From NCBI GenBank assembly GCA_963851005.1, contig CAWKNI010000002.1, positions 6,156-70,155 of the forward strand: a stretch of DNA of 64,000 nt, read 5' to 3'. Under the pieces are notes generated by a model. It ran no database searches, was not told where the DNA came from, and saw only the letters and a list, made by a program, of their open reading frames with translations. Of this stretch, positions 1-64,000 are shown piece by piece. The position numbers and the translations under genes are program-made. Source of the DNA: an uncultured delta proteobacterium. Its GTDB lineage: Bacteria; Desulfobacterota; Syntrophia; Syntrophales; Smithellaceae. Every line of letters starts with the position of its first letter. Positions within the stretch are counted from its first letter, which is position 1.

Positions 1-63
1 ATCAGGGAAAATAAACCACTCAGCATAATCAAAGAAGAGATCAAAAAAGAAACTTCTTCCCCC

Positions 64-681
64 ATGAGTATATCGAAGCAGTCTAATCTATCATCCGACA
101 AACACGCTGCCATCCTCTCGTCCTCTATCGCACTGTTCCTGGAAAAGGGATATGCTGAGACAAGCACATCCGATATCGCACATCATGCAAAAATAAGTAA
201 AGGGACCATCTACCAAAATTTCAGCAATAAGGAAGAAATCTTCATGGCCTGTTCAGACAGGATATTTCGTGACATGTATAATGATGTCTGGAATGAGATC
301 AAGGGAGAAAAAAAAATGGACCTGAGGTTGGCAAAACGAGGGAAGGCATTCTTCTCTTCATATCCCCAATGGATATCCATGATGAATCTTGTGAAAAGTC
401 TCTCGGTGGGCGACAATCATTCATTCCGGGCAAAATTCTATCAATTGATACAACAAATGGTTAATCCAATGATCCGAGAAATCGAGCACCTGAAACAAGA
501 AGGACTCATCCGGAAAGATATCGATTGCGATCTGGCAGGATACATCTTAATGGGAATGGCTGAATATGGTGCATGGCTGGTGATGTACGAGAATTATTCT
601 GAAGAAACGATCAGGCAAAGCTTGATGACCATCTTTTCTGAAGGGATTACCACCAAGCAATCCAGAAGGAACCATCTTTGA
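64..681 (+). CDS. TetR/AcrR-family transcriptional regulator
   Basis: 205-aa ORF. The N-terminal HTH signature TSTSDIAHHAKISKGTIYQNFSNKEEIF fits the TetR_N pattern, followed by a helical C-terminal half. Confidence 0.85.
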   Translation: MSISKQSNLSSDKHAAILSSSIALFLEKGYAETSTSDIAHHAKISKGTIYQNFSNKEEIFMACSDRIFRDMYNDVWNEIKGEKKMDLRLAKRGKAFFSSYPQWISMMNLVKSLSVGDNHSFRAKFYQLIQQMVNPMIREIEHLKQEGLIRKDIDCDLAGYILMGMAEYGAWLVMYENYSEETIRQSLMTIFSEGITTKQSRRNHL

Positions 682-1064
682 CAATACTAGATGTAATTAC
701 ATACGAGTTGTCCTGAACTACTCTTGGGACGACATTATCCAATGGACCTGCCTCCAGCACAGGTACCACTTGTTAAATTAAAGTTCATAAATTTTTGTTT
801 ATTTCAAATTGAAATGTTGTATGAATTGGTAGAATGAGAAAAACAATCTTACAGGAAGAAGTAAATGCCCTGCCATTTATAAAAATCACGTACCTAAATA
901 TCACTATTTCATTCTGAAATCAATAAAATGGGGAGTGTGTTTTATTCTATCTTAGTATTTGAAGACTCGATTTTCATAAAGACAATATGTTGTCTACTGA
1001 AATAATGACTTTGTATCGTCTTTGCACTTGATGTCAATAAAACTCTGTCCACCGACAATTAATT

Positions 1065-2297
1065 TTATACTGTTGTTTTCTTAAATGGCAATACTTTGGC
1101 TCCTACTTTTAATCCATCAAGATAATCCGCCCATGTTTGCATCATTTTACGTCTTTCATTTAAGTGAGCTGTTCGATTATAGGCGCGTCCGTTCGGGTCA
1201 CGAACTGCGTGAGCCAATTGATGTTCAATGAAGTCCGGTCTTACTTGCAATACTTCATCAAGAATAGTTCTAGCCATTGCCCTGAATCCATGCCCGGACA
1301 TTTCTTCTTTTGGATAACCCATAATCCGCAAAGCCACAAGAATAGCATTTTCACTCATGGGACGTTGAGGAGTTCTTTCTGATGGAAACAAATATCGTCC
1401 TGAACCTGTGAGTGTGTGAAGTTGCTTTAATATCTCTATTGCCTGTCGTGACAATGGCACAAGATGAGCTTCTTTCATTTTCATTTTACTTGCTGGAATA
1501 TTCCATTCAGCGTTTTCAAAATTAATTTCAGACCATTCAGCATGACGAAGTTCTCCGGGACGAACAAAAACCAAAGGCGCAAACTTTAATGCGCATTGAA
1601 CAACAAATGTTCCCTGATAACTGTCAATAGCCCTGAGAAGATTACCTACTTCTTTAGGTTCTATAATTGCAGCTCTATGAATAGTTTTTACGGGTGATAA
1701 TGCGCCTTTTAAATCTTCTGCCGGGTTACGATCGGCACGTCCGGTTGCAACTGCATATCTGAATACTTGACCACAAATATTTCTTGTACGGTGAGCAAGT
1801 TCCAATGCATCTCTTGATTCTATCCGCCTTAATACTGATAATAACTCAGGAGCTTTTATATCTTTTATTGGTCGTGAACCAATCCAAGGGAAAACATTTA
1901 TATCCAAACGGTGCATAATTTTATCTGCGTATTCTTCCTGCCATTTTGATTTGAATCTTTCCAGCCATTCCTTGGCTATGACCTCGAAGGTTTCAGTTTC
2001 TTCAACTTTTGCCTGTTTTTGTGCTTTGTGGACTGCGCCGGGGTCAATTCCATGTGCTATCTGTGCCCTTGCTTCATCTCTTCGCTTTCTTGCGTCTAGA
2101 AGGTTTATTTCAGGATATGCGCCGAAGGCTAATTTATTTTCCTTGCCGGCAAATCTATATTTGAAACGCCATAACTTTCCCCCGGAAGGTGTGACCAGAA
2201 GAAATAAACCGCCGCCGTCAAATAATGTGATGGGTTTATCTTTTGATTTTACTTTTTGAATCTTCATGTCGGACAATGGAATAATTCTCTTTGGCAT
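1065..2297 (-). CDS. Tyrosine recombinase, P4-type phage/island integrase (DUF4102 N-terminus)
   Basis: 410-aa ORF. N-terminal arm-binding region GGGLFLLVTPSGGKLWRFKYRFAGKE; C-terminal catalytic region HGFRAMARTIL...HQLAH...AYNRTAHL. It lies about 180 bp from the 3' end of tRNA-Asn. Confidence 0.9.
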   Translation of the reverse strand: MPKRIIPLSDMKIQKVKSKDKPITLFDGGGLFLLVTPSGGKLWRFKYRFAGKENKLAFGAYPEINLLDARKRRDEARAQIAHGIDPGAVHKAQKQAKVEETETFEVIAKEWLERFKSKWQEEYADKIMHRLDINVFPWIGSRPIKDIKAPELLSVLRRIESRDALELAHRTRNICGQVFRYAVATGRADRNPAEDLKGALSPVKTIHRAAIIEPKEVGNLLRAIDSYQGTFVVQCALKFAPLVFVRPGELRHAEWSEINFENAEWNIPASKMKMKEAHLVPLSRQAIEILKQLHTLTGSGRYLFPSERTPQRPMSENAILVALRIMGYPKEEMSGHGFRAMARTILDEVLQVRPDFIEHQLAHAVRDPNGRAYNRTAHLNERRKMMQTWADYLDGLKVGAKVLPFKKTTV

Positions 2298-2315
2298 AAA
2301 AGACCTCCTTTTTTT

Positions 2316-2365
2316 GGGTACCCGCGATATGTTTTAGGTACCTAATGGCTGTTATTGGGTACCCA
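2316..2365. promoter_or_regulatory. Three phased GGTACC-centred palindromes upstream of the integrase (candidate operator / arm-type sites)
   Basis: GGGTACCC (2316-2323), TAGGTACCTA (2335-2344) and TGGGTACCCA (2356-2365). Centres are about 20-21 bp apart, starting 19 bp upstream of the integrase start codon. Confidence 0.35.
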
Positions 2366-2414
2366 AAACAACTTTATTTTAATGGAGTGTATAACACGTC
2401 TTTGGACAAAAAAC

Positions 2415-2447
2415 AATAAAAAACCCGCTATTTCTAACGGGTTTTTG
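2415..2447 (-). terminator. Hairpin terminator downstream of tRNA-Asn (bidirectional in shape)
   Basis: Stem AAACCCG (2421-2427) / CGGGTTT (2438-2444) with A-run and T-run flanks. Read on the minus strand it follows the tRNA 3' end. Confidence 0.5.
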
Positions 2448-2477
2448 TATTTCCTAGTATCACCTAGGATTGTGTTC

Positions 2478-2553
2478 TGGCTCCCCAGCGCGGACTCGAA
2501 CCACGGACATGCTGGTTAACAGCCAGCCGCTCTACCGACTGAGCTACTGGGGA
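2478..2553 (-). tRNA. tRNA-Asn (anticodon GTT), CCA encoded
   Basis: 76-nt cloverleaf read on the minus strand: acceptor TCCCCAG/CTGGGGA, D-arm GCTC-AGTCGGTA-GAGC, anticodon arm GCTGG-CTGTTAA-CCAGC, T-arm CGTGG-TTCGAGT-CCGCG, discriminator G, CCA. Confidence 0.93.
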
Positions 2554-2769
2554 ATATTTGTTTTTTGCTGGCGCTACATAATATAAGAAGAGGCGGATGT
2601 CAACCCCCAATTGAATATTTATTAAAATATTAGATTACCTTGGCTATTATCTATAATAACTAAATTATTCAAATCAATTTGCGCATTTTGTAACTAAAAT
2701 ATTTTCTATTTAACCGTATCATTTTCTTGCCTCTGAAATCATGATGGGATATAAAAGCGTAATTCTATA

Positions 2770-3936
2770 ATGGTAAAAATGGTAATAAATTTGAGAGTTA
2801 AAGTTAAAGGCCAGAAATTTCTGAAAAAATACATACTGGATGAAGGATTGTGCACTGGTTGCGGCGCTTGCGTAAGCCTTTGTCCTTATCAGGTTATATA
2901 TCATGACCGGACGGTGCAGTTGCATAAATGTGATCTTGAAGATGGCAAATGTTATGCTTTTTGTCCCCGAACGGGGACCAATCTCGACACGCTGAGAGAA
3001 CTTCTGTTTGAACAGGATGATCTGACGCCGGAAATCGGCGCGGTGAAAGGTTATTATTTTTCTCAGGCTGTCGATCATGAGTTGCGCGAAATTGCCCAGC
3101 ACGGGGCAACGGTAACGGCTTTGATGGAATTGGCGTTAGCCGAAGGTTTGATTGATTCCGCCATTGTCTCTTCCCGCAATCAGGAATTTATGCAAAATGG
3201 TGTTATCGCCAGTGACAGAGGAGCCCTGCGAAAAAATGCCGGCAGCAAGTTTACTGTTTCGCCCACGATAGCGGCTTTTAATCAACTGGTCACGGAAGAT
3301 AAAGGGAATATAGGAGTCGTCGCGACTCCCTGTCAGGCTCTGGCGTTGGCCAAGATGAAGTTAGTGAAGGAAGGTAATTCCAGAATCGATCAACTGAAAT
3401 TGGTTGTTGGTTTATACTGCGGCTGGACTCTATCAGCGGATAAATATATAAAGTTACTGCTGGAGAAGAATATTAGTTTGGAATCAATCACGGGAATGGA
3501 TATTCCGGCAGGGAAGAACGTTTTGGAACTCTACATTAATGATAGCGTTAAATCCATTCCCGTTGATGAAGTGCAGGATTGTATCCAGGATGCCTGTCTT
3601 TATTGCATGGACAGTACGGCGGAATATGCCGATATTTCAGTTGGGGCAGCGCGTTTTTCCGATGACTGGGAAGAAGTGCGTCAATGGAATCAGTTAATTG
3701 TGCGGACGCAGAAAGGTAAAGAACTAGTGGACTTGGCGATCAAAAAAGGTGTTCTGGAAGTTAGGGAAACTTCGGCGGAGAGTTTGAAGGAACTGAAAAA
3801 TGCCGCTGTAAAAAAGAAAAAAGAAGCGCTAAAAAACATTGTCCGGAAAAGCGGATCAATAAAAAATCTTTTGTATTTGGATGGACGTGATCCGATGGTT
3901 AAAAAATATTTGGCAGTTGAAAAGAAAAGAGCATGA
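2770..3936 (+). CDS. FrhB/FdhB-family (coenzyme F420 hydrogenase/dehydrogenase beta-like) Fe-S flavoprotein
   Basis: 388-aa ORF. N-terminal 4Fe-4S motif CTGCGACVSLCP; later GVVATPCQALA, LVVGLYCGWT and CLYCMDSTAEYADISVGAAR, which are typical of the FrhB N/C domains. Confidence 0.75.
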   Translation: MVKMVINLRVKVKGQKFLKKYILDEGLCTGCGACVSLCPYQVIYHDRTVQLHKCDLEDGKCYAFCPRTGTNLDTLRELLFEQDDLTPEIGAVKGYYFSQAVDHELREIAQHGATVTALMELALAEGLIDSAIVSSRNQEFMQNGVIASDRGALRKNAGSKFTVSPTIAAFNQLVTEDKGNIGVVATPCQALALAKMKLVKEGNSRIDQLKLVVGLYCGWTLSADKYIKLLLEKNISLESITGMDIPAGKNVLELYINDSVKSIPVDEVQDCIQDACLYCMDSTAEYADISVGAARFSDDWEEVRQWNQLIVRTQKGKELVDLAIKKGVLEVRETSAESLKELKNAAVKKKKEALKNIVRKSGSIKNLLYLDGRDPMVKKYLAVEKKRA

Positions 3937-3940
3937 GTTT

Positions 3941-5881
3941 ATGAATAAATTATTATCACCAGCCAAAACCGAAGTTTTATTTATGGGCAATGAAGCCATC
4001 GCGCGCGGCGCGCTGGAGGCGGGCGTCAGTGTCGTTTCCGGCTATCCCGGCACACCTTCGTCGGAAGTAATAGAACGACTGTCGGAAGTCGCCGGCGAAA
4101 GAAACCTTTACGTGGAGTGGTCAACCAACGAAAAGGTGGCTCTGGAAGTCGCCGCTGCCGCGTCTTTTTCCGGTTTGCGTTCGATGTGCGTGATGAAACA
4201 AAACGGTGTCAATGTCGCCTCCGATTTTCTTCTGCATCTGTCTTCTTCAGGCACGCGCGGCGGAATAGTGTTGGTTGAGTGTGAAGACCCCGGCGCATTG
4301 TCGAGCGTCAACGAGGGGGAATCAAGGTATTTCGCGCGCATGCTGGAAGTTCCGCTTCTGGAGCCGGCCAATTTTCAGGAAGCCAAGGATTTGACCAAGT
4401 GGGCGTTTGAGTTGTCGGAAAAAATCAGAAATGTTGTCATGCTGCGCTCGGTCACGCGCATGTCGCACGCGAGCGGCAACGTCATTTGCGGCAAGCTGCC
4501 GCAGAAATTCCGCACAGCCCGCTTTGTTTCCGACGGTTCGATTATGGATCCGTTAAGAGGGCCGGTCGTCAGCACGCCGGTTGTTCTCAAACACAATCTT
4601 CAGCAGAAAAAATTACAGGAAGCTCAGGAACTTTTTGAAAAGAGTCCTTTTAATAGCTATTTTGGTCCCAAACGTCCGGAGCTTCTAATGATGACCAGCA
4701 GCGCCTGTTTTCTCTACAGCAGGGAAGCTGTCGATTTACTGGGACTGCAAAAGCGCGTCGGGATTTTGAAACTGAGTTGCACCTGGCCTTTGCCTGTGAA
4801 ACTTTTGAAAAAATATCTGCGCCTGACCGGTAAGATTATGGTCGTGGAAGAAGTGCTGCCATTCCTTGAAGAAAATATTAAAGTCGCCGCGATGGGAATG
4901 CTCAAAGATACCGGCATTAAAACTTTCTACGGGAAAATGGATAACACACTACCTTCAGCCGGTGAAATGAATCCCGAAATTGTTGTAGCGGCTCTGAGCA
5001 AAATAATGAAGGTCAAGCCAAAATTATTGCCGGCAAGTTATCTTCACGAAATTCAGAAAGTTGCGCCACTGGTTCCACCGCGGGAGCAGACATTCTGCCC
5101 CGGTTGTCCGCACCGCGCGTCTTTCTGGAATATCAACACAGCGCTGAAATTCGACGGTCGCGAAGGCATTGTCTGCGGCGATATCGGCTGCTATGCGATG
5201 GCGGCGCTTTGGCCGGCTATCGGTTTCCATACCGTGCGCACGCTTCATTCTATGGGATCGGGCACGGGGCTGGCCAGCGGCTTTGCCAAACTGGCGGGTT
5301 TCGGTCTGGATAAACCAGTCATGGCGGTTTGCGGCGATTCCACTTTTTATCACGCGGTTATTCCCGCGCTCGTCAACGCCCAGCATAACCGCGCGGATAT
5401 TACCTTCATCGTTCTGGATAACGCCGGAACGGCAATGACCGGATTTCAACCTCATCCCGGCATAAATGAGAGCGCCATTGGCGAACCTCTGCCAGCAGTT
5501 GACATTGCCGCAATCTGCCGCGCGATGGGAGCGAAAGTTGCTGTCAGCGATCCTTTCGATCTAGAAGAAACTAGCAAGATTCTCACATCTTTTATGGCCG
5601 AACGCGGCTCGCTGAAAGTTCTAATATTGAGGCAGATTTGTGCGCTCAGTCCCGAAAAGAAGGGAAAGAAAAAATATGAGATGAAAGTCAATGAAGAGCT
5701 ATGTCTGGGGGATAACTGCGGCTGCAACCGTTTGTGCACGCGCATTTTCCGCTGTCCGGCGTTGACGTGGGACAGGGCAAAAAAGAAAGCGGGTATTGAT
5801 GAAGTAATCTGTGCGGGCTGCGGCGTTTGTTATTCAATCTGTCCGCAAAAAGCGATAACGAGAACGGAGGCGGCGGGCTGA
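3941..5881 (+). CDS. iorA: Indolepyruvate:ferredoxin oxidoreductase, alpha subunit
   Basis: Start moved to ATG 3941 (MNKLLSPAKTEVLFMGNEAIARGALEAGV..GYPGTPSSE). TPP-binding GDIGCY / GDSTFYH motifs and a C-terminal CAGCGVCYSICP ferredoxin motif. The stop overlaps the iorB start (ATGA). Confidence 0.85.
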   Translation: MNKLLSPAKTEVLFMGNEAIARGALEAGVSVVSGYPGTPSSEVIERLSEVAGERNLYVEWSTNEKVALEVAAAASFSGLRSMCVMKQNGVNVASDFLLHLSSSGTRGGIVLVECEDPGALSSVNEGESRYFARMLEVPLLEPANFQEAKDLTKWAFELSEKIRNVVMLRSVTRMSHASGNVICGKLPQKFRTARFVSDGSIMDPLRGPVVSTPVVLKHNLQQKKLQEAQELFEKSPFNSYFGPKRPELLMMTSSACFLYSREAVDLLGLQKRVGILKLSCTWPLPVKLLKKYLRLTGKIMVVEEVLPFLEENIKVAAMGMLKDTGIKTFYGKMDNTLPSAGEMNPEIVVAALSKIMKVKPKLLPASYLHEIQKVAPLVPPREQTFCPGCPHRASFWNINTALKFDGREGIVCGDIGCYAMAALWPAIGFHTVRTLHSMGSGTGLASGFAKLAGFGLDKPVMAVCGDSTFYHAVIPALVNAQHNRADITFIVLDNAGTAMTGFQPHPGINESAIGEPLPAVDIAAICRAMGAKVAVSDPFDLEETSKILTSFMAERGSLKVLILRQICALSPEKKGKKKYEMKVNEELCLGDNCGCNRLCTRIFRCPALTWDRAKKKAGIDEVICAGCGVCYSICPQKAITRTEAAG

Positions 5882-6492
5882 TGAAGATGTCCTTAGTAAA
5901 AGAACCTACAAATATTATTATCACCGGTGTCGGCGGGCAGGGAAATGTCATGGCCTCGCGCGTGCTTGCCGGAATGTTGGTGAACGCGGGCTTTATCGTC
6001 ACCATCGGTGAAACCTTCGGCATGTCCCAGCGCGGCGGTTCGGTGATGAGTCATCTGCGCGTGTCGTCAACTTCCGTTTTAAGTCCGCAAATTCCGCAGG
6101 GCAGGGCGGATATTATCATCGCACTGGAACCGGTGGAAGCTTTGAGAGTTTTGGTCAAATACGGCAATCAGGATGTCGCTGTCCTGGCCAATTCACGCAT
6201 GGCTTATCCCATGGGAGTTATTACCGGCGAGTTTACCTATCCTTCTCTTGATGAAGTCAAAACAATGTTTATAAAACTTGCTGCAAAAAGCTGGCTGATT
6301 GACGCCACATCAGTAGCGGTTGATTTGGGAAATCCCGTTTTGAGCAATATCGTAATGATCGGAGCGCTGGCGGGCGCGTCATTGCTGCCGATTGACCGCC
6401 GCGCGTTTGAAAAAGAAATTATAAAAAACATGTCTACTGATAAACGTCAGATAAATTTGACTGCATTTGATGCCGGCATAAAAATGCTTTAG
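5881..6492 (+). CDS. iorB: Indolepyruvate:ferredoxin oxidoreductase, beta subunit
   Basis: MKMSLVKEPTNIIITGVGGQGNVMASRVL is typical of the gamma/IorB-type domain. Translationally coupled to iorA. Confidence 0.85.
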   Translation: MKMSLVKEPTNIIITGVGGQGNVMASRVLAGMLVNAGFIVTIGETFGMSQRGGSVMSHLRVSSTSVLSPQIPQGRADIIIALEPVEALRVLVKYGNQDVAVLANSRMAYPMGVITGEFTYPSLDEVKTMFIKLAAKSWLIDATSVAVDLGNPVLSNIVMIGALAGASLLPIDRRAFEKEIIKNMSTDKRQINLTAFDAGIKML

Positions 6493-6538
6493 CGCCCATT
6501 GTAACTTTCTTTGTAACCATGCAAACGGAGGGGATAAA

Positions 6539-6967
6539 ATGAAACAAATAATTTTAACATTGTGCGTCTTTTTTGCTTTCATAAACTTTACCTATGCTGG
6601 AGAAGAACTGTACGACTGCATTGACGCTAATGGTAATGCAATCGTCACGGATAGCCCTCAAGATGGAATGAAAAATTGTGTGTTAAAGGGCTCTAGTAGA
6701 GAACAATCACCAGAAGAACCGGCAAATGAAAAGGCTATAATGGAAAAAGATGATGCAGTTGCAAAAGCGAAAGAAACATCCAAGACAAGTTATAAACGCA
6801 TAAACAATTGTATTGATTGTTGCAACAACAAAATTCAAGTCTGCTATAATTATACTGCAGACAGCAGACTTTGTGTTGCAGAAGGTCAAAACTGTGCTGC
6901 TACTTGCAAATCAGAAGGCGCTTCTCTTTCATCATGGAGTGATTGTTGGTTTCAGTCTGACAAATAA
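6539..6967 (+). CDS. Secreted cysteine-rich protein with a DUF4124-like N-terminal motif
   Basis: 142-aa ORF with RBS GGAGGGG. Signal peptide MKQIILTLCVFFAFINFTYA; LYDCIDANGNAIVTDSP resembles DUF4124; the C-terminal third has 9 Cys. Confidence 0.5.
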   Translation: MKQIILTLCVFFAFINFTYAGEELYDCIDANGNAIVTDSPQDGMKNCVLKGSSREQSPEEPANEKAIMEKDDAVAKAKETSKTSYKRINNCIDCCNNKIQVCYNYTADSRLCVAEGQNCAATCKSEGASLSSWSDCWFQSDK

Positions 6968-7258
6968 TCAAATATAAATTTATTGTTTGGACATTGGATT
7001 TGAATACTTCACTGGTAATTTATATTGTTGCCGGCTCAAACAAATTGAGCCCCTGCAGGTAAACTCAACAAGCATTTTTTTCTGAAATAGACAAATCGTT
7101 ATCCTTGTCAGATTTGTTAACTTGCAATCCAAAATAAATAATACCGTGTTTTTTTCTTTTTTAAAAAAAGAAAATGTGCTAAATAGATACCCGCCCCATC
7201 TAAATAAGTAAAGTTCATATAAGTAACTGTCAGCAAATGAGTAAATGGAGAAATAATA

Positions 7259-7984
7259 ATGTTTCAACACAAGGCGATTCTGAATGTATTGTTATTTCTT
7301 TTTTCTTTAATATTATTTTTATCACTAACAGGTTGTGCGACTTTAGCCGTCGATCAGTTCATTTTACATCCTCGATCTGAGTTCGTTGATGAATTTACGC
7401 CAACAACTATTGAATTGGCAGGAATTTACTCCGGACGTGAAACAATTAATGGTCATAGTTATGCAATTATAACGGTCTTGAATGATTCCAATGATTGCAA
7501 GGAAAGACCTATCATTGAATTACTTTTGCCCATGGAAAAGAATTCTGATGCCAAATCAACGCTTCGTTTTGGCAAATCCCCAAAGGATCTGTTATCTGCA
7601 GGAGATATATATGCCGGCCAACCCGTGAGAATTGTCTTTTATTCTTCATCGAATGATAATGAAATAAACATTGATAAATCTATGACTTCAATGCTGTCCC
7701 GCCATAATTGGATTGGCTATGCTTCCGTGGTAATTGTCGGATATAAAAAAGGTAGTCGTAATATAGATAGACTTGCGTACAGAATTACTTCTGAAGCTAA
7801 TGATATTTTAGTGCGGCCATTTGATTGTAATGGGCTTTGTCATTCAACTTGGACATGTAAAAATAAGGAAGATAATGCCTCTGGAATAATTCTTATGCCT
7901 TTTGCTTTAGTATTCGACTTTATAACTGCCCCTGTTCAGGTGTGCCTCTCGGTAGTTAACCTTTTCATTCCTGCGGGGCCTTAA
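7259..7984 (+). CDS. Lipoprotein of unknown function
   Basis: 241-aa ORF. Signal peptide ending in the lipobox LTGC (FLSLTGCATL). No recognisable domain. Confidence 0.55.
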   Translation: MFQHKAILNVLLFLFSLILFLSLTGCATLAVDQFILHPRSEFVDEFTPTTIELAGIYSGRETINGHSYAIITVLNDSNDCKERPIIELLLPMEKNSDAKSTLRFGKSPKDLLSAGDIYAGQPVRIVFYSSSNDNEINIDKSMTSMLSRHNWIGYASVVIVGYKKGSRNIDRLAYRITSEANDILVRPFDCNGLCHSTWTCKNKEDNASGIILMPFALVFDFITAPVQVCLSVVNLFIPAGP

Positions 7985-8118
7985 ATCCTCTGTACAAATG
8001 TTGTTTTCACCTTAAGTGTCGTTGACAATTGAATAAATTTCTGTAAATATAAAAGCGTGGATGTCTGATAAATTATAAATTGATAGTTAGAAAATAATAT
8101 TTATGGGGAGGTATAGCT

Positions 8119-8898
8119 ATGCCTGAAGAAATAGATATTGATACATTTGATGATTCTAACGAACAAGCAGATATTAAAACTCCTGATGATTCTGAAAAAC
8201 GAGTGAACAACAATAAACCTAATAATTCTAAAAAACGAATGTTAAAAATCGGAATTTTTGCAATTCTTGTTTTTATAGTAATATTAATCGGTTTTGTTAT
8301 TGTGTTTTATGTAATGAATGAAACTTCTACTAATCCACCAAAACAAAAAGTGTCTAAATCAACTCCATCAGCAACAGCAAAACCGGCGAGAGTAGCATCG
8401 CCCCCACCAGTATCAACATCAAAACAAACTGTTCCGACTGCTGTCACCGAGAGTCCGGCTGCAAAAGAACAGTTGAATACTGATATTAAATTACAATCGA
8501 ATGATAACAATGGATACTTTAAAAGAGGCTATGCCTACTATGCACTCGGCAAGTATGAACTAGCCATCAAGGACTATAATGAGGCAATACGCCTGAAACC
8601 GGATGAAGTCGATGAATACAACAACAGAGGCGTTGCTTATGTTTATTTGAAACAATATCATAAAGCACAAGAGGACTTTGATGCAGCAATCAGATTGAAA
8701 CCTGATGATACCAGTGCTTATTATAATTACGCCTGTATGTTTGCTCTTCAAAAAGACTTCAAACAATCCTGCAAATGGTTGCAACAAGCAATGGAAAAAG
8801 GATATAAAGATTGGAAGCATATTAATGAAGATAAAGATTTTGACAATATAAGAAAATCATCATGTTTTATCGATATTCTCAAAAAACATGGGAAATGA
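8119..8898 (+). CDS. Membrane-anchored TPR-repeat protein
   Basis: 259-aa ORF with one TM helix (IGIFAILVFIVILIGFVIVFYV), a Pro/Ser/Thr-rich linker, then TPR units (AIKDYNEAIRLKPDEVDEYNNRGVAY.., AQEDFDAAIRLKPDD). Confidence 0.7.
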   Translation: MPEEIDIDTFDDSNEQADIKTPDDSEKRVNNNKPNNSKKRMLKIGIFAILVFIVILIGFVIVFYVMNETSTNPPKQKVSKSTPSATAKPARVASPPPVSTSKQTVPTAVTESPAAKEQLNTDIKLQSNDNNGYFKRGYAYYALGKYELAIKDYNEAIRLKPDEVDEYNNRGVAYVYLKQYHKAQEDFDAAIRLKPDDTSAYYNYACMFALQKDFKQSCKWLQQAMEKGYKDWKHINEDKDFDNIRKSSCFIDILKKHGK

Positions 8899-8929
8899 AC
8901 CGGTAGGTTGTCGCTAAATTTATTAATGC

Positions 8930-9892
8930 TCAAATCTTAAGAAACAATCGCCACCCGGCATACAGCGATCCCGGGACGAGATCCAGAGCGCCGGACGCTT
9001 CGGCGACTGGCGTGAATCCGCAGGCGTCGCAATTTATTTCACCCCGGTTTTTGACATAGCAGCCTTTCGTAATGGTACCATCCGGATCGACATTAATCAG
9101 AATATCATCACGGCAAGACCAGCGATTGTCAATCATTGCTTTGAGTCTGCTTGCCGAATTCAAAATGGGCAAACCCGATTTTTTCAGTTCCAGCAATTTA
9201 TAGACAGCAGCGCGGCGATCTTCCATTGAAAGAGCCAGGTCATCTTCTCCCTGATTGTAAGGATAGAAAAACTGAATGGTCATTCCTTGCAATGTCGGCA
9301 TTTCCTGCACCCACTTAGCCAAGGAATCCGCATCACGCCAGTTGTGACGATTCAGAGTGAAATGAATAAAAACCCGGGGATGATTAGTTCTTTTAATATT
9401 GGAGCAAATAAGGTCAAAGGAATCGCCCCTCAATTCATTGTGTGTTTCCTTGAGGCCGTCCAGACTTACCCACATTGCATGGGATAGAACATCCAGAGGC
9501 AGTGTGCCGTTAGTTGTCACTGCAACGCGCAGAAAGCGTCGTCTGGCATAAAGAACAAGATCGTGAAAGTGATAAGAGCCATCGCGCCACAGCAGAGGTT
9601 CGCCGCCTTCAAAAACAACAATTCGGGTGCCAAGTTGTCGCAGTGATTCCAGCGCAGTTATTGCCGTATCCCAGGACATGTGTGCTTCGTCATCATCAAC
9701 ACGAAGATGAAACGGGCATGCCCGACAGGCCAGGTTGCAGCAATAAGTAATCTTGAAACTGGCAAGCAGGGGAATTTTACGGCCCAATATTTTTCGCTGC
9801 AGAAAAAACCAAGGCAGGTCAAGAGGCCAGGGGATATGTGCAGTCTTTAAATTTTTTTCGTTTTTGTGCAAAGCGATATGAAATATCTCCAA
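8930..9892 (-). CDS. Radical SAM protein (possible SPASM-like Cys-rich C-terminus)
   Basis: 320-aa ORF with the CxxxCxxC motif CNLACRACPF, GGEPLL, and C-terminal cysteines CYVKNRGEINCDACG. Confidence 0.8.
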   Translation of the reverse strand: MEIFHIALHKNEKNLKTAHIPWPLDLPWFFLQRKILGRKIPLLASFKITYCCNLACRACPFHLRVDDDEAHMSWDTAITALESLRQLGTRIVVFEGGEPLLWRDGSYHFHDLVLYARRRFLRVAVTTNGTLPLDVLSHAMWVSLDGLKETHNELRGDSFDLICSNIKRTNHPRVFIHFTLNRHNWRDADSLAKWVQEMPTLQGMTIQFFYPYNQGEDDLALSMEDRRAAVYKLLELKKSGLPILNSASRLKAMIDNRWSCRDDILINVDPDGTITKGCYVKNRGEINCDACGFTPVAEASGALDLVPGSLYAGWRLFLKI

Positions 9893-9914
9893 CCTTAATA
9901 TTATTTATATAGAA

Positions 9915-9943
9915 CCTATAGGAACAAAAGAGATGCGTGTCAA
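9915..9943 (-). promoter_or_regulatory. Sigma70-like promoter for the radical SAM gene
   Basis: Minus-strand read: TTGACA (9938-9943), 17-nt spacer, TATAGG (9915-9920). It lies about 25 nt upstream of the start codon. Confidence 0.4.
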
Positions 9944-10158
9944 TATCATAAAAAAATAACTTTCGGAATTTATAACAGAAAAGCCTAAGTGTGAATAACC
10001 GCTGAAGTTAAAACGTTAGTTTAATTATTACTTTGTTGCCGTATTAATATATCATTCCGCGAGGTGGAAAGTAAAGACAAATTGGTATAAGAATTGATTG
10101 ACATTACGTGATGAGAACTTATATTATTCCCAACGTAAATCAACCAAGAGGTGAAATA

Positions 10159-11370
10159 ATGAAGGACATTTATTCGGCTATAAAAGTAACTGATAATGTT
10201 TACTGGGTTGGCGCCATCGATTGGACAATCCGGGATTTTCATGGATACACGACGCCCCACGGCAGCACATATAACGCCTATCTGGTGATGGCGGATGATA
10301 TTACCTTGATTGATACAGTTAAGGCGCCGTTTATGCGGGAAATGCTCTCCCGCATTAAATCTGTTGTCGATCCTCCCAAGATAAAATATATTGTTTCCAA
10401 CCATTCCGAGATGGATCATTCTGGCTGCCTGCCAGAGGTAATTGATTTCATTAAACCTCAAAAGGTTTTTGCTTCGACAGTCGGCGTAAAAACATTGAAA
10501 GAATTATTTCACGATGAGCATGAAATCATTCCCGTAAAAGATGGCGAAACGTTCAGTCTGGGTAATATGAATTTAACGTTTATGGAAACGCGCATGATTC
10601 ACTGGCCGGACAGCATGTTTACCTATCTGGATAAGGATGAGCTTTTATTTTCGCAGGACGCTTTCGGGATGCATTTGGCGACGCTGGAGCGTTTTGCCGA
10701 TGAAATTCCGGCGGCGACTCTGGAATATGAAGCGGCGACATATTATGCCAATATTGTTTTGCCTTATTCGCCGATAGTTCTGAAGGCTTTGGATAAGGTT
10801 GCGGCGTCAGGCTTGAAAATCAAAGTCATCGCTCCCGATCATGGGCCCGTCTGGCGCAAGGATATCGGCCGGATTATCGAGCTTTATAAGAAATGGGCCA
10901 TGCAAAAACCGACAGCGAAAGCTGTTGTTGTTTATGGCACTATGTGGCATTCTACCGAAAAAATGGCTAGCACCATCAGCGAGTCTCTTGCGCAGGAAGG
11001 CATCAAGGTAAAACTTATTTCCATGAATGAAACTCACCGAAGTGAAGTGGTTTACGAAGTGCTTGAAGCCGGCGCGCTGATAGTTGGGTCGCCTACATTG
11101 AACAACAACATTCTGCCGCAGATGGCGGATGTGATGACTTATCTGAAAGGATTGAAACCGGTAAATCTGATTGGCGCGGCTTTCGGATCATACGGCTGGA
11201 GTGGAGAATCGGTGAAACATCTGGAGACAATACTTAAGGAAATGAAGGTTGAAATCGCCGCTGAATCGATCTCCGTGAAGAATGTTCCCGATAATTCCGT
11301 TTTGGATAAATGTCGCGGGTTGGGGAAAACTATCGCGAAGGAGTTGCTCAAAAGGACGGGTGCCAATTAA
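10159..11370 (+). CDS. fprA: Flavodiiron protein (A-type flavoprotein / rubredoxin:oxygen oxidoreductase)
   Basis: Start moved to ATG 10159 (RBS AGAGGTGA). Metallo-beta-lactamase-like diiron motif NHSEMDHSG, followed by a flavodoxin domain VVVYGTMWHSTEKMA. Confidence 0.85.
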   Translation: MKDIYSAIKVTDNVYWVGAIDWTIRDFHGYTTPHGSTYNAYLVMADDITLIDTVKAPFMREMLSRIKSVVDPPKIKYIVSNHSEMDHSGCLPEVIDFIKPQKVFASTVGVKTLKELFHDEHEIIPVKDGETFSLGNMNLTFMETRMIHWPDSMFTYLDKDELLFSQDAFGMHLATLERFADEIPAATLEYEAATYYANIVLPYSPIVLKALDKVAASGLKIKVIAPDHGPVWRKDIGRIIELYKKWAMQKPTAKAVVVYGTMWHSTEKMASTISESLAQEGIKVKLISMNETHRSEVVYEVLEAGALIVGSPTLNNNILPQMADVMTYLKGLKPVNLIGAAFGSYGWSGESVKHLETILKEMKVEIAAESISVKNVPDNSVLDKCRGLGKTIAKELLKRTGAN

Positions 11371-11433
11371 ATAAAAAGAGTCATTCCGGAAGAGATTGTA
11401 CTTTTATGTATATTGGAGGCACGTTTTTTTCTT

Positions 11434-11570
11434 CCCCCTTATTTAAAGGGGGATCGAGGGGGATAATGAGAACATAAATAAAAATCCTCCCTAGCCCTCC
11501 TTTAAAAAGGAGGGAATACTGTGGTAAATATTTTTTTACCCCTCTTTATTAAAGGGGGAAAGAGGGGGAT
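11434..11570. repeat. Cluster of three hairpin-plus-third-arm repeats (C6 / AT loop / G6 / spacer / G6)
   Basis: CCCCCTTATTTAAAGGGGGATCGAGGGGGAT (11434-11464), inverted variant ATCCTCCCTAGCCCTCCTTTAAAAAGGAGGGAAT (11484-11517), and CCCCTCTTTATTAAAGGGGGAAAGAGGGGGAT (11539-11570). Confidence 0.8.
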
Positions 11571-11612
11571 TTGTAAAAATCTTTAACGGTAAAAAATATT
11601 GGGGAGAAAGAA

Positions 11613-11771
11613 ATGAAAAAATATGTTTGCGGAGTATGCGGTTACATTTACGATCCGGCCAAGGGAGATAAGGACGGCGGCGTTGCGAAGGGAACGGCTT
11701 TTGAAGATTTACCGGATGATTGGTCTTGTCCTATTTGCGGGGCGGCTAAAGACGAATTCGCCCCAGAATAA
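11613..11771 (+). CDS. rub: Rubredoxin (52 aa; absent from the supplied ORF track because it is under 60 aa)
   Basis: RBS GGGGAGAAAG then ATG 11613. Translation is [52 protein letters not shown], with both CxxCG knuckles. TAA at 11769-11771. Confidence 0.9.
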
Positions 11772-11775
11772 AGGT

Positions 11776-11901
11776 AACAGCCTCGTAAAAAGACCGGATG
11801 CTGTGTTGCGCTGCATCCCTCGTCATTGCGACGTACACTAAGAGTACGACTCATTCCTCGGGATTTGCGCGCCTTGCCTGCGGCCTTTTTACGAGGCCGT
11901 T
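11776..11901. repeat. ~125-bp long-palindrome intergenic element (family shared with 15588-15737)
   Basis: Outer arms CAGCCTCGTAAAAAGACCG (11778-11796) and CGGCCTTTTTACGAGGCCG (11881-11899) pair at 17/19. Internal motifs GTTGCGCTGCA and TTGCGCGCCTTGC recur in the second copy. Confidence 0.75.
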
Positions 11902-11982
11902 TGAAGATTGATAATTACATAACTTTTTAAGAGTTAATTGGTTTCCACCGGAAATAGAAATCTATAGATCGAGGATAAAAAC

Positions 11983-12480
11983 ATGGATAAAATTCAAGAT
12001 GCGTTGAATCAGGCGTATGCAGGCGAAGCAAAGGCCGCCCTGCGGCTTAAAGTTTACGCGCAAAAGGCAGAAGATGAAGGCTATACACAAATGGCAAAGC
12101 TTTTCCGCGTAATTGCCTTTTCGGAAGAGATACACGGCGCGAGAGCCTTGAGAGTGCTCAGGGAAATCAAGGGTACGGAAGAAAATCTCGCCGCCAGTTT
12201 TGAATCGGAAAAGAAGGTTGCCGAAGTCGCCTATGATCAATTCGTCAAACTGGCGGAAGAAGCGGGTAATAAAGAAGCTGTACTGCATTTCAGCCAAAGT
12301 AAGGATGTGGAAGAAACTCACGCCAAACTTTATAAAGAGGCCATGGCGCACTTCATGGAAGAGAGAGAAACAACTTACTATGTCTGTAAAGTTTGCGGGT
12401 ATGTAGCTGACGGTGTTCTGCCTGATGAATGTCCCATTTGCGGCGCTAAAGCGAAAATGTTTGAATCCTTTGATAAGTGA
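11983..12480 (+). CDS. rbr: Rubrerythrin
   Basis: 165-aa ORF. Ferritin-like diiron domain (AYAGEAKAALRLKVYAQKAEDEGY..SEEIHG..) plus a C-terminal rubredoxin-like CKVCGY...CPICG. Confidence 0.9.
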   Translation: MDKIQDALNQAYAGEAKAALRLKVYAQKAEDEGYTQMAKLFRVIAFSEEIHGARALRVLREIKGTEENLAASFESEKKVAEVAYDQFVKLAEEAGNKEAVLHFSQSKDVEETHAKLYKEAMAHFMEERETTYYVCKVCGYVADGVLPDECPICGAKAKMFESFDK

Positions 12481-12527
12481 AAGGCATTCCATAATAGCGT
12501 CTTGATTTAGAATAGTGAGGTTCATGG

Positions 12528-12938
12528 ATGATAGTTATAATAACGAGATGGCTGATAATAACCGTGGCCATTCTTCTTGCTTCGCAGTTTGTGCCGGGCA
12601 TCAAAGTGGATACCCTTTCCACGGCAGTCATTGCCGCCTGTGTTTTAAGCCTTATAAATATTTTTATAAGACCTGTTTTTGTTTTTCTGACCCTGCCCTT
12701 GAGCATATTGACGCTGGGAATATTTTATTTTTTTATCAACGCTTTTATGCTGGAGCTCGTCGCTTATTTTGTGTCGGGGTTTGTAGTCAAAGACTTTTTT
12801 TCCGCGTTTTTAGGATCGCTGATTATCAGCTTTGTCAGTTGGCTGGCCAATTCTTTTATTGCCACCCATAAGATTGAGAGGCCGGATAATCCGGATTATA
12901 TTGACTTGAAAAAAGGGGATAACGGCAAATGGCGCTAG
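12528..12938 (+). CDS. DUF360 / phage-holin-4_2 family membrane protein
   Basis: 136-aa ORF with four hydrophobic segments. [21 protein letters not shown]...[24 protein letters not shown] is typical of this family. RBS GTGAGG 7 nt upstream. Confidence 0.7.
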
Positions 12939-15586
12939 ACGCGACGCTCGACCTGACTCCGGCAATGAAGCAGTATGTCAAGATCAAGGAAAAATATCCT
13001 GATTGTATTTTGTTCTACCGCATGGGTGATTTCTATGAGATGTTTTTTGAAGACGCGGTAACAGCCGCGCCGGTTCTGGAAATCACTCTCACTTCCCGAA
13101 ATAAAGGCAAGGAAGACAGCGTGCCGCTTTGCGGTTTTCCCTATCATGCCGCATCCGCCTATATTACCAAACTTGTGGAAAAAGGATTTAAAGTGGCGAT
13201 ATGCGAGCAGATCGAAGATCCTAAAAAAGCGAAGGGCGTAGTCAAAAGAGAAGTGATCCGCGTCATCACTCCAGGACTTGTTCTCGATGAAGAAAATCTT
13301 GCCGCGGGCGAAAATAATTATCTGGCCTGCCTTTGTGCCTGCAGGGATTTACTTGGCCTTGCCTTTCTGGATATTTCCACGGGCGAATTTCAGATCAGCG
13401 AATTTACCGACCGTGAATTTTTCTTCACCGCCATTGCCGGATTGGATTTTAAAGAATTGATCCTGTCACGAGATTTTCCTGATAAGATATTGCTCAAAAC
13501 GCTGGAGGCGCAAATGCCTTCAATCCATATTAATTATCTGGAAGAAGATTGTTTTCAATCCACGCAGGCGGACGCTGTTTTAAATCAGAATTTTACCGCC
13601 GAAGTATTGGACAAGGCAAAAATAAAGGAACATCCGGCGGCAATAATGGCCTCCGGCGCCATTTTAAGTTATGTTAACCAGACGCAGAAAATCAGTCCCC
13701 AGCACATAAGTGAAATAAAATGGTATTCCACGGAAAATTTTCTTCTTCTCGATGACACCGCCCGCTGCAATCTGGAGATATTTACGACCATTCAGGATAA
13801 CTCCAAAGCCGGTTCTCTTTTTTCACTTTTTAATGAAACATTGACGCCGATGGGAACCAGACGCCTGCGTTGGTGGATGAATTACCCGCTGGTGAATGTG
13901 GAAAAGATAAAGACAAGATTGGCCGCGGTTGCCGAAATCAAAAATGATCATATCATGCGGTCGAATCTGCGCAAAATTTTATCACGCATTTATGATCTGG
14001 AACGACTGGCCGGAAGGGTGGCGCTAAAGGTGGCGAATCCTCGCGATTTAATCGCGCTAAAGATTTCACTTTCAGCCATACCGGAACTCAAAGCGATGCT
14101 GATGGATTCAACAACTCCGGCGATTGCCGCAATCCGCGCGCGATTTACGGAAATGAAAGCAGCAGTTGATCTGATTACGCGGGCGATAATTGACGATCCA
14201 CCGCAAAAAACGCAGGATGGCGGTTTTATTGCCGCAGGCTTCGATGAAGAACTGGATAAGTTGCGATCTGTCAGCCACGACGGGAAAAAATGGATTGCCG
14301 CTATGGAGGCCGGGGAGAGAAAGAAAACAGGAATCAATTCTCTGAAGATCGGGTTCAATAACATTTTCGGTTACTACATTGAAGTGACCAAGGCCAATGC
14401 CGCGCTGGTTCCGGACTCCTACATAAGAAAACAGACACTGGTCAACGCGGAGCGTTATATTAATCAGGAGTTGAAGGAATTTGAACAAACCGTTTTAAAC
14501 GCGGAAGAAAGAATCAAGGAACGTGAGCAGGAATTGTTTCTTGCCCTGCGCGATGATCTTAATCAATATATTACGGACATTCAGAATAATTCAAATCTCG
14601 TTGCCGAAATTGACGCTCTGGCCGCACTGGCGGAAGTTGCCGAAAAATATCATTATACCTGTCCCGAAATAGATGATGAAGATATCATTGAGATAAAAGA
14701 CGGACGCCATCCGGTCGTGGAGACGGCATTGAAAAAAGAAGGTTTTGTACCGAACGATTGTTTGATTGATTTGCAGAACAATAAATTGCTCATTATCACC
14801 GGCCCGAATATGGCGGGAAAGTCCACTTATATTCGGCAGGTGGCTTTGATTGTCCTTCTGGCGCAAATGGGAAGTTTTGTTCCGGCGGCCAGGGCAAAGA
14901 TAGGCATTGTTGATAAAATATTTACCCGGGTCGGCGCGTCCGATAGTCTGATTAGAGGACAGAGCACATTTATGGTGGAGATGACGGAGACGGCTGAAAT
15001 TTTAAAAAACGCAACCTCTCGCAGTCTGGTTATTTTTGATGAAGTGGGACGCGGGACTTCCACGTTTGACGGCTTGAGCATTGCCTGGGCGGTTGCCGAG
15101 TACATTCACGATTTCCGGGGATGCGGCGTCCGCGCTTTGTTTGCCACTCATTACCATCAATTGACGGATCTGGTGGTGACAAAAACAGGAGTGAAAAATT
15201 ATAATATCGCGGTGAAGGAGTGGGGAGAAAAAATAATTTTTCTGCGCAAGATCATGGAAGGCGGCACCAGCCGCAGTTACGGCATCGAAGTGGCGCGCAT
15301 CGCCGGCGTTCCTCAGGAAGTGATTGCCCGCGCCAAGGAAATACTGCGCAATCTGGAGAAGGGGGAATTTGACGAAATCGGCATGCCCCGCATTGTCCGC
15401 GGAACCCGCGAAGGAAAAAACGCCAGTCCCCAATTAAGTCTTTTCGCCAGAAAAGAAAGCGCGATTGCCCGGGAAAATAAAAATGAAAAAATTGTTACCG
15501 AACTTATAAATCTTGATATTCAATCTATGTCGCCTCTCGAAGCGCTCAACAAATTGAGTGAGCTGAAAGACAAAATATCAGAATAA
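12929..15586 (+). CDS. mutS: DNA mismatch repair protein MutS
   Basis: 885-aa ORF. N-terminal [21 protein letters not shown], Walker [12 protein letters not shown], and STFMVEM / DEVGRGTST motifs. Confidence 0.95.
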
Positions 15587-15587
15587 A

Positions 15588-15737
15588 GGGGCTGTTGAAA
15601 AACGCTCATCTGCGGCGTTGCGCTGCAAACCGCACCGCTCAACGTATTGAATATACGCCTCGCGGTTCAGTTTTTGCGCTCCTTGCATCTGAACATTTTT
15701 GAACAGCCCCTCAATCATGGGATTTTTGAACAACCCC
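15588..15737. repeat. Second copy of the ~125-bp long-palindrome element, plus an extra half-arm
   Basis: Arms GGGGCTGTTGAAAAACG (from 15588) and CATTTTTGAACAGCCCC (to 15710). Internal GTTGCGCTGCA and TTGCGCTCCTTGC match 11776-11901. Extra arm TTTTTGAACAACCCC near 15723-15737. It starts right after the mutS stop. Confidence 0.75.
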
Positions 15738-15903
15738 TGATATCTTATTTTCTTACGGAAGACTTTAACAATAATTATTTGATTTTCATCAAATATTATC
15801 GTACAAAATAAAAAATTCAACGAACAGTTTTTCTTAAACTGGCATATTAAAGATTACGTGTATTAATTGTTAGGTGTGAGGAAATAACCTCTAGAGAATA
15901 ACG

Positions 15904-17355
15904 ATGGCAAAAGCTAAGAATCCAGTTACTTTTTCAGATTATTTTGGCATTTCATCAGATAAACTTAACAAATTAGGTGTATTTGATCCTACGCTTGCTA
16001 TTGATACGAGATTATTCATTGATCCACTGCTGCTTCAATTTTCCGCGCATCATGAGATTAATAATACAGGTGTGAAAGAGTACAGGACGCATTTTGAAAA
16101 TGTAATTAAATTCCTGTCATATACTCAGAACAATGATGATATTGCTTGGCGAACCGCAAAAAGGCTTCTTGAATTTCATGAAATAAAAGGTACGTGTCTT
16201 GGGTATGGTGCTGGATCAATCTCGGGAAGTGGTTTTGGTTCGGCACTCACAAATCGTCTTTTGCATGTAGCTAAAGACATTGTAGATCTTGGTGTAAGAG
16301 ATCCAGACCTCTTCCCACTTATGGCACTTTTTGAGGCTGATATTGGGCCTGATCGAATCAGTGATATGGTCACCAATGTTATTATTGGTGCACTTTCAGA
16401 GTTCAACAAAAGAATTCTTAGTGAATTGGGCATAGTTGGTGAGGGCTTTGAATTACCTTCTGGCAAGATGTATTTTGTTTTAAATCCTTTTGAAGATTTT
16501 CGAACTCCAATTGTTCTAGTGCCAAATGATATATTAAGAAAGCTTCCTGTTGCTCAAGACTGGGATGAAGTGGCAGATGTCGCAATTAAAAATCAGGAAT
16601 TGCGCAATAGAGTAAACGTCTATATCGGCCATATTTGGGAAAAAAAATCAAAGCGCGATAAAGCCAAACTTAAATCTCAGGTTCTTACTAGTGAATCTTC
16701 TTTTAATGTTCTATTAGATATAATCCATACAGCTCCTTCTGTACCATATGATTCAATAAACGACCCAGATGGTCTAATTTCTTGGGCGCGCCTAGCACCA
16801 AAATATGTTTCGAATTATCCACTAAAAATACCATCGGGGAAATTGCCCCTTAGCTTAGAATCAGTTTTTGAAATTGTCAGAACTATTATATCTCAATTCC
16901 GTCAACTTGTAGAAAATAATGGACTTAATAGGGAACTTTTTACGAAGGATAAAAAACCGCGGCATGAATCATCTGCCCAAAGAATATTCTTTGCAGTAGC
17001 TTATAGCTATTGCAAGGCAAACGACATCGACATTTCACCCGAAATAGATACAGGCACGGGGAAAATTGATTTTAAATTTTCAATAGGCTTCGAATCTAGA
17101 GTGCTTGTAGAAGTCAAGCTATCCAGCAATAGTCAACTTGTATCAAGCTACGCAACACAACTTGAATTATATAAAAAATCTGAAGAAACCATGCAAGCAT
17201 TTTACTTGGTTATTGATGTTGGGGGAATGGGTAATAAAGACACCAGGTTGTTCAAAATGCGCAATGAAGCATCAGCGCAAGGATATCCTCTATCAGAAGT
17301 AGAATTTGTCGATGCTCGTTTGAAACCTACAGCCAGCAAAAGGCATAATATTTAA
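15904..17355 (+). CDS. Hypothetical protein with a C-terminal PD-(D/E)XK-like nuclease motif
   Basis: 483-aa ORF in a visibly AT-richer patch. C-terminal ESSAQRIFFAVAYSYC...GTGKIDFKF...SRVLVEVKL fits an E..D..E-x-K restriction-endonuclease-like core. The N-terminal ~330 aa are not recognised. Confidence 0.6.
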   Translation: MAKAKNPVTFSDYFGISSDKLNKLGVFDPTLAIDTRLFIDPLLLQFSAHHEINNTGVKEYRTHFENVIKFLSYTQNNDDIAWRTAKRLLEFHEIKGTCLGYGAGSISGSGFGSALTNRLLHVAKDIVDLGVRDPDLFPLMALFEADIGPDRISDMVTNVIIGALSEFNKRILSELGIVGEGFELPSGKMYFVLNPFEDFRTPIVLVPNDILRKLPVAQDWDEVADVAIKNQELRNRVNVYIGHIWEKKSKRDKAKLKSQVLTSESSFNVLLDIIHTAPSVPYDSINDPDGLISWARLAPKYVSNYPLKIPSGKLPLSLESVFEIVRTIISQFRQLVENNGLNRELFTKDKKPRHESSAQRIFFAVAYSYCKANDIDISPEIDTGTGKIDFKFSIGFESRVLVEVKLSSNSQLVSSYATQLELYKKSEETMQAFYLVIDVGGMGNKDTRLFKMRNEASAQGYPLSEVEFVDARLKPTASKRHNI

Positions 17356-17555
17356 AATTTAGTACTCAACAATTTCGGTCAGCGAATTCGCAATACTTGC
17401 CACTTATAAACACATTATGAAAGATAATACAAAAGATGACAAATCAAGAATGGTCAGAAAAAGATGGGGAAAGTAGAGGTTTTTATGATGGTGAGGGAAT
17501 TGATTATGGGGTAAGATAATATTAAATATTTTTTAGAAGATCAGGAGGGTTTATC

Positions 17556-18206
17556 ATGTTTAAGAAATCATTTTTAACAGGCACGGCAGCGTTAATTACA
17601 GTTTTTTTTATTACATCATCATGGGCGGCGGAATTATTGCCTATAAAGCTGCCGCCGCCGAATCTGAATGGCGGAAAATCGCTGATGCAATCTCTGCAGG
17701 CCAGAAAATCGTCGAGGGAGTTCAGCGCAAAAAAACTGCCGGTGGAAGTTCTTTCCAACCTGCTCTGGGCAGCCTTTGGAATTAACAGGCCGGATTCAGG
17801 GCGGCGCACAGCTCCTTCCGCCGTGAATTGGCAGGAAATTGATATCTATGTGGCCATGGCCGACGGCCTCTATCTTTACAATGCCAAAGAGCACGTTTTG
17901 AAACCGGTTGTCAAACAGGATATCCGGGAGCTGACGGGCAAGCAGCCGTTTGTAAAAGAAGCGCCTGTAAATTTAATATATGTCGCCGATTATTCCAGAA
18001 TGGGCGGAGCCAGTGTGGAGGATAGAAATTTCTATACAGCGGCGGATACCGGATTCATTGCGCAGAATGTTTATTTATTTTGCGCTTCGGAGGGGTTGGC
18101 AACGGTCGTCAGAGGTTCTATCGACAGGGATGTTCTGGCAAAAGCCATGGGACTTCGTGATAATCAAAAGATTGTTCTGTCCCAGACGGTCGGTTATCCG
18201 AAATAA
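17556..18206 (+). CDS. Nitroreductase-family protein with N-terminal signal/anchor
   Basis: 216-aa ORF. Hydrophobic N-terminus, then LQARKSSREFSAKKLPVEVLSNLLWAAFGINRP, which is typical of nitroreductase/SagB-like folds. Confidence 0.75.
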   Translation: MFKKSFLTGTAALITVFFITSSWAAELLPIKLPPPNLNGGKSLMQSLQARKSSREFSAKKLPVEVLSNLLWAAFGINRPDSGRRTAPSAVNWQEIDIYVAMADGLYLYNAKEHVLKPVVKQDIRELTGKQPFVKEAPVNLIYVADYSRMGGASVEDRNFYTAADTGFIAQNVYLFCASEGLATVVRGSIDRDVLAKAMGLRDNQKIVLSQTVGYPK

Positions 18207-18423
18207 TCAGGGTGAATTTAGTGCGGTGTTTAGTTGTCTAAGCAATAATATCTTCATAAATATTTGCTTGTAATGATGATGAATATTGGTTAATAAATAA
18301 CGGGAATTTGCTCAGTTGATAATGCTAAATAGAGCCGTTAATTAGGACTGGTTTAAATATGTTTGCTGACGTAAGTAATGGTGACCATAACCCATAGATT
18401 TTTCTGCAAAAAAGGAGGGTGAG

Positions 18424-19368
18424 ATGGGAGAAGGAATCAGCGATTACACAAAAAACTTGATTGATTTAAGGCGGCATATGTGGCTGGAAGGCGTGGAAGT
18501 GGAATTGCGCCGCCTTATCTGGCAAATTGCCGTTGTGGGCAAATATATTTCCGCGAAAATTCATGAGTCCAACAGAAAACTTGCCGGCTTCCAAAATGTT
18601 TATGGTGATGAGCAACTGGCGCTGGATCGCATTTCCGATGATATAATGAGAAATAAGTTGCAATTTTCCGGTTTCGTGCGGGAATACGCTTCGGAAGAAC
18701 TGGAAGATATAGTTAAAATCGGCACCGGCAAAGAAAAGTATATTGTAACGGCCGATCCGCTCGATGGTTCATCACTCGTCGATACCAATTTGGCTATCGG
18801 AACGATTATAGGCATTCATAAAGAATCCATCTTTGATGTCGGCAGAAAAACAATGGTGGCCGCGCTTTACATTACTTATGGTCCGCTGATTACGATGATC
18901 TATTCGGCGGGAAAGGGCGCGCATGAATTTGTTCTCGATCGGGAAGGCGAGTATGTTTTATCTCAAGAAAATATCAGACTGAAGGAGAAGGGTTCCATCT
19001 TTTCGCCGGGCGGACTGCGCCGTGACTGGACGCCGGAACATCTTAATTTTGTCGAACGGTTGGAGCGAGACGGTTACAAATTGCGATACAGCGGCGGTTT
19101 TGTTCCCGACATCAATCAAATTCTGATAAAGAAAGGCGGCATTTTTACTTATCCCGCCCTGAAAAAATCTCCTCAGGGAAAGTTGCGCCTGCTGTTTGAA
19201 TTGCAGCCCATGGCGTTTATTATGGAACAAGCCGGAGGCCTTGCGACCGACGGCAATCAGGATATTTTGTCCATCAAGGTAGAAAATGTTAATCAGATCT
19301 CGCCGATTTATATCGGCAGCGTTACCGAAGTGCAAATGGCAAAGGAGTTCTTATCATCACAGGAATAA
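18424..19368 (+). CDS. fbp: Fructose-1,6-bisphosphatase, class 1
   Basis: 314-aa ORF with EELEDIV..YIVTADPLDGSS..D.N..IGTI metal-binding motifs and C-terminal GG..YP / LRLL.E..PMAF..EQAGG. Confidence 0.88.
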   Translation: MGEGISDYTKNLIDLRRHMWLEGVEVELRRLIWQIAVVGKYISAKIHESNRKLAGFQNVYGDEQLALDRISDDIMRNKLQFSGFVREYASEELEDIVKIGTGKEKYIVTADPLDGSSLVDTNLAIGTIIGIHKESIFDVGRKTMVAALYITYGPLITMIYSAGKGAHEFVLDREGEYVLSQENIRLKEKGSIFSPGGLRRDWTPEHLNFVERLERDGYKLRYSGGFVPDINQILIKKGGIFTYPALKKSPQGKLRLLFELQPMAFIMEQAGGLATDGNQDILSIKVENVNQISPIYIGSVTEVQMAKEFLSSQE

Positions 19369-19389
19369 TACATATTGCGAGGATTAATT

Positions 19390-20784
19390 ATGATTTGCGA
19401 AGACAAGAAACAATTACTAAATGAATGTGCGAAAATCGTGGAACTGGACGGCAATGATGTTCGCATTCCGGATGAAGCAAAACTGAAAAACGAATTGATT
19501 GATGATTTGATTTTAACGGCGATATTCAGTTCCGATCAGGCAACTAGGGAAGCCGCCCGCTGGCTGATTCGGCGCGCCGGCGTCGCGTGTGGCATTGTTT
19601 CCGCTTCGATTCAACCGCTGTATGAGGCGATGGGAAGGGGAGAACTAAAGGGCTTCACTGTTCCGGCGATTAATATCCGGGGGCTGACTTACGATGCGGC
19701 TCAAGCTGTTTTTCGCGCGGCAATTAAAGGGCAGGTGGGCCCGGCGATTTTCGAAATTGCCCGTTCGGAAATTGACTATACATTGCAAAGGCCGATTGAA
19801 TATATATGTGCCGTGACTGCCGCCGCGATAAAGACCGGATATAGCGGGCCGATTTTTCTGCAGGGAGATCATTTTCAAATAAATGCCAAGAAATTTGCCG
19901 CCGATGCGGCTAAAGAAACACAAGCGGTAAAAAATTTAATTTGGGAAGCAATTGAAGCCGGATTTTACAATATTGATATCGACACTTCCACTCTGGTGGA
20001 TCTGACAAAAGCATCGGTCAAGGAACAGCAAAAGATGAATTACAGTCTGGCGGCTGAGCTGACCACGATGATCCGTGATTTGGAACCGGAAGGTATTATA
20101 ATATCAGTGGGCGGAGAGATAGGCGAGGTCGGCGGGAAAAACAGCACAGTGGAAGAGCTTCAGGCTTTTATGGAAGGGTATCTGGGAGAACTCAAAAAGG
20201 GCGGTGAATCACTGAAAGGTATAAGCAAAATCAGCGTCCAGACGGGAACAACACATGGGGGCGTTCCTCTGGCGGACGGTAGCGTGGCCAAAGTTAAAAT
20301 TGATTTTGAAGTTTTACAAAAATTATCTGAAGTGGCGCGTTCACAATACGGACTTTCCGGAGCCGTCCAGCACGGCGCATCCACTCTTCCCGATGAAGCC
20401 TTTGATCGGTTTCCGGCTATGGGCACAGCCGAGATTCATCTGGCCACCGGTTTCCAAAATATTATTTATGACAGTTCCAATTTTCCCAAAAATTTGAAAG
20501 ACAAAGTTTACGAATATATAAAAACTCAACTCAAAAACGAATGGAAGGAAAAGGATACCGAGGAACAGTTTATTTACAAGACGCGTAAAAAAGGGTTCGG
20601 TCCGTTCAAACTGGAAATGTGGCATCTGCCGGCCGAGACGCGCGAAAAGTTAGGCGGTGAACTGGAAAAACAATTTACTTTTTTATTTGAAAAACTCAAA
20701 GTTACTTCGACGCAAAAAATCGTTGAGAAATATGTTCAGCCGGTGGATGTGCAACTGGAACTTCCTGCCGCCTTGAAAGGCTGA
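19390..20784 (+). CDS. Class II fructose/ketose-bisphosphate aldolase family protein (long form)
   Basis: Start moved to ATG 19390 (RBS GAGGA). FTVPAINIRG, LQGDHFQ and AVQHGASTLPDE match class II aldolase signatures. Confidence 0.8.
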   Translation: MICEDKKQLLNECAKIVELDGNDVRIPDEAKLKNELIDDLILTAIFSSDQATREAARWLIRRAGVACGIVSASIQPLYEAMGRGELKGFTVPAINIRGLTYDAAQAVFRAAIKGQVGPAIFEIARSEIDYTLQRPIEYICAVTAAAIKTGYSGPIFLQGDHFQINAKKFAADAAKETQAVKNLIWEAIEAGFYNIDIDTSTLVDLTKASVKEQQKMNYSLAAELTTMIRDLEPEGIIISVGGEIGEVGGKNSTVEELQAFMEGYLGELKKGGESLKGISKISVQTGTTHGGVPLADGSVAKVKIDFEVLQKLSEVARSQYGLSGAVQHGASTLPDEAFDRFPAMGTAEIHLATGFQNIIYDSSNFPKNLKDKVYEYIKTQLKNEWKEKDTEEQFIYKTRKKGFGPFKLEMWHLPAETREKLGGELEKQFTFLFEKLKVTSTQKIVEKYVQPVDVQLELPAALKG

Positions 20785-20797
20785 AGTAAAATCGACT

Positions 20798-20852
20798 GTA
20801 ATCCCGCGACTTGGAATCCCAGGCTCCAGCCGGAGGCTCACTGCCACCCGCT
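20798..20852. repeat. Copy of the AATCCCGCGACTTG...GGCTCC-GCCGG repeat family
   Basis: GTAATCCCGCGACTTGGAATCCCAGGCTCCAGCCGGAGG resembles TGAATCCCGCGACTTGCAATTTCCCGGCTCCTGCCGGGGG at 32793-32840. Confidence 0.6.
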
Positions 20853-20886
20853 ACTCGGTTAAATTAGTTGATGGAATAATGACTGA

Positions 20887-21915
20887 ATGAAAGCGGCAAT
20901 CTTAGAGAAGATAACCGGTTTAGAAGAAAACAAGCAGCCCCTGAAAATTGTTGAAGCGCCTAATCCTGTGTTTGAGGCCGGGGAAATCCTGATTAAAATA
21001 TCCGCCTGCGGCGTCTGTCATACGGAACTGGACGAGATTGAAGGAAGAACTCCTCCAGCGAGATTGCCGATAATTCCGGGGCATCAAGCGGTCGGCATTG
21101 TTGCTCATCGCGGCAAGCTGGCAAAAAAATTTGAAATCGGCGCCAGAGTAGGAATAGGCTGGATTAACTATGCTTGTGGCCGGTGCCCGGCTTGCGTTTC
21201 CGGGAATGAAAATCTCTGCGGTGATTTCAGAGCAACGGGCAGGGATGTCGATGGCGGTTATGCCGAATATCTGGCGATAGCGGAGAATTTCGCTTTTGTC
21301 ATTCCTGAGGTTTTTTCCGATGTTCAGGCGGCGCCGCTGTTATGCGCAGGAGCTATAGGATATCGTTCTCTTCGCTTGGCCAATTTAGCCGATGGACAGC
21401 GTCTTGGGCTGGCCGGATTCGGCGCTTCCGCTCATCTCGTTTTGAAGATGGTTCGTTACCGCTACCCACATGCGGAAATATTCGTCTTTGCCCGCAACAA
21501 AGATGAACAGAGTTTCGCCCGCGAACTGGGCGCTGTCTGGGCGGGGGATATCAGCGCGGAATCTCCGAAGAAGCTCAATGCCATTATTGATACAACGCCG
21601 GTGTGGAAAACGATTGTTGAGGCTTTAAAAAATTTGGAACCGGCCGGAAGGTTAATCATTAACGCAATCCGTAAAGAAGACAGGGATAAGAATTATCTTC
21701 TGCAACTGGACTATGGAAATCATCTTTGGCTGGAAAAAGAAATAAAAAGTGTGGCCAATGTAACACGCCGTGATATCGAGGAATTTTTAACTCTGGCCGC
21801 TCGAATACCCATAATACCCGAAGTGGAGGAATATCCGCTTGACGAAGCCAATCGCGCTCTTGCCGAACTGAAAGAAGGAAAAATCCGCGGCGCCAAAGTT
21901 TTGAGAATCAGTTGA
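20887..21915 (+). CDS. Zinc-dependent alcohol dehydrogenase
   Basis: 342-aa ORF with catalytic zinc motif GVCHTELDEIEG, structural zinc CGRCPACVSGNENLC, and Rossmann GLAGFGASAH. Confidence 0.85.
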   Translation: MKAAILEKITGLEENKQPLKIVEAPNPVFEAGEILIKISACGVCHTELDEIEGRTPPARLPIIPGHQAVGIVAHRGKLAKKFEIGARVGIGWINYACGRCPACVSGNENLCGDFRATGRDVDGGYAEYLAIAENFAFVIPEVFSDVQAAPLLCAGAIGYRSLRLANLADGQRLGLAGFGASAHLVLKMVRYRYPHAEIFVFARNKDEQSFARELGAVWAGDISAESPKKLNAIIDTTPVWKTIVEALKNLEPAGRLIINAIRKEDRDKNYLLQLDYGNHLWLEKEIKSVANVTRRDIEEFLTLAARIPIIPEVEEYPLDEANRALAELKEGKIRGAKVLRIS

Positions 21916-21923
21916 ACTTATTT

Positions 21924-22769
21924 TTAAGTTTCATCCTGCCACGTTACAATATACTCCAGTGATTTTTCTTTCGGGGCAGTTGTATCTGTTTGCCATTTTC
22001 CCTTAAGGCCAGTCTCCTGCGCGGTTAACGCAAAATGACACATCGCGATACCCATATCGATATTTTGCAGAGAAACAGGCAACAAAACATTATAGCCGAA
22101 AGCGTGGGAGAGATAAAAATGAAAATTATTTTTTTTCGCTTCCCGTAAAATACGCCAGGGCTGTTTGTTGCCGGCTGAAGGAGCAAGCCGCAGATTTTCC
22201 AGCGCCTCCGCGTATTTCCCCGCTTGCGCCTGCGTCAAAGGCTGCGAAAAATTTTCGTCAAAGAAAATATCAGACCAGGGTTTTCTATTGCCGGCGCCGA
22301 CGCCCCAGCGCATCATTTTTTCTGTAATTGATTTTTGTTGAGCCGGATATCCGACGGGGCTTATAGTGGGCAGTAATTCACCTTCCCGCAAGTCAATTGC
22401 TTGAGCAAACCTGCTGCGCTGCAAAGTTCCACCCAGCCAGCAAGTTCCCAATCCCAATTGTGTTGCCTGTAGAATCAAATTCTCCTTACAATATCCGTAG
22501 TCTTCCATCGCCAGATGACCGTCCTGAACACTGCCCACAAGAAAAATCTGAGCGTTTTTAATTATGCCATATGTGCCCAATTTCTTCCATTCCTGAGGCG
22601 TTAATGAAGTCAGCTTGATTAATTTGAATTTCGGTTGATTGCCGAATGGCCCTGTATGAACGGCGTTAATTGAAGCGGAAAACTCCTTAAGAACTTTATC
22701 TTCAATAGGTCGTTCCGAATAGGTTCGACAGGATAGGCGCTTTTTGATTATTTCGGTTATTTCCGGCAT
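21924..22769 (-). CDS. Nitroreductase-family protein
   Basis: 281-aa ORF. RLSCRTYSERPIED and APSAGNKQPWR are typical nitroreductase motifs. Confidence 0.75.
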   Translation of the reverse strand: MPEITEIIKKRLSCRTYSERPIEDKVLKEFSASINAVHTGPFGNQPKFKLIKLTSLTPQEWKKLGTYGIIKNAQIFLVGSVQDGHLAMEDYGYCKENLILQATQLGLGTCWLGGTLQRSRFAQAIDLREGELLPTISPVGYPAQQKSITEKMMRWGVGAGNRKPWSDIFFDENFSQPLTQAQAGKYAEALENLRLAPSAGNKQPWRILREAKKNNFHFYLSHAFGYNVLLPVSLQNIDMGIAMCHFALTAQETGLKGKWQTDTTAPKEKSLEYIVTWQDET

Positions 22770-22865
22770 ATATTTTCCTCCAAAATTGTTGTTGGCAAAA
22801 TTCTTTTGTAAATGTATTATAGGCCTATATTATAAGAAAATATATTTGTAAAGTTTGTTCAATGT

Positions 22866-24446
22866 TTGTGGGAGTGCATTGTGAAGATAGCCAGTACTGA
22901 CGAAATGCGTTTAATGGATCGTTATGCCATTGAGAAGTTGGGGATTGCCGAAGAAATTCTGATGGAGAATGCCGGCATTGCCGCGGTTGATGTGCTGCGA
23001 AACAAAACCGGCATACGCGATAAGAGATTTGTCATTTTTTGCGGTTCCGGCAATAACGGCGGTGACGGGCTGGTCGTCGCCCGCCTGCTTCATTCCGGAG
23101 GCGGCCGGGTAAAAATATTTTTACTTGGCGATGCCGGCAGGTATCGAGAAGCGGCAAAAACAAATATGGCGATAATTGCTCGTCTGCCGATAGAGGTAGT
23201 TAAACTGGAAGGCGCGGCGGCCGCCAAAAAGGATGTTGCCCATAGTGATGTTGTTATTGACGCAATTTTCGGCACCGGCCTGGATCGTCCAGTTGCCGGA
23301 TTGGCCGCGGAAGTAATAGCGCTGATCAACAGAAGCAAAAAGAAAGTTTTATCTCTCGATATTCCTTCCGGCATTAACGGCAATACCGGCGAAGTAATGG
23401 AAATAGCCGTTAAAGCGGATTATACAGTTACTTTCGGTTTGCCAAAAATTGGCAACATGCTTTATCCCGGCTATGAATATGGCGGGGAATTATTTGTCAG
23501 CCACATTTCCTTCCCGCCATCGCTGACTGAAGGCAACGATCTCAAAATTGCAACCAATGATTATGTGGCGTTGCCCGGGCGGCCTGTCGAAGCCTATAAA
23601 GGTTCAATCGGCGATGTTCTTTTTATTGCGGGAGCGGCTAATTACTATGGCGCCCCGTATTTCGCGGCCATGTCCTTTTTAAAATCAGGCGGCGGTTACG
23701 CGCGGCTGGCCGCGCCGCGGTGTGCCGTTCCGGTTATTGCGAAGCGGGGCAGGGAGATTGTTTATTTGCCGCAGGAAGAGACAGCGGCAGGAAGCATTGC
23801 CCTTAAGAACAAAAGAAAATTGCTGGAGGCGGCGGCAAAAGTTGATATGGTGGTTATCGGCCCCGGCCTTTCCTTGCAGGAAGAGACGGTAAAGCTCGTC
23901 AAAGAACTGGCAGTTGCAATCAAAGTTCCTCTGCTCATCGATGGTGACGGTCTTACCGCAATTGCTGAAAATATAGGGATATTAAGCAGACGGAAATCCC
24001 CGACAATCCTGACTCCGCACATGGGGGAAATGTCGCGGCTTACCGGAGTGCCTGCTGCGGAAATCAGCCGCAACAAAATTGCGGTTTTGTGGGAGACGAC
24101 AGAAAAACTTAAAGCTACGATTATTTTGAAAGGCGCGCATTCACTGATTGGCGCTAGGGGCGGCAACGTTTATATCAATTTTAGCGGCAATGCCGGGATG
24201 GCCACAGCCGGTTCGGGCGATGTCCTCACCGGCTGCATTGCGGCAATGTATGGATTGGGATTAAAGCCTGATGAGGCGGCGCGCAAGGGAGTATTTCTCC
24301 ACGGCTATGCCGGGGATCTGGCGGCGGCAAAAAAAGGCGCCGACGGCATCACCGCAAAGGATATTATGGAATCTCTGCCGCAGGCGCTGAAGCACGACCG
24401 TTCAGGAGTTATCGGTGCAAAATATTATGAACCGTTCAAAGCATAG
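22866..24446 (+). CDS. nnr: Bifunctional NAD(P)H-hydrate repair enzyme (epimerase + ADP-dependent dehydratase)
   Basis: 526-aa ORF with a TTG start. YjeF-N domain (CGSGNNGGDGLVVAR, DAIFGTGL) and C-terminal carbohydrate-kinase domain (GPGL..., AGSGDVLTG). Confidence 0.88.
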   Translation: MWECIVKIASTDEMRLMDRYAIEKLGIAEEILMENAGIAAVDVLRNKTGIRDKRFVIFCGSGNNGGDGLVVARLLHSGGGRVKIFLLGDAGRYREAAKTNMAIIARLPIEVVKLEGAAAAKKDVAHSDVVIDAIFGTGLDRPVAGLAAEVIALINRSKKKVLSLDIPSGINGNTGEVMEIAVKADYTVTFGLPKIGNMLYPGYEYGGELFVSHISFPPSLTEGNDLKIATNDYVALPGRPVEAYKGSIGDVLFIAGAANYYGAPYFAAMSFLKSGGGYARLAAPRCAVPVIAKRGREIVYLPQEETAAGSIALKNKRKLLEAAAKVDMVVIGPGLSLQEETVKLVKELAVAIKVPLLIDGDGLTAIAENIGILSRRKSPTILTPHMGEMSRLTGVPAAEISRNKIAVLWETTEKLKATIILKGAHSLIGARGGNVYINFSGNAGMATAGSGDVLTGCIAAMYGLGLKPDEAARKGVFLHGYAGDLAAAKKGADGITAKDIMESLPQALKHDRSGVIGAKYYEPFKA

Positions 24447-26262
24447 GGGCGACTCTGTGAAGAATAAATCACTCCGGGTATTAATGGTTGAAGATTCGGA
24501 GGATGATGCACTGCTGGTTATCCGGGCGCTGAAAAAAGGCGGATACGATCCGGTGTATGAGCGGGTGGAAACCGCCGCTGCCATGAAAAAAGCCCTCAAA
24601 GGGAAACAATGGGACATTATCCTTTGTGATTATAAAATGCCAAAATTCAGCGGCCCTTCAGCCATAGCCGCATTAAAGGAAACAAATATCGACATTCCTT
24701 TCATCATTGTATCCGGAGTTATGAATGAAGATGAAGCCGTTGAATGTATGCGTTTAGGCGCTAATGATTATATCATGAAGGGTAACCTATCCCGTCTTTG
24801 CCCGGCCATAGACAGAGAATTAAAAGAGTTAAAAGTTAAAAACAAGCAAAAGCAGGCGGAATCTCCAAGAAGGGATGCACTCGAAGAACTGCGTCGGAGC
24901 GAGGAGAAATATCGAAGTATTCTTGATAGCATGCAGGAAGGCTATTTTGAGGTTGATCTTGCCGGCAACTTCACCTTTTTCAACGATTCAACGTGCTTAC
25001 TCCTCGGCTATTCCCAAGAGGAAATGATGGGCATGAATAACCGGCAATATACAGACAAAGAAAACACAAAAATACTTTTTAAAACGTTTAATGAAGTCTA
25101 TAGAACAGGGAAACCCGCCAAAGAATTCAATTGGCAGGTTATAAGAAAAGATGGGACAAATAAATTCTTTGAAACATCTGTATGGTTACTAAAAGATTCA
25201 ACAGATAAACTAACCGGGTTTAGAGGGATTATACGCGATAATACCGAACGCAAAAAGGTGGAAGAAGCCCTACGGGAGAGCGAGGAAAAATACCGGACCA
25301 TCCTCAAAGATATGGATGACATTTACTTTGAAGTAGATATCAAGGGGAATATCACGTTCGTTAATTCTTCTTGCTGTAAAACGAGCGGATACTCTGAGGA
25401 GGAACTGCTTGGAATCTCTTTTACGAAAATCAGTATACCTGATGGTATTGAAATGGTCAGGCAATATTTTGGCGAAATTTTCCTGACAGGCAAAACAGGT
25501 AAACCGTTTTTATGGAATTTAATGAAAAAAAACGGGGAACAGGGATTTTTTGAATTAGTCGCATCCTTGATCAGGGACAAACAAGGTAAACCTATAGGAT
25601 TCCGGGGAATAGGACGAGATATTACCGAGCGAAAACGGGCCGAAGATTTGCTTAAACAGACCCTTGCCAGTCTCCGTAAAGCTTTCGGCGCAATCATTAA
25701 GGTCATGATATCAGCCGTAGAGGCGAGAGATCCTTATACGTCAGGTCATCAGACCAGGTCTGCGGATATTGCCAGGTCTATTGCCACGGAGATGGGATTA
25801 CCCGCTGATAAAATTGACGGAATCCGGCTGGCCGGTTCCATCCATGACATTGGAAAATTATCTATTCCAGCGGAAATATTGGCCAAGCCTACTAAATTGA
25901 CAGACCTTGAGTTTTCTCTGATAAAAGAGCATCCCCAAATCGGGTACGAGATGCTCAAAGATGTTGAATCCCCGTGGCCGCTGGCGGAAATTGTTTATCA
26001 GCACCATGAGCGAATGAACGGATCCGGATACCCAAGAAAACTGAAAGGAGATGAAATTATCCTGGAGGCGAGAATTATGGCTGTATCCGACGTGGTGGAG
26101 GCCATGGCTTCGCACCGTCCCTATCGTGCCAGCTTGGGTATTGATGCTGCCCTGGAAGAGATCGAAAAAAATAAAGGGATTCTTTATGATGCCGCTGTCG
26201 TCGAAGCCTGTCTCAGATTATTTCGGGAGAAAAATTTCCATATTCGAAAGGCGCCGGAGTAA
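24415..26262 (+). CDS. Response regulator: receiver + two PAS domains + HD-GYP phosphodiesterase domain
   Basis: 615-aa ORF. REC (RVLMVEDSEDD...DIILCDYKMP), two coiled-coil/PAS units (EEKYRSILDSMQEGYFEVD, EEKYRTILKDMDDIYFEVD), and HD..HDIGK plus HHERMNGSGYP. An alternative GTG start at 24457 would remove the overlap with nnr. Confidence 0.85.
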   Translation: MQNIMNRSKHRGDSVKNKSLRVLMVEDSEDDALLVIRALKKGGYDPVYERVETAAAMKKALKGKQWDIILCDYKMPKFSGPSAIAALKETNIDIPFIIVSGVMNEDEAVECMRLGANDYIMKGNLSRLCPAIDRELKELKVKNKQKQAESPRRDALEELRRSEEKYRSILDSMQEGYFEVDLAGNFTFFNDSTCLLLGYSQEEMMGMNNRQYTDKENTKILFKTFNEVYRTGKPAKEFNWQVIRKDGTNKFFETSVWLLKDSTDKLTGFRGIIRDNTERKKVEEALRESEEKYRTILKDMDDIYFEVDIKGNITFVNSSCCKTSGYSEEELLGISFTKISIPDGIEMVRQYFGEIFLTGKTGKPFLWNLMKKNGEQGFFELVASLIRDKQGKPIGFRGIGRDITERKRAEDLLKQTLASLRKAFGAIIKVMISAVEARDPYTSGHQTRSADIARSIATEMGLPADKIDGIRLAGSIHDIGKLSIPAEILAKPTKLTDLEFSLIKEHPQIGYEMLKDVESPWPLAEIVYQHHERMNGSGYPRKLKGDEIILEARIMAVSDVVEAMASHRPYRASLGIDAALEEIEKNKGILYDAAVVEACLRLFREKNFHIRKAPE

Positions 26263-26413
26263 ATATTATAAAAAAATTTTTAAATGGCGATTCTAATTGA
26301 CGGAAAGTGTCATTAAGTAATTTATACCGCCGGTTGACTTTGTCTTTGCGATAGCTTATAACTCTTATACCAATTTGCAGTCAAAAGTATACCGAGGCGG
26401 CAAGGAAGAGGCG

Positions 26414-26513
26414 ACGCAGGCGTATTCTAATATACGTCGAGGAGCGGATGACCCCGGCCTGCGCCGGGGCAGGCTGTGCCAACAAAGGTAGACGAATGAA
26501 TGCGAATGGGTAT
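26414..26513. repeat. 100-bp repeat element, copy 1 (inverted partner at 28886-28985)
   Basis: Manual alignment to the reverse complement of 28886-28985 gives 96/100 identical positions. Contains the hairpin CCCCGGC-CTGC-GCCGGGG. Confidence 0.9.
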
Positions 26514-26540
26514 AATGTAATTTTATATTCATCAGGCTAT

Positions 26541-27839
26541 ATGAAAAAAACAGTAAGCATAGTAATTATTTTTATTCTTCTTTTTGGCGCTTTCCTGATA
26601 CAGGCCGTGGGTGCCGATTCGTCCGCCACATACAAATTTTCTGATCAGGAAATTGACGAACTCCTCGCGCCTATCGCCCTTTATCCTGATCCCCTGCTGG
26701 CTGTGATGTTGCCGGCCTCAACGTATCCGGAGGAAATTGACGAAGCGGAAGCATGGTTGAAAAAAGGCGGGACTGTCTCAGACATTAACGGACAGAGTTG
26801 GGATGAATCTGTCAAGGCAATTGCATACTATCCGGACATTTTGGACATGATGACCGGAGATTTGGACTGGACTGCCGATCTTGGCGAGGCCTTTCTTAAC
26901 CAGCAGGAAGATGTGACAAGATCAATTCAGCGTCTCCGATGGCAGGCTAGAGACATCGGCAATCTGGAGAGTAACAATAATCAGCAGGTTATTATCGACG
27001 GGGAAAACATCGAGATCATCCCGGCTCAACCGGAGTATGTGTATGTTCCCCAGTATGATGACTCTGTTGTATATGAAGAAGAATGGGCTCAGGGCTCTCC
27101 ACCCTTTATAACCTATGGTTTAGGTCTGGCAATTGGGGGCTGGTTGAGTATGGATTTCGACTGGCGCAACCATCACATAATCTATCACGGCTGGAATCGG
27201 CCGGGCTGGGTCAATCATGCCAAGCCTTATATCCACGTGACCAATGTTTATGTCAACAGAAGCAAGCCTTTCATAAATCAGGTATGGAGGCATGACATGT
27301 CCCACGGCGATCCTGAAAAATTCCGGGCATCACAACCCGGTCGCGCCGGCACAGGCTGGTTTGCACGCATGTCTGAAGCTAGGGGAAGAGATACAACATC
27401 GACAAAGCGCACGGGAGCAATCTTCGGTCCCGGGGGCGACACCAGTTCATTCAGCAATCGCGGCAGGCAAAGCCTTGGCGCAATCAATCAACGCCAGACG
27501 TCACCGACAGCCAGAGTTAGTAAACAACCATCCATGCCAGATTCTGGGCAAACTTCTGGTATCGGCCACGGCTCTTCACAGTTCCGTCCTGCCGCCGAAA
27601 GCGTACAGTCCCCCAAAACACCATCAGTTACCTTTGGCGGTTATAGGGGAGGAAATGAGGCAAGGGCTCAGAGCCTCCGCGGTCGGTTTAGCCGTCAGAG
27701 CGTTACTGAAATACGGCCATCAGCACAGCCTCGTTCTGCCGGACAAAGCATGCAGTCTTCCGGTATACCATCCGCCCCTGCAAGCAGAGGGAGTGCTTAT
27801 GAGGGGAGGGGTTCCTCCGGAGACAAACATGGTCGTTAG
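26541..27839 (+). CDS. DUF3300-family secreted protein with low-complexity C-terminal tail
   Basis: Start moved to ATG 26541 (signal peptide MKKTVSIVIIFILLFGAFLIQAVGA). LLAPIALYPDPLLAVMLPASTYPEEIDEAEAWL is the DUF3300 signature. The C-terminus is S/R/G/Q-rich. Confidence 0.8.
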   Translation: MKKTVSIVIIFILLFGAFLIQAVGADSSATYKFSDQEIDELLAPIALYPDPLLAVMLPASTYPEEIDEAEAWLKKGGTVSDINGQSWDESVKAIAYYPDILDMMTGDLDWTADLGEAFLNQQEDVTRSIQRLRWQARDIGNLESNNNQQVIIDGENIEIIPAQPEYVYVPQYDDSVVYEEEWAQGSPPFITYGLGLAIGGWLSMDFDWRNHHIIYHGWNRPGWVNHAKPYIHVTNVYVNRSKPFINQVWRHDMSHGDPEKFRASQPGRAGTGWFARMSEARGRDTTSTKRTGAIFGPGGDTSSFSNRGRQSLGAINQRQTSPTARVSKQPSMPDSGQTSGIGHGSSQFRPAAESVQSPKTPSVTFGGYRGGNEARAQSLRGRFSRQSVTEIRPSAQPRSAGQSMQSSGIPSAPASRGSAYEGRGSSGDKHGR

Positions 27840-27893
27840 CAAATGTCGTTTTTTTGTGTAAAAATTTTTTTAGCAACAGAGGATTTAATAAAT

Positions 27894-28886
27894 ATGGAAA
27901 GGAAGGGAATTATGGGTACAAGAAAGCAGAAACCAGCATGCCACCCATTATGGGGAAATGCTTTCATCGTTTTGTTTTTATTAACCGCAGTGTTTGTTTT
28001 TGCGTGGACTATACCTGTAGTCGGGGCGGCATCGCAGGATATCTTTTTCTCTCCCGAAGACGCCTTGAAAAGTCTTACTGATGCCGTCAAAACAAGAGAC
28101 AAAGCAGCGCTGAATCAGATTTTTGGGCCTTCCGGAGAAGACCTTCTTTCCGGCGACAAGGTACAGGATGCGGCGGAATTTGAAGAGCTTGCCAAACATC
28201 TGGCTGAAAAAACCAGCCTTGTAAAAGACGGCGATTCAAAGGTGATCCTGCATATAGGAAACGAGAATTGGCCCTTTCCTATTCCCCTAATGAAAAAAGA
28301 TAATCAATGGTTCTTTGACACAAAAGCAGGTAAAGAAGAGATACTGAACCGCAGGATCGGGGAAAACGAACTTACCGCGATGCTGGTCAGTCGCGCCTAC
28401 GTGAAAGCGCAGCGTGAGTATGCGCTTAAAGACTGGGATGGCGACGGGATACTTGCCTACGCGCAGAAATTCAGGAGCGATCACGGGAAAAGAAACGGCC
28501 TCTTCTGGAGAAGCGCTCCGGGAGAAGAGGTCAGTCCCTTGGGTGAACTTGTAGCAAGAGCCTGGCATGAGGGGTACAAGAAGGATAAAAAAGCATTCAG
28601 GGAGGAGCCACTGACGCCTTTTCACGGCTACTATTTCAAGACATTAACGAGTCAGGGAAAGAATGCGCCGGGAGGAAAATATAACTATATCATTAACGGT
28701 AACATGGTTGGAGGATTTGCTCTAGTCGCTTTTCCATCGAACTGGGGAAAATCAGGGGTCATGACCTTTATTGTCAATCAGCAGGGAAAAGTATATCAGA
28801 AAAATCTTGGGCCGGACACAGCAAAGATTGCGCAGGATATGAAATCATACAATCCCGATGCAACATGGACAAATGTTAAAGAATAA
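27894..28886 (+). CDS. DUF2950-family secreted protein
   Basis: Start moved to ATG 27894, followed by a TM/signal segment. FHGYYFKTLTSQGKNAPGGKYNYIINGNMVGGFALVAFPSNWGKSGVMTFIVNQQGKVYQKNLG matches the DUF2950 core. Confidence 0.8.
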   Translation: MERKGIMGTRKQKPACHPLWGNAFIVLFLLTAVFVFAWTIPVVGAASQDIFFSPEDALKSLTDAVKTRDKAALNQIFGPSGEDLLSGDKVQDAAEFEELAKHLAEKTSLVKDGDSKVILHIGNENWPFPIPLMKKDNQWFFDTKAGKEEILNRRIGENELTAMLVSRAYVKAQREYALKDWDGDGILAYAQKFRSDHGKRNGLFWRSAPGEEVSPLGELVARAWHEGYKKDKKAFREEPLTPFHGYYFKTLTSQGKNAPGGKYNYIINGNMVGGFALVAFPSNWGKSGVMTFIVNQQGKVYQKNLGPDTAKIAQDMKSYNPDATWTNVKE

Positions 28887-28985
28887 TACCCATTCGCATT
28901 CATTCGTCTACCTTTGTTGGCGGAGCCTGCCCCGGCGTAGGCCGGGGTCATCGGCTCCTCGACGTATATTAGAATACGCCTGCGT
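28886..28985. repeat. 100-bp repeat element, copy 2 (inverted relative to 26414-26513)
   Basis: Begins on the last base of the DUF2950 stop codon. 96/100 match to the reverse complement of copy 1. Sits between convergent genes. Confidence 0.9.
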
Positions 28986-29000
28986 TGTCTCTTTCCATTT

Positions 29001-30044
29001 CTAAACCGTCCCATTATTTGTAGGGCAAAAAAATCCGATTTCCCGGGCATAGGAAAACTGTCGCTGCCAGGGGATTCTGGGATGGACTTTCTCAAAAATA
29101 TCCGTTCCCGTAATTTTCAAAGATTCCGCATCCACCTCCACAGGATTATAGCCGCCGATAAAGCCGTAATCTGGACCGATGACGGGATTATTCCCCGGCA
29201 AGCAATCACATTCTACCGTGATATTAAGCAGGGCGTTGATGACGATGGTCTTTTCCTGAATTTTCTTCCATACGGCGGCCGCTGTCTCAATGAGCTTTTC
29301 CTGAAAAACAGTCATATTCGAATTCCAGAAGATTTCAAGCGCCAATTCCGGACACATGGCAATACATTGCGCGCAGCCGATGCACTTTTTCAAATCATAA
29401 TCGGGATAATCGGGTTCAGAGATCGTGGCTGCCTTTGTCGGACAGATATTGACGCAAATGCCGCAGCGGGTGCATTTTTTCTGATTCAGAACAGGATGAT
29501 AATCAGCATGCATTCGCTGTTTCTGCGCACGGGATGCAAATCCCATGGAGATATTTTTTATGGATCCGCCAAACAAAGAAACCATGTGTCCCTTGAAATG
29601 GGAGAAGATAACAAAACCTTTTGCTCTGTCGAAGATTGATCCAACCTGAACGGTTTCAAAGTGTTTGTAGCCTGCGGGAATGGATACGACATCTCGCCCG
29701 TCCATGCCGTCAGCAATCATTACAGGACATCCGAGAAATTCGGCCGTGTAACCGTGACGGGCCGCTGTATTCAGAGAATCTTCAGCGGTGCGCCTTCCGC
29801 CGGAATAGAGCACCGTTGTGTCAAAAACAAAGGGTTTGGCCCCCTGCGCGGTTAGCCAGCCGGCGATTTCTTTTGCGTAGTCGGGAGGCAGATATCCTTT
29901 ATTGCCCCGCTCTCCCCAATGAAGCTTGATTCCAACGCTGTCTCCGGAAGTAAACGGCGCCCGGAATTGTCCCAAGAGTATTCGCAAAGATTCAACATAT
30001 GGTTTTTTCTTATCCGTCACCGTTTCAAATAAAAAATCAGTCAT
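29001..30044 (-). CDS. DUF362-domain protein with inserted 2x[4Fe-4S] ferredoxin motifs
   Basis: 347-aa ORF with GIKLHWGERGN, KPFVFDTTVLYSG, CTRCGICVNICP and CIGCAQCIAMCP. Confidence 0.8.
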   Translation of the reverse strand: MTDFLFETVTDKKKPYVESLRILLGQFRAPFTSGDSVGIKLHWGERGNKGYLPPDYAKEIAGWLTAQGAKPFVFDTTVLYSGGRRTAEDSLNTAARHGYTAEFLGCPVMIADGMDGRDVVSIPAGYKHFETVQVGSIFDRAKGFVIFSHFKGHMVSLFGGSIKNISMGFASRAQKQRMHADYHPVLNQKKCTRCGICVNICPTKAATISEPDYPDYDLKKCIGCAQCIAMCPELALEIFWNSNMTVFQEKLIETAAAVWKKIQEKTIVINALLNITVECDCLPGNNPVIGPDYGFIGGYNPVEVDAESLKITGTDIFEKVHPRIPWQRQFSYAREIGFFCPTNNGTV

Positions 30045-30317
30045 TATAAAACCTCCTAAACTTTTTTTATTATAAATCTTTTTTCTTCTAATTGCATCAA
30101 AGAAAAAACCGCCTGAATTAAAAATTTATTAGGTAAGATTTGGCAGTTGACAAGAACAAAGGGGAAAACGATTTTTCAAGAGGACTGACACTTTGACTCA
30201 TTCCTTTCTCTGTCAGCAGCACATCACCCCACATTTAGCGATAAATACTTCATTGACATTAAAGACCGAATTTCTTATAGTTCAATTATAAAAAAGTTGG
30301 ATAGTCACGGGTATGAA

Positions 30318-30457
30318 CCCCAAAGCAAGCTGCGGGGTATTAAACCCTCCGCTGCGCGGGATAATTCGACCTACAAGTTTCAGCACACTTTGTTTCTGAA
30401 ACTTGGGTCTCATTACAACTTACCAATTCCGCTATGTCGCAGATGACCTTTAGGTTA
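30318..30457. repeat. Composite structured repeat (hairpin family CCCC-AAGC-AAGCTGCGGGG, then shared block with covarying hairpin)
   Basis: Shared block CCCTCCGCTGCGCGGGATAATTCGAC (30345-30370). Hairpin CAAGTTTCAG (30374-30383) / CTGAAACTTG (30396-30405), then GGTCTCATTA. GACCTTTAGGTTA at 30445-30457. Compare 32867-32955. Confidence 0.75.
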
Positions 30458-30587
30458 CTTCGCTTTCGGAATTGGAGTTTCAACAATAAGATCTGCGCAC
30501 TAATTATGGGCTTCCACACTTGCGATTTGCAATTGACACAGTTAGCATTATCTTTGACACATAATAAATAAAAAAGGAGGTATCGGA

Positions 30588-32270
30588 ATGGGTGACATTT
30601 GTTCGGAAAAACCGTGGCTGAAGAATTATGATAAGAATGTGCCGCCGACTCTGAAGTACGGGGACAAGACCTTTGCAGAAAAGTTTCGGGAGGTCGTGGA
30701 AAAATACCCAAACAAGACAGCCCTTATTTACATGGGCTCGCAGCTCACCTACCGCGATCTCGATGAGCTGTCCAACCAGCTTGCCCAGTATTTCATCAAG
30801 ATGGGCCTCAAGCCGGATGATGTGGTAGGTCTGCACATGCCCAATATTCCCGCCAACTATATCAGTATCATAGCCGTTCAGAAGGCGGGATGTGTATCCA
30901 CGGGACTGAGCCCCTTGCTTACGCCACATGAAATGGAACATCAGATCAACAACTCGAAGGCGAAGGTGATCATGACGGTAGATCTCCTCTTCGGAAAGAT
31001 TGCGGAAGTGGCTGACAGGACGAAGTTCTCCACCGTGGTCGTCTCGGAGATCGCCGATTTTCTGCCCGGTATGAAACGGGTCCTCGGCAAACTTCTCAAG
31101 AAGATTCCCACAGGCGAGGTAAATCCTCTTTCCGGTAAGACCGTGGCGAAATTCATGGACGTCATCCGGGAAATGCCGAAGGATCGGGTAGCCGTGAAAC
31201 GCAGTATGGAAGACATAATCTTCATGATGTACACGGGAGGGACCACCGGGCCATCTAAGGGTGCGCTCCTCACCCAGCGAAGCTACATGTCCAATCGGGA
31301 ACAGACCATCGCATGGCTTGATATAGGACCCGAGTTTTTTGCGCTCTCCGCTTTCCCCCTCTTCCACATCGCCGGGCTTGCCTTCGGTGGATTCATTCTC
31401 ACTGCCGGTGCCACCCAGATCTGCGTGCCGAACCCGCGGGATACGCATTTTATCATCAATGCGATCAAGACCTATAAGCCCCACGCTGTTGTGAACGTAC
31501 CAACGGTCTTCTTCGAATTAATGAAAAAACCAGAATTCAAGAAATTGGACCTGAGCAAACTCAGGTGGTGCTTGAGCGCTGCGGCGCCATTCCCCCCCGA
31601 TTATATCGAGGAACTCGAGGGCATCATCGGAAAAGGCAACTTCATCGAGCTGTACGGGATGACGGAAACCTCTCCGGTGACATGCTGCAATCCCCGCTAT
31701 GGAAAAAAGAAGGCAACCTCGATCGGTATGCCCCTGTCAGACACCGAGTTTAAGCTCATCGATCCCGAGACGGGACAGCCGGCGAAACCCGGTGAGCCGG
31801 GTGAGATCGCAGTGCGGGGACCCCAGCTTATGAAGGGTTACTACAACCAGCCTGAAGAAACGGCAAACGCCATCAGGGACGGATGGATGTTCACGGGAGA
31901 CGTGGCGAGGATGGACGAGGACGGTTACTTTTACATCGTGGACCGCGTTAAGGACATGGTAATTGTTTCTGGGTTCAAGGTCTTCACCCGCGAGCTCGAC
32001 GATGTTCTCATGAAACATGATGATATAGAACTTGCAGCTTCCATCGGCATCCCCGATCCTGATCGGCCGGGTTCCGAGCGGGTGGGCACTGCTATTGTGC
32101 TGAAACCCGGCATAGAGAAGAGTGAGGCTGAAAAAGAGAAGATCATCAAATATCTGAGGGAAAACGTGGCTCCCTACAAGGTCCCGAAGTTGATTGAATT
32201 CATGGATCAGCTCCCTACGAGCGGTGTGGGTAAGATCCTGAAACGCGAGCTCAAGAAAATAATGAAATAG
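30588..32270 (+). CDS. AMP-dependent acyl-CoA synthetase/ligase (long-chain fatty-acid-CoA ligase-like)
   Basis: 560-aa ORF with RBS AAGGAGG. AMP-binding motif MMYTGGTTGPSKGALLT, then YGMTETS, TGD..R.DEDGY and a C-terminal GKI.K. Confidence 0.9.
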   Translation: MGDICSEKPWLKNYDKNVPPTLKYGDKTFAEKFREVVEKYPNKTALIYMGSQLTYRDLDELSNQLAQYFIKMGLKPDDVVGLHMPNIPANYISIIAVQKAGCVSTGLSPLLTPHEMEHQINNSKAKVIMTVDLLFGKIAEVADRTKFSTVVVSEIADFLPGMKRVLGKLLKKIPTGEVNPLSGKTVAKFMDVIREMPKDRVAVKRSMEDIIFMMYTGGTTGPSKGALLTQRSYMSNREQTIAWLDIGPEFFALSAFPLFHIAGLAFGGFILTAGATQICVPNPRDTHFIINAIKTYKPHAVVNVPTVFFELMKKPEFKKLDLSKLRWCLSAAAPFPPDYIEELEGIIGKGNFIELYGMTETSPVTCCNPRYGKKKATSIGMPLSDTEFKLIDPETGQPAKPGEPGEIAVRGPQLMKGYYNQPEETANAIRDGWMFTGDVARMDEDGYFYIVDRVKDMVIVSGFKVFTRELDDVLMKHDDIELAASIGIPDPDRPGSERVGTAIVLKPGIEKSEAEKEKIIKYLRENVAPYKVPKLIEFMDQLPTSGVGKILKRELKKIMK

Positions 32271-32304
32271 GTTATCAAAGAAGAGAAAAAAGAGGGGATT
32301 TCAT

Positions 32305-32583
32305 ATGAGTAGAGAATACACATCAGGAACATTTTGCATCGACATCAAGTGCCCAAAGCATGCGGCACTTGAGGGACTAACTGATAACGCCTATATTAAA
32401 AAGAAGCAGGTGCATTGCAAAAAATGCTTTGCCTGGCGTTTTTTCATCTGGACAAAAGAACACAAATGGCGGATCGTACAAACCCAGGCGGAAATTTCAA
32501 ACAAGCAACTGGCCGCCATGATTAAGGGAATTGATCCCGTCAGGGTTGAGGATTTAACTGAAGACGAGATTATGTGCCTGTAG
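32305..32583 (+). CDS. Hypothetical small Cys-containing protein
   Basis: 92-aa ORF with RBS AGAGGGG 7 nt upstream, 34 nt after the ligase stop. CIDIKCPKH...HCKKC suggests a zinc-binding motif. No family recognised. Confidence 0.5.
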   Translation: MSREYTSGTFCIDIKCPKHAALEGLTDNAYIKKKQVHCKKCFAWRFFIWTKEHKWRIVQTQAEISNKQLAAMIKGIDPVRVEDLTEDEIMCL

Positions 32584-32792
32584 CAAAATACTGCCGACGA
32601 TATAGGTCAGGTGAGCGGGCTCACGTGACCTCGTCGTTGATGTTGATGACACGCTGGGTATGTGAAAGCGCGGCAATGCGGCGCTTATATTTCTTAAAGT
32701 ACAGGCTTATTGGAACAAATGGTAGATATCGACCTCGATTCTTTTCCCAGCGAGAAAAGAATTTCTTATTCATCTTCTTTTCTGAAGCGTTG

Positions 32793-32955
32793 TGAATCCC
32801 GCGACTTGCAATTTCCCGGCTCCTGCCGGGGGAAAAATGCGGTGTAACTCGCGGGAAGTCGCGTTATCCTCTGCTTCGCGGGATAATTCGACTTGCAAGC
32901 TTCAAATTGTGACCTTTAGGTTATGCACTTTGTTTTTGAAGCTTAGGTCTCATTA
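32793..32955. repeat. Composite structured repeat, second copy (direct orientation relative to 30345-30415)
   Basis: AATCCCGCGACTTG-type hairpin (32793-32866). Then TCCTCTGCTTCGCGGGATAATTCGAC (32867-32892), the hairpin AAGCTTCAA (32897-32905) / TTGAAGCTT (32936-32944) with GACCTTTAGGTTA in the loop, and GGTCTCATTA (32946-32955). Confidence 0.75.
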
Positions 32956-33132
32956 ATTGTCCAGACCTATTCTTGACTTGAGAGACGTTGTCCAATAAAT
33001 CTTATTTCAATTGTTGATTTCATCTACAAGTCCTCAACATTCGGCAGTTGTCAGAGTTGAAGATTAACATTTGAAATGTGCAACAGCAGATCTAATGGGT
33101 GGCAAACACTACATCTAGTGGCCAAGGTTCCC

Positions 33133-33161
33133 TTGACATACAAAACCGCGTTTCATATACT
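33133..33161 (+). promoter_or_regulatory. Sigma70-like promoter interrupted at its -10 box by the IS1595-family insertion
   Basis: TTGACA (33133-33138), 17-nt spacer, TATACT (33156-33161). The target duplication ATACTTAA starts inside the -10. The upstream block GTGGCCAAGGTTCCCTTGACATACAAAACCG matches the promoter modules at 51609-51639 and 54440-54470. Confidence 0.55.
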
Positions 33162-33181
33162 TAAGGGAACTATATACAATG

Positions 33182-33688
33182 TTACCCTAGAAATCCGTTA
33201 TTAGCTTTGGTTTGAAATTCGGCCATATTCCAAACCGCTATCAAAGCTGATTTTTCATGGACTTGTGACTTTAGCCATTTCATTGCATTCTTTTTATAGC
33301 CTGAACCGTCCATAAGGACTATAGTAGGAACGGCTGTTTTGATTATATTAAACAGTAAGAAGGGATATTTTTCATCAACTGAACCCGGAACTTGTTGCCA
33401 TTTACATTCAATGATTAAATCATCAGGGAAGAGGTCGCGATTAACGATAAAAAAATCACATTTGCGTGTGGTTTCATAGATGGTTTGTCCGACTGGTAAT
33501 TGTTTAAGATATTGTTTCCCGCCAATAGCTTTTCTGTTTTCAAAAGCTATTGTTTTATGATTCCAAAACTCAACATAACCTTTTTTTTGAAGAATTTGCT
33601 CAATGAATTGTTCAAGTAGATTTCCTGTACTATTTGCCTTTTCTCCACTACTGATAATTTCTGATAATGAGTTCTGTTTCTTTGCCAC
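33182..33688 (-). CDS. Small PD-(D/E)XK nuclease, candidate type II restriction endonuclease
   Basis: 168-aa ORF with a GTG start preceded by AGGGAG. CDFFIVNRDLFPDDLIIECKWQQ gives the D...E-x-K core. Overlaps the methyltransferase gene end by 41 nt. Its stop codon lies inside TIR-L. Confidence 0.6.
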   Translation of the reverse strand: MAKKQNSLSEIISSGEKANSTGNLLEQFIEQILQKKGYVEFWNHKTIAFENRKAIGGKQYLKQLPVGQTIYETTRKCDFFIVNRDLFPDDLIIECKWQQVPGSVDEKYPFLLFNIIKTAVPTIVLMDGSGYKKNAMKWLKSQVHEKSALIAVWNMAEFQTKANNGFLG

Positions 33689-34532
33689 GTTGATCTCCCT
33701 TACAAGATAAAAAGCGTGATGCCTGAACTTGTTCTATATTAAATCCATCGTAAAGTTTCCTGACAAAGTCATTATCAGAATTTGAAATCATAAACAAGCA
33801 TCTTGCCTTGTCTAATTTATGACAAAAAGTGGCCAACGCTTCATGGTCTTTATCCCCAAATCTACTACTATCATATCCATCGAAGGTCTTATGATAAGGC
33901 GGGTCAAGGTAATAGAAATTTTTCTGTTCTATTACCACTTGAGAAAACACATGCTGCTTAATTTCAACGCCCTGTAAGGCTCTTGAAACTAACCGCAAAT
34001 TATCTTCGTCCAGTATTGCAGGGGAAGTATAGCTGCCGATAGGCACATTAAAGTCTCCGTTTTTGTTGACACGGTAAAGCCCATTATAACAAGTCTTGTT
34101 GAGATAAATAAGAAGCGCGGCAACCTTGGTGGAATCTTTTTCTTTTGACAAACGTTGTCGGGAAGTAAGATAATATTCCTTGGAATGTTTGGCCACATGA
34201 ATTTTCAGATTAGTAATTAAGCGGTCAACATCATCACGCACAGCGCGAAAGGATAGGATAAGATGAAAATTAACATCTGAAAGATATGCTTTTTGTGGTT
34301 TGATAAAAAAGAATAAAGCTGCTCCACCTAAGAAAGGCTCGTAGTAACTATTATATTCTTTTGGCATTCGTTCTGTTAGTTCTTGAAGGATAGAACGCTT
34401 GCCACCCGCCCACTTCAAGAAAGGGCGTGCCATGGGTTCCAATAATACAGGTTTATTTTCATCAGCGATACCCGAAAGAACTTCGGTAAACGAGAAGTTA
34501 AGCGGCTTATGGTTTTTTTGTGGCATTATCAT
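33648..34532 (-). CDS. D12-class (Dam-like) N6-adenine DNA methyltransferase
   Basis: 294-aa ORF with FLKWAGGKRSIL (SAM-binding region) and YYLDPPY (catalytic DPPY). Confidence 0.9.
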   Translation of the reverse strand: MIMPQKNHKPLNFSFTEVLSGIADENKPVLLEPMARPFLKWAGGKRSILQELTERMPKEYNSYYEPFLGGAALFFFIKPQKAYLSDVNFHLILSFRAVRDDVDRLITNLKIHVAKHSKEYYLTSRQRLSKEKDSTKVAALLIYLNKTCYNGLYRVNKNGDFNVPIGSYTSPAILDEDNLRLVSRALQGVEIKQHVFSQVVIEQKNFYYLDPPYHKTFDGYDSSRFGDKDHEALATFCHKLDKARCLFMISNSDNDFVRKLYDGFNIEQVQASRFLSCKGDQRGKETELIIRNYQ

Positions 34533-34715
34533 TTAAAAGCCTTTCAAAAGTCTTTGAAGTTTTAAGTTAATCTTCCCCGTTGACTCCATAATATCATAGG
34601 CGTGTTCAGCGAGTATTTTATCCTCAGCATTGTAAAGTTCAATTAAAGACTTGTGCGCCAAATCAACAGCTTGTTGCGCTGCTTCAAGTTTTTCTTTGTC
34701 TAATTGAGAAATCAT
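34533..34715 (-). CDS. Small helical protein of unknown function inside the IS (between transposase and methyltransferase)
   Basis: 60-aa ORF. Its TAA stop directly abuts the methyltransferase ATG. Predicted coiled-coil-like sequence EKLEAAQQAVDLAHKSLIELYN. Confidence 0.45.
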   Translation of the reverse strand: MISQLDKEKLEAAQQAVDLAHKSLIELYNAEDKILAEHAYDIMESTGKINLKLQRLLKGF

Positions 34716-34734
34716 ATTCGTACTCCCCCTTTAT

Positions 34735-35655
34735 TTATTGGATAAGAATTTTATAAGGTAAGTTACTTGAATTCGCGGCATTGTTTATTACATTAGGGAA
34801 AATGGTTTTGAATTTTTCATCCCGCGTATTAAACCTATAAGTAAATTCATCTACATATTGTTGAAGATGTTTGTTGCTCATTGAATGGTATATCCCAACA
34901 TAACCGCGTTTAAAAATTGCCCAAAAACTTTCAGCGCAATTTGAATGAATCCCGCCATGTCTTACATATTCGCCGCGTGAATGAGAAATTGTCTCATGGT
35001 CGTATAACTTCCCTATCCGGTCATAAGAAGGGAAATCATCCGTAAAAAGTTTAGAACCTATTTTGATATTGTCAATAATGCGACTTTCGATGGTTCGCAT
35101 TTTCACATTATCAACTACTTGTGCGCGAGCCTCTCCACCACGTTGAATCATTCCAAAAACCGCTGTTTTGCCTTTAGTGTTTCTTCCTTGTGTCCCGCCA
35201 ATTCTCTTTCTCGCATGTTTGTTTTTCTCTTTGCCGCCGACATAGGTTTCGTCAACTTCGATGGTTCCAAATAATTGGCCGTTATTTTGTTTCATAGCTT
35301 TGCGAATTCTATGATCCATGAACCATCCAGTCTTTTGAGTAACGCCTACTTGTTTTGCAAGCTGAACGGAAGAAATTCCTTTCCGGCAAGTGGTAAGCAG
35401 ATATATAGCGATGAACCATTTTTGTAAAGAGATTTTGCTCTCTCCAAATATCGTTCCGGTCTTAATAGTAAAATCTTTATGGCAACGCGAACAGCGATAA
35501 CGCTTACCGTCTTTGAAGCGGTAAATAGTGGTATTCCCACAATGAGGGCAATATTCGCCATTCTTGAAACGAATCTGTTCAAAGAATTTATGGCAGGTTT
35601 CTTCATCCTTAAATTGATTTATGAATTCTACTATTGATGCAAAGTTCGTGTCCAT
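34735..35655 (-). CDS. IS1595-family (ISXO2-like) DDE transposase
   Basis: 306-aa ORF. N-terminal zinc ribbon CPHCGNTTIYRF..YRCSRCHKDFT, then ISLQKWFIAIYL, VDETYVGGKEKN, FTDDFPSYD, HSNCAESFWAIFKRG..GIYH.MS.KHLQQYVDEFTYRFN. Confidence 0.92.
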   Translation of the reverse strand: MDTNFASIVEFINQFKDEETCHKFFEQIRFKNGEYCPHCGNTTIYRFKDGKRYRCSRCHKDFTIKTGTIFGESKISLQKWFIAIYLLTTCRKGISSVQLAKQVGVTQKTGWFMDHRIRKAMKQNNGQLFGTIEVDETYVGGKEKNKHARKRIGGTQGRNTKGKTAVFGMIQRGGEARAQVVDNVKMRTIESRIIDNIKIGSKLFTDDFPSYDRIGKLYDHETISHSRGEYVRHGGIHSNCAESFWAIFKRGYVGIYHSMSNKHLQQYVDEFTYRFNTRDEKFKTIFPNVINNAANSSNLPYKILIQ

Positions 35656-35680
35656 TGTGGTTTTCCCCTTTCTTGACTAT

Positions 35681-35709
35681 AGTATAATGGATCACATTAG
35701 GGTTGTCAA
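35681..35709 (-). promoter_or_regulatory. Sigma70-like promoter of the transposase/R-M operon
   Basis: Minus-strand read: TTGACA (35704-35709), 17-nt spacer, TATACT (35681-35686), about 25 nt upstream of the transposase ATG, with RBS AAAGGGGA. Confidence 0.5.
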
Positions 35710-35734
35710 GTATTATTTTCAATTATTTTTCTAT

Positions 35735-35763
35735 TTGACTTTTAAAAGATACAGAACTAATTT
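35735..35763 (+). promoter_or_regulatory. Outward-facing sigma70-like promoter near the right end of the IS
   Basis: TTGACT (35735-35740), 17-nt spacer, TAATTT (35758-35763). It precedes the 56-aa ORF and points out through TIR-R. Confidence 0.35.
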
Positions 35764-35793
35764 TAACCATCTAAAAAAACAAAGGAGAAAACT

Positions 35794-35964
35794 ATGCCTA
35801 AAGAAGAATGCAAACATGGAAAGAAAGCACCTGTAGAGGTTTTAGAGAATCTCCCCAATTCACAAGGCGGGACAGGGCGGCATAAATGCTGCATCTGTGC
35901 TTATCAAATCGGATTTAAAGAAGGATTTGAAGAAGGACAGGGGAAACGGAAAAAAGAAGGGTAA
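35794..35964 (+). CDS. Unlisted 56-aa ORF with Cys motif at the right end of the IS
   Basis: RBS AAAGGAGAAAA then ATG 35794. Translation is MPKEECKHGKKAPVEVLENLPNSQGGTGRHKCCICAYQIGFKEGFEEGQGKRKKEG. The stop TAA (35962-35964) lies inside TIR-R. Confidence 0.35.
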   Translation: MPKEECKHGKKAPVEVLENLPNSQGGTGRHKCCICAYQIGFKEGFEEGQGKRKKEG

Positions 35965-36081
35965 TAATGTATATAGTTCCCATACTTAATTATATAAAAA
36001 TGAATTTCTTATCAATTAATTCAATAATTAAATCAGTGAATGCTCTTACACATAAAAGGAAACCTTGCACCTGGAGTCTTT

Positions 36082-36411
36082 ATGTCTGAACACATTCATG
36101 TCGCTTACGGTACGGAAATTATTTTAATGTCTGTAATATTTAAAGTGACTGCCGAAGGATGCCTGGCTTACGGTAATCGGAATCTACTTTATATTGAAGG
36201 TCTCACCACCGTCGGAAGCGCCTGCTGCGGCATGTTAGAATGTCGTGTTATCCATGTTCCCGGTTTTGTCGTATCCTGGTATTACAAAATAGACAATGCT
36301 TCGGGCAATGCATTAAGCAAAGTGGAGCTGGTCACTGATCCTTCCACTCTCGAAGATGTGAAAAAGTTATTGTTCAAAACATTTCCTTCATCACTATTTC
36401 TTTTTTCGTAG
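36082..36411 (+). CDS. Hypothetical protein (gene downstream of the IS-disrupted promoter)
   Basis: ORF 36040-36411 in the track. ATG 36082 (MSEHIHVAYG...) has a better RBS (GGAG). No family recognised; contains GSACCGMLEC. Confidence 0.4.
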   Translation: MSEHIHVAYGTEIILMSVIFKVTAEGCLAYGNRNLLYIEGLTTVGSACCGMLECRVIHVPGFVVSWYYKIDNASGNALSKVELVTDPSTLEDVKKLLFKTFPSSLFLFS

Positions 36412-36468
36412 CACCCTTCTTGCTTTTTGATGTTTAATCCAACTACTAGTTAAAAGAATAGTAATAAT

Positions 36469-37494
36469 TTATATTACAGGCCATGATACTTCACCCAGAG
36501 ACATACGGCACAGATCGGTAATAAATATTTTGGGTAAACCGGCCTTAGAGGTCTGATCGTGCAAAACTGTATCACACATAGGACAGATCGTGATCATTGC
36601 CTCGGCACGGTTATCAATCGCATCCTTAATGTTATCATTCTGGATATTCATCGCCAGTTCCTTCTTTACGGCGAGTGCAGGCCCGCCGCAGCATAGGGCA
36701 TTCAGACCCTCATATTTTCTTGAAACGCGTTCTACCCCAATTAGCTCGAATATGTCATTGAGCCATACATCCTGCTCAGGTATCCACCTGACGGCGCAGT
36801 TCGGTTGGTAGGCAACCTTCTTCTTCAGTTTGGTAATATCGTTTTGGTTGTTTTTAAGATAGTCACGCATGTATTCAAAAAGGTGCATGTATTTATAAGG
36901 CACATGAATACCAAGCTCTTTAGCTTTGACGTGAGCCAGAACATATCCTTCGTTATGAATATAAACGATATCTTTACCCAACGCGGCCAGCCCTTCAATA
37001 ACTTTTTGGCCATACCTTTCGGCAAGGCTCGCCCCGCCCATATGGGCCATACCAACCAATGAAGCGTACTTTTTCCCTCGCACAACGGTCATGCCTTTGA
37101 ACATCCTGCTTTCAAGTGTACCTTCTGGAAACTGTTTAAATACGAAGGAATCAAAGGAGAGGGCAGGCTTGTCCGGGTCTCCCTCTGTAACCTGGCCTCC
37201 ACTGCCACCGTCTTCAAACGCTTTGGTTACCATGTCAATAAAAGGTTTAAAGCTTACGACAATAGAACCGGTACCGATCTTCTCCTGCATTTTGTAGATA
37301 AGATCAGCCGGATCGGCTCCGGTCGGACAGTTTTGAAAACATGCATTACAGGTAATGCACCTATCCAGGATATCAGCCGTTTTTCCTTCCATGAGAAGTT
37401 TTATTTCGCTCACGGCCTTGCCCTTGTCGTAATCAACATAACGGCACTTTACCAGACAATCACCACATAAATCACACTTTGAAGCATCCCACAT
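36469..37494 (-). CDS. HdrD-like (Fe-S)-binding protein with CCG domain
   Basis: 341-aa ORF with CDLCGDCLVKC and CITCNACFQNCP cluster motifs; the C-terminal half has NALCCGGPA and ICPMCD (CCG-domain pattern). Confidence 0.8.
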   Translation of the reverse strand: MWDASKCDLCGDCLVKCRYVDYDKGKAVSEIKLLMEGKTADILDRCITCNACFQNCPTGADPADLIYKMQEKIGTGSIVVSFKPFIDMVTKAFEDGGSGGQVTEGDPDKPALSFDSFVFKQFPEGTLESRMFKGMTVVRGKKYASLVGMAHMGGASLAERYGQKVIEGLAALGKDIVYIHNEGYVLAHVKAKELGIHVPYKYMHLFEYMRDYLKNNQNDITKLKKKVAYQPNCAVRWIPEQDVWLNDIFELIGVERVSRKYEGLNALCCGGPALAVKKELAMNIQNDNIKDAIDNRAEAMITICPMCDTVLHDQTSKAGLPKIFITDLCRMSLGEVSWPVI

Positions 37495-37704
37495 TTTTTC
37501 ACCCCCATTAAAGTTGGTTGGGCAAAACCCTTTAAAGAAAAAGCGTCTCTTTTATCCCTTACAGACTTTTATCAATTTACAAAAAGGTGTGTACATGAGT
37601 ATGGTGAATATGTCTACAAGCTTATATCTGACCTGCCTTTTTTATTTACATAATTAACAATTACAATTTAAAAAACAGCATTTTTGCCAAAATCATCAAA
37701 TGCT

Positions 37705-37750
37705 TTGTAAAATAAAGCAGCCCCGAAACCTTTGTCCGATTCCGGGGCTG
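37705..37750 (-). terminator. Candidate rho-independent terminator after the reductase gene
   Basis: GC-rich stem CAGCCCCG (37718-37725) / CGGGGCTG (37743-37750). Read on the minus strand it is followed by CTTTATTTTAC. Confidence 0.4.
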
Positions 37751-37768
37751 TAATTTTAACTTGGAATT

Positions 37769-37869
37769 CCCCGTTGCTTGCAGCGGGGATGGATAAAGAA
37801 AAATCATCTTTCCATATTATCGGCGAAACGAAGTTGAGCCGACGTGATACCCCGCAGCTTGCTGCGGGG
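37769..37869. repeat. Pair of CCCCG-N-GCTGCGGGG hairpins (same family as 30318-30337)
   Basis: CCCCGTTGCTTGCAGCGGGG (37769-37788) and CCCCGCAGCTTGCTGCGGGG (37850-37869). The reverse complement of the second matches CCCCAAAGCAAGCTGCGGGG (30318-30337) at 18/20. Confidence 0.7.
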
Positions 37870-37910
37870 AGAGTTCATTCAAACTTTTCTTTTTACATTG
37901 CATTAAGTGT

Positions 37911-39611
37911 TTATTTTTCCCTTGGATACGGCCAAGCCATGACACCGCCTTCCATGACCTCGACATTTTCCCATCCGTTACCTTCCAGCACCAGCGCCGC
38001 TTCATAGCCGCGCAGTGAAATCTTGCAGTAACAAATGATTTCTTTGTTCTTATCTTCTGGAATCTCCTTCAATCGCTTGCGCAACACACCAAGGGGAATA
38101 AGCATCTCGCCGATGCCAAGGCGCATCTGTTCAAATTCATCAGGTCCCCGAACGTCGATGAGGAACGGTTTTTCGTTGGCGAGAACTTTTTCCCGAACTT
38201 CACTGCAACTGATGCCCTTGAGTCTTCCTTTTATTTTGTTTTGCATTATGTGCGCTGTAGCGATGAAGTGATCTATGGCCAGAGAAAAAGGCGGTGCGTA
38301 AGGGAGATCTGCATTTATGAGATCTTCGACAGTCAGCTTGCCTTGAATTGCCATCGCCCACTGAGCTATTTGCTTGCTGACGTTGCCCGGTCCGATGCAT
38401 TGAGCACCCAATAACTTGCCAGTTTTTCGATCAGCGATAAGCTTGGTGACCAGGAGCTTACCTTCCATGTATCCGGGTTTGTCAGGACTGGCGTTTATTA
38501 CCGTGATGATGTCACTATGTCCCCATTTTTTTGTGGCTGTCTCGGAAAGTCCCGTTGATCCTGCGGCATAATCGAAAACCTTACAGATGCCTGTCTGAAT
38601 AGTTCCGGGAAATGTTACACAATTTTCCGAAGCGGCGTTTTCACCAGCCACACGTCCCTGAAGGTTGGCCAAATCTCCATATGGCGCCAGAACTTTTTTG
38701 CCGGTAATTCTGTTCACTGTTTCCACACAGTCGCCCACGGCATAGATGTCCGGATCGGAAGTCTGCATGTATTTGTTTACATTTATGCCACCCAATCTGC
38801 CGATTTTCAAACCAGTTTGTTTGGCCAGTTTTACATTAGGAGTAACACCAATTGCCACCACCGCCAGTTCACAGGCCAGTTCAGTGCCGTTTTGCAGTTT
38901 CACCGCCGTCAGTTTGCCGTTTTCACCTAGAAACTCTGCAACGCCGTTGTCTGTGATGACATTGGCTCCTTTGCTTTTGAGATGGTTTTCCACGAGCTTG
39001 GCTAGTTCCCAGTCCAGGAAAGTCAGTAGTTGAGGCAGAAGTTCAATCACTGTGATTTCGATGCCCGTAAGTTGAAGCGCTTCACAGGTTTCGATGCCTA
39101 TCAAACCGCCGCCGATAACGACAGCTTTTTTGATCTTCTTTTCATCTCGGACTTTGCGCAGGAAATCGGTGTCTTTCATGGATTTTAAGGTAGTAATCCC
39201 TTCGAGTTCTAGACCGGGAATAGGTGGCATCTGAGAAACAGAACCGGTGGCAATAACGAGTTTATCGTAAGTCAGTGAGCCAGTTTCGCCTGTCGCAATA
39301 TTCTTAAACGAAACGGAATGGTTTTTTCGGTCGATTGCTGTTACTTCCGTGTTTACTTTCGCGTCTATGTCTTTGGCGTTCAGATAGAATGTTGGAGTTC
39401 TCACAACGCCCGTGGGTGTGCACAAAAGCATATTGCGGTCATTGAAATATCCGCCAATGTAATAAGGATAACCGCATGACGCCATGGAGAGATCCGCATC
39501 TTTTTGCAGAATGACGACTTCAGCATTGTTGTCGATTCTTCTGGCTTTCGCCGCCGCCTTGGGTCCAGCAGCTGAGCCGCCGATCACTATAATTCTTTTT
39601 CTTTTTGTCAT
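37911..39611 (-). CDS. CoA-disulfide reductase-family flavoprotein fused to a rhodanese domain (NADH-dependent persulfide reductase-like)
   Basis: 566-aa ORF with FAD motif IIVIGGSAAGPKAA, single redox Cys in SMASCGYPYYIGG, NAD motif VVIGGGLIGIE, and a C-terminal rhodanese with active-site loop CYCKISLRG. Confidence 0.85.
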   Translation of the reverse strand: MTKRKRIIVIGGSAAGPKAAAKARRIDNNAEVVILQKDADLSMASCGYPYYIGGYFNDRNMLLCTPTGVVRTPTFYLNAKDIDAKVNTEVTAIDRKNHSVSFKNIATGETGSLTYDKLVIATGSVSQMPPIPGLELEGITTLKSMKDTDFLRKVRDEKKIKKAVVIGGGLIGIETCEALQLTGIEITVIELLPQLLTFLDWELAKLVENHLKSKGANVITDNGVAEFLGENGKLTAVKLQNGTELACELAVVAIGVTPNVKLAKQTGLKIGRLGGINVNKYMQTSDPDIYAVGDCVETVNRITGKKVLAPYGDLANLQGRVAGENAASENCVTFPGTIQTGICKVFDYAAGSTGLSETATKKWGHSDIITVINASPDKPGYMEGKLLVTKLIADRKTGKLLGAQCIGPGNVSKQIAQWAMAIQGKLTVEDLINADLPYAPPFSLAIDHFIATAHIMQNKIKGRLKGISCSEVREKVLANEKPFLIDVRGPDEFEQMRLGIGEMLIPLGVLRKRLKEIPEDKNKEIICYCKISLRGYEAALVLEGNGWENVEVMEGGVMAWPYPREK

Positions 39612-39633
39612 ACGCCCTCCTTATCGTTGTTTG

Positions 39634-40587
39634 TTACACGAAGGTAAGTTTTGTTCCCGCCATATTCAGAATAAACCGTTCTTTAAAAGATTCCTCTATA
39701 AAAGCAACAGCCTTTCTGCCTGTGCAATGCGTCGGAATAATATAATCCGGATTGATTTTCTTGAGCTCTTCCGTTGTCTTATCAATGATTGGTTCAAACA
39801 TGGGACCGGAAAGATGGAAACCGCCCATGATTGCGTGAACCTTATCGATTCCGGTTACCTCCCGGGCATAGGTTACCGTATTGACGATACCGGCATGGGC
39901 GCAGCCGGAAAGAATCACCAGGCCTTTTTCCTTGAGATTCATGACAATCGATGTGTCATCCTCAATAGCATCCCATTTCTCGACATCGTTCTCCATACAG
40001 TGGGCCAGGAGCATTCCTTTCTCGAAATCACTTCGTTTCGGCACCTCGCCCAGAAAAAGAAATTTGTCGTCCAAAAGCAAACTGGGTTCTTTAGTTTCCG
40101 TGACTTTCAACCCCGCATTAGCGGCCATCTCCCGAGTGAACTGGGGAAAGTAAATCTTGAACTCTTCGCTGAACTTCATATAACGGGGGCTTTTAAAGAC
40201 GCCGGGATGGACGTTGAGCGGAACATTTTTTTTGCCTATCATGGCCGCCAGCTTATTCAAGCCGCCAAAATGGTCGCTGTGCCCGTGCGAAAGAACGGCC
40301 GCTTCAACTTGAGTCATATCAACATTCAGTCTTGAAGCATTATAGGCGGCGCCGTCTTCAGAAAAACCGAAGTCAAACAACAAGGTATTCGTCTTATCGC
40401 CGGTTGCTGCCTTTACAATGGCAGAAAATCCGTGTTCAGCACCGATAGACACCTTGATGTGACCATCTTTTATGGGCATTGCCCGAGCTACAACAGCATT
40501 GTTGTCCATTGCCGTAATATCTATGTAGTTATCCTGTAAAGTTAAAATCTCGATCTTATCCACTGCTTTCAACGTTGTTTTTGCCAT
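39634..40587 (-). CDS. MBL-fold metallo-hydrolase (COG1237-type)
   Basis: 317-aa ORF with the metal motif LSHGHSDHFGG and a later CAHAG. Confidence 0.8.
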   Translation of the reverse strand: MAKTTLKAVDKIEILTLQDNYIDITAMDNNAVVARAMPIKDGHIKVSIGAEHGFSAIVKAATGDKTNTLLFDFGFSEDGAAYNASRLNVDMTQVEAAVLSHGHSDHFGGLNKLAAMIGKKNVPLNVHPGVFKSPRYMKFSEEFKIYFPQFTREMAANAGLKVTETKEPSLLLDDKFLFLGEVPKRSDFEKGMLLAHCMENDVEKWDAIEDDTSIVMNLKEKGLVILSGCAHAGIVNTVTYAREVTGIDKVHAIMGGFHLSGPMFEPIIDKTTEELKKINPDYIIPTHCTGRKAVAFIEESFKERFILNMAGTKLTFV

Positions 40588-40738
40588 TTTATTAATTCTC
40601 CTTTTTCAATCAATTGGAATATTTATGCCAATGAGATATATTTCATCTGATGCTTGGATTATATATTATTTACCTGCTTTGCCAATCTTAATAAAAGTTA
40701 AGGTTTATCTCGATTGACAGTACTGATGAAATATCTTT

Positions 40739-41224
40739 TTATTTATACCCTCGCTTTTCCTTTTTTCGTACAGTCTTATCGTCCACTTCGTCCTGCCAGC
40801 CGCTTTGGCGCACATCGAAAAGGTCAAACTTTTGAGTGTATGGTTTGATGTCCAGAAGAGGTGTGCCGTCGAGAATATCCACACCATTAACATGAAGAAT
40901 CCGTCCTTCTATTCTTTCTAATTCCACAACGCTCAGTCCGATGGCATTGGGGCGACACGGCGCACGTGTTGCAAACACACCGTGTTCAATGTCCTGCAAA
41001 AAAGGTTTAACGATCAGTTTAAGCTGCGGCGACGACTGATGGAAATGATAAAGTAGATAAATATGGGAAAAACCTTCCAGGTCTCTTAATCCCTCCGCGA
41101 ATTCCGTGAACACTTCGATTTGTCCTTTGCAGCCTTGGGCATAAATTGGCTGAATGGGCGTCTTTCCCGCTATAGTATGTTCACTGTGGATTATGCCGAT
41201 GGGACTGTAGGTTAATCCTTGCAT
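40739..41224 (-). CDS. trmO: TrmO/TsaA-family SAM-dependent methyltransferase
   Basis: 161-aa ORF. GFSHIYLLYHFH...RPNAIGLSVVELERIEGRILHVNGVDILDGTPLLDIKPY is the YaeB/TsaA signature. Confidence 0.85.
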   Translation of the reverse strand: MQGLTYSPIGIIHSEHTIAGKTPIQPIYAQGCKGQIEVFTEFAEGLRDLEGFSHIYLLYHFHQSSPQLKLIVKPFLQDIEHGVFATRAPCRPNAIGLSVVELERIEGRILHVNGVDILDGTPLLDIKPYTQKFDLFDVRQSGWQDEVDDKTVRKKEKRGYK

Positions 41225-41298
41225 TGCTATGCCACCCTACCTTCAATGCCTTTGCTTATGTTAATGTTAGCTTGTTAATGCGTTATTGGTTTGGTTTT

Positions 41299-41667
41299 TT
41301 AACCGTTATGGCATTCATGCTCATGCTGGGCACAGGCGATTTCCGAATCTTCAAGGTTGCCGGAAAGCCAGCTTTCGGCAACGGCTTTAACGTCACCTGA
41401 ACATCCGCGCAGCACATCAATGCCATGGCTGTGCAATACGTTAACAGCTCCTTGTCCCATGTTTCCGGCCAGCATGAGTTTTACGCCCTGCTCGGCAAGC
41501 GTCTGGGCTATATTAGATTTGCAGCCGCAACCAGCAGGCGAAGCAATCTTTTCTTCTGCTGTTATTTTTTTCTGGCCGTCAATGGTGAATACCGTAAAGT
41601 GCTCACAATGTCCAAAGTGTTCGTCAATTTGATTTTGATACGATGGTAACGCTATTTTCATAAACAT
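41299..41667 (-). CDS. NifB/NifX-family (dinitrogenase FeMo-cofactor-binding domain) protein
   Basis: 122-aa ORF. IALPSYQNQIDEHFGHCEHFTVFTI and GVKLMLAGNMGQGA are typical of this small family. Confidence 0.8.
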   Translation of the reverse strand: MFMKIALPSYQNQIDEHFGHCEHFTVFTIDGQKKITAEEKIASPAGCGCKSNIAQTLAEQGVKLMLAGNMGQGAVNVLHSHGIDVLRGCSGDVKAVAESWLSGNLEDSEIACAQHEHECHNG

Positions 41668-41684
41668 CTCCTTTAAACAGTTTA

Positions 41685-42029
41685 TTAATTATTTTTTCTT
41701 ACCTGCGCTTTTTTTGCGTGGCAACAGGATTTTGTTTCATCTAAAGAAACTGTTCCACCTTCAATCTTTAGAGCTTTTCCGTTAATTAGAACATCGGCTA
41801 TTTTTTTGTGCGCCGCTTCGATTATCCTGCCGAAAGTCGGGCGGGAAATATTCATTTTAATAGCTGCATCTTCCTGATATAGTTCTTCGTAATCCGCCAG
41901 ACGAATTGCTTCAAATTCATCCAGATTTAGAACAATCTCTTCCAAATCCATAGTGGGTATCCCCCGTGGCTTGAAATAATTTTTATCAGGTATTCCGCAG
42001 ATATTACGGTGGCATTTAGGCCGAGGCAT
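41685..42029 (-). CDS. DUF134 (UPF0251) putative DNA-binding protein
   Basis: 114-aa ORF with MPRPKCHRNICGIPDKNYFKPRGIP...LDEFEAIRLADYEELYQEDAAIKMNISRPTFGRI. Confidence 0.85.
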   Translation of the reverse strand: MPRPKCHRNICGIPDKNYFKPRGIPTMDLEEIVLNLDEFEAIRLADYEELYQEDAAIKMNISRPTFGRIIEAAHKKIADVLINGKALKIEGGTVSLDETKSCCHAKKAQVRKNN

Positions 42030-42055
42030 TTCTCTATATTACTCCTTTTTGCACT

Positions 42056-42084
42056 ATTATAAGCATATGCTCATAACTTGTCAA
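42056..42084 (-). promoter_or_regulatory. Consensus sigma70 promoter with an embedded palindrome (DUF134 operon)
   Basis: Minus-strand read: TTGACA (42079-42084), 17-nt spacer, TATAAT (42056-42061). The 18-bp near-palindrome TATAAGCATATGCTCATA (42058-42075) occupies the spacer. Confidence 0.6.
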
Positions 42085-42256
42085 GGATTAATTTCTCCTT
42101 TTTTCTGGAAAAGTAGATAACGAAAATGATTGTTCTTGCGTTTTTGCGATAATATATTTATTGTCAGACTACAATGAATGGCCGAAGTATTATTAATGGT
42201 AAACAAATAACCATACGGTTTCCTTCAGCTTTAAATAAATGGGAGGGCATTGATAT

Positions 42257-42625
42257 ATGAGCTTCACTAATGCGTTTCTGTATGTTTTCACCGGTATGCT
42301 GGCAGGATTATTAAGCGGCCTCATCGGTATCGGCGGCGGAACTATTATTGTTCCGATTCTCGTGATTTTTGCCGGTCTTTCCCAGAAAATGGCCCAAGGA
42401 ACAACTCTGGCTTTATTGGTTCCGCCAATAGGCATACTTGCTGCGTGGACATATTATAAACAAGGATATGTCGATTTTCCGATTGCTGGGTTAATTTGTA
42501 TTGGTTTTATCTTTGGCGGTCTAATTGGCGCAAAATTTGCCACTAATTTATCTAATCAAACATTGGAAAGAATATTCGGGATAGCATTACTGATTATCTC
42601 AATAAAAATGATTTTCACTAAATAA
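42257..42625 (+). CDS. Half-size TauE/SafE (TSUP) family membrane transporter
   Basis: 122-aa ORF with four TM segments and GLIGIGGGTIIVPILV, typical of TauE-like proteins. Confidence 0.75.
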   Translation: MSFTNAFLYVFTGMLAGLLSGLIGIGGGTIIVPILVIFAGLSQKMAQGTTLALLVPPIGILAAWTYYKQGYVDFPIAGLICIGFIFGGLIGAKFATNLSNQTLERIFGIALLIISIKMIFTK

Positions 42626-42694
42626 AAATTGATAAAAGAATTATCGATTGACGACTAGATAAATAAATATATTACATTTTGAAGGGAAGTAAAT

Positions 42695-43255
42695 ATGGAA
42701 TCAGGTTTTTCATCTTTGGCCGGAGCAGCTGCCACTCTTTTTGGACTTGTGTTGGTATCGCTTGTCTTTGCCTATACTACTGCTATTGCAAGAATAGACA
42801 GTATTGGTGATTTTTCTCATTTCGCCTCATGGGTATGGGCCGCAGGGTTTTCTTGCTTTCTTTATTTTTCCTGTTGTTTTCTTATTTCTTTCCGATTGAT
42901 GGAAGATGAAATATGGCTTCCCGCCATTGTGGGAATTGCCATGATGATAACTATTTCTCTTATCATATCTCTCTACAAAGAGTTGCACTGGCTCCGCATA
43001 ATGACACATGAAGACCGTTCAGAGTTCAAAGGATTGTTCTGGACACAGGCAATTCTGCCTGTAATTATTTTTATATTTTTCCAAGTTATGATCTGGCGAG
43101 CCATTATGCGGCTGTCAATAAATTCTTTTGGGGCATCAATGTACACCGCACTGACGTACACTCTTTTCTTTGCCGCCATGAGGGCTGTGATCCTAGTTAG
43201 TGCTTCGTTTTCTGCCATTGTAATTCTTCACAATTGTAAAAAGATGAAAGAATGA
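42695..43255 (+). CDS. Integral membrane protein of unknown function
   Basis: 186-aa ORF with about six hydrophobic segments. No family recognised. Confidence 0.5.
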   Translation: MESGFSSLAGAAATLFGLVLVSLVFAYTTAIARIDSIGDFSHFASWVWAAGFSCFLYFSCCFLISFRLMEDEIWLPAIVGIAMMITISLIISLYKELHWLRIMTHEDRSEFKGLFWTQAILPVIIFIFFQVMIWRAIMRLSINSFGASMYTALTYTLFFAAMRAVILVSASFSAIVILHNCKKMKE

Positions 43256-43265
43256 AAAAATAATC

Positions 43266-43799
43266 ATGAAATTTTTAATAAATGCCTGGCAACAATTACC
43301 GGCCAAAATTAGTCCCACCATTTTCAGTTTTGGTTCATTTCAACTGCGCTATTACAGCCTGATGTATATTGTCGCTTTCGTTGTCGTTTATTTCTTAACT
43401 CTCTACCGGATAAAAAATGAAGGCTATGAATATAAAGCGGAAACTATACAGGATTATCTTGTCTGGGCGATGCTTGGAGTGATAATCGGCGGCAGATTTG
43501 GTTATGCCTTGTTTTATAATTTCGGCTATTACTTCCAGCATCCGCTTGAAATAATTTTGCCTTTTGATTTTTCTCATGGGTTTAAATTTATCGGAATCAG
43601 TGGCATGTCTTATCACGGAGGACTTATCGGTATTGTTATTGTTTCCATTTTATTTTGCCGCAAGCATAAGATTAAGCTCTGGAATTTCATTGATCTGTTC
43701 TGTCCAGCAATACCTCTGGGCTACACCTTTGGCCGGATCGGAAATTTTATCAACGGTGAGCTTTGGGGCCGTGTAACTACCGTGCCCTGGGGTGGGTAA
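43266..43799 (+). pseudogene. lgt: 3'-truncated prolipoprotein diacylglyceryl transferase
   Basis: 177-aa ORF. It matches the Lgt N-terminal two-thirds (YYSLMYIVAF, GGRFGYALFYNF, GMSYHGGLIG, GRIGNFINGELWGRVTTVPWG) but stops right after the VPWG block. The C-terminal ~100 aa expected from E. coli Lgt (291 aa) are missing. Confidence 0.6.
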
Positions 43800-43983
43800 T
43801 AATTTATTGATTATAGGTGGCAGTGAGGTACGGCAAAGAACGGCCCTGAGAGCGCAGGATGTTTGATAAGTAAATGAATGGTCTGAATATTATCAACGTC
43901 TGGAGGAGATAAAAATAAATAATAAAAAGCGTAATTTCGATCAGGAAGCCGCTAACTGGGATCAGGTTCCTGGACGTGTAAAA

Positions 43984-44544
43984 TTGGCACAGGATATCGC
44001 TCAGAGCATGATCCAGGAGATAACCTTAACACCCGATATGGACGTTCTGGATTTCGGTTGTGGGACAGGATTGTTGACAATTGCCTTACAACCTTTTGTC
44101 CATTCCATAACCGGTGTGGATAGCTCCCAAGGAATGCTTGATGTTTTTGAATCAAAGATAAAAGAACATAATTTGAACAATGTAAAAGCCGAATACATTG
44201 ATCTGGACAACGGTGATGTTCTGACTGGCTCCTATCATCTTATTGTCAGCAGCATGACTTTGCATCACATTAAAAACATAACCTCTTTGTTAAAACAATT
44301 TTATTCGATTTTGCTTCCATCCGGCCAACTGGCTATTGCCGATCTGGAACCAGATGACGGCCAGTTTCATAGCAATAATGAAGGTGTATTTCACTTCGGA
44401 TTTGATCGTGAAAATTTGCACCGAATGTTTATAGAAATAGGATTTCGAGATGTTCGGTATCTGACAGCCGCTCAGGTTGAAAAACCGGTTGAAGGTGACC
44501 ATACTCGATTGTTTTCAATGTTTCTGAAAATTGGCCGCAAATAA
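43984..44544 (+). CDS. Class I SAM-dependent methyltransferase (canonical start uncertain)
   Basis: Motif I VLDFGCGTGLL. The reading frame is open back to 43870, and the conserved-looking FDQEAANWD lies upstream of the first canonical start (TTG 43984). A strong GGAGGAG sits at 43902-43908. Confidence 0.75.
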   Translation: MAQDIAQSMIQEITLTPDMDVLDFGCGTGLLTIALQPFVHSITGVDSSQGMLDVFESKIKEHNLNNVKAEYIDLDNGDVLTGSYHLIVSSMTLHHIKNITSLLKQFYSILLPSGQLAIADLEPDDGQFHSNNEGVFHFGFDRENLHRMFIEIGFRDVRYLTAAQVEKPVEGDHTRLFSMFLKIGRK

Positions 44545-44601
44545 AAAACAGTTTAAAATATATTAGTAGAATTGTTATAATTATCATTAAAACATCAACT
44601 T

Positions 44602-44928
44602 CTACTTTATAATCTTGCTTTTCATCGTCTTGGCAGCGTCTTCAAGCGATCCAAGATTCAAAACATCTTTGTAGCCAATTTTTTCGAGGGTTTCCTTCGC
44701 TATTCCCGATCTCCGTCCGCTTCGACAATAGAGGTAAATCCGTTTGGACTTGTCTTTAACAACCGTTCCTATCCTTTCCCCTATCAATTCGTAAGGAATC
44801 AGTATAGCCCCTTCTATATGACCATTGTTCCACTCGGTTTCTGTTCTGACATCGATAATGAGCGGTTTTCCGCCTTCAGCACAGAAAGATGAAAAGGCCA
44901 TCCCTAAAATCATTCCAGTAGTTATCAA
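44602..44928 (-). CDS. Exported single-domain rhodanese (sulfurtransferase)
   Basis: 108-aa ORF with a hydrophobic N-terminus, IIDVRTETEWNNGHIEGA and the active-site loop YCRSGRRS. Confidence 0.85.
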   Translation of the reverse strand: MITTGMILGMAFSSFCAEGGKPLIIDVRTETEWNNGHIEGAILIPYELIGERIGTVVKDKSKRIYLYCRSGRRSGIAKETLEKIGYKDVLNLGSLEDAAKTMKSKIIK

Positions 44929-44976
44929 AAAGAATAAAAACTTTTTGATTTCTTCTCCCTATAATCTTCTACTTTC

Positions 44977-47900
44977 CTAATTAGTTATATTCTTGCCCGT
45001 CAAGTAATCAATCATCGGTTGCGTAACCAGCGGCACAAGATCACCGATCATGTGCGGCATAAGACTATCCATTACTTTCGGCATCAGTTCCGGCATCTGC
45101 TCACGCATATAATCGGGCATGGCAATCTGCGCGGCAACTCTGTCGAGCATCGTCGGCATTACCTTCGGCATCATCATAGGCAGTAATCGGGGAAACAAAA
45201 CAGGAAACATGGGTTTCATTAAATTGAGCGCACCGGGAATCTTTCCCATGACCCGCATCATCGGACCCATACCGAAGGGCATGGCGTCAATCAATTGCGG
45301 CCACATCGTGCCCATTAAATTGGCAAAACCTTGTGGCGTCATCAAAGATATGAAGGCATCGAAAACGCCCCATTGGCTGTGCACATCGGGGTTAGGATCG
45401 GGAAAATCATATCCAAGGGCGTTTCCGGCCAGATGCGCTAAATCCACGACATCCACCGGTATATTTTTCTTTTTCGCGGTTATACGCAACTGCACCTGAC
45501 AGCAGGGACACAGTGCCAATACTTTTTGGGCACCTGCTTCCACCGCTTCATCCAGTCTTGTTTTACCGATCTCGGCAGCAACCGGCGGATCTTTAATCAA
45601 AGACAGAACACTCCCGCAGCAATGGGCGTTTTCATGGTTATGCTCCATTTCGACAAATTGAACGTTAGGGATCGCCCTGATCATATCACGCGGTGGTTCA
45701 TACACACCGGATGCCCTGCCGATATGACAGGAGTCATGCCAGGTGACCTTTACCGGCTTAATATTATTCGCTGGAAATTTGAATTCACCGGATTTTATTT
45801 TTTCGGCGATAACTTCAGAGTAATGTTTGGTCTTGATGTTGTATTCAATGCCCAACTTCTTTGCCCATTCGGGATAGACATTGCGCCACATCATGTCGCA
45901 AGCTGGACATGATGCAATGACAGTATCAGCACCAGTTCGCTTTACAACTTCTATGTTTTTGCGCATAATATCTTCAAAAAGATCCCATTTACCGGCGACC
46001 AGCATCGGCGTGCCACAGCAATTCTCCGGTTTGCCGGCGTAAACAAAATCCACACCGGCGCGGTCAAGCAATCTTACGGTTGCCATACCGATGTCGTGCT
46101 CCACATAGCTCACCGTGCATCCTGCAAAATACATTGCCGGTGCTTTGCGTCCGGGACCATGTTTCTCTTTAAGATCTTCAGGAAACCAGTCTGCCCTGTT
46201 TTTGCGGTAACCAGCCCAGATGTTGCCCTCGGAACGTAGCGCTTCAGCCATCATTTCAAATGGAGGAAAGGTCATCCGTTTTTCCTGATTGATCAGTTTG
46301 CCGCGCAGTTTCATCCAGGAAGGCTCTATGGGCAAAGCCGCGGAACAGCGTAAGTTGCAAAGCTCGCAGGTTGTACAGACCAGAAAAGTATCAATCTGCG
46401 CCTGAGTCCATTTGGCTCTTCCTTCCAGATATTCCCTCAACCAATACCATTTGCCTCGCGGGCTCTGGCTCTCCCAACCGCGGCCGTAAAATTGATCGCA
46501 CTCCTCCACACAGTAACCGCATTGAGAACAGCTATAAGCATACCAGACAACGTCAGATGGAATATCACTTACGGGATAAGTTTTTCTTTCTCCAATACGA
46601 GTAATAACATAATTGCCGAAAGGCCGGATCAGTGGCTCAACGATAGATCCTATGCTCACGGCGCTGTCCATCAGATTGTAACCCATGACCTTTCCGGGAT
46701 TGAAAATACCCTTTTCATCAATCTGTTTTTTAAAAGCTTTCAGCTTAGCCAATCGTTCTCCACCAAATACTTTGGAGGCTTTAGCCTTGAAATATAAACC
46801 GGTGGAATAGGCCCGACCGCCGTTGGCTTCCGCAATTTTCATAATGGATAATGAAAGACTGAAAACAAAATTGTAACTGAACTTGCGCTGATCGGCGGGA
46901 ATAAATCCCAGAACAACCACTTCCGGCTTTCCATCCTTGCCCTTGCGAATAACCGTGCCTTCCTTGACAATGGGTTGATTGATTTTTTTTTCGACTTCCG
47001 CCATGAAGTTACCCAACCGTGAAAGGGGAATGACAACTTCAGCGGGAACCAGACTGGGACCAAGGCGCTTGACCACCATAATTTTGAAACGGTTTTTCCA
47101 TTCATGTTCGGCGATGCGCTCACTTAATATTTCACCCTGACAGCGGCGCAATATTTCTTTCAGCTTGGCTTTACCTTGCGCCGCATCTTTTTTATGAAAA
47201 GCTATTGTGGCAACATAAGAAGCAGGCAGAAGCACTCTTTCTTCAATTGGATGACCGTTGTGTTCCATCAATGGCGAACGATTTTTCATTTCCGCCATCC
47301 GGGGATTGATGAAAACCAGAGACCACAAAGGCAGATCCGCTTTCACTATATCTTCCACAATCATTTGCAGAGCATCAGCTTCCGGGCAGCCGATAGCAAT
47401 AATTTCAAGTTCTTCTTTCGGTTGAACTTTCATGGTTAAATCAATGATAAAACCGGTTGTGCCTTCGGCATCGGCAATTAAGTCCAAATCTGTGCCGGTA
47501 AAGACGCGCACAGAACCATCGGGCAACACTACGCGGGCAGAAACGACATTTTCCCGAAACCAGCCGTATTGGTAGGAACCGAAACCAGCACCGCCCTGCG
47601 CCAGCCAGCCGCCGACAGTCGAGCCGGGATAACTGGACGGATATAGATTTACGGTAAGCCCCTCTTTAGCCAAAGCTGCGTCAACTTTTTCCCAGACAAC
47701 CCCGGCCTGACAGGTAACCGTCATGGCTTGCTTATCTATGGATAAAATTTTATTCAGACGGAAGAAATCAACTACAATCCCTTTTTTAATGGGCAAAACC
47801 CCGCCATAACCGGAAGAAGCTTTCGCCCTCGGCGTAAGAGCAATATTGTTTTGGCCGGCCCAGTTAGTGAGATTAACCAGCTCTTCTTCGTTTTGGGGCT

Positions 47901-48054
47901 GAACAATCGCGTCGGGAACTGTTTTGCCGATAAGCGGCGCAATAAGAGAAGGTATTGCAGCTATATCATGGCTGTATAACACACGCTCCACTTCATCAAA
48001 ATTCACACGATTGCCGAATTGCCCCTCCAGATATTCTTTCGTCTGCTGGTTCAT
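44977..48054 (-). CDS. Fusion of FAD-binding (GlcD-like) oxidase with a GlcF/HdrD-like Fe-S/CCG module and a Met/Pro-rich tail
   Basis: 1025-aa ORF. N-terminal FAD_binding_4 region; CSQCGYCVEEC and CTTCELCNLRC clusters; two CCG-type motifs (CCGTP..CPACD, HCCGS..CPCCQ); Met-rich C-terminal 121 aa. Confidence 0.88.
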   Translation of the reverse strand: MNQQTKEYLEGQFGNRVNFDEVERVLYSHDIAAIPSLIAPLIGKTVPDAIVQPQNEEELVNLTNWAGQNNIALTPRAKASSGYGGVLPIKKGIVVDFFRLNKILSIDKQAMTVTCQAGVVWEKVDAALAKEGLTVNLYPSSYPGSTVGGWLAQGGAGFGSYQYGWFRENVVSARVVLPDGSVRVFTGTDLDLIADAEGTTGFIIDLTMKVQPKEELEIIAIGCPEADALQMIVEDIVKADLPLWSLVFINPRMAEMKNRSPLMEHNGHPIEERVLLPASYVATIAFHKKDAAQGKAKLKEILRRCQGEILSERIAEHEWKNRFKIMVVKRLGPSLVPAEVVIPLSRLGNFMAEVEKKINQPIVKEGTVIRKGKDGKPEVVVLGFIPADQRKFSYNFVFSLSLSIMKIAEANGGRAYSTGLYFKAKASKVFGGERLAKLKAFKKQIDEKGIFNPGKVMGYNLMDSAVSIGSIVEPLIRPFGNYVITRIGERKTYPVSDIPSDVVWYAYSCSQCGYCVEECDQFYGRGWESQSPRGKWYWLREYLEGRAKWTQAQIDTFLVCTTCELCNLRCSAALPIEPSWMKLRGKLINQEKRMTFPPFEMMAEALRSEGNIWAGYRKNRADWFPEDLKEKHGPGRKAPAMYFAGCTVSYVEHDIGMATVRLLDRAGVDFVYAGKPENCCGTPMLVAGKWDLFEDIMRKNIEVVKRTGADTVIASCPACDMMWRNVYPEWAKKLGIEYNIKTKHYSEVIAEKIKSGEFKFPANNIKPVKVTWHDSCHIGRASGVYEPPRDMIRAIPNVQFVEMEHNHENAHCCGSVLSLIKDPPVAAEIGKTRLDEAVEAGAQKVLALCPCCQVQLRITAKKKNIPVDVVDLAHLAGNALGYDFPDPNPDVHSQWGVFDAFISLMTPQGFANLMGTMWPQLIDAMPFGMGPMMRVMGKIPGALNLMKPMFPVLFPRLLPMMMPKVMPTMLDRVAAQIAMPDYMREQMPELMPKVMDSLMPHMIGDLVPLVTQPMIDYLTGKNITN

Positions 48055-48152
48055 AAATAACCTCCGGTTTCCGATAAATTTGCCAAGTCGAAAACAAGTT
48101 GATTGGCACGACAGGGAGTTGATCTATCGTGCCAGTTTAAATTTAAATATGT

Positions 48153-49346
48153 TTAAAAAGTGTAGGCAACTCCCATATCAATTGAGTACTGTGACATTTC
48201 TGTTTCATATGAGCTGATATACTGTGACGGATTAGAGCCGCTAATTTTTGCTGTCGGTGAATACATGCCGCCGATGTTAAGTGTGAATTGTTTGGTAATA
48301 TTAATTCCAATACCTGCGGTAATGTGATGTTCAGAAACTGCTGGGAAAGCTATATTTTCGAATGCCCGGTTGCTATCAAGAGGCATTTTGCCGTAGTTAT
48401 AACCGGCTCGTAATACCACCATTGGATTAACTGTGTACTGAACGCCTAGTTTGTAGACGAACTGGTCGCTCCAATCCATATTCCAGGGCATGGCTCCACT
48501 GGCGTTGGCCGTGTATTTGGGCAGGTTTTGCCCATTGGTATCTGACCAGTTTATCCATTCGACATCAAAACCAATGGATAAATCTTTGATTGGTTTTATA
48601 CCTAAGCCTATTGTCGCCACTTGGGGCTGATCAAATTCTATATTATCTATACCGGCAGCTGTGTTAAAAGAAAAATCCTGAAAATAGCTTTTTGTCTCGT
48701 AGGCCAATCCAATCTGGATCATATCTATTGGTTTGACCAACACTCCGATAGTTGCTCCGTAACCGAAAGACGATGCGCCCATATGTGGCAGCTGGTCTGC
48801 AGGACTTGCGTTGGCAACATTAAATTCCATGGTCGCGTACATAATGTTGACTGCAACCCCGACGGACACTTTATCATTGATTTTGTAGGAAAGGGCCGGC
48901 GCGAAACGCATCTGTGAATACGCTGTATAGGTGGTGCTTCCGTAAAGATTTGCGGGATAATCAACACCCATACCGGCCACACCGTATGCACCTACCCCAA
49001 ACTTAAATTTATCACCAAGTGGGATGATCAAGCCAAAAGCAGGAACTGGTGATGCGCCTCGGTCAGAATCAATTTCAGCCCCATTAGCTCCCCCGGTTGC
49101 CTTATAGTCAACGGAAGGCTTGAAATATGAGGCACCAAAATCTATCCGCCCAGGCAAATCGCTCATACCGGCCGGATTGGTCAGTACTGACGCGGCATCA
49201 AGCGGGAGTCCCACACTCACCCCACCCATGGAATCCTGCACCGGACCGAAGCCGATCATCCGCATACCGTTGGTCGCGTAAACACTGCTCGCCATCAATA
49301 CTGCGCAAACAATACTCATTAAGGACAACCTAATTATTTTTTTCAT
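48153..49346 (-). CDS. FadL/OmpP1/TodX-family outer-membrane channel for hydrophobic compounds
   Basis: 397-aa ORF with a signal peptide, NPAGMS motif, alternating beta-strand pattern, and a C-terminal ...GVAYTF. Confidence 0.85.
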   Translation of the reverse strand: MKKIIRLSLMSIVCAVLMASSVYATNGMRMIGFGPVQDSMGGVSVGLPLDAASVLTNPAGMSDLPGRIDFGASYFKPSVDYKATGGANGAEIDSDRGASPVPAFGLIIPLGDKFKFGVGAYGVAGMGVDYPANLYGSTTYTAYSQMRFAPALSYKINDKVSVGVAVNIMYATMEFNVANASPADQLPHMGASSFGYGATIGVLVKPIDMIQIGLAYETKSYFQDFSFNTAAGIDNIEFDQPQVATIGLGIKPIKDLSIGFDVEWINWSDTNGQNLPKYTANASGAMPWNMDWSDQFVYKLGVQYTVNPMVVLRAGYNYGKMPLDSNRAFENIAFPAVSEHHITAGIGINITKQFTLNIGGMYSPTAKISGSNPSQYISSYETEMSQYSIDMGVAYTF

Positions 49347-49484
49347 ACTTCCTCCTTTTTCTCCTCAAATTTTTTAATATTTTCGATCAATTTTATTACG
49401 ATGAATTCGTCACAAAATCCTCCAGCGCAATCTTTTAAAAAAATATTTTGGGCCGACTCACCATAATTACCTAATGTGCGTAAT

Positions 49485-49865
49485 TTATTTTCGTTTAGCG
49501 GCAGTTTTGCGTTTCACTGATCTGTTACCAGATACGTCATTAAACTCTTTAACCATACGGGCAACTTCTTTTCCTCTTGCCCTGTGTTGTTCAACTAATA
49601 CTTCCCGCATTAAAGTGCAGGCCTGAATGATTTTAGGGTTGGAAATCGAATAAAACAATTGCTGTCCTTCACGCCGGGATACAATAACCCCTTTTGATTT
49701 CAACACATTCATATGCTGGGACATGCTTACTTTGTTTAAACCAGTTTCGTGCATGATTTCCTGATTGGATATTTCTTTGTCTTTAAGCAAATTAATAATT
49801 TCCAAACGCTTATCATTGGCAAAAATCTTACAGATATCAGCCTGAAGCTTAAAAATATTTTTCAT
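49485..49865 (-). CDS. ArsR/SmtB-family transcriptional regulator
   Basis: 126-aa ORF with FANDKRLEIINLLKDKEISNQEIMHETGLNKVSMSQHMNVLKSKGVIVSRREGQQLFYSI. Confidence 0.85.
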   Translation of the reverse strand: MKNIFKLQADICKIFANDKRLEIINLLKDKEISNQEIMHETGLNKVSMSQHMNVLKSKGVIVSRREGQQLFYSISNPKIIQACTLMREVLVEQHRARGKEVARMVKEFNDVSGNRSVKRKTAAKRK

Positions 49866-49949
49866 TTACCCTCCATCAACGATCAAAAGATTAAACTTCA
49901 TAACAGTAATTAAATTCCATGTTTGAGTTAACCAATAGTTTATTAGTTA

Positions 49950-49992
49950 ATATAGTTGCAAACTATATAACTCTTGTTTTCATACATGTCAA
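49950..49992 (-). promoter_or_regulatory. ArsR promoter with overlapping palindromic operator
   Basis: Minus-strand read: TTGACA (49987-49992), 17-nt spacer, TATATA (49964-49969). The palindrome ATATAGTT-GCA-AACTATAT (49950-49968) overlaps the -10. Confidence 0.55.
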
Positions 49993-50199
49993 TATAAATA
50001 TTAGAATTAGCAAAAGTTTAGCAGAATTGAGAAATAAAGAGTTATTATTTAACACATAATACAAGTATTGGGGGAGCAGGGCACACTCTTTCTAACGGTT
50101 TTTTAAGCTAAAATAGGCTTATAAGTAATAAGTCGCCAATCTTATAAAAACAATTGATCATATTAGTTTCATTAGTTGGTTAACTTTGGTCGACTCCCG

Positions 50200-51525
50200 T
50201 TATTTCCGAGGGGCAACTCTGCGATAGTTCATATTCGACATGAATGCAAAACACATCGCCGTGAAACTGCGGGTTTTTCTAAAGGTTGATGAGGCTTTGT
50301 GAAACAACACAGGCAAGGCGTATATTTGTCGGTTAATCTCTATCATCTTACGGTACAACTGATCAGGCTCCATACTGCCAGGCTTATGAATCACTTCGGT
50401 CATATCATAGTGGTCCCAATCTTTATGAAAATCAGTATAGAGTAATCGCTGCTCTTTACAATATCGGTCAAAAACCCGCGTGCCCGGTAGCGGAGTCAGG
50501 AATGTAGTCTGCATCACATCTATGTCATGATGAACCATGTAGTCGGCACGTTGTTGCAGTTTATCTGGGGTATCTCCATCCATCCCGAAGATAAAGGCTC
50601 CTAAAACTGCAATACCTGCACGGTTGATGTGACGGAATGCATGGGAATAATAATCTACTCCACGATTAATATTGAGCTGTTTATGGACTTCTTCTAGGGC
50701 ATCGACTTGCTCTGCTTCAAGCCCCAGGAAGACCATCTTGCAGCCAGCCCGGCTTGCCCAGGAAACCACTTCATCATCATCCCCAAAGTTCAGCGAAGCC
50801 TGGCAGAACCACCACTTGTTCAGCTTACGCTCCACCATCCCTTTGAAAATTTCCAATGCCTGCTCACGTGAATCCTTTCCGTACCCAATGATGTTATCAT
50901 CCACAAAGAATATCATTTTCTCTTTTATAGTTTCCAACTCGGCCAGTACTTCACCAGGAGGACGACGGCGGTATCGTCTCCCATTGAAAGCGCTAACCGA
51001 GCAGAATTCACAGTCCATCGGACAACCTCGCGAGGTTTGCACAGAGGCGAACATATAGCCAGGATTAAACAGGTCACGTCGCGGGCTCGGCATACCTGAC
51101 AAATCAGACCAGTCGCCCTTGTATATCTGCTGGAGACACCCGGCATCAACATCGACTATTACACGCGGCCATACAGTTTCAGCCTCGCCGACAACCACGG
51201 CATCTGCAAAACGAAGGGCTTCTTCAGGGCACATGGAGGCATGGATGCCCCCTATAATGACAGGTACACCTCGCTGTCGATAAATCGAAGCGATTTCGTA
51301 TGCCCGATTCGTAGAGGCAGTAAATGCCGTAATACCAACCAAATCCGCTTTTTGATAGGAGAAAGGCTTCCAGTTCTCATCAAGCAGCGTTACATCCCAC
51401 GAGGGAGGGGTGGCGGCTGCGACAATTCCTAAGCCAATAGGAGGAAACCGTGAAGACCTGTTAACAGTGAGCCCTACACGGGCAGGATTCACAGGGTTGA
51501 TCAGGACGAGATTTCTATTTTTCAT
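50200..51525 (-). CDS. B12-binding-domain radical SAM protein
   Basis: 441-aa ORF. N-terminal cobalamin-binding-like Rossmann region (VGITAFT..., VIIGGIHAS), then SRGCPMDCEFCSV. Confidence 0.88.
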   Translation of the reverse strand: MKNRNLVLINPVNPARVGLTVNRSSRFPPIGLGIVAAATPPSWDVTLLDENWKPFSYQKADLVGITAFTASTNRAYEIASIYRQRGVPVIIGGIHASMCPEEALRFADAVVVGEAETVWPRVIVDVDAGCLQQIYKGDWSDLSGMPSPRRDLFNPGYMFASVQTSRGCPMDCEFCSVSAFNGRRYRRRPPGEVLAELETIKEKMIFFVDDNIIGYGKDSREQALEIFKGMVERKLNKWWFCQASLNFGDDDEVVSWASRAGCKMVFLGLEAEQVDALEEVHKQLNINRGVDYYSHAFRHINRAGIAVLGAFIFGMDGDTPDKLQQRADYMVHHDIDVMQTTFLTPLPGTRVFDRYCKEQRLLYTDFHKDWDHYDMTEVIHKPGSMEPDQLYRKMIEINRQIYALPVLFHKASSTFRKTRSFTAMCFAFMSNMNYRRVAPRK

Positions 51526-51595
51526 ACCTGTTGCCTCGTTAAATTAGTCAGATTAATCTTCTTTAATTGATAAGATTTTGCTTTTGGATGGCTAA

Positions 51596-51624
51596 ACTAT
51601 AGAAAGTACGGCCTTGTATGTCAA
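51596..51624 (-). promoter_or_regulatory. Sigma70-like promoter of the B12-radical SAM gene (promoter-family member A)
   Basis: Minus-strand read: TTGACA (51619-51624), 17-nt spacer, TATAGT (51596-51601). The extended block 51609-51639 is shared with 33118-33148 (26/31). Confidence 0.55.
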
Positions 51625-51774
51625 GGTAATCTTGACCACAAAATGTGATCGTGAATTTTGTTGATTACCAATTGAAACCCCTTATGCCAACCTGTCGGCA
51701 CAAATAAGAATGAAAATGATGCTTGCGTTCAAGGCATCTGTTCGATTATTATATTACACATTTTTGAATACCGT

Positions 51775-53004
51775 TTGGATAATCAATTTTCAGGAGAAAT
51801 CTCGAAGAATGGAGGAAAGTCTCAAATAGATAAGAATAAGGTAGCCCTCAAGGCCTCGATCATTTTTTATTTCATAATCTGCTTTGAAATTCTGATCATG
51901 ATCAGTCCTTTCGCTGGGTTTTTTTATACCGCGTTTAGTCCGGTCCTCGTGGGGATCGCCAAGTATCCGGCGACCAGATGGTTAAGTGCGTTTTTCTTCA
52001 CGCACATGGTCGTTCCACCCACGCCTTTTTTAAAAGCGTTTCGCATAGCCGGGTCGGTTTTTTTTCTTCTTGGGTCTGCATCTTTTCTTGTTGCAGCGTT
52101 TCAGGTCTATTCGAACAAGTTTCGGAAAAAGGGACCGGCACTTCGGATGTTCTATACCTCGATCAGGCACCCGCAGTACCTGAGTCTCGGAGTTGCTGGT
52201 ATGGGGCTGGCAATCCTTTGGCCTCGCTTCCTCGTCGTAGTCCTCTGGCTTCTTATGGTACTTGTCTACTACTTCCTCGCCAAGGATGAAGAAGGACGAA
52301 TGCAGAGACAATTCCCTGATTCTTACAGGGAATACATGCAAAAAACAGGAATGTTTCTTCCAAAGAGAATTGAGGATGTGCTTGCTCCATTATCAGTCCT
52401 TGGCAAGGTAGGCATGTTTGCTGTGCTCGTCGCTTTCGTGCTTGGCGGCGCCTTTCTTCTCAGGGATTACACGGTGAAAAACCTTCCGTTATGGAAGGGT
52501 TCAAACATCGTGACACTCGCAGTTTTTCCTGACGATGAGCTGGTCATGGATCGCCGAATGCCCGAGATTCTACAACTCGAAGAGGTGAAAACGCACGTAA
52601 AACAAAACGAACCGTATCTTGTTTACTTTCTGGCAACTAACTATGTCATGCAAGGTCTCATTGCGGACACTGGGAGCACCTGGCATCTCTTTGAACGCCA
52701 TCGGACGATTGCTAGGTTCATCGACTGGATTATTCATCCCTTCAGTCATTTGGGTGGGGTTCATCATTCAGTATTCGAACCAGAGGCTCAATCCGGGCAT
52801 CACGATGGCAATACGGTGAGGAGGCTCATTTTCGTCAAGCTCTCCAATGTGGCATTGAACCAGCCGTCAGATGCGTTTTCGATAAACGCCGCGAGGACGC
52901 CGGATTTCATGATAGATATCGACGTCCACGAAATGAAGATTATCGGATCAAAAGTTCTTCCGGTGGAGACAGCTTGGAGAAAGGTCCCGACACCGTCTTT
53001 TTGA
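51775..53004 (+). CDS. ICMT/PEMT-like membrane methyltransferase fused to an unknown ~190-aa C-terminal domain
   Basis: 409-aa ORF with a TTG start and several TM segments. RHPQYLSLGVAGMGLAILWP...AKDEEGRMQRQFPDSYREYMQKTGMFLP is the isoprenylcysteine/phospholipid methyltransferase-type motif. The C-terminal domain is not recognised. Confidence 0.7.
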   Translation: MDNQFSGEISKNGGKSQIDKNKVALKASIIFYFIICFEILIMISPFAGFFYTAFSPVLVGIAKYPATRWLSAFFFTHMVVPPTPFLKAFRIAGSVFFLLGSASFLVAAFQVYSNKFRKKGPALRMFYTSIRHPQYLSLGVAGMGLAILWPRFLVVVLWLLMVLVYYFLAKDEEGRMQRQFPDSYREYMQKTGMFLPKRIEDVLAPLSVLGKVGMFAVLVAFVLGGAFLLRDYTVKNLPLWKGSNIVTLAVFPDDELVMDRRMPEILQLEEVKTHVKQNEPYLVYFLATNYVMQGLIADTGSTWHLFERHRTIARFIDWIIHPFSHLGGVHHSVFEPEAQSGHHDGNTVRRLIFVKLSNVALNQPSDAFSINAARTPDFMIDIDVHEMKIIGSKVLPVETAWRKVPTPSF

Positions 53005-53244
53005 TAGAACTCACATAACATTCAAAGAAACAAGCACGGCAATTAAAATATTTTAAGGATTTGCGTTTGAAACGTTATATTCTTGGCGACCATACTAAAA
53101 ACACATTACAGTCAACTATCCTTAAAATAAATCTTACCTTATTTTAAATATTAATCTTCACTTACCGGTGTTATTCAGATTGATTTGTGGTAAATAAAAT
53201 GTATAGTAAAATTATAAGGCAATAAAATAACTAGGAGGCACGAA

Positions 53245-53514
53245 ATGAGCAAAGCTGATTTGATCGAAGAAGTGGCAAAGGTTACATGCAGCAAGAAAGA
53301 AGCCGTACTGGCAGTAGACGCAACATTGGCAGCAATCAAAAAAGCGCTTAAAAAAGGTGATGCTGTTACACTGGTGGGATTTGGTACATTTGGTGTTAAG
53401 AAAAGAAAAGCCCGCACAGGCAGGAATCCCCAAACAGGCAAGGCCATTAAAATCGCCGCAAAGAAGGTTGCCGTATTTAAAGCCGGGAAAGGTTTGAAAG
53501 ACGCAGTAAAGTAA
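53245..53514 (+). CDS. hup: HU-family nucleoid-associated DNA-binding protein
   Basis: 89-aa ORF with [21 protein letters not shown]...[45 protein letters not shown]. Confidence 0.92.
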
Positions 53515-53537
53515 ATCAACTATTCATCATGTACATT

Positions 53538-53574
53538 GAGCCGTTTCATGCTTAGGTGGGACGGCTTTTTTTTA
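53538..53574 (+). terminator. Rho-independent terminator after hup
   Basis: Stem GAGCCGT (53538-53544) / ACGGCT (53561-53566), followed by a run of T. Confidence 0.7.
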
Positions 53575-53598
53575 TTAATTTATGTTCATTTTCTCAAG

Positions 53599-53627
53599 CC
53601 TAACAATTAATATCCGAATTTCGCTTT
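53599..53627. repeat. 29-bp direct repeat, copy 1 (partner at 54079-54107)
   Basis: CCTAACAATTAATATCCGAATTTCGCTTT versus CCTAAAAATTAATATCCGAACTTCGCTTT, 27/29 identical. Confidence 0.8.
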
Positions 53628-53629
53628 AT

Positions 53630-54052
53630 TTATTTTTTGGACTTAACCTTCTTTACATGAACCTTTTTCATCTTCAGTGGCACATTGCCCTTCTTGGGAT
53701 ATACCTTGACGGTCTGCCTATGGCCGGATGCGTTCGTCAAGTCTTTCTTGGCTAACTTCTTACCTATTGTACCATGGTTCGTTTTTACCTTCCTTACAAT
53801 CTTTTTAACTGCTTTTTTCTTTGGAGTTGCTTTTTTTATAGTTTTCTTTGGTGTTGACATCAGGGGGGAGCTCTTTACAAGACGGGCTTCATCAGCCGAG
53901 TCAGAATTTGTCTTCCTAAACTCATTAAGCTGTGCGATTATCATAGAGGGAGGCTTAATAAAGTCAGGACCGTACCAGAGATTGCCATTCCACGTATAGC
54001 ACCTGTCTTCAATTGTAACTATGATTGCGGACTTGGCTTTTTCTTTTTTCAT
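53630..54052 (-). CDS. Lysine-rich basic protein of unknown function
   Basis: 140-aa ORF. The N-terminal ~55 aa look globular (CYTWNGNLWYGPDFIKPP). The C-terminal half is a K-rich low-complexity tail (PKKTIKKATPKKKAVKKIVRKVK...KKVHVKKVKSKK). Confidence 0.55.
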   Translation of the reverse strand: MKKEKAKSAIIVTIEDRCYTWNGNLWYGPDFIKPPSMIIAQLNEFRKTNSDSADEARLVKSSPLMSTPKKTIKKATPKKKAVKKIVRKVKTNHGTIGKKLAKKDLTNASGHRQTVKVYPKKGNVPLKMKKVHVKKVKSKK

Positions 54053-54078
54053 TTTATCTCTACCCGCATTTTCATCCT

Positions 54079-54107
54079 CCTAAAAATTAATATCCGAACT
54101 TCGCTTT
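54079..54107. repeat. 29-bp direct repeat, copy 2
   Basis: See 53599-53627. This copy lies 27 nt upstream of the Lys-rich gene start. Confidence 0.8.
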
Positions 54108-54174
54108 GCTATGTTTTACCTTCTCTTCTATTCCTTTTGATTATCAGTAATTTTTTAAAAACACTTTCTTAGTG

Positions 54175-54390
54175 TTAATGGTTTAGCCTAATGTTATCAT
54201 CAATTTCGATGCTTTCCTCTTGCCCCTGAGATTTGGAATTTACTCCTATAAGCACATCGAGTTTGTTGTTGATGCTTTCTAGATTTTTTACAATTTCATT
54301 GATTTGTGATGCCCAACGGAATAGAGCAACATAAATGGCTATATTAATACTTAGAAACAAAAGGAAAGTAATTATCGTATCATTTCCCAT
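54175..54390 (-). CDS. Small single-pass membrane protein
   Basis: 71-aa ORF with RBS GGGAGG, one TM helix (IITFLLFLSINIAIYVALF) and a coiled C-terminal part. Confidence 0.45.
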   Translation of the reverse strand: MGNDTIITFLLFLSINIAIYVALFRWASQINEIVKNLESINNKLDVLIGVNSKSQGQEESIEIDDNIRLNH

Positions 54391-54433
54391 ACAAACCTCC
54401 CTAAGTTCTATATAGTTCTTATTAATTGATTAA

Positions 54434-54462
54434 ACTATAAAATTGTCGGTCCTGTATGTCAA
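54434..54462 (-). promoter_or_regulatory. Sigma70-like promoter (promoter-family member B)
   Basis: Minus-strand read: TTGACA (54457-54462), 17-nt spacer, TATAGT (54434-54439). Flanks CAAGATTTCATTGACATACAGGACCG and TATAGTTTA resemble member A. Confidence 0.55.
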
Positions 54463-54639
54463 TGAAATCTTGTGGTGTGAATTGTGTTTATTACGGATTG
54501 TAATGTTGGATATATTTCTAAGACAGCAATGTGTGGAAGTAAGAAATAACCTTGACACTCACTGTCAGGTTAAATTCTGTTTAGGGCACATCAATACAGG
54601 GAGCCTCCGGTCCCTACCGGTGGGGGCTCCACTACCAAA

Positions 54640-54750
54640 TTTTTTAAAATTAAATTTTTTCCTTGACAATAATTTGTCGGAGGATTAATGAATTTAATAG
54701 TTGGTTGAACGTCCAATCAAAATAAATAGAAGGATAATCAAATCGGGGGC
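54640..54750 (+). promoter_or_regulatory. Promoter-operator-leader module, copy 1 (upstream of the AOR operon)
   Basis: TTGACA (54663-54668), 17-nt spacer, TAATGA. After 9 nt comes the 20-bp near-palindrome TTGGTTGAACGTCCAATCAA (54701-54720; 16/20 self-complementary). The block is about 110 nt and alignable with 58505-58614. Confidence 0.6.
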
Positions 54751-54783
54751 GCTCTTAAGAAACCATTAATAGGAGGTAATGCT

Positions 54784-56697
54784 GTGGCGAGCAAATACAA
54801 GGGCTACATGGGAAAGATACTGGATGTGGATCTTACAATGGGGAATATCGGTGAGTATAACTTGTCGGATCGCGACAGGGAGCGGTTCATAGGAGGCAGA
54901 TACATCTCCACAAAGATACTCTGGGATCAAATGAAGCCCGGCATCGATCCGTTATCGCTCGATAATATTCTCATCGTAATGACATCTCCCTTGACCGGCA
55001 CAGGCGCCCCATCAACGAGCCGTTATGACATCTCCGCCAAGAGTCCACAGACAGGTACCATCGGACATTCCAACAGCGGTGGAAATTTCGGTATACATCT
55101 GAAGAGGGCAGGCTGGGATGGTGTAATAATCAGGGGAAGAGCAAATGCCCCAGTTTATCTGGACATTAACGAAGATAAAGTAACGATCAAGGATGCCTCA
55201 CATTTATGGGGAAAGGATATCGAAGAGACAAAGGAACTGATGGGCGACAAGAAGGCAGGCAAGATGGTCATCGGTCCGGCCGGAGAGAACCTTGTAAGAT
55301 ATGCAATCGTAGTTTCCCAGGACAGGGCACACGGGCGTTCAGGCATGGGTGCGGTGCTGGGATCGAAGAACCTCAAAGGCATTGTTGCTCAAGGGAAGAA
55401 AAAGATTGAACTCCATGATCCGGAAGGTTTCCGGGAAACCATCAAGAAGTGGATAAAAATGCTCCAGGCGCATCCGGCAACGGGCGAGTTCGCCCCCAAG
55501 TATGGCACATCGGGGTTTTTGAAATCAATATCCGATCATAACGCTCTTCCCACAAAGAATTTCTCTTCAGGTCACTATGAGGATGCCCAAATGCTTACGG
55601 GCCAGACCCTTGCCGAAACAAGGCTTATAAAGAACGACGGTTGCCAGTCCTGCCCGATACGCTGCGCCAGAATCGTGGAGCTTGACGGCCGTCAGATCAA
55701 GGGACCTGAGTATGAGGTCTTGTGTCTGCTGGGGTCAAATCTGCTCATCAATGATATGGATGCGATCATACGCTGGAACTATGAACTGGACATTCTGGGA
55801 CTTGATACAATTTCTACCGGTACGGTGCTAGGCTTTGCGGCCGAGCTCAATGAAAAGGGCATGTGGAAGAATGGCATTGAATTCGGAAAAAAGGATAACA
55901 TCTCGGCTGTTATACGGAATATTGCTTTGCGCCAGGGCATCGGCGCAGATCTGGCCGAAGGCGTGCGGTACCTTTCGAAGAAATACGGCGGGGAAGATTT
56001 TGCTCCTCATTCCAAGGGCATGGAATTCGCCGCCTACGAACCTAGGGGAGCTGTCGGCCACGGCTTAGGCTATGCTACGGCAAACCGTGGCGCCTGCCAT
56101 CTTGATGGCGGTTATATGATCTATTTTGAGGCGACCGGTCCGGCAATCCTCGATCCCTACGACTACCGGTCCAAGCCGAGTTATACCATATTAGATCAGA
56201 ATCTCCTGTCCTCAATCAGCGCCGGAGGAAGTTGTCTGTTTACATCTTGGACAGTCCTGCCTTCCATCACCTTCAAGGTACCGAATTCCAAGATCGTGAG
56301 CTGGCTGGTCACGCAGATATTGACATATTCATGGCCCACAATAGAACTTACCTTGAAAATGCCATCCTTTATGATGAGATATCACCTCCCTATGCTTCCT
56401 CATTCCAAAGCCATAAAACAGGCTACAGGCATGGATATGGATTTCGGAAGATTCATCAGGATGGGAGAGAGAGGCTTTACTCTGGAACGGCTTTTTAATA
56501 CACGAGAGGGATTTTCCGCCAAGGAAGACACACTGCCCAAACGGTTCACCGATGTAGAACAGATCCCCGGGAAGACCAAGACAAAGGTTCCCCTCGGTAA
56601 AATGTTGCCCGCGTATTACAAGCTACGGGGGTGGGATGCAAACGGTATCCCGACGGCTAAGACACTGAGGAAGCTGGACTTGGAGGATTTGCTATGA
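54784..56697 (+). CDS. Tungsten/molybdopterin aldehyde:ferredoxin oxidoreductase (AOR family)
   Basis: 637-aa ORF with a GTG start after AGGAGG. YMGKILDVDLTMG..., GGRYISTKILWD, CQSCPIRC, and GLDTISTG are typical of AOR N- and C-terminal domains. Confidence 0.92.
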   Translation: MASKYKGYMGKILDVDLTMGNIGEYNLSDRDRERFIGGRYISTKILWDQMKPGIDPLSLDNILIVMTSPLTGTGAPSTSRYDISAKSPQTGTIGHSNSGGNFGIHLKRAGWDGVIIRGRANAPVYLDINEDKVTIKDASHLWGKDIEETKELMGDKKAGKMVIGPAGENLVRYAIVVSQDRAHGRSGMGAVLGSKNLKGIVAQGKKKIELHDPEGFRETIKKWIKMLQAHPATGEFAPKYGTSGFLKSISDHNALPTKNFSSGHYEDAQMLTGQTLAETRLIKNDGCQSCPIRCARIVELDGRQIKGPEYEVLCLLGSNLLINDMDAIIRWNYELDILGLDTISTGTVLGFAAELNEKGMWKNGIEFGKKDNISAVIRNIALRQGIGADLAEGVRYLSKKYGGEDFAPHSKGMEFAAYEPRGAVGHGLGYATANRGACHLDGGYMIYFEATGPAILDPYDYRSKPSYTILDQNLLSSISAGGSCLFTSWTVLPSITFKVPNSKIVSWLVTQILTYSWPTIELTLKMPSFMMRYHLPMLPHSKAIKQATGMDMDFGRFIRMGERGFTLERLFNTREGFSAKEDTLPKRFTDVEQIPGKTKTKVPLGKMLPAYYKLRGWDANGIPTAKTLRKLDLEDLL

Positions 56698-56853
56698 TCT
56701 TAAGTATGAAGAGGTGAAGGGAGAATACAGCGCAAAAACATTGCCGGTGGGAGTGCTGGCCGCGTCTGCGGATTTTTGTTCATGATAATTAGACCGTTAT
56801 TGATATAGTCCAAGTATGAACAAGCAGTGTCTTACTGGAAAAAGAGGAAGGTA

Positions 56854-58488
56854 ATGGAATTTGATTTTGCAGTGATAGGAAGCGGTTTCGGGGGCAGTGT
56901 ATCGGCGTTGCGGCTTGCGGAAAAGGGATACAGCGTTGTCGTGCTGGAAAAAGGCAAATGGGTGACCCCCCTGGATATGGAAGACGCATCCAAAAGCTTG
57001 AACAAGCTTATCTGGAATCCTGCGCTGGGCATGAGGGGCTTTTTCACCTATGATTTCTTTCGGCATGTTTCCATTGTTGGCGGTGTTGGCGTCGGCGGCG
57101 GAAGTCTCGTTTATGCAGCGACCACATTGAGGCCGAAGCAAGCCTTTTATCAGGATTCGGCCTGGAGCAATCTCGGAATCGACTGGGAAAAGGAGCTGAA
57201 ACCTCATTATGATACCGCTTCTAAAATGCTGGGTATAGTTAGAAATCCGGTAATGGATGTCATGGACGACTACCTGAAAGACGTGGCGGAGAAAATGGGA
57301 GCGGGCGATACATTTGGTCCTACCGATACCGGCATCTACTTCGGGATACCGGAAGTGATTGTTGATGATCCCTTCTTCAATGGGAAGGGGCCTTCACGGT
57401 CAGGTTGTTATCTCTGTGGCGAATGTCTCACGGGATGTAAGCACGGTTCGAAAAATAGCCTGGACAAAAATTATCTCTATCTTGCCCAGAAATACGGGGC
57501 GACAATCCTGCCGTACCGGGAAGTCACAAACATTATTCCTCAACAAAACGGCACATATGTCCTGAAGGTAAAGGACAACTCCGGGCTGTGCAAAAAATCT
57601 TCCGATATTAAGGCAAAAAAAGTAGTCGTGGCGGCAGGTGTTCTAGGAACACTGAAGTTGCTGTTTAGATGCAAACAAGTCACAAAAACTCTGCCAGATA
57701 TATCCCGGCAGCTGGGTGTGGTTGTCAGGACAAATAGCGAATCCATTGTAGGTGTTTTGCCCAAACAGGAGGATTTGGATCTTTCCCACGGCACAACGAT
57801 ATCATCGGACTTTTATCCTGATAAATATACACATATCACCCAGAACCGGTTTCCCGAGGGCTACAGTTTCATGAAATATTTCAGCGTTCCCCTTGTGGAT
57901 GACGACCATCCCGTAAGGAGAACTCTGAGAACTCTGGGCAAGATGATTTTGAATCCTCTGGATATCTTTCGGGCAATTTTTGCTAAAAACTGGCACAAGC
58001 GAATCATCGTCCTGACCGTTATGCAGAACCATGACAACCAGCTTTCCTTCAAGTATGGCCCCAGCGCCGTGTTTTCTTTTTTGATGCGCCGTTTAAAGTC
58101 AAAGACCGTTCTGGGGAAAGAAGCGCCGGTAAATATTCCCGTGGCCAACAAGGCGTGCGCCATTCTGGCAGATGTAGCCCAGGGAATGCCCATCAATGTC
58201 AGCAACGAAAACCTGATGAATATGTCGACAACAGCCCATATTCTCGGCGGTTGCCACATGGGATCTTCTCCCGAGAACGGTGTTATCGACACATCACACC
58301 GGGTTTTCGGATACGATGGTCTTTATGTGTGTGACGGTGCGGCAGTTTCGGCCAATGTAGGCGTTAATCCCGCTCTTACGATCACGGCGCTTGCGGAACG
58401 GGCGATGAGTCTTATTCCGGATAAGAAATCAGCCCCGGATGGTTTTTTACGAAACGCCCCTAAATTAAGGATTTTACCGAACAATTAA
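56854..58488 (+). CDS. GMC-family FAD oxidoreductase (cholesterol-oxidase/alcohol-oxidase-like)
   Basis: Start moved to ATG 56854 (RBS AGAGGAAGG). FDFAVIGSGFGGSVSALRLAEKGYSVVVLEKG, and a C-terminal HILGGCHMG...VCDGAAVSANVGVNPALTI. Confidence 0.85.
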   Translation: MEFDFAVIGSGFGGSVSALRLAEKGYSVVVLEKGKWVTPLDMEDASKSLNKLIWNPALGMRGFFTYDFFRHVSIVGGVGVGGGSLVYAATTLRPKQAFYQDSAWSNLGIDWEKELKPHYDTASKMLGIVRNPVMDVMDDYLKDVAEKMGAGDTFGPTDTGIYFGIPEVIVDDPFFNGKGPSRSGCYLCGECLTGCKHGSKNSLDKNYLYLAQKYGATILPYREVTNIIPQQNGTYVLKVKDNSGLCKKSSDIKAKKVVVAAGVLGTLKLLFRCKQVTKTLPDISRQLGVVVRTNSESIVGVLPKQEDLDLSHGTTISSDFYPDKYTHITQNRFPEGYSFMKYFSVPLVDDDHPVRRTLRTLGKMILNPLDIFRAIFAKNWHKRIIVLTVMQNHDNQLSFKYGPSAVFSFLMRRLKSKTVLGKEAPVNIPVANKACAILADVAQGMPINVSNENLMNMSTTAHILGGCHMGSSPENGVIDTSHRVFGYDGLYVCDGAAVSANVGVNPALTITALAERAMSLIPDKKSAPDGFLRNAPKLRILPNN

Positions 58489-58504
58489 TCCGTACTTAAT
58501 TTAT

Positions 58505-58614
58505 TTTAAAAAAATTAAAATTTTTTCTTGACAATAATCGGAGGGAGGATTAAAGAAATAACAAGTTGGTTGAACGTCCAATCAAAAAATTAAGAGGATG
58601 ATCTCATCCGGGGC
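58505..58614 (+). promoter_or_regulatory. Promoter-operator-leader module, copy 2 (upstream of the PHP/thiolase-like operon)
   Basis: TTGACA (58528-58533), 17-nt spacer, TAAAGA. After 9 nt comes the identical TTGGTTGAACGTCCAATCAA (58566-58585). The leader block GAGGATGATC..ATCCGGGGC is shared with copy 1. Confidence 0.6.
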
Positions 58615-58638
58615 AATGTTAATGTTCAGTCGGTATAT

Positions 58639-59187
58639 ATGCTATTAAAGGGATGTTTACATACGCACACAACTTGCTCGGATGGTAAACTGTCACCACA
58701 GGAAGTAGCCAATGAATATGAATCAAGAGGATATGATTTTATAGCTTTTACCGATCATGATTACTTGCTTAAGCCCAATTACCGGGAGATATACGGGCAG
58801 GTAAAGACAAACATGATCATATTTTATGGCATCGAGTTAAGCGTCTTTGTCAATGGAAATATACATGTGTCAAAAATTGAAGGTGAAAATGAGGTGCTAC
58901 ACATATTCAACCACATCGGCGAATACGACTTTACCCCGGAGCAGTTGCTGGTTCGGCTGGCGGAACTGGAAAAGAAGTATCCTCTAGATGCGGTGGAAAT
59001 AACGACAAAAGGGTATCGCGATATAGTTTTTGAATCACTCGATATAGCGTATCCCAAACTGGCATCTGATGACTCGCACACACTGGGCGGTATCGGCAGG
59101 GCATGGATAGAATTGGACGCGCAGCGGAGGAAAGATTCCATCATAAGAGCGATAAAAAAAGGAAAATGTTGGAATTGCTACATATAA
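58639..59187 (+). CDS. PHP-domain metal-dependent phosphoesterase-like protein
   Basis: 182-aa ORF. CLHTHTTCSDGKLSPQEV...GYDFIAFTDHD fits the PHP motif pattern. Confidence 0.75.
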   Translation: MLLKGCLHTHTTCSDGKLSPQEVANEYESRGYDFIAFTDHDYLLKPNYREIYGQVKTNMIIFYGIELSVFVNGNIHVSKIEGENEVLHIFNHIGEYDFTPEQLLVRLAELEKKYPLDAVEITTKGYRDIVFESLDIAYPKLASDDSHTLGGIGRAWIELDAQRRKDSIIRAIKKGKCWNCYI

Positions 59188-59242
59188 CAAAAGAGGATTT
59201 ATATAATCCTTTATAAAGTCACATCAAATAGGAGGAATGGTA

Positions 59243-60397
59243 ATGGCGAAAAAAATTGCCGTCTGCGCAGTGGCGCAGATTAAAAATGATCCGGAATACA
59301 AAGATCTTCGTTTCCAGAACATGCTGCTCGAGTGTTTCGAGTCAATCATGGACCAGACCAAGGTTACCTTCGACATGGATAAAGGCATCAGAACCATCAT
59401 CACGTGCTCGGATGACGTGTTCGATGCGCGAACCATATCCAACAACGGCATAACGGATGTCGTGGGCGCGCACTTTCGGGGCGAGGAAAAGATGGCACAG
59501 GAGAGCATCAATGGCTTGGGTTACGCTATGGCATGCATACTATCAGGCCATGATGACTTGATCCTTTTCATGGGTCACTGCAAGGAGTCCCAGGGCGAAA
59601 GCCGCAGGATGGTTTCCAACTTGGCCTATGATCCGTTCTACTGCAGGCCTCTCGGTATGGACTATCACAACGCAGACGCCTTACAGGCTCGAGCTTACAT
59701 GGAAAAATCGAAAGTAACTGACGAACATCTTGCCAAAGTAGTGGTACGCTCGCGGAAGAATGCGAAAAATAACCCCTATGCGCGAAAGAATAAAATTGTA
59801 ACCGAAAAAGAAGTGATGAATTCGCCGATGTATTCGGACCCGTTGCGTGAACTGCACATTTATCCGGTCACCGACTGGGCGTATGGCATGCTCCTATGCA
59901 GCGAAGAACGGGCGAAGGAGTTTACAAAAAAACCCGTATGGATTACCGGGTACGGGAGCTGTATGGATTCATATTTCCTCGGTGATAAGGACATTACCTC
60001 AAATTTTTCACTTAAAAATGCGGCACAGCGGGCATACGCCAAGGCCGGTATAAAAGATCCCAGAAAAGAGATTCAGCTTTTCGAGCTTAGCGACCACGCC
60101 GCATACCAGCTTCCGATGTGGGCCGAAGGTGTCGGCATTGCCGATGAAGGTAAAGGTGGCAAATGGATCGACGACGGCGGCATGGATAAATTTAATCTCA
60201 ACCTGTCAGGGGGACAGCTCAATGGCAATCCTCTTCTTCTTGGGGGTGCGGCCAGAGCCATTGAATGTTACTATCACCTATCCAATCAGGCAGATGACCG
60301 CCAGGTAAAGGGTGCAAAGCGGGCAGTCGCCCAGGCGGCAACCGGCGGGGCCGGGCAGCATCAGGCCGTAATCGTAATGGAAGCGCAGGGAGGTTGA
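59243..60397 (+). CDS. Thiolase-like protein A (SCP-x/DUF35-partner type, non-canonical active site)
   Basis: Start taken at ATG 59243 (6 nt after GGAGGA). Thiolase-fold length and layout. The C-terminal block NLSGGQLNGNPLLLGGAA sits where thiolases have N.SGG....GHP.GA.G. Confidence 0.8.
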   Translation: MAKKIAVCAVAQIKNDPEYKDLRFQNMLLECFESIMDQTKVTFDMDKGIRTIITCSDDVFDARTISNNGITDVVGAHFRGEEKMAQESINGLGYAMACILSGHDDLILFMGHCKESQGESRRMVSNLAYDPFYCRPLGMDYHNADALQARAYMEKSKVTDEHLAKVVVRSRKNAKNNPYARKNKIVTEKEVMNSPMYSDPLRELHIYPVTDWAYGMLLCSEERAKEFTKKPVWITGYGSCMDSYFLGDKDITSNFSLKNAAQRAYAKAGIKDPRKEIQLFELSDHAAYQLPMWAEGVGIADEGKGGKWIDDGGMDKFNLNLSGGQLNGNPLLLGGAARAIECYYHLSNQADDRQVKGAKRAVAQAATGGAGQHQAVIVMEAQGG

Positions 60398-60400
60398 ACA

Positions 60401-61600
60401 ATGGCACATAAAAAGAAAAATAGAAATGTTGGAATAATAGGTGTTGGACAGACAAAACATTCCAGCCATCGGGAGGATGTCAATCAGCCTGAGTTGATCT
60501 ATGAAGCCGTCAGCCTTGCTCTTAAAGATGCAAATCTGACCATGAAGGACATCGATTGTGTCGTTCACGGCAATATGGAGCTCTTTGAGATGGTTCACTC
60601 GCCGGATCTCTGGCATGTGTTGGGAACCGGCGCCTATGGAAAAGATTGCATTAGGATCACGACCGGTGGAACTGTCGGGGCTACCATTTCATGCGCTTCA
60701 GACAATCTCGTGGCGTCGGGGATGTATGATATCGTAATGGCCATCGGTTTTGAGAAACTGCAGGAAGGGCACACTACCGGCGGCATCACCAACATGGCAG
60801 ACCCTCTCTGGTTCAGGAAAATACAGGCTGGCGCGCTTACCGGGTCCTCGGCTTATGATGTCGAACGGGAATTCGGCGTTGAGCGTGCGGACAAGGCATC
60901 GCTGATATATCGCATCATCATGGATAAGCACGCGGCGCTTAATCCCAACGCACACCGCGCCTTTGGCCTTGAATTCAGCCAGATCGACGACCTCATCAGG
61001 ACTTCACCGAAGCTCGTCGGCAATCTCAAGCTCATCGAAATGTGTTCGCAATCAGACGGAGCATGCTGTGTCATCTTCGCCTGTGAGAAGAAAGCAAAAG
61101 ACCTAACCAAGACGCCGGTTTGGATACGAGATCATATCACCGTTCACAAGGAAGAAACATTCAACATATTCGGATATAACAGAGCATTTCCTGTTATGAA
61201 GTCGCATAAATTTGCGGCGGAACAACTCTTCAAGAGGAACGGCATTACAGACCCCTTAAATTATTTTGATGTTTTTGAAATGTATGATCCGGCCTCATGG
61301 TGGGCCATTGACTGGCTCAGAGACTTCTTCGACCTGAAAGGTGATGAGCATCTCAAGCTCATTGAAAATAAGGAGATCATGATTGGTGGCAAAATGCCCA
61401 TTAACCCGTCAGGCGGCGTGATTGGCTCGAACCCAATCGGCGCGACCGCGCTGATCAGAGTGGCCGAAGCGGCTATGCAGGTGCGCGGCAATGCCGGTCC
61501 GCACCAGATACCGACTCCGGTCAATCACGCTCTGGCGTCAGGGTTCGGCGGCACCATGTGGACAGTGCTGACAATGCTCGAGAAGGAACTTAACTGGTAG
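60401..61600 (+). CDS. Thiolase-like protein B (SCP-x type, non-canonical active site)
   Basis: 399-aa ORF. RNVGIIGVGQTKHS, candidate nucleophile region TISCASDNLVASGMYD, and C-terminal INPSGGVIGSNPIGATA (SNP where GHP is expected). Confidence 0.85.
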   Translation: MAHKKKNRNVGIIGVGQTKHSSHREDVNQPELIYEAVSLALKDANLTMKDIDCVVHGNMELFEMVHSPDLWHVLGTGAYGKDCIRITTGGTVGATISCASDNLVASGMYDIVMAIGFEKLQEGHTTGGITNMADPLWFRKIQAGALTGSSAYDVEREFGVERADKASLIYRIIMDKHAALNPNAHRAFGLEFSQIDDLIRTSPKLVGNLKLIEMCSQSDGACCVIFACEKKAKDLTKTPVWIRDHITVHKEETFNIFGYNRAFPVMKSHKFAAEQLFKRNGITDPLNYFDVFEMYDPASWWAIDWLRDFFDLKGDEHLKLIENKEIMIGGKMPINPSGGVIGSNPIGATALIRVAEAAMQVRGNAGPHQIPTPVNHALASGFGGTMWTVLTMLEKELNW

Positions 61601-61610
61601 GAGGATAATC

Positions 61611-62801
61611 ATGGCAGAATACTGGGGAATAAAAGTAGAAGATATATTCAATACGATGAAAGAGCGTTTCCGTCCCGAAGGCGCTAAGGATGTCGATGCG
61701 GTTTTCGGTTATGATATCGAAAACGAGGGGAAATGGAAACTGACGGTAAAGAACAACGAAATGGTGATCGAGAAGACCGACAACCTTTCCGGATGCATTG
61801 CGACTATGAAAGCCGACGGCGAGACGTTTGTTGGAGTAAATACCGGCAAAGTTGACGCCACGAACGCCTTCATGAGCGGTAAGGTCAAGGTTGAGGGCGA
61901 CATCGGTGCATTTGGGAAGACCGGCAAACTCTTCCGCAAATATGTGATTGCCAAGAAGGAGATGACGACGAAGGATTATCTCGCAGACATGTTCGCGACG
62001 ATTGTGCCGCGGTTCAAGGCTAAAGAGTCCGAAGGGATTGAAGCCTCTTTTGCTTTTGATCTCGGCGGAGCGGACGGCGGCAAATGGACCGTTTTCATAA
62101 AGGATAAAGTATGCACGGTCACGACGACCATCGAGGGTAAGCCAACGGTTACGCTGGAATTCAACGAAGCTAGAGATTATGTCGATTTTATACTTGGGAA
62201 GATTGACGCTCAGAGCATCCTGGCTGCGGGAAAGGCTGCTGCCAAGGGCGATATCAATATGATGGCGACAAAGTGGCCTGTGTTGTTTGAAAAATACAAA
62301 GATCCCATGGCCGGTGCTGTGCAGGAACAGGAACTGTTGGTGCTAAAAAAGACCATATCTGTCGACCAGAAGTTTTCCACCGGCCCCGTCATGGGCAAGT
62401 TCCTCAAGGGATTGAAAGATAAAAAAATATACGCGAATAAATGCCCCAAGTGCGGTCGCTTACAGCTGCCGCCGCGGGAAGTGTGTGCCGAATGCCGGGT
62501 GCGCGCCACTGATTTCCTTGAGGTTGGCCCAAAGGGTGAAGTCCGCTATATGGACATAGTCTACTACGCCATGCCTGATCCGCTTACCGGCGTGGCCAGA
62601 GAAACCCCGTACGGGTCGATCTTTGTCCTCCTGGACGGATGTACAGGCAATGAAACCCTGACACATTTTATCAGAAAAGACCAGATAGAGAAAATCCAGC
62701 TGGGATGGAACGAGAAAAAGGGTACACGTGTCCGCCCCGTCTGGGAGGAAAATAGAATCGCTGATATCTGGGATATTAAATATTTTGAAATAGATGAGTA
62801 A
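61611..62801 (+). CDS. SCP2 - SCP2 - DUF35 (zinc-ribbon/OB-fold) fusion protein
   Basis: 396-aa ORF. Two sterol-carrier-protein-2-like units (..TNAFMSGKVKVEGDIGAFGKTGKLF; ..ILAAGKAAAKGDINMMATKWPVLF), then the zinc ribbon CPKCGRLQLPPREVCAEC and an OB-fold. Confidence 0.8.
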   Translation: MAEYWGIKVEDIFNTMKERFRPEGAKDVDAVFGYDIENEGKWKLTVKNNEMVIEKTDNLSGCIATMKADGETFVGVNTGKVDATNAFMSGKVKVEGDIGAFGKTGKLFRKYVIAKKEMTTKDYLADMFATIVPRFKAKESEGIEASFAFDLGGADGGKWTVFIKDKVCTVTTTIEGKPTVTLEFNEARDYVDFILGKIDAQSILAAGKAAAKGDINMMATKWPVLFEKYKDPMAGAVQEQELLVLKKTISVDQKFSTGPVMGKFLKGLKDKKIYANKCPKCGRLQLPPREVCAECRVRATDFLEVGPKGEVRYMDIVYYAMPDPLTGVARETPYGSIFVLLDGCTGNETLTHFIRKDQIEKIQLGWNEKKGTRVRPVWEENRIADIWDIKYFEIDE

Positions 62802-62812
62802 GGAGTAAGTAT

Positions 62813-64000
62813 ATGACAAAAAAGCAAATGAAAGGTTATGAAGACAGCTTTGTGGTTGAAGGTAAAATGGCGCTCCCTTATACTTACTTCGCCGGCCGGG
62901 TTGGCAGCAAGTTCATCACAACCATCCGGGACCAGAAGAAAATCATGGGAGTGAAATGTCCTGCCTGCAATATCGTCTATCTGCCGCCAAGGCAGGTATG
63001 CGAAAAGGACTTTACCGACATCCGCGACAAATGGGTCGAGGTAAGTAATACCGGCAGAGTTACCAACTTCACAGTGGTGCGCTATGACGACAAGCACCTG
63101 CCAAGGAAAGCGCCCTTTGTGCTGGCCCTTATAAAATTGGACGGCGCGGATACGCCTTTTATGCATATTCTTGAGGAATGCAAAATAGAGGACGTAAAGA
63201 TAGGTATGAAAGTAGAGGCGGTTTTCGCCAAAGAAACGACGAACACCATTCTGGATATTGATCATTTTAAACCGGCGCCTGAAAGAGTTTCTGTTCACGA
63301 GATTAACGCGGCCAGGAAGCAATGGGTTCCCGAAGATGAACCCGATACTAAAGAAAAACGAAAAGGAGGCAAACCCAATATGTCAAAACCCGTTATTATC
63401 ACCGCGGCGCTTACCGGAGCTGCCACAATGAAGAATCAAAACCCGTCAGTGCCTTATACACCGGCGGAGTTCGCGGAAGAAGCATACAAGTGCTGGAAAG
63501 CTGGAGCGGCCATGGTGCATGTGCATGCCCGTGAAGAGGGAGGTATGGCCACCCATGATCACGCGAGAATCAAGGCAACCTACGATGCTATTAAGGACAA
63601 ATGTCCGGACATCATTGTCTGCCTGACCTCCGCAGTCGGCATGAACAAAACAACAGAGCAGCGGTTATCCCAGATCGTGGCGATCAAGCCCGAAGTGGCG
63701 TCGCTGAACACCAACACGATGAACTTCGGCATCGTTGACCGCAAAACAGGGAAGATATTCATCGATTATGTGTTTGAGAATACTTTCACCATGCTGCAGG
63801 ATTTCGGCAAGGCTATGGAAGAAAACAGTGTGAAGCCGGAAATCGAGTGCTACGATATGGGCGGACTCGACAACGCCATTCTGATAGGCAAGCAGGGTAT
63901 CTTCACCGACCCGATGAACTTCAATTTCGTCTGGGGAGTCGCGGGTGGACAGCAGTTCCGGGCTGAATCATTCATTGCCATGATGAACGCGCTTCCCGCG
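62813..64000 (+). CDS. DUF35 (zinc-ribbon/OB-fold) protein fused in frame to a BKACE-family (3-keto-5-aminohexanoate cleavage-like, DUF849) enzyme; 3'-partial
   Basis: Not in the ORF track. ATG 62813 follows AAGGAG. I read all 396 codons to the window end without a stop. The DUF35 part has CPACNIVYLPPRQVC...GRVTNFTVV. A ~37-aa linker follows, then MSKPVIITAALTGA...PYTPAEFAEEAYKCWKAGAAMVHVHARE (BKACE signature), starting at an internal ATG 63380 that has its own AAAGGAGG. Confidence 0.75.
   Translation, partial: MTKKQMKGYEDSFVVEGKMALPYTYFAGRVGSKFITTIRDQKKIMGVKCPACNIVYLPPRQVCEKDFTDIRDKWVEVSNTGRVTNFTVVRYDDKHLPRKAPFVLALIKLDGADTPFMHILEECKIEDVKIGMKVEAVFAKETTNTILDIDHFKPAPERVSVHEINAARKQWVPEDEPDTKEKRKGGKPNMSKPVIITAALTGAATMKNQNPSVPYTPAEFAEEAYKCWKAGAAMVHVHAREEGGMATHDHARIKATYDAIKDKCPDIIVCLTSAVGMNKTTEQRLSQIVAIKPEVASLNTNTMNFGIVDRKTGKIFIDYVFENTFTMLQDFGKAMEENSVKPEIECYDMGGLDNAILIGKQGIFTDPMNFNFVWGVAGGQQFRAESFIAMMNALPA

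Follow-up and report, generated by a model that had tools for sequence, protein, structure and literature searches.

A transporter insertion sequence of the IS1595 family with a putative restriction-modification cargo in a Smithellaceae genome

Described systems closest to the element

Transporter insertion sequences (tIS) of the IS1595 family have been described with 25-bp ends, 8-bp repeats and a circular intermediate, including one reported for MTnSag1 (PMC5704250). The element analyzed here, located in a 64-kb stretch of Smithellaceae DNA (the window), resembles tISCpe8 of Clostridium perfringens and MTnSag1 of Streptococcus agalactiae, as judged by their described features, in its IS1595-type DDE transposase, ends of about 25 bp and 8-bp duplications, and likewise holds inside its ends passenger genes that move with the transposase. 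The difference lies in the cargo, which is lincomycin resistance and mobilization in the described elements and here a methylase and a nuclease whose genes are fused or coupled to the transposase operon.

Restriction-modification genes within transposon-like units were described by Furuta, Abe and Kobayashi (2010), with 65-bp repeats in X. oryzae, 26-bp repeats in N. gonorrhoeae, 8-bp duplications in both and, in the Neisseria unit, a transposase-like gene (PMC2853133). The present unit shares with these its restriction-modification genes, imperfect inverted repeats, 8-bp duplication and empty site in a relative, but the transposase of the earlier units was absent or judged inactive and the mover was left unnamed by the authors, whereas here an intact transposase lies inside the unit (PMC2853133). 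The present unit was also seen at many sites across phyla.

In IS10 and IS50 the transposase promoters are Dam-sensitive, with GATC within or next to the -10 region (PMC4265352). A GATC is likewise found in the transposase promoter here (35690-35693). IS10 and IS50 depend on the Dam of the host, whereas the methylase of the present element is encoded by the element itself and would be co-transcribed from the very promoter that it would modify. With regard to DpnII/MboI-type GATC systems, the methylase is most like M.DpnIIA and the nuclease aligns weakly to the catalytic half of the DpnII family; in contrast to these systems, the nuclease is a 168-aa protein of PF20472 (the DpnII profile has 278 positions) and the methylase carries a 34-aa N-terminal extension.

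The element is a passenger-carrying IS, an already known type. We consider it very probable that it is a tIS of the IS1595 family with a putative restriction-modification cargo, and we advance feedback by self-methylation as a hypothesis.

The element, its transposase and its mobility

The whole element spans positions 33165-35981 (2817 bp) and is bounded by 23-bp terminal inverted repeats, GGGAACTATATACAATGTTACCC at the nuclease-side end distal to the transposase (33165-33187) and GGGTAATAATGTATATAGTTCCC at the transposase-proximal end (35959-35981), which are identical at 21 of 23 positions. The octamer ATACTTAA stands on the outer side of the nuclease-side end (33157-33164) and again at 35982-35989, and both the ends and the octamers of the original prediction proved exact to the base. 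This pair is the longest inverted repeat of the region. A degenerate pattern for the ends, with up to 3 mismatches allowed, matched twice in the window, both times at the element's own ends (0 matches expected from 100 shuffles), and repeat and end-pattern scans found no second inverted-repeat pair around the transposase gene alone. Two arrangements that had been named as contrary to the prediction, inner repeats flanking only the transposase and ends belonging to a host repeat present at sites without it, were therefore not encountered, the ends being found nowhere else in the window. The insertion target is an AT-rich intergenic site of which 8 bp were duplicated, and the G+C content is approximately 35-40% in the element vs. 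42-54% in the flanks. The inner 6 nt of both ends are also coding: at 33165-33187 they make up the last Gly codon and TAA stop of the nuclease gene, and at 35959-35981 those of a 56-aa ORF.

The transposase (34735-35655, minus strand; 306 aa) is full length with an N-terminal C4 zinc ribbon. Its proposed IS1595/ISXO2 type was borne out by conserved residues and by profile matches to DDE_Tnp_IS1595 (PF12762; 4e-44, 150.8 bits vs. a cutoff of 27), Zn_ribbon_IS1595 (PF12760; 2.8e-14) and NCBIfam IS1595 (NF033547; 1.4e-60, 204.8 bits vs. a cutoff of 75). Across 25 homologs, zinc-ribbon residues C36, C39, C55 and C58 and catalytic residues D135, E242 and K249 are invariant and D206 is nearly so (at least 90%), with K249 seven residues past E242 in a D, D, E + K pattern. 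Database relatives of the transposase number 5979 at E≤1e-20. The locus has all the features of the family, namely the catalytic domain, zinc ribbon, D-D-E+K pattern, inverted ends and 8-bp duplication; its passengers are enclosed by the ends, and none of the intervening DNA is present at the empty site. On these features the element is a tIS of the IS1595 family. The ISNwi1-type subgroup, as reportedly laid out by Siguier and colleagues in 2009 and in ISfinder, has GGnnnTTAT ends and a DDEK motif and carries passengers. The GGGAAYTAT ends, D-D-E+K pattern and 8-bp duplications found here are compatible with that subgroup.

The empty site TTTCATATACTTAATTATATAAAA, with a single ATACTTAA, occurs verbatim, as had been predicted, in a sister metagenome contig (ERZ25039480:contig_89751), the flanks of which are 99.8 and 99.5% identical to those in the window; the difference in length is exactly the element plus 8 bp. 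The window itself holds one copy, and a search for others found the unit of transposase, methylase and nuclease, again flanked by these ends, at more than 12 further sites, each with its own different 8-bp duplication, in Desulfobaccales, Verrucomicrobiota, Bdellovibrionales, Patescibacteria and viral contigs. Three-gene units with such duplications include loci L004 (CTTTGTAT), L006 (TATATTTA), L007 (TAAGATAA), L010 (AAAAAATA), L012 (CTAATTTG), L034 (CTATTAAG), L054 (TTTGTTTT), L055 (AAAATTAT), L081 (ATAATTTT) and L071 (CTTATTTT). The 23-bp end consensus GGGAAYTATATACAAnnTTACCC bounds about 30 related elements with perfect 8-bp duplications, and those with cargo measure 2-4.3 kb. Amino acid identities of the transposase, methylase and nuclease drop together (90/86/84, 79/79/82, 65/61/60 and 46/45/42%). 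The recurrence of the unit at sites unrelated to one another, with a separate 8-bp duplication at every one, means that the cargo travels with the transposase, and the prediction that both move as one unit is upheld by the empty site, the other insertions and this co-divergence. The element is real and recently mobile, and it inserted here in one piece. Its lineage, common in Patescibacteria, Verrucomicrobiota and Desulfobacterota and present on viral contigs, is widespread and apparently undescribed.

No supporting evidence was found for a plain IS beside a resident restriction-modification operon, in which case the outer 23-bp match would be a coincidence or a host repeat. An empty site that lacks transposase and cargo together, and the same architecture at more than 12 sites, rule this out, in line with the missing inner repeat pair and the end motif occurring only twice in the window; we give it practically no credence. 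A presence/absence polymorphism alone gives no direction, and the sister contig could have lost the element by precise excision, with no gain in the window lineage. However, transposition in this family of DDE elements is believed to proceed by replication out of the donor site (PMC5704250), an element is rarely lost precisely together with one 8-bp copy, and a G+C content about 10 points under that of the flanks, together with relatives in unrelated phyla, points to gain, so that loss is very unlikely. Somewhat less improbable is that the window copy is a fossil, or moves only with a related transposase acting in trans: the window has one copy, database searches found exact copies of the proteins only at this one site, and 2 of 23 positions are mismatched between the ends. 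Imperfect ends are nevertheless normal for IS, the transposase is complete and retains every conserved residue of the zinc ribbon and the catalytic site, the duplication is perfect, and the insertion is polymorphic between populations more than 99.5% identical, all of which favors a recently mobile element over a fossil.

The methylase-nuclease pair and the small ORFs

The methylase (33648-34532, minus strand; 294 aa) is a Dam-family (D12, alpha-class) N6-adenine DNA methyltransferase, the class originally assigned to it, with matches to MethyltransfD12 (PF02086; 4.3e-55), TIGR00571 dam (7.3e-84) and PADLOC MTase_II (1.7e-86) and with AdoMet-binding and catalytic motifs (PFLGGAA and DPPY) in its translation. 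Its best solved relative is M.DpnIIA (2dpm, 1e-52, vs. 3e-28 for E. coli Dam), and the predicted target is most likely GATC. Alignments to DpnM and to an Alicyclobacillus methylase begin at residue 35-36; the 34 residues before this point (MIMPQKNHKPLNFSFTEVLSGIADENKP...; 34431-34532, minus strand) form an N-terminal extension homologous to a free-standing Lys-rich peptide of 40-62 aa, the gene for which follows that of the transposase in sister elements without the restriction-modification pair. Entropy by codon position in the extension is 1.01/0.87/1.63, third positions varying most.

The nuclease gene (33182-33688, minus strand) has a GTG start, overlaps the methylase gene by 41 nt and encodes a predicted restriction endonuclease of 168 aa. 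The small PD-(D/E)XK nuclease proposed for this ORF was confirmed as a member of Pfam PDDEXK_11 (PF20472; 2.7e-39), and D78, E94, C95 and K96 of its D...ExK motif are invariant in 40 homologs; the methylase thus has an adjacent endonuclease with an intact catalytic motif. A match to the DpnII Pfam (PF04556; E 0.0057, profile positions 143-268) reached 16.4 bits, below the gathering threshold of 23, and the nuclease is therefore not filed under the DpnII family. Its homologs give weak DpnII and XamI Pfam matches. The AF2 model (pLDDT 84.5) had weak matches to PD-(D/E)XK nucleases as its sole fold matches; no PDB sequence match and no Foldseek match at E≤1e-3 were obtained, PADLOC contains no model for the nuclease, and no characterized member of PF20472 was found. 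Every close nuclease homolog whose context was examined lies within a three-gene unit, and more distant ones are also found without the transposase. Because distant Dam and PDDEXK_11 pairs occur with no transposase at all (on an Alicyclobacillus plasmid and on viral contigs), the pair is a self-standing module. We infer that the cargo, a DpnM-like methylase with a PD-(D/E)XK nuclease, forms a Type II restriction-modification pair whose specificity is most likely GATC. Of the "complete restriction-modification operon" originally proposed, both gene families stand and completeness is a prediction only, the nuclease family being uncharacterized and absent from PADLOC.

The coordinates and families of the four minus-strand genes listed in the original prediction were retained, but the ORFs total five. 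The 60-aa ORF (34533-34715, minus strand) has its own ribosome-binding site, and its stop (34533-34535) abuts the methylase start (34532) exactly as described. It had no family match in profile searches and no tblastn match in any of the other loci. It belongs to a 207-bp insertion, specific to this lineage, that separates the stop of the transposase gene from the start of the methylase gene. The closest relatives L004, L006 and L007 lack the insertion, and in them this stop and start overlap. The fifth ORF, overlooked at first and divergent from the transposase gene, encodes a 56-aa zinc-domain protein (C-x-H ... HKC-x2-C; 35794-35964, plus strand) behind a good ribosome-binding site and matches phrog_3941 (9.7e-10). 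The domain has 339 representatives, which mostly stand in tandem at the N-terminus of NOV_C, HNH_2 or GmrSD_N nucleases, and among the compared loci homologs of the ORF occur only in elements with the methylase-nuclease pair.

Promoter GATC, proposed mechanism and significance

A sigma-70-like promoter, TTGACA-17-TATACT (35681-35709, minus strand; 11/12 match), has its -35 hexamer at 35704-35709 and its -10 hexamer at 35681-35686, with the GATC in the spacer and hence within the transposase promoter, as in methylation-controlled promoters. It is kept across copies, with the -35 element CTTGACAACCC conserved throughout the clade. The promoters of 17/17 main-clade elements carrying the pair contain TGATC vs. 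0 of about 42 sister promoters, counts that are partly phylogenetically non-independent, and the transposase tree implies that the pair and the GATC were lost together at least twice. In the deep-branching L071 clade the three-gene unit is present and the promoter GATC is missing, and elements with and without the pair are not distinguished by GATC depletion. The presence of the GATC in pair carriers and its absence in sisters suggest self-methylation control, and our hypothesis is that the element's own methylase may feed back on the operon through the spacer GATC. Transcription of the restriction-modification genes from the transposase promoter, also part of the original prediction, gains from the conserved promoter, the overlapping or abutting ORFs and the lack of any terminator found between the operon ORFs; co-transcription itself is plausible.

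The promoter GATC also bears on whether the cargo restricts DNA at all. The methylase might act for the transposon itself, by an epigenetic control over its promoter such as Dam exerts on IS10 and IS50, and the PD-(D/E)XK protein might be a nuclease with no part in restriction, e.g., a transposition or repair accessory. A nuclease that has no characterized relative and is not in PADLOC, the conserved GATC in the transposase promoter and the transposon-derived N-terminal peptide of the methylase would all fit such roles. On the other side, a methylase gene followed by an overlapping nuclease gene is the classic layout of Type II systems, the D...ExK motif shows no variation, weak resemblance to endonucleases of the DpnII and XamI families turns up repeatedly, and Dam and PDDEXK_11 pairs exist without a transposase. 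We therefore hold a cargo without restriction activity to be unlikely and prefer the restriction-modification pair.

Under this preferred reading, the transposase would bind the 23-bp ends and move the element, probably through a circular copy-out/paste-in intermediate by analogy with MTnSag1. A single promoter inside the transposase-proximal end would drive the transposase, 60-aa ORF, methylase and nuclease, and translation of these genes would be coupled, as the ATGA overlaps in relatives, the abutting stop and start here and the 41-nt methylase/nuclease overlap suggest. Because the GTG start of the nuclease is weak, the methylase would be expected before, and in excess of, the nuclease. The restriction-modification pair would constitute a defense or addiction module traveling with the transposase, and expression may differ between a newly arrived, still unmethylated copy and one that is established and methylated. 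A more speculative extension, which we regard as possible but doubtful, is a self-sensing transposon whose peptide-fused GATC methylase methylates the sole operon promoter. The operon would fire on entering unmethylated DNA, so that the element transposes and modification becomes established, and methylation of the host DNA would then reset it; the 56-aa zinc protein could have a regulatory role or serve as a decoy against restriction that depends on methylation.

The locus provides a clean natural case in which a restriction-modification system and a transposase travel together in a single minimal, autonomous unit, backed by the empty site, many independent insertions and the co-divergence of three proteins; earlier transposon-like restriction-modification units were without a working transposase. 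Since the nuclease family is missing from PADLOC, model-based tools probably score such loci as orphan methylases. The occurrence of the lineage in Patescibacteria, Verrucomicrobiota, Desulfobacterota and viral contigs makes it a plausible route for the inter-phylum spread of defense or addiction modules and of adenine methylation patterns, and the promoter GATC together with the peptide-methylase fusion offers a directly testable case of a transposon that may regulate itself by its own methylase.

Insertion of the element and the empty site

The element occupies positions 33165–35981 of the window (2817 bp) and has a G+C content of ~35–40%, compared with ~42–54% in the flanks. As first described, its 23-bp terminal inverted repeats (GGGAACTATATACAATGTTACCC at 33165–33187, with the inverted partner at 35959–35981) are identical at 21 of 23 positions, and the octamer ATACTTAA adjoins both on the outer side (33157–33164 and 35982–35989). 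This end pair is the longest inverted repeat of the region, and a degenerate end pattern (≤3 mismatches) matched nowhere else in the 64-kb window (expectation from 100 shuffles, zero). An inner repeat pair bounding the transposase gene alone would have counted against this reading; only AT-rich chance matches were found there. Nor do the ends behave as a recurrent host repeat, there being no further copies within the 64-kb window. The GGG-TAA that terminates both the nuclease ORF and a 56-aa ORF forms the inner six bases of the adjoining terminal repeat, and the cargo extends to the element's last base.

The predicted empty site was present in a sister contig, ERZ25039480:contig_89751 (L063), which was retrieved through a look-up of the two host genes flanking the element. 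Over its flanks this contig matches the window at 99.8% (3164 bp) and 99.5% (1770 bp) identity, and its junction, TTTCATATACTTAATTATATAAAA, has a single ATACTTAA; there, the two differ in length by precisely the element and 8 bp. The occupied site is present in three further contigs, and searches for exact copies of the transposase and nuclease proteins led only to this same insertion site. Because occupied and empty-site contigs both exist, the insertion is polymorphic among near-identical populations. We conclude that the finding is real, and the interpretation first given to it, a recent movement of the element as a single piece, is supported.

Several other features were observed around the insertion. 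A sigma-70-like host promoter (TTGACA-17-TATACT, 33133–33161, plus strand) overlaps the insertion point. It is directed at a 109/123-aa ORF (36040/36082) in the empty site; after insertion it reads antisense into the nuclease gene, with 2.8 kb now between it and the host ORF. A 115-bp hairpin-rich insertion (CCCCGTTGCTTGCAGCGGGG ... CCCCGCAGCTTGCTGCGGGG, 37760–37874) that is missing from the otherwise 97–99% identical sister contig forms another polymorphism, 1.8 kb away from the transposon; it resembles a small MITE/REP-type element, and a related hairpin lies at 30318–30337. A minus-strand pyridine-nucleotide disulfide oxidoreductase/rhodanese gene, a single 566-aa gene in the sister contig, is divided in the window into ORFs of 330 and 229 aa (37911–38903 and 38923–39612), possible explanations being a frameshift, a pseudogene, and misassembly.

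Gene content and the predicted restriction-modification pair

Four minus-strand ORFs of the families first proposed were confirmed; the total of four was not, since a fifth ORF on the plus strand had been overlooked. The 306-aa transposase matches the IS1595 zinc ribbon (PF12760, 2.8e-14), the DDE domain (PF12762, 4e-44) and NCBIfam NF033547 (1.4e-60), and looks intact, given that alignment to 24 homologues shows the four zinc-ribbon cysteines and D135, D206, E242, and K249 to be kept. The 60-aa ORF, which has no family match and no counterpart in PADLOC or PHROGs, lies on a clean 207-bp insertion at the transposase/methylase junction that preserves the stop/start abutment. It is followed by a 294-aa Dam-family methylase (PF02086, 4.3e-55; TIGR00571, 7.3e-84) and a 168-aa PD-(D/E)XK nuclease (PF20472, 2.7e-39). 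The fifth ORF (56 aa, 35794–35964) is preceded by a strong ribosome-binding site and diverges from the transposase gene.

Judging from the sequences, the methylase and nuclease most likely constitute a GATC-specific Type II restriction-modification (R-M) system. The methylase contains PFLGGAA and DPPY motifs, and among relatives of solved structure it matches the GATC methylase M.DpnIIA best (2dpm, 1e-52), with Escherichia coli Dam well behind (3e-28). The nuclease motif D78...E94-C-K96 is invariant in 40 homologues. A sequence search of the PDB with the nuclease gave no match, and a Foldseek search of the PDB gave weak matches for the confident AlphaFold model (pLDDT 84.5); these were mostly PD-(D/E)XK nucleases (best E 5.9e-3, none at E ≤ 1e-3) and included restriction enzymes (the matches listed being NucS, BstEII, MspJI, EcoT38I, and EcoRV). 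Precomputed DpnII or XamI matches occur in several homologues; for the nuclease itself the DpnII match was sub-threshold, and it was not assigned to that family. It has no PADLOC model, no match in PHROGs and no relatives in the phage GenBank collection. When GATC was compared alongside other 4-bp palindromes for depletion, it was low in elements with the pair (0.60), in those without it (0.52) and in the host window (0.79), and is thus uninformative on specificity.

The methylase also has an N-terminal extension. Alignments to DpnM and a plasmid methylase start at residue 35–36, and residues 1–34 (MIMPQKNHKPLNFSFTEVLSGIADENKP...) fit the motif (G/S)RPxKxHxPIxxxFxxVLxxIA. In sister elements that lack the pair, this motif opens a free-standing, unannotated lysine-rich ORF of 40–62 aa downstream of the transposase gene (L008, L013, L014, L016, L018, L020, L022, L024–L028, L030, L032, L035, L044, and L051), and almost all elements of the clade encode this conserved peptide. 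Such an ORF might be merely a decaying methylase stub. As a sole explanation this was rejected, because variation is much greater at third codon positions (entropy 1.63) than at first and second positions (1.01 and 0.87) and a profile search recovered 250 called small proteins of 40–62 aa, none with a Pfam domain and one of them on 91 contigs. The peptide may be ancestral to the element, or it may be a retained piece of the methylase.

The 56-aa protein belongs to phrog_3941, and an exhaustive search found 339 representatives, most with two copies of the domain at the N-terminus of proteins of ~220–290 aa; ten representatives that were scanned included NOV_C (four), HNH_2 (one), and GmrSD_N (one) domains. 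Among all fetched loci, homologues were confined to pair-carrying elements, which ties the protein to the cargo. Their place in the main clade is upstream of the transposase gene; in the deep-branching L071 it is downstream of the nuclease. A possible role is that of a regulator, or of a decoy against methylation-dependent restriction.

Recurrence of the unit and its wider clade

Close and distant transposase relatives were fetched from public assemblies. Consistent with the prediction that the unit moves together, the order transposase, Dam methylase, PDDEXK_11 nuclease recurs elsewhere between the same 23-bp ends with different 8-bp duplications: CTTTGTAT (L004), TATATTTA (L006), TAAGATAA (L007, Desulfobaccales), AAAAAATA (L010, Bdellovibrionales), CTAATTTG (L012, Verrucomicrobiae), CTATTAAG (L034, Verrucomicrobiota), TTTGTTTT (L054), AAAATTAT (L055), ATAATTTT (L081), and CTTATTTT (L071, a viral contig). 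Identities of transposase/methylase/nuclease to the window copy drop in parallel (90/86/84, 86/82/81, 79/79/82, 65/61/60, 62/58/66, and 46/45/42%), which indicates that the three proteins have long been inherited together. Wherever the context of a close nuclease homologue was inspected, the gene lies in the three-gene unit. Distant Dam plus PDDEXK_11 pairs without a transposase were found on an Alicyclobacillus plasmid (the one distant pair in the plasmid collection) and on viral contigs, and the pair is therefore a module captured long ago by an IS1595 element.

A deep-branching version of the unit (46/45/42%) is on two IMG/VR viral contigs (L071 2095–4763 and L072 2099–4484), with ends GGTAACTATATAC... 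and, after the nuclease, an 84-aa protein that contains two repeats and is related to the 56-aa protein. The closest relative, with the 90% identical transposase, is at 5533–8285 of ENA ERZ27247363 k141_796378 (L004); its flanks, with numerous small ORFs as well as a DUF932 protein and a DEAD-box helicase, resemble a phage or an integrative element and hint at how the transposon passes between hosts.

The end consensus GGGAAYTATATACAAnnTTACCC is shared, together with perfect AT-rich 8-bp duplications, by about 30 further relatives, whose lengths of 2.0–4.3 kb imply that they also carry cargo. Sister elements with these ends encode fusions of an N6_N4 methylase to an Mrr nuclease and of a methylase to HNH, an MT-A70 methylase, and NYN, Bro-N, P63C, and DUF5343 proteins (L023 5917–7458; L043 6236–7399; L024 6564–7304; L044 4249–4821; L033 5912–6895; L038 5902–6879; L008 3976–4728). 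In different Verrucomicrobial genomes, L012, L015, L016, and L022 are flanked by CTAATTTG or its reverse complement, and L021 and L032 by CAAATTAG or its reverse complement, which suggests either target preference or entry into sequence that is repetitive in the host; L012 has a further end motif immediately after its right duplication.

Promoter GATC and the mobility of R-M genes

A sigma-70-like promoter (TTGACA-17-TATACT, 35709–35681) precedes the transposase start by 26 bp and is near-invariant among close copies. No terminator-like site was found between the minus-strand genes of the element, the transposase stop overlaps the methylase start in relatives, and the nuclease GTG start lies within the end of the methylase gene. 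The simplest reading of this arrangement is that the genes would be co-transcribed and the methylase made before the nuclease.

In all 17 main-clade pair-carrying elements, TGATC occupies a fixed position in the promoter spacer adjoining the −10 hexamer, among variable adjacent spacer bases. The promoter GATC was found in none of ~42 sister elements without the pair that had a recognizable promoter, and it is also absent from the deep L071 clade. In a neighbor-joining transposase tree, pair-carrying elements are paraphyletic: L008, without the pair, is nested among them, and a Verrucomicrobial group without the pair is sister to a group with it. From this pattern, the pair and the promoter GATC were lost together at least two times. 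The transposase promoters of IS10 and IS50 are repressed by host Dam via such GATC sites (PMC4265352); here, in contrast, the element encodes its own methylase, and the analogy suggests that it may control its transposase promoter by self-methylation.

The category of passenger-carrying IS (tIS) was established with the IS1595 family by Siguier (2009), according to papers citing that work (PMC3129680, PMC7986276). Known examples, tISCpe8 and MTnSag1, have 25-bp ends and 8-bp repeats, with a circular intermediate for MTnSag1 (PMC5704250). No report of the present lineage was found in the searchable literature, and the element belongs to a widespread, apparently undescribed one. R-M genes enclosed by inverted repeats, along with their 8-bp duplications and empty sites, were described by Furuta et al. 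(2010; PMC2853133), including a Neisseria gonorrhoeae unit with a degenerate transposase-like gene, and the authors left unexplained what mobilized these units. Unlike them, the present element has an intact transposase and many independent insertions, and so supplies what was missing from that account: a mover of R-M units.

Follow-up and report, generated by a model that had tools for sequence, protein, structure and literature searches.

The window analysed here, a 64,000-nucleotide stretch of DNA from an uncultured Smithella-like anaerobe, raises the question of why two consecutive operons should begin with nearly the same 110 or so nucleotides. The initial annotation described segments 54640-54750 and 58505-58614 as copies of one promoter-operator-leader module, and proposed that a palindrome in each is a repressor operator, that the two operons form a single regulon and that the conserved leader could additionally be an RNA element. 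The sequence of the duplicated module is indeed as described.

All features described between 54600 and 64000 are on the forward (+) strand. In module A, an AT/T-rich tract resembling an UP element (54640..54662) leads into the predicted -35 hexamer TTGACA (54663..54668), which is followed by a 17-nucleotide spacer ending in GGAGGAT and by a weak -10 hexamer, TAATGA (54686..54691). The corresponding elements of module B are an AT/T-rich tract at 58505..58527, TTGACA at 58528..58533 and, again after a 17-nucleotide spacer, the weak -10 hexamer TAAAGA at 58551..58556. A consensus promoter scan missed these weak -10 hexamers, and promoter A went uncalled because position 6 of its -10 element is not T. 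The sequence TTTCTTGACA in this tract of promoter A has 36 genomic copies, where 10 would be expected.

A 24-mer (AGTTGG...AAAA) is identical at 54699-54722 and 58564-58587, and within it the 20-mer TTGGTTGAACGTCCAATCAA is identical at 54701-54720 (operator A) and 58566-58585 (operator B). Both 20-mer copies start 38 nucleotides after the T of TTGACA. The 20-mer is an imperfect 20-bp palindrome formed by TTGGTTGAAC and GTCCAATCAA, with the 16/20 self-complementarity initially reported. The distance of 9 nucleotides from the -10 element given in that annotation is correct for this 20-mer core but not for the 24-mer, where the gap is 7 nucleotides. Because the palindrome lies 9 nucleotides past the -10 element, it is predicted to span approximately +3 to +23 relative to the transcription start. 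When the window was scanned with up to three mismatches, the two copies were the only matches, whereas shuffled versions of the window gave a mean of 0.02 matches and reached two matches in 0 of 100 shuffles. The two modules align by blastn over 77 nucleotides with 85.7% identity (E=9e-12), and a MAFFT alignment of 200 nucleotides around them has a mean column identity of 79%.

The first gene of operon A encodes an aldehyde:ferredoxin oxidoreductase (AOR; 54784..56697; Pfam AFOR_N E=1.8e-71, AFOR_C E=3.1e-112), and the second encodes a GMC-family FAD oxidoreductase of the cholesterol-oxidase-like kind (56827..58488; Pfam GMC_oxred_N/C). The best NCBIfam match of the GMC enzyme is ChoxAB with 511 bits, which is below the cut-off of 850, and its score for betA is 29 bits. 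The part of operon B inside the window, annotated with Pfam, occupies 58639..64000 and begins with genes for a PHP protein (58639-59187), two thiolase-like proteins (59237-60397 and 60401-61600), an SCP2-DUF35 protein (61611-62801) and a DUF35-BKACE protein (from 62813). Past the window the operon continues with genes for a CoA ligase, CoA-transferase alpha and beta subunits, a DUF35 protein, two thiolases, another DUF35 protein and a 296-amino-acid protein, after which come a TetR regulator, two acyl-CoA dehydrogenases (ACADs) and two MaoC genes. This gene order is kept in five related genomes (G012, G015, G028, G031 and G050), and a conserved operator precedes the PHP gene in G012, G015, G021, G028 and G031.

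A search of the genome for further sites, which the initial annotation had proposed, yielded one more good copy, located on another contig. There are three copies of the 20-mer with up to three mismatches in the 3.4-Mb genome, and the next best matches have four to five. Likewise, a position weight matrix gives the three sites 27-29 bits (29.0 bits for operator A), and the next best sequence in the genome scores 16.4 bits. The third operator (site C, G000:C7:918585) has TTGACA 38 nucleotides upstream, in the same geometry as the other two, and is followed by a small B-box zinc-finger gene. Its palindrome carries an A-to-G change and the surrounding sequence has diverged. All three sites are promoter-proximal and upstream of genes. 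We therefore reject a dispersed repeat such as a REP or MITE element, given three copies in 3.4 Mb that are every one promoter-proximal; in contrast, the adjacent hairpin at 54600-54634 is a dispersed REP-like element.

The similarity could instead be no more than the trace left by a promoter region recently duplicated as a segment, the palindrome having no function of its own. In the relative G015, homology between the A and B regions extends across approximately 230 nucleotides, and common descent therefore explains much of the shared leader. However, approximately 30 promoters spread over several genera and families keep the 20-mer identical or nearly so while their spacers and leaders have fully diverged, the third site in the same genome sits in a diverged context, and the site is tightly associated with a TetR gene. 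A functionless footprint is thus very improbable. These roughly 30 promoters, from at least eight genera, share one layout consisting of a T-rich tract, CTTGACA, 17-18 nucleotides, TAnnnn, 7-9 nucleotides and the palindrome. The T-run before CTTGACA is kept in all of them, TTGACA is invariant or nearly so, and only the TA of the -10 hexamer of promoter A is conserved across relatives. Variant sites of relatives retain the dyad TTGrTTGr..|..yCAAyCAA, and some of the related promoters have a second operator exactly 24 nucleotides downstream. The asymmetric 20-mer is nevertheless invariant across several genera, which a simple model of symmetric dimer binding leaves unexplained.

Downstream of the operators, the conserved leader blocks are where they were first reported, with GAAGGATAATCAAATCGGGGGC at 54729..54750 in module A aligning with GAGGATGATCTCATCCGGGGC at 58594..58614 in module B. 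The module B block holds a small GGATGA/TCATCC hairpin and is conserved in close relatives only. One possibility is that the 24-mer and leader act as RNA, for example as a 5' stem-loop that stabilizes the mRNA, a riboswitch or another leader element. The transcribed palindrome could form a 7-bp hairpin (-5.3 kcal/mol, z=-2.3), and the A-to-G change of the third site would retain a U-G pair. Yet Rfam has no matching family at either threshold, folds of the whole leaders are no better than those of shuffled sequences (z=+0.9, -0.65 and -1.35), the minimum-energy fold of site C omits the palindrome hairpin, and leaders past the operator are unrelated and unalignable beyond close relatives. Moreover, in G007 and G016 the site begins 4 nucleotides after the -10 element, so its 5' arm is probably untranscribed, and the same 16-mer core is a protein operator in Escherichia coli. 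We consider an RNA function exceedingly doubtful, and the suggestion of an RNA element in the conserved leader is not borne out. The block at 54729..54750 has no significant RNA fold and is not significant as a second operator (-10.6 bits). Its function is unexplained, and common descent is the most likely source of its similarity to module B.

If the palindrome is instead a protein-binding site, which regulator would recognize it? The initial annotation noted no obvious regulator gene between or next to the operons. This holds within the window, but the same cluster goes on to encode a strong candidate 8.4 kb after the window ends. It is a 202-amino-acid TetR-family protein (G000:C2:78591-79196) encoded on the same strand approximately 13.9 kb downstream of operator B, in a co-directional cluster with that operator. 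The protein has TetR_N (E=7.4e-15) and TetR_C_6 (BetI-type C-terminal, E=1.5e-11) domains by Pfam, and its gene is the sole DNA-binding gene of the conserved cluster. It is most likely the cognate regulator of the palindrome.

The distribution of the site among genomes points to the same protein. Among 301 genomes of the order, the site and the TetR gene are both present in 22, the site alone in nine, the TetR gene alone in 13 and neither in 257 (Fisher p=1.4e-17), and in a 61-genome sample the pattern matches 9/10 genomes with the TetR gene versus 3/51 without it (p=1.2e-7); these p values are uncorrected for phylogeny and partly reflect physical linkage within one mobile cluster. The reversed pattern, used as a control, has matches in only five of the 301 genomes. 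The tenth TetR-containing genome of the smaller sample has a site with four mismatches, found by local scan. One of the nine, G018, has a chance-looking pattern match elsewhere, and its real site, also with four mismatches, is just upstream of the TetR gene. The nine site-only genomes mostly represent chance-like matches with three mismatches or fragmented assemblies, although that in G019 looks genuine, and the 13 TetR-only genomes, with no site at up to three mismatches, mostly carry orthologues of approximately 48% identity.

In 13 genomes, one contig holds both the site and the TetR gene, with the site 11-13.9 kb upstream. Reduced loci in G007, G016 and G018 comprise only the site, the TetR gene and ACAD genes, and there the near-perfect palindrome TTGATTGGTCGTCCAATCAA occurs 4 nucleotides after TTGACA-17-TATTTA and before the TetR gene. 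Across 80 TetR loci of the genome collection, including Spirochaetota, 23 have a site scoring 14 bits or more, versus three in total for shuffled sequence. Most of these sites, those of Spirochaetota included, directly flank the TetR gene upstream or downstream.

Other regulators also deserve consideration, namely a MerR protein encoded near the third site, an ArsR-type protein encoded at 49485-49865 in the window, or an unlinked factor. The MerR gene, the last of its operon, follows the third site at a distance of 4.2 kb, that MerR operon closely precedes the AOR or PHP region in G015, G028 and G031, and MerR and the site are weakly correlated across genomes (p=0.03). However, MerR orthologues are found in 34 of 61 genomes, most of which lack the site, and G050 has the site and no MerR gene. 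A strong promoter (TTGACA-17-TATAGT) of its own precedes the thiolase-ACAD-MerR operon, and the palindrome after that promoter, CCAGTTAACGTAAGGTGG, is a different one that G012 and G031 also retain. In addition, MerR-type activation involves a site within a 19-20 bp spacer, whereas the operator here is outside the -35/-10 interval. An operator for some regulator other than the TetR protein is therefore unlikely. We reject MerR/LiuR-type regulation specifically, since MerR occurs independently of the site and has its own palindrome at its own promoter.

Returning to the TetR protein, a known operator provides a further link. The exact 16-mer TTGAACGTCCAATCAA is common to the operator described here and the betI-betT intergenic region of E. 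coli K-12, where it is on the opposite strand as TTGATTGGACGTTCAA, and the same 16-mer is present in an engineered BetI-repressible (BetI-gate) promoter. Both boxes combine a strong half-site, TTGATTGGAC, with a weaker half-site containing TTGAAC. The regulator and E. coli BetI share 27% identity (E=2e-17), and GLSTGLVHYYFKNK in the recognition-helix region of the former resembles GVSTGIISHYFRDK of the latter. BetI is also the best NCBIfam match of the regulator, although the scores are below the cut-offs (TIGR03384, 93.6 bits versus an equivalog cut-off of 201.3; NF001978, 81 bits versus 118). The two regulons are alike in pairing a GMC oxidoreductase with an aldehyde-oxidizing enzyme. However, the BetI regulon converts choline to glycine betaine, whereas betA, betB and betT are not among the genes here: the GMC enzyme resembles cholesterol oxidases, aldehyde oxidation is assigned to an AOR-family enzyme and the remainder encodes thiolase/BKACE/ACAD/hydratase chemistry. 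The genes annotated in operons A and B include none for a choline transporter. The operator positions differ as well, the site here being downstream of the -10 element and that of E. coli extending across the divergent -35/-10 region. Thus, the BetI regulon proper is rejected, because the regulator is below the equivalog cut-off and the regulated genes differ; the operator alone matches.

Over its full length, the closest solved structure to the regulator (E=3.5e-17, residues 14-196) is Bacillus subtilis FadR, of the FadR/YsiA type (PDB 3whb, 1vi0), although its NCBIfam FadR score of 78 bits is below the equivalog cut-off of 200. Like FadR, the regulator appears by its gene context to be tied to acyl-CoA dehydrogenase, hydratase and thiolase-type genes, and it is encoded inside the cluster. 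The operator we take to be of the BetI type and not of the FadR-box type. The KstR and KstR2 systems of actinobacterial sterol catabolism likewise use TetR repressors with palindromic operators at several operons. However, the KstR motif TnnAACnnGTTnnA presumably does not fit the operator here, the regulator has no match to the KstR family model in NCBIfam, and the present organism is not an actinobacterium but an anaerobic member of the Syntrophales.

The conserved promoter layout, the co-occurrence with one TetR regulator and the BetI-box 16-mer thus support the originally proposed operator and single regulon. We consider it highly probable that a BetI-like TetR repressor uses the palindrome as its operator and controls both operons and the third gene. 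As the palindrome is most likely a TetR-repressor site and the TetR gene is in the same cluster, the system would be an ordinary repressor-operator switch with an identifiable regulator. Each module would supply a sigma-70-type promoter (T-rich tract, TTGACA, 17-nucleotide spacer, TAnnnn) followed after 9 nucleotides by the 20-bp palindrome. A repressor dimer on the operator would keep RNA polymerase from forming the open complex or from escaping the promoter, and a pathway metabolite would release it. By analogy with FadR/YsiA-type TetR proteins, this inducer is most likely an acyl-CoA. Release would turn on together AOR-GMC, which may oxidize an alcohol or aldehyde, the long operon running from PHP through thiolase/BKACE to TetR-ACAD-MaoC, and the B-box zinc-finger gene on the other contig. 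Since the TetR gene is inside the long operon B, the repressor would be autoregulated. Module A probably originated as a copy of the module B promoter and leader (approximately 230 nucleotides in G015), which brought AOR-GMC into the regulon.

The TetR protein could also bind the same site as an activator or dual regulator that compensates for the weak -10 element. Activation is known for TetR-type proteins such as LuxR/HapR, and nearly all of the homologous promoters have -10 hexamers without the conserved final T. BetI is reported to bind DNA with and without choline (PMC2628434), which also counts towards this reading. Against it, an activator would be poorly placed at a site centred near predicted +13, and G007 and G016, whose -10 hexamers (TATTTA and TATTTT) are better matches, still have the site directly after them. 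Moreover, where TetR-family proteins of catabolic clusters have been studied, most have proved to be repressors. Activation or dual control therefore seems quite unlikely.

A wider possibility can be put forward tentatively: a BetI-type DNA-reading head, with its BetI box almost unchanged, may have been re-used on a FadR-like sensor domain to govern an undescribed anaerobic pathway in Smithella-type syntrophs, the promoter-operator unit serving as a portable cassette. Such a pathway would take an alcohol through the aldehyde and the acid to the CoA ester and then cleave the side chain, and would employ the GMC oxidoreductase, AOR, an aldolase-like thiolase/BKACE complex, ACADs and hydratases. 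A copy of the cassette would have come to precede AOR-GMC in the G000/G015 lineage and, in G000 only, the B-box gene as well, and the cassette would also move with its regulator between Syntrophales and Spirochaetota.

The GC-rich REP-like hairpin that adjoins module A upstream, outside the duplicated module, has the form GGAGCCTCCGG...GGGGCTCC, was flagged as terminator-like and has approximately 16-20 copies in the genome. Another copy is located directly upstream of the TetR gene. Because it separates that gene from the upstream genes in G000, co-transcription from promoter B is uncertain. In G015, sequence homologous to module B is still present at the position of the hairpin beside module A.

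In the window, which spans C2:6156-70155 of the source genome (G000), there are two copies of a promoter-operator-leader module. Module A precedes the genes for an aldehyde:ferredoxin oxidoreductase (AOR) and then a GMC flavoprotein, whose score is 511 bits on a cholesterol-oxidase model versus 29 bits on betA. Behind module B are a PHP-domain gene, two thiolase-like genes, and genes for SCP2-DUF35 and DUF35-BKACE proteins. Each module carries the 20-bp imperfect palindrome TTGGTTGAACGTCCAATCAA (operator A, 54701-54720; operator B, 58566-58585), and these are the sole matches in the window with three or fewer mismatches. Shuffled versions of the window contain on average 0.02 matches to this 20-mer, and two matches were not reached in any of 100 shuffles. 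The T of TTGACA (54663 and 58528) lies 38 nt from the 20-mer in both copies. A 17-nt spacer ending GGAGGAT leads to a weak -10 hexamer, which is TAATGA (54686-54691) in module A and TAAAGA (58551-58556) in module B. The modules align over 77 nt by blastn with 85.7% identity (E=9e-12), and in a 200-nt MAFFT alignment the column identity is 79%. The initial annotation described the identical 20-mer and 24-mer, the TTGACA element, the spacer and the weak -10 correctly. Its 9-nt distance from the -10 holds for the 20-mer, but the identical 24-mer is separated from the -10 by 7 nt. Neither promoter is called by a consensus promoter scan, because the final T is absent from their -10 hexamers. On the minus strand at 54434-54462, TTGACA-17-TATAGT forms a strong promoter match (11 of 12) in divergent orientation, facing a small ORF at 54175-54390.

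The search for further sites that had been proposed for the whole 3.4-Mb source genome (G000) yielded one more, TTGGTTGAACGTCCAGTCAA at C7:918585 (site C), making three sites with at most three mismatches; the next best have 4-5. Site C is located 38 nt after TTGACAAT, which is the same distance as for operators A and B. A position weight matrix (PWM) built from 15 sites scores the three at 29.0, 29.0 and 27.1 bits, and the next best site in the genome at 16.4 bits. The latter (C7:609643) is located directly beside a stop codon, in a gap that is not a promoter region, and is probably a chance match. With three copies in 3.4 Mb, the duplicated block is not a dispersed repeat. Site C precedes a gene for a 69-aa B-box zinc-finger protein (P0003, L004 10182-10391). 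This third module is restricted to the source genome and adjoins an IS110-family transposase gene (G000:C7, L004 8466-9755, minus strand). Conservation of the operator before the B-box gene was considered and rejected, since the 88%-identical B-box gene of the related genome G015 has a half-site only. Small proteins similar to P0003, itself a match to the B-box-type zinc finger, occur in other families of the order at up to four copies per genome (L157-L183).

The leader block common to modules A and B is most readily attributed to common ancestry through duplication of a segment, because in G015 the AOR promoter shows homology of ~230 nt to the promoter and leader of PHP. In module A of the source genome, a REP-like hairpin has taken the place of the upstream part, and the leader has been shortened. 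This GC-rich, terminator-like hairpin, GGAGCCTCCGG(N)CCGG(N)GGGGCTCC, recurs at dispersed positions in the genome, with 16 copies found by regex and ~20 by blastn at 85-88% identity. One copy is situated just upstream of module A (54600-54634) and another just upstream of the TetR-family gene discussed below (G000:C2:78525-78559; L020 about 10526-10560). The suggestion that the leader might serve as an RNA element is not supported. Rfam yields no match for it, whether at the gathering threshold or with E relaxed to 1. The predicted leaders are not more stably folded than dinucleotide-shuffled sequences (z=+0.90, -0.65 and -1.35), and their conservation stops at close relatives. The hairpin that the palindrome could form is weak (-5.3 kcal/mol) and is unused in the minimum-energy fold of site C. 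Three other readings of the module were also rejected. A sigma-54 promoter does not fit by inspection, with GG/GC elements off the -24/-12 spacing. A MerR-type geometry would place the -35 inside the palindrome with a 19-20 bp spacer, and there is no consistent -10 at that distance. Finally, a leader peptide lacks a conserved start codon after the GGAGGA motif.

There is indeed no regulator gene for these operators in the window, as initially reported, and the candidate is a TetR-family gene (202 aa; C2:78591-79196) located 8.4 kb past its end. This gene is on the same strand as operator B and 13.9 kb downstream of it. It is the orthologue (60% identity) of a TetR-family gene in G007 and G016, where the near-perfect palindrome TTGATTGGTCGTCCAATCAA precedes the regulator gene and then acyl-CoA dehydrogenase (ACAD) genes, starting 4 nt past a TTGACA-17-TATTTA promoter. 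In the source genome, operator B is followed by genes for PHP, two thiolase-like, SCP2-DUF35 and DUF35-BKACE proteins, a CoA ligase, CoA-transferase alpha and beta subunits, DUF35, two thiolases, DUF35, a 296-aa protein, the REP hairpin, TetR, two ACADs and two MaoC hydratases. This gene order and the operator before PHP are kept in G012, G015, G028 and G031; G050 keeps the gene order and carries the operator on a separate short contig. The TetR gene is specifically implicated because of the minimal site-TetR-ACAD loci and because its product is the sole DNA-binding protein in the conserved cluster.

A rival regulator candidate is a MerR-family gene located 4.2 kb downstream of site C. It was rejected on its phyletic pattern, with orthologues in 34 of 61 related genomes independent of the presence of the site, and because its thiolase-ACAD-MerR operon (G000:C7, L004 10506-10556) has its own strong promoter, TTGACA-17-TATAGT, followed by its own palindrome. 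This palindrome, CCAGTTAACGTAAGGTGG, differs from operators A and B and is kept in G012 and G031. It resembles the box of LiuR, a MerR-family repressor of branched-chain acyl-CoA catabolism (PMC3223726), and probably serves the LiuR-like MerR regulator whose gene closes the operon. The MerR operon adjoins the main cluster in G012, G015, G028 and G031, and therefore the source genome has probably been rearranged here.

The TetR gene and the operator occur together. In a sample of 61 genomes, a pattern match is present in 9 of the 10 genomes with the TetR gene versus 3 of the 51 without it (p=1.2e-7). One of the nine, in G018, looks like a chance match elsewhere in the genome, and G044 is the sole TetR genome without a match; a local scan finds 4-mismatch sites near the TetR gene in both. 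A larger sample of 301 genomes from across the order includes 31 with a site (at most three mismatches to the perfect dyad) and 35 with the TetR gene, and a reversed control pattern matches only 5. Both are found in 22, the site only in 9, TetR only in 13 and neither in 257 (Fisher p=1.4e-17), although these co-occurrence statistics are uncorrected for phylogeny and partly reflect physical linkage inside one mobile cluster. In 13 genomes, site and TetR gene share a contig, with the site 11.0-13.9 kb upstream.

A wider GTDB species-genome collection contains 80 TetR loci, many of them in Spirochaetota/Leptospirales, with identities of 60-70%. Of the 80, 23 have a site scoring 14 bits or more, versus a total of 3 such matches in shuffled sequence, and most are found 35-184 nt upstream or 36-104 nt downstream of the TetR gene. 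The Spirochaetota/Leptospirales MAGs (L101-L155) have variant operators right next to the gene, with TTGATTGGTCATCCAGTAAA on its upstream or TTGGTTGAAYGRTCAACCGA on its downstream side, including TCAACCGA-type sites. These orthologues with adjoining variant operators suggest that the regulator-operator pair has been transferred between phyla.

A common layout unites about 30 homologous promoters of eight or more genera. It consists of a T-run, CTTGACA, a 17-18 nt spacer, TAnnnn, 7-9 nt and TTGGTTGnnnGTCCAATCAA, with spacers and leaders that are otherwise unrelated. The exact 20-mer of the source genome, including its two non-palindromic positions, is found in several genera and families. The reading of the palindrome as a repressor operator uniting a single regulon is supported by this layout and by the co-occurrence of site and TetR gene.

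The regulator has a BetI-type C-terminal domain (Pfam TetR_C_6), and its best NCBIfam match is BetI at 93.6 bits, which is below the cut-off of 201.3. It is 27% identical to Escherichia coli BetI (E=2e-17), with similar recognition-helix regions. The closest solved structure over the full length is Bacillus subtilis FadR/YsiA, an acyl-CoA-sensing TetR protein (3whb, E=3.5e-17). The betI-betT intergenic region of E. coli K-12 contains TTATTGATTGGACGTTCAATATAA, and the same box is the operator of an engineered BetI-repressible promoter (PMC7058928). The reverse complement of this box has an exact 16-mer, TTGAACGTCCAATCAA, in common with operators A and B, and box and operator alike combine one strong half-site (TTGATTGGAC) with a weaker half-site containing TTGAAC. 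Because of this shared 16-mer and half-site make-up, the DNA-reading part of the regulator is predicted to be of the BetI type. However, the genes regulated here are not bet genes. A literature search for the half-site strings returned unrelated primer matches only.

Thus, the system is most simply read from its sequence as a conventional repressor-operator switch, of TetR type and with an operator of the BetI class; we infer operator binding, the direction of regulation and an inducer. Duplication of the promoter-operator would join AOR-GMC to the large catabolic operon, and the third copy would put the small zinc-finger gene behind the same operator. In this uncultured syntrophic anaerobe, three transcription units are thereby joined in one predicted regulon with a named candidate repressor. 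The regulatory mechanism itself is conventional. The predicted regulon supports a common pathway for the AOR-GMC pair and the unusual thiolase-like/BKACE/ACAD cluster, and the repressor's inducer would give a clue to the substrate of that pathway.

Six promoters in five genomes of other genera have a second operator starting exactly 24 nt past the first. Five of these score 10.8-18 bits (null 99.9th percentile, 8.1) and one scores 7.0. The leader block of the source genome was rejected as a second operator of this kind, with PWM scores (-10.6, -11.4 and -5.7) at the null level. Tandem operators, with TTGTTTGCACGTCCAATCAA followed by a second site 24 nt downstream, are found at L009 (G019:C84:7004-7047) and L016 (G031:C176:6131-6174). 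The genes behind them encode a signal-peptide repeat protein and, judged by eye from the N-terminal sequence, a FadL/TodX-like outer-membrane protein, and they may represent a transport branch of the regulon. A TetR orthologue was not detected in G019. In G012, an operator (L018 / L069, G012:C155:188-207) is located downstream of AOR and before another gene, encoding a protein with the N-terminus MSKMQLKAVDKVEILTLQDN, so that the regulon does not have the same members in every species.

Follow-up and report, generated by a model that had tools for sequence, protein, structure and literature searches.

Here we present five adjacent, presumably co-transcribed genes of an uncultured Smithella-like anaerobe that encode an apparently undescribed enzyme machine. 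They stand at the end of a 64,000-nucleotide stretch of DNA that was analysed as a whole (hereafter the window), and conserved counterparts occur in dozens of uncultured anaerobes. The set comprises a PHP-family hydrolase, two thiolase-fold proteins, which we call A and B, a protein with two SCP2 domains and a DUF35 domain, and a fusion of DUF35 with BKACE. It is quite likely that the proteins form a physical complex, and they probably serve to cut branched, greasy acyl chains. Our best model, put forward tentatively, is a metabolon scaffolded by DUF35 domains, in which a retro-aldol lyase and BKACE would act on a beta-branched hydrophobic acyl-CoA within a TetR-controlled catabolic cluster. 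A search of the literature turned up no paper describing such an enzyme set.

A conserved five-gene unit within a larger cluster

All five genes lie on the plus strand. The first (58639..59187) encodes a short PHP-family metal-dependent hydrolase of 182 amino acids (Pfam PHP and PHP_C). It is followed by A (59237..60397; 386 aa), a putative degenerate partner subunit of Ltp4-like (PRK07937-like) type in which Pfam detects Thiolase_C_1 as the sole domain, and by B (60401..61600; 399 aa), which matches PRK08313, also has Thiolase_C_1, and is an Ltp3-like (PRK08313-like) candidate for the catalytic aldol-lyase subunit. Next come the SCP2-SCP2-DUF35 protein (61611..62801; 396 aa; Pfam SCP2 and zf-ChsH2), with two lipid-binding domains and a putative DUF35 docking domain, and the DUF35-BKACE fusion (62813..64000; Pfam zf-ChsH2, OB_ChsH2_C and BKACE). 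The window holds codons 1-396 of the 475 of this last gene, which runs past the window end; its full length was taken from a contig (L002) that is 100% identical to the window tail. The gaps between the genes, from PHP through DUF35-BKACE, are 49, 3, 10 and 11 nt. The initial annotation had described five closely packed genes, each with its own ribosomal binding site, and had assigned domains to all five products. The reading frames were confirmed and a Pfam profile search bore out the domain calls, but a GGAGG-like Shine-Dalgarno sequence stands ahead of only four of the genes, PHP being the one without.

The order PHP, A, B, SCP2/DUF35, DUF35/BKACE recurs in about 70 of 80 retrieved loci, drawn from one-genome-per-species contigs, and because of this recurrence the arrangement is not a product of chance. 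The loci come from metagenome-assembled genomes (MAGs) of Syntrophales, Spirochaetota and Desulfomonilia, at least three phyla in all, and the PHP gene is found in 59 of them, missing from a few (e.g. L084, L038 and L039). A survey of the neighbourhood of the DUF35-BKACE architecture, suggested in the initial annotation, revealed conserved synteny, with DUF35 and BKACE fused in some lineages and encoded apart from each other in Desulfobacula/Desulfobacterium, Desulfomonilia and L084. The five genes are a conserved functional unit. What had been read as a five-gene operon is a genuine unit of five, but it makes up only the leading third of a larger cluster, which has at least 15 genes.

The rest of the cluster contributes a CoA ligase, a Gct-type CoA-transferase in which the catalytic Glu known from glutaconate CoA-transferase is intact, a PP2C-like protein, a TetR regulator, and acyl-CoA dehydrogenases and hydratases, the former in pairs and the latter as MaoC pairs or a crotonase. 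The ligase is of the long-chain type and lies just past the window end, in keeping with the CoA-ester formation that had been proposed earlier. The cluster also holds a second aldolase-like set, consisting of Thl3, Thl4 and two plain DUF35 proteins (DUF35_2 and DUF35_3). A corresponds to Thl3 and B to Thl4, the DUF35 domain of the BKACE fusion is 49% identical to DUF35_2, and that of the SCP2 protein is 36% identical to the stand-alone DUF35_3; judging by these sequences, all four parts of the module were duplicated together.

The nearest relatives of the locus are in Smithella and Syntrophaceae MAGs, and this raises the alternative of an aldolytic, Bbs-like route for the (1-methylalkyl)succinates that arise from fumarate addition to alkanes in Smithella. 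Here CoA transfer, dehydrogenation and hydration would yield a tertiary alcohol, to be split into succinyl-CoA and a 2-alkanone. The CoA-transferase is of a dicarboxylate-acting type, the thiolase-fold proteins count BbsB among their relatives in structure and sequence, and neighbourhood clustering of the loci showed no 3-hydroxyacyl-CoA dehydrogenase among the recurrent neighbours, all of which would suit such a route. However, conservation of the cluster is just as strong in MAGs of Spirochaetota/Leptospirales and Desulfomonilia, neither the window nor the loci show alkylsuccinate synthase genes, and BKACE would be left without a beta-keto acid, so we regard this route as improbable.

Active sites and relatives of the thiolase-fold proteins

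The initial annotation held that the catalytic His of the GHP motif is replaced by Asn in both thiolase-like proteins. The peptides that it quoted are present, HMMER pairwise alignments to solved thiolases place Asn at this position in A and in B, and the Asn is at least 90% conserved in an alignment of 68 orthologues of each. The loss is larger than had been claimed. A has Ser or another residue at the nucleophilic Cys, l-s-D-h-a at the HDCF motif and G-N-P at GHP, while B has Gly at the nucleophile (TTGGT), M-Y-D-P-a at HDCF and s-N-P at GHP; neither the nucleophilic Cys nor the His/Cys of HDCF is kept in the 68 orthologues of either protein. The signature of G, Y-x-P and x-N-P is common to B and its paralogue Thl4, and the nucleophilic Cys is absent from all four thiolase-like families (A, B, Thl3 and Thl4).

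Database labels such as 'acetyl-CoA C-acetyltransferase' would make A and B plain acetoacetyl-CoA or 3-ketoacyl-CoA thiolases, and the Asn would then be an alignment error. Against this, three independent pairwise alignments and one 237-sequence alignment all put Gly or Ser in the nucleophile position and Asn in that of the GHP His, and at the sequence level we reject this explanation with near certainty. Since the nucleophilic Cys, the HDCF His/Cys and the GHP His are all missing, A and B are, to judge from their residues, not Claisen thiolases. The cleavage had earlier been left as retro-Claisen or aldol. With no nucleophilic Cys in any of the four paralogues, a retro-Claisen reaction by these proteins is unlikely, and we infer that retro-aldol is the better reading; on balance, aldolase chemistry seems a reasonably good prospect for the pair.

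Two sources of likeness bear on this reading. The catalytic base of the aldolases Ltp2 and Sal is the Tyr of a YDxF motif (PMC12329534), and Ltp3-Ltp4 has been described as a heteromeric aldol-lyase that yields a free carboxylate, still to be thioesterified (PMC6678751). In sequence, the top NCBIfam match of B is PRK08313 at 264 bits, with A and B both scoring under the PRK07937/PRK08313 cutoffs. Members of actinobacterial pairs that do pass these cutoffs (PRK08313, 734 bits; PRK07937, 593 bits) lie in a steroid-type locus, adjoin a tandem-DUF35 protein, and share the changes from Cys to Gly, HDCF to Y-x-P and GHP to x-N-P; a bona fide PRK07937 protein has the pattern seen in A (HAPF, GNP). 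We take PRK08313 and PRK07937 to be Ltp3 and Ltp4 from gene order and protein sizes, rather than from comparison with the M. tuberculosis or Rhodococcus sequences. The biochemistry of Ltp3-Ltp4 has itself been inferred only from genetics.

The precedents first named for the locus, namely Ltp2-DUF35, BbsAB and the archaeal complex, were in the right neighbourhood, but on the shared signature the closest relatives of the A/B pair are taken to be Ltp3/Ltp4-type pairs rather than Ltp2 or BbsB. Both systems have two different thiolase-fold subunits in adjacent genes with two DUF35 domains per pair, an active site without a nucleophilic Cys that reads Y-x-P for HDCF and x-N-P or G-N-P for GHP, and a neighbouring CoA ligase, acyl-CoA dehydrogenase pairs, MaoC pairs or a crotonase, and TetR. 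They differ in that the window proteins are only about 30-40% identical to theirs, and that here the DUF35 domains sit on separate proteins fused to the SCP2 pair and to BKACE, the module occurs twice, the hosts are strict anaerobes, and there are additional genes for PHP and PP2C-like proteins. Ltp2-ChsH2(DUF35) and Sal-Shy(DUF35) likewise have a thiolase fold without the Cys, a DUF35 partner, Tyr first in the HDCF-equivalent motif, and prior hydratase and acyl-CoA dehydrogenase steps. Unlike A and B, however, Ltp2 and Sal are homodimers whose DUF35 is fused to a MaoC hydratase, their similarity to A/B is weak (6ok1, E 1e-10), and their second catalytic residue is not kept in B, where Pro stands at Cys304 of Sal and Asn at Tyr344 of Ltp2.

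An AF2 model of B has the thiolase fold (pLDDT 77), and a fold search with it did not discriminate between archaeal or SCP2-type thiolases and Ltp2/Sal; in sequence, the archaeal and SCP2-type thiolases are nearer to A and B than Ltp2 or Sal. By sequence and fold, the archaeal thiolase/HMG-CoA synthase/DUF35 complex, PhlACB and MucABC come closest to A/B. In these complexes, which channel an intermediate that is unstable or unfavourable, DUF35 glues together two kinds of thiolase-superfamily subunit (PMC12960953). Two different thiolase-fold subunits with DUF35, and PhlC and MucB among the structural neighbours, might suggest a CoA-independent or biosynthetic complex of the PhlACB/MucABC type, for C-acyl transfer (Friedel-Crafts) or condensation. 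Yet the known complexes keep the Cys in their ACAT subunit, have an HMGS/KAS-III-like subunit and one DUF35 per pair, and lack BKACE and SCP2, whereas here the acyl-accepting Cys of PhlC is missing, an HMGS/KAS-III-like subunit is lacking, the surroundings contain neither PKS nor NRPS, and the context of CoA ligase, acyl-CoA dehydrogenases, hydratases and TetR is catabolic; such a function is highly improbable.

A less remote alternative, which we still think unlikely, is that A and B are catalytically dead scaffolds arranging the SCP2 carrier and BKACE, with BKACE the sole catalyst of the set and the beta-keto acid supplied from elsewhere, e.g. as a 3-oxoacyl-CoA by CoA transfer, or by oxidation of a 3-hydroxy acid. 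A and B are without any canonical catalytic residue, a Gct-like CoA-transferase is in the cluster, and PhlACB, MucABC and the P. fluorescens complexes each contain one thiolase-fold subunit that plays no catalytic part itself (PMC12960953). On the other hand, B is the best-conserved protein of the set (68-96% identity across phyla) and keeps the thiolase substrate loops (GFEK, SDGA, NPSGG and GFGG) as well as, where the aldolases have their base, a Tyr that is invariant. Moreover, no further catalyst is attached to the Thl3/Thl4 set with its plain DUF35 proteins, so that at least this second set should itself be catalytic.

Partner domains and a candidate route

In the SCP2-SCP2-DUF35 protein, Pfam finds SCP2 in two stretches besides zf-ChsH2, matches in the PDB are SCP2 domains and the DUF35 proteins 3irb, 6esq_E and 6ok1_B, and the zinc ribbon CPxCG...CxxC is conserved; elsewhere an acyl-CoA synthetase is fused to SCP2-SCP2-DUF35. 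The BKACE domain scores 213 bits in Pfam (cutoff 24.8) and matches the Kce structure 2y7d (E 9e-48). It shares with Kce the TIM-barrel zinc-enzyme family and the ligands HxH and E-D, which are invariant, and differs in its fusion to DUF35, in a score of 181 bits under the Kce equivalog cutoff of 382, and in Ala at the position of Glu14, the residue that in Kce presumably binds the amino group of the substrate. The literature search found no paper with both DUF35 and BKACE.

In the retro-aldol model, A and B would form a heteromer of the Ltp4/Ltp3 type, B carrying the active site with the Tyr of Y-D-P as base and A serving as the degenerate partner. One DUF35 domain would cap each of them, one bringing the two SCP2 domains and the other the Zn-dependent BKACE. 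A hydrophobic acid would be activated by the long-chain-type CoA ligase or the Gct-like CoA-transferase, and desaturated by the acyl-CoA dehydrogenases. Addition of water by a crotonase or MaoC-type hydratase would give a 3-hydroxyacyl-CoA, which could not be oxidised because its carbinol carbon is branched. The aldolase would then split the bond between C-alpha and C-beta and release a short acyl-CoA. If the branch has a carboxyl group, as has been proposed for the action of Ltp3-Ltp4 on C24-branched sterol side chains, cleavage would also yield an unstable hydrophobic beta-keto acid, which the SCP2 domains may hold while the docked BKACE, with acetyl-CoA, converts it to a shortened acyl-CoA and (methyl)acetoacetate. 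This hand-over to BKACE is a tentative part of the model: the beta-keto-acid route requires a carboxylase, and none turned up in the window or among the 84 loci covered by the neighbourhood clustering.

The PHP and PP2C-like proteins fall outside the model's account. The PHP protein scores 32.5 bits in Pfam PHP (cutoff 26.4), and across 62 sequences, made up of the window protein and 61 orthologues, conservation is at least 95% at H8, H10, D15, H40, E66, H92, D145 and H147.

Shared operator and accessory oxidoreductases

Upstream on the same strand lie an aldehyde:ferredoxin oxidoreductase of the AOR family (54784..56697; Pfam AFOR_N 240 bits, AFOR_C 376 bits) and a GMC flavoprotein of the cholesterol-oxidase branch (56827..58488; Pfam GMC_oxred_N/C). 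An operator-like 20-mer, TTGGTTGAACGTCCAATCAA, stands 83 bp upstream of the AOR start (54701..54720, plus strand), and an exact second copy lies 73 bp upstream of PHP (58566-58585, plus strand); the window has exactly these two copies, against 0.02 expected by chance. Both sit in a promoter region of about 110 nt that is duplicated upstream of AOR and PHP, the two upstream regions aligning at about 85%. The sequence ahead of PHP (58528..58585, plus strand) is promoter-like, with TTGACA at 58528-58533 and a -10 candidate, TAAAGA, at 58551-58556. The identical 20-mer precedes AOR in three other loci (L007, L010 and L054), it or close variants precede PHP in most loci, and in Spirochaetota loci such copies are also found upstream of the CoA-transferase and TetR genes.

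Co-regulation of the two oxidoreductases with the five genes, as first proposed, is upheld here by the shared operator and duplicated promoter, but AOR and GMC are accessory genes, present in a minority of loci only. AOR occurs in just five related loci (L001, L007, L010, L054 and, at 37% identity, L076). The two enzymes may feed the route in particular strains by oxidising an alcohol or aldehyde. The GMC protein scores 511 bits over the full length of the NCBIfam cholesterol oxidase model, below its cutoff of 850, and among solved structures it comes nearest to cholesterol oxidases (E 1e-25, compared with 1e-8 for any other GMC enzyme).

The five-gene set and the cluster around it

The five plus-strand genes encode a PHP-domain protein (58639-59187, an ORF of 182 aa with Pfam PHP and PHP_C), the two thiolase-fold paralogues A (59237-60397, 386 aa, Thiolase_C_1) and B (60401-61600, 399 aa, Thiolase_C_1 and a weak Thiolase_N), an SCP2-SCP2-DUF35 protein (61611-62801, 396 aa, two SCP2 stretches and a DUF35 zinc ribbon), and a DUF35-BKACE fusion (62813 to beyond the end of the window), in which Pfam recognizes the zinc ribbon and OB fold of DUF35 together with BKACE. 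Sequence searches of the PDB agreed with these assignments, and the domain make-up given in the initial annotation stands. The ORFs are separated by 49, 3, 10, and 11 nt; each had been credited with its own ribosome-binding site, and GGAGG-type sites do precede four of the five, with none before PHP. The full fusion, 475 aa long, was read from a Logan contig (L002) that matches window 60974-64000 at 100% identity before extending 6.6 kb further. An Rfam search of the region gave no match.

The PHP protein passes Pfam PF02811 (32.5 bits against a threshold of 26.4), and conservation is 95% or more at its residues H8, H10, D15, H40, E66, H92, D145, and H147; its metal site is intact. The BKACE domain scores 213 bits against a PF05853 gathering threshold of 24.8, and its zinc ligands in the HxH and E-D motifs (H236, H238, E428, and D429) are invariant among 13 diverse homologues. 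It differs from Kce, the 3-keto-5-aminohexanoate cleavage enzyme of the BKACE family, in reaching 181 bits against the Kce equivalog NF052387 (cutoff 382) and in reading TGAA in place of TGAE, the Glu of which presumably binds the amino group of the Kce substrate.

The wider context was taken from L001, an ENA contig 97-98% identical to the window, and from 80 loci retrieved from one-genome-per-species contigs, about 70 of which keep the order PHP, A, B, SCP2/DUF35, DUF35/BKACE by tblastn. The hosts are Smithella/Syntrophaceae, Spirochaetota/Leptospirales, Desulfomonilia, and other metagenome-assembled genomes (MAGs) from peat, lakes, springs (some sulfidic), and digesters, the nearest relatives being Syntrophaceae and Smithella MAGs at 95% amino-acid identity, which makes a Smithellaceae origin of the window probable. 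Past the 3′ end of the window, the next genes of the cluster encode a FadD11-like long-chain-type acyl-CoA synthetase, the two subunits of a CoA-transferase, a second set made up of a DUF35 protein, the paralogues Thl3 and Thl4, and another DUF35 protein, then a 300-aa protein with PP2C-like motifs on weak evidence, a TetR regulator, and one or two acyl-CoA dehydrogenases. A crotonase lies between BKACE and the ligase in 28 loci, mainly of Spirochaetota, and a MaoC-N/MaoC pair follows the dehydrogenases in locus L083. The ligase and the CoA-transferase are missing by turns in some loci, and this alternation suggests that they are redundant routes of substrate activation. Two other identities for the CoA-transferase subunits, a ring hydrolase like IpdAB and a decarboxylase like AibAB, were set aside, since glutaconate CoA-transferase is far nearer (E values of 1e-40 and 1e-45 against 1e-17 and 1e-10) and its catalytic Glu is retained, at a position where AibB has Ser.

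The two sets resemble each other part by part: A pairs with Thl3, B with Thl4, the BKACE-linked DUF35 with the plain protein DUF35_2 (49% identity), and the SCP2-linked DUF35 with DUF35_3 (36% identity). Because every part has its own paralogue, a four-part module of an A-type protein, a B-type protein, and two different DUF35 proteins was duplicated as a whole, and in the copy within the window one DUF35 gained BKACE and the other two SCP2 domains. B and Thl4 are the best-conserved proteins of their respective sets across phyla, B being 68-96% identical. In Desulfobacula/Desulfobacterium, in Desulfomonilia, and in locus L084, DUF35 and BKACE are encoded separately, and fusion and fission of this sort is a classical type of evidence for physical partnership; we consider it probable that the products form a physical complex.

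Several smaller features accompany the cluster. Two metagenomic proteins are further, Rosetta-stone fusions: P0245 (897 aa) joins an acyl-CoA synthetase to SCP2-SCP2 and the DUF35 zinc ribbon, and P0281 (722 aa) joins a KAS-III-like domain to a DUF35 OB fold and two SCP2 domains. Adjacent acyl-CoA dehydrogenase paralogues of about 42% identity (L083 18465-20839, L004 20703-21869) bring to mind the steroid acyl-CoA dehydrogenases that are heteromeric; at the catalytic-Glu motif that reads YEGT in MCAD, the first has GGGT and the second GEGA. The 300-aa protein (L004 19017-19919, outside the window) has orthologues in 41 loci, conserved at the end of the second set, with the motifs DGSER..ASRD, HGGDS, TDGFxD, and YDDIG. 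It has no Pfam match, and its profile yields weak PP2C matches at best (E 0.014); the PP2C-like label is tentative, and alongside PHP it would place a metal-phosphatase-like companion beside each aldolase-like set.

Active sites of the thiolase-fold paralogues

Pairwise HMMER alignments to zebrafish SCP2-thiolase, the Pyrococcus and Methanothermococcus thiolases, and ST0096 bear out the earlier proposal that the catalytic His of the GHP loop is replaced by Asn in both A and B; if anything the proposal was understated, for the nucleophile and HDCF columns are altered as well. In Claisen thiolases the nucleophilic Cys sits at the N-terminus of helix N-alpha-3, in sequences such as NNNCSTG or EAACASG. 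We aligned 68 A, 68 B, 51 Thl3, and 48 Thl4 orthologues from related loci with two reference thiolases, and this Cys is absent from A and B across the 68 orthologues of each, as are the His and Cys of HDCF/NEAF and the GHP His from both proteins. The nucleophile column is Ser or variable in A and Gly in B (TTGGT), Thl3, and Thl4; the HDCF loop reads l-s-D-h-a in A, M-Y-D-P-a in B, v-y-D-A-F in Thl3, and l-Y-q-P-Y in Thl4; and the GHP loop reads G-N-P, s-N-P, G-H-P, and c-N-P, respectively. Because diagnostic columns are altered in all four paralogues, covalent Claisen chemistry should be impossible for A, B, Thl3, and Thl4 alike, as judged from these alignments. The remaining thiolase loops (GFEK, SDGA, NPSGG, and GFGG) are kept in B and Thl4, and A and Thl3 are more degenerate.

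Sequence and predicted fold place B in the SCP2-thiolase/archaeal-thiolase clade, to which all enzymes known to have a DUF35 partner belong (the archaeal thiolase, BbsB, Ltp2, Sal, PhlC, and MucB). An AF2 model of B, with a pLDDT of 33 from the single sequence, reached 77 and a thiolase fold once an alignment was supplied; a Foldseek search with this model recovered every thiolase-fold enzyme that has a DUF35 partner, and the TM values of 0.72-0.82 did not separate aldolases from thiolases. It is the active-site motifs that discriminate among these enzymes, and the fold search does not. The SCP2-thiolases have HDCF, the steroid side-chain aldolase Ltp2 has YDHF, where Tyr is the base and Tyr344 the acid, and the aldolase Sal has YDCY with Tyr as base and Cys as acid (Rolfe et al. 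2025, PMC12329534). A Tyr at this base position is invariant in B (Y-D-P) and Thl4 (Y-q-P), is mostly kept in Thl3, and is Ser in A. B has the acid of neither enzyme, Tyr344 of Ltp2 and Cys304 of Sal being replaced by Asn and Pro, and its lack of a recognisable general acid is a weak point of the aldolase model. The PhlACB and MucABC complexes differ in having an acyl-accepting Cys and an HMGS/KAS-III-like subunit, whereas here there is no such Cys and both subunits are ACAT-like.

The closest likeness is to the Ltp3/Ltp4-type aldol-lyases. The best cultured relatives of Thl4, from tblastn against annotated plasmids, are in Actinomycetota at about 40% identity. The gene matched in Tsukamurella tyrosinosolvens is the second of three, which encode a tandem-DUF35 protein, a thiolase-like protein of 359 aa, and another of 390 aa; nearby are genes for a ligase, a crotonase, a P450, and a ‘steroid 3-ketoacyl-CoA thiolase’. 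By gene order and protein sizes we take the three to be the probable counterpart of the M. tuberculosis Ltp3/Ltp4 locus (Rv3521-Rv3523). In Rhodococcus qingshengii the match lies 3′ of TetR, two acyl-CoA dehydrogenases, and a MaoC pair, and a DUF35 protein follows it. The Tsukamurella pair scores above the NCBIfam cutoffs for PRK07937 ‘lipid-transfer protein’ (419 bits) and PRK08313 (514 bits); A reaches 160 bits against the former, and B and Thl4 reach 264 and 368 bits against the latter, all below cutoff. We compared motifs with the Tsukamurella and Rhodococcus proteins that pass. The Tsukamurella PRK08313 member has the nucleophile loop HTAGS (Gly for Cys), YVPF for HDCF, and SNP for GHP, and its PRK07937 partner has no Cys, HAPF, and GNP. 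Common to both systems, then, is an adjacent Cys-less thiolase-fold pair whose large subunit reads G, Y-x-P, and x-N-P and whose small subunit reads G-N-P, with two DUF35 domains per pair: those of SCP2-DUF35 and DUF35-BKACE 3′ of A and B, and likewise DUF35_2 and DUF35_3 on either side of Thl3 and Thl4. We class the system with the DUF35-scaffolded complexes of the thiolase superfamily, specifically with the Ltp3/4-type aldol-lyases, and what is new is the two domain fusions.

A candidate route and its regulation

Ltp3-Ltp4 is presented in a review (PMC6678751) as a heteromeric aldol-lyase that cuts the C24-C25 bond once a C24-branched sterol side chain has been carboxylated at C28 and hydrated; the carboxylate left behind ‘should’ then be thioesterified. 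We infer that this product is a beta-keto acid with its keto group at C24 and its carboxyl on C28. The most economical reading of the cluster is that A and B act as an Ltp4/Ltp3-like heteromeric retro-aldol lyase with the two DUF35 domains as caps, and that both products, a short acyl-CoA and a hydrophobic beta-keto acid, would be dealt with on one particle: the SCP2 domains would hold the greasy, decarboxylation-prone acid, and BKACE with acetyl-CoA would convert it to a shortened acyl-CoA and (methyl)acetoacetate. The substrate would be prepared by the ligase or CoA-transferase, acyl-CoA dehydrogenases, and hydratases, and a second aldol cleavage may be carried out by Thl3 and Thl4. The genes that recur beside the cluster in 84 loci include neither a 3-hydroxyacyl-CoA dehydrogenase nor a thiolase with the Cys, and the absence of the former fits a tertiary (branched) carbinol, which can be cleaved only aldolytically. 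We found no carboxylase, either in the window's large ORFs or among these recurring genes, which is a weak point of the beta-keto-acid route. We regard the aldolase chemistry as somewhat favoured and the hand-over from aldolase to BKACE as rather more doubtful than plausible. Candidate substrate classes are an isoprenoid acid, a phytosterol side chain, or another compound. A cluster variant in L084 (14410-17522, JGI 3300005144) has a stand-alone BKACE and no PHP, and carries an acyl-CoA dehydrogenase and a MaoC-N gene followed by two amine-oxidase/CrtI-like FAD enzymes, which may hint at isoprenoid-type substrates. The propionate dismutation of Smithella, through a C6 intermediate, was rejected as the role of the cluster: the cluster is equally conserved in Spirochaetota and Desulfomonilia, it has SCP2 domains and a long-chain-type ligase and no mutase, and a literature search for such a link was empty.

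The aldehyde:ferredoxin oxidoreductase gene (AOR) and the GMC flavoprotein gene upstream had been described as co-regulated with the five genes, and for this genome the claim is supported by an operator cassette before both AOR and PHP. The 20-mer TTGGTTGAACGTCCAATCAA, an imperfect palindrome, has exactly two copies in the 64 kb window against 0.02 expected by chance, 83 bp 5′ of AOR and 73 bp 5′ of PHP, each just 3′ of a TTGACA promoter and within a duplicated stretch of about 110 nt (54636-54750 and 58500-58615). An identical 20-mer lies 5′ of PHP at variable spacing in about 20 Smithella-type loci and 5′ of AOR wherever that gene is highly identical (L007, L010, and L054, with one mismatch in L001), and variants precede the PHP, CoA-transferase, and TetR genes of Spirochaetota loci; the sites form a predicted TetR-type regulon. 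Scans for consensus promoters and terminators stayed at background level, and it is this repeated operator that supplies the regulatory signal. AOR and GMC occur in a handful of loci only and are accessory. The GMC protein matches the NCBIfam cholesterol oxidase model at full length (511 bits against a cutoff of 850), and its PDB matches to cholesterol oxidases (E 1e-25) outscore those to other GMC enzymes (1e-8), which places it in the cholesterol-oxidase branch; in some strains the two enzymes may feed in alcohols or aldehydes. Compared with L001 and L004, the window is without a gene for a 219-228-aa membrane protein between AOR and GMC, where 75 bp remain (56703-56777), and without an FMN-reductase gene between GMC and PHP (about 58462-58466); the L001 counterparts are at 3453-4112 and 5857-6678.

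Precedents, meaning, and other genes of the window

Literature searches found no publication with both BKACE and DUF35, none pairing Smithella with the Kce name, and, for Smithella with SCP2 or DUF35, nothing that describes this architecture; in the NetSyn survey, which covers the genomic contexts of BKACE, there is no mention of DUF35, thiolase, or SCP2, and a 2026 paper on DUF35-thiolase complexes does not mention BKACE (DUF849). Homologues are numerous, and the best 120 listed for each of the two proteins include full-length matches at 64-95% identity for the fusion and at 71-95% for B, all from MAGs or metagenomes under generic names; cluster members are called at most ‘OB-fold protein/putative sterol carrier protein’, and the homologue searches gave no cluster match in cultured organisms.

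The enzymology by which branched hydrophobic lipids such as isoprenoids, sterol side chains, and archaeal lipids are broken down anaerobically in methanogenic habitats is poorly understood, and the cluster is a concrete candidate for a new multi-enzyme machine. If so, DUF35 would serve as a docking module of general use, through which an aldolase can gain a catalyst other than a thiolase (BKACE) as well as lipid carriers (SCP2), and the arrangement may account for the fate of the Ltp3-Ltp4-type beta-keto-acid product in actinobacterial sterol degradation. Taken together, the parts would make an ATP-saving anaerobic metabolon for removing the branches of beta-branched lipids, in which a heteromeric aldolase of the Ltp3/4 kind produces a short acyl-CoA together with a labile, hydrophobic beta-keto acid that stays in the complex and is shuttled by SCP2 to BKACE, yielding directly the next acyl-CoA and acetoacetate. 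We hold this joint reading to be unlikely in its entirety; its candidate substrates are phytol or phytanate, other isoprenoid acids (among them those from the membrane lipids of archaea in methanogenic consortia), and phytosterol side chains with a branch at C24. Were it true, it would fill the missing ‘thioesterification after aldol cleavage’ step in sterol branch removal and put a name to a widespread route by which isoprenoids and sterols are turned over in peat, sediments, and digesters. Aldolase-BKACE pairs could also serve as biocatalysts for C-C cleavage or formation on bulky substrates.

Elsewhere in the window, minus-strand genes 7-13 kb 5′ of the cluster (44977-51525) encode a 1025-aa FAD/FeS/CCG oxidoreductase (44977-48054), a FadL/TodX-type outer-membrane channel for hydrophobic compounds (48153-49346), and a B12-binding radical SAM protein (50200-51525). 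An IS1595-family transposase adjoins a D12-class N6-adenine DNA methyltransferase at 33648-35655, also on the minus strand, and G+C rises to 0.52 over 4001-6000, against a background of 0.39-0.41, in a stretch that spans a 666-aa ORF (3881-5881).
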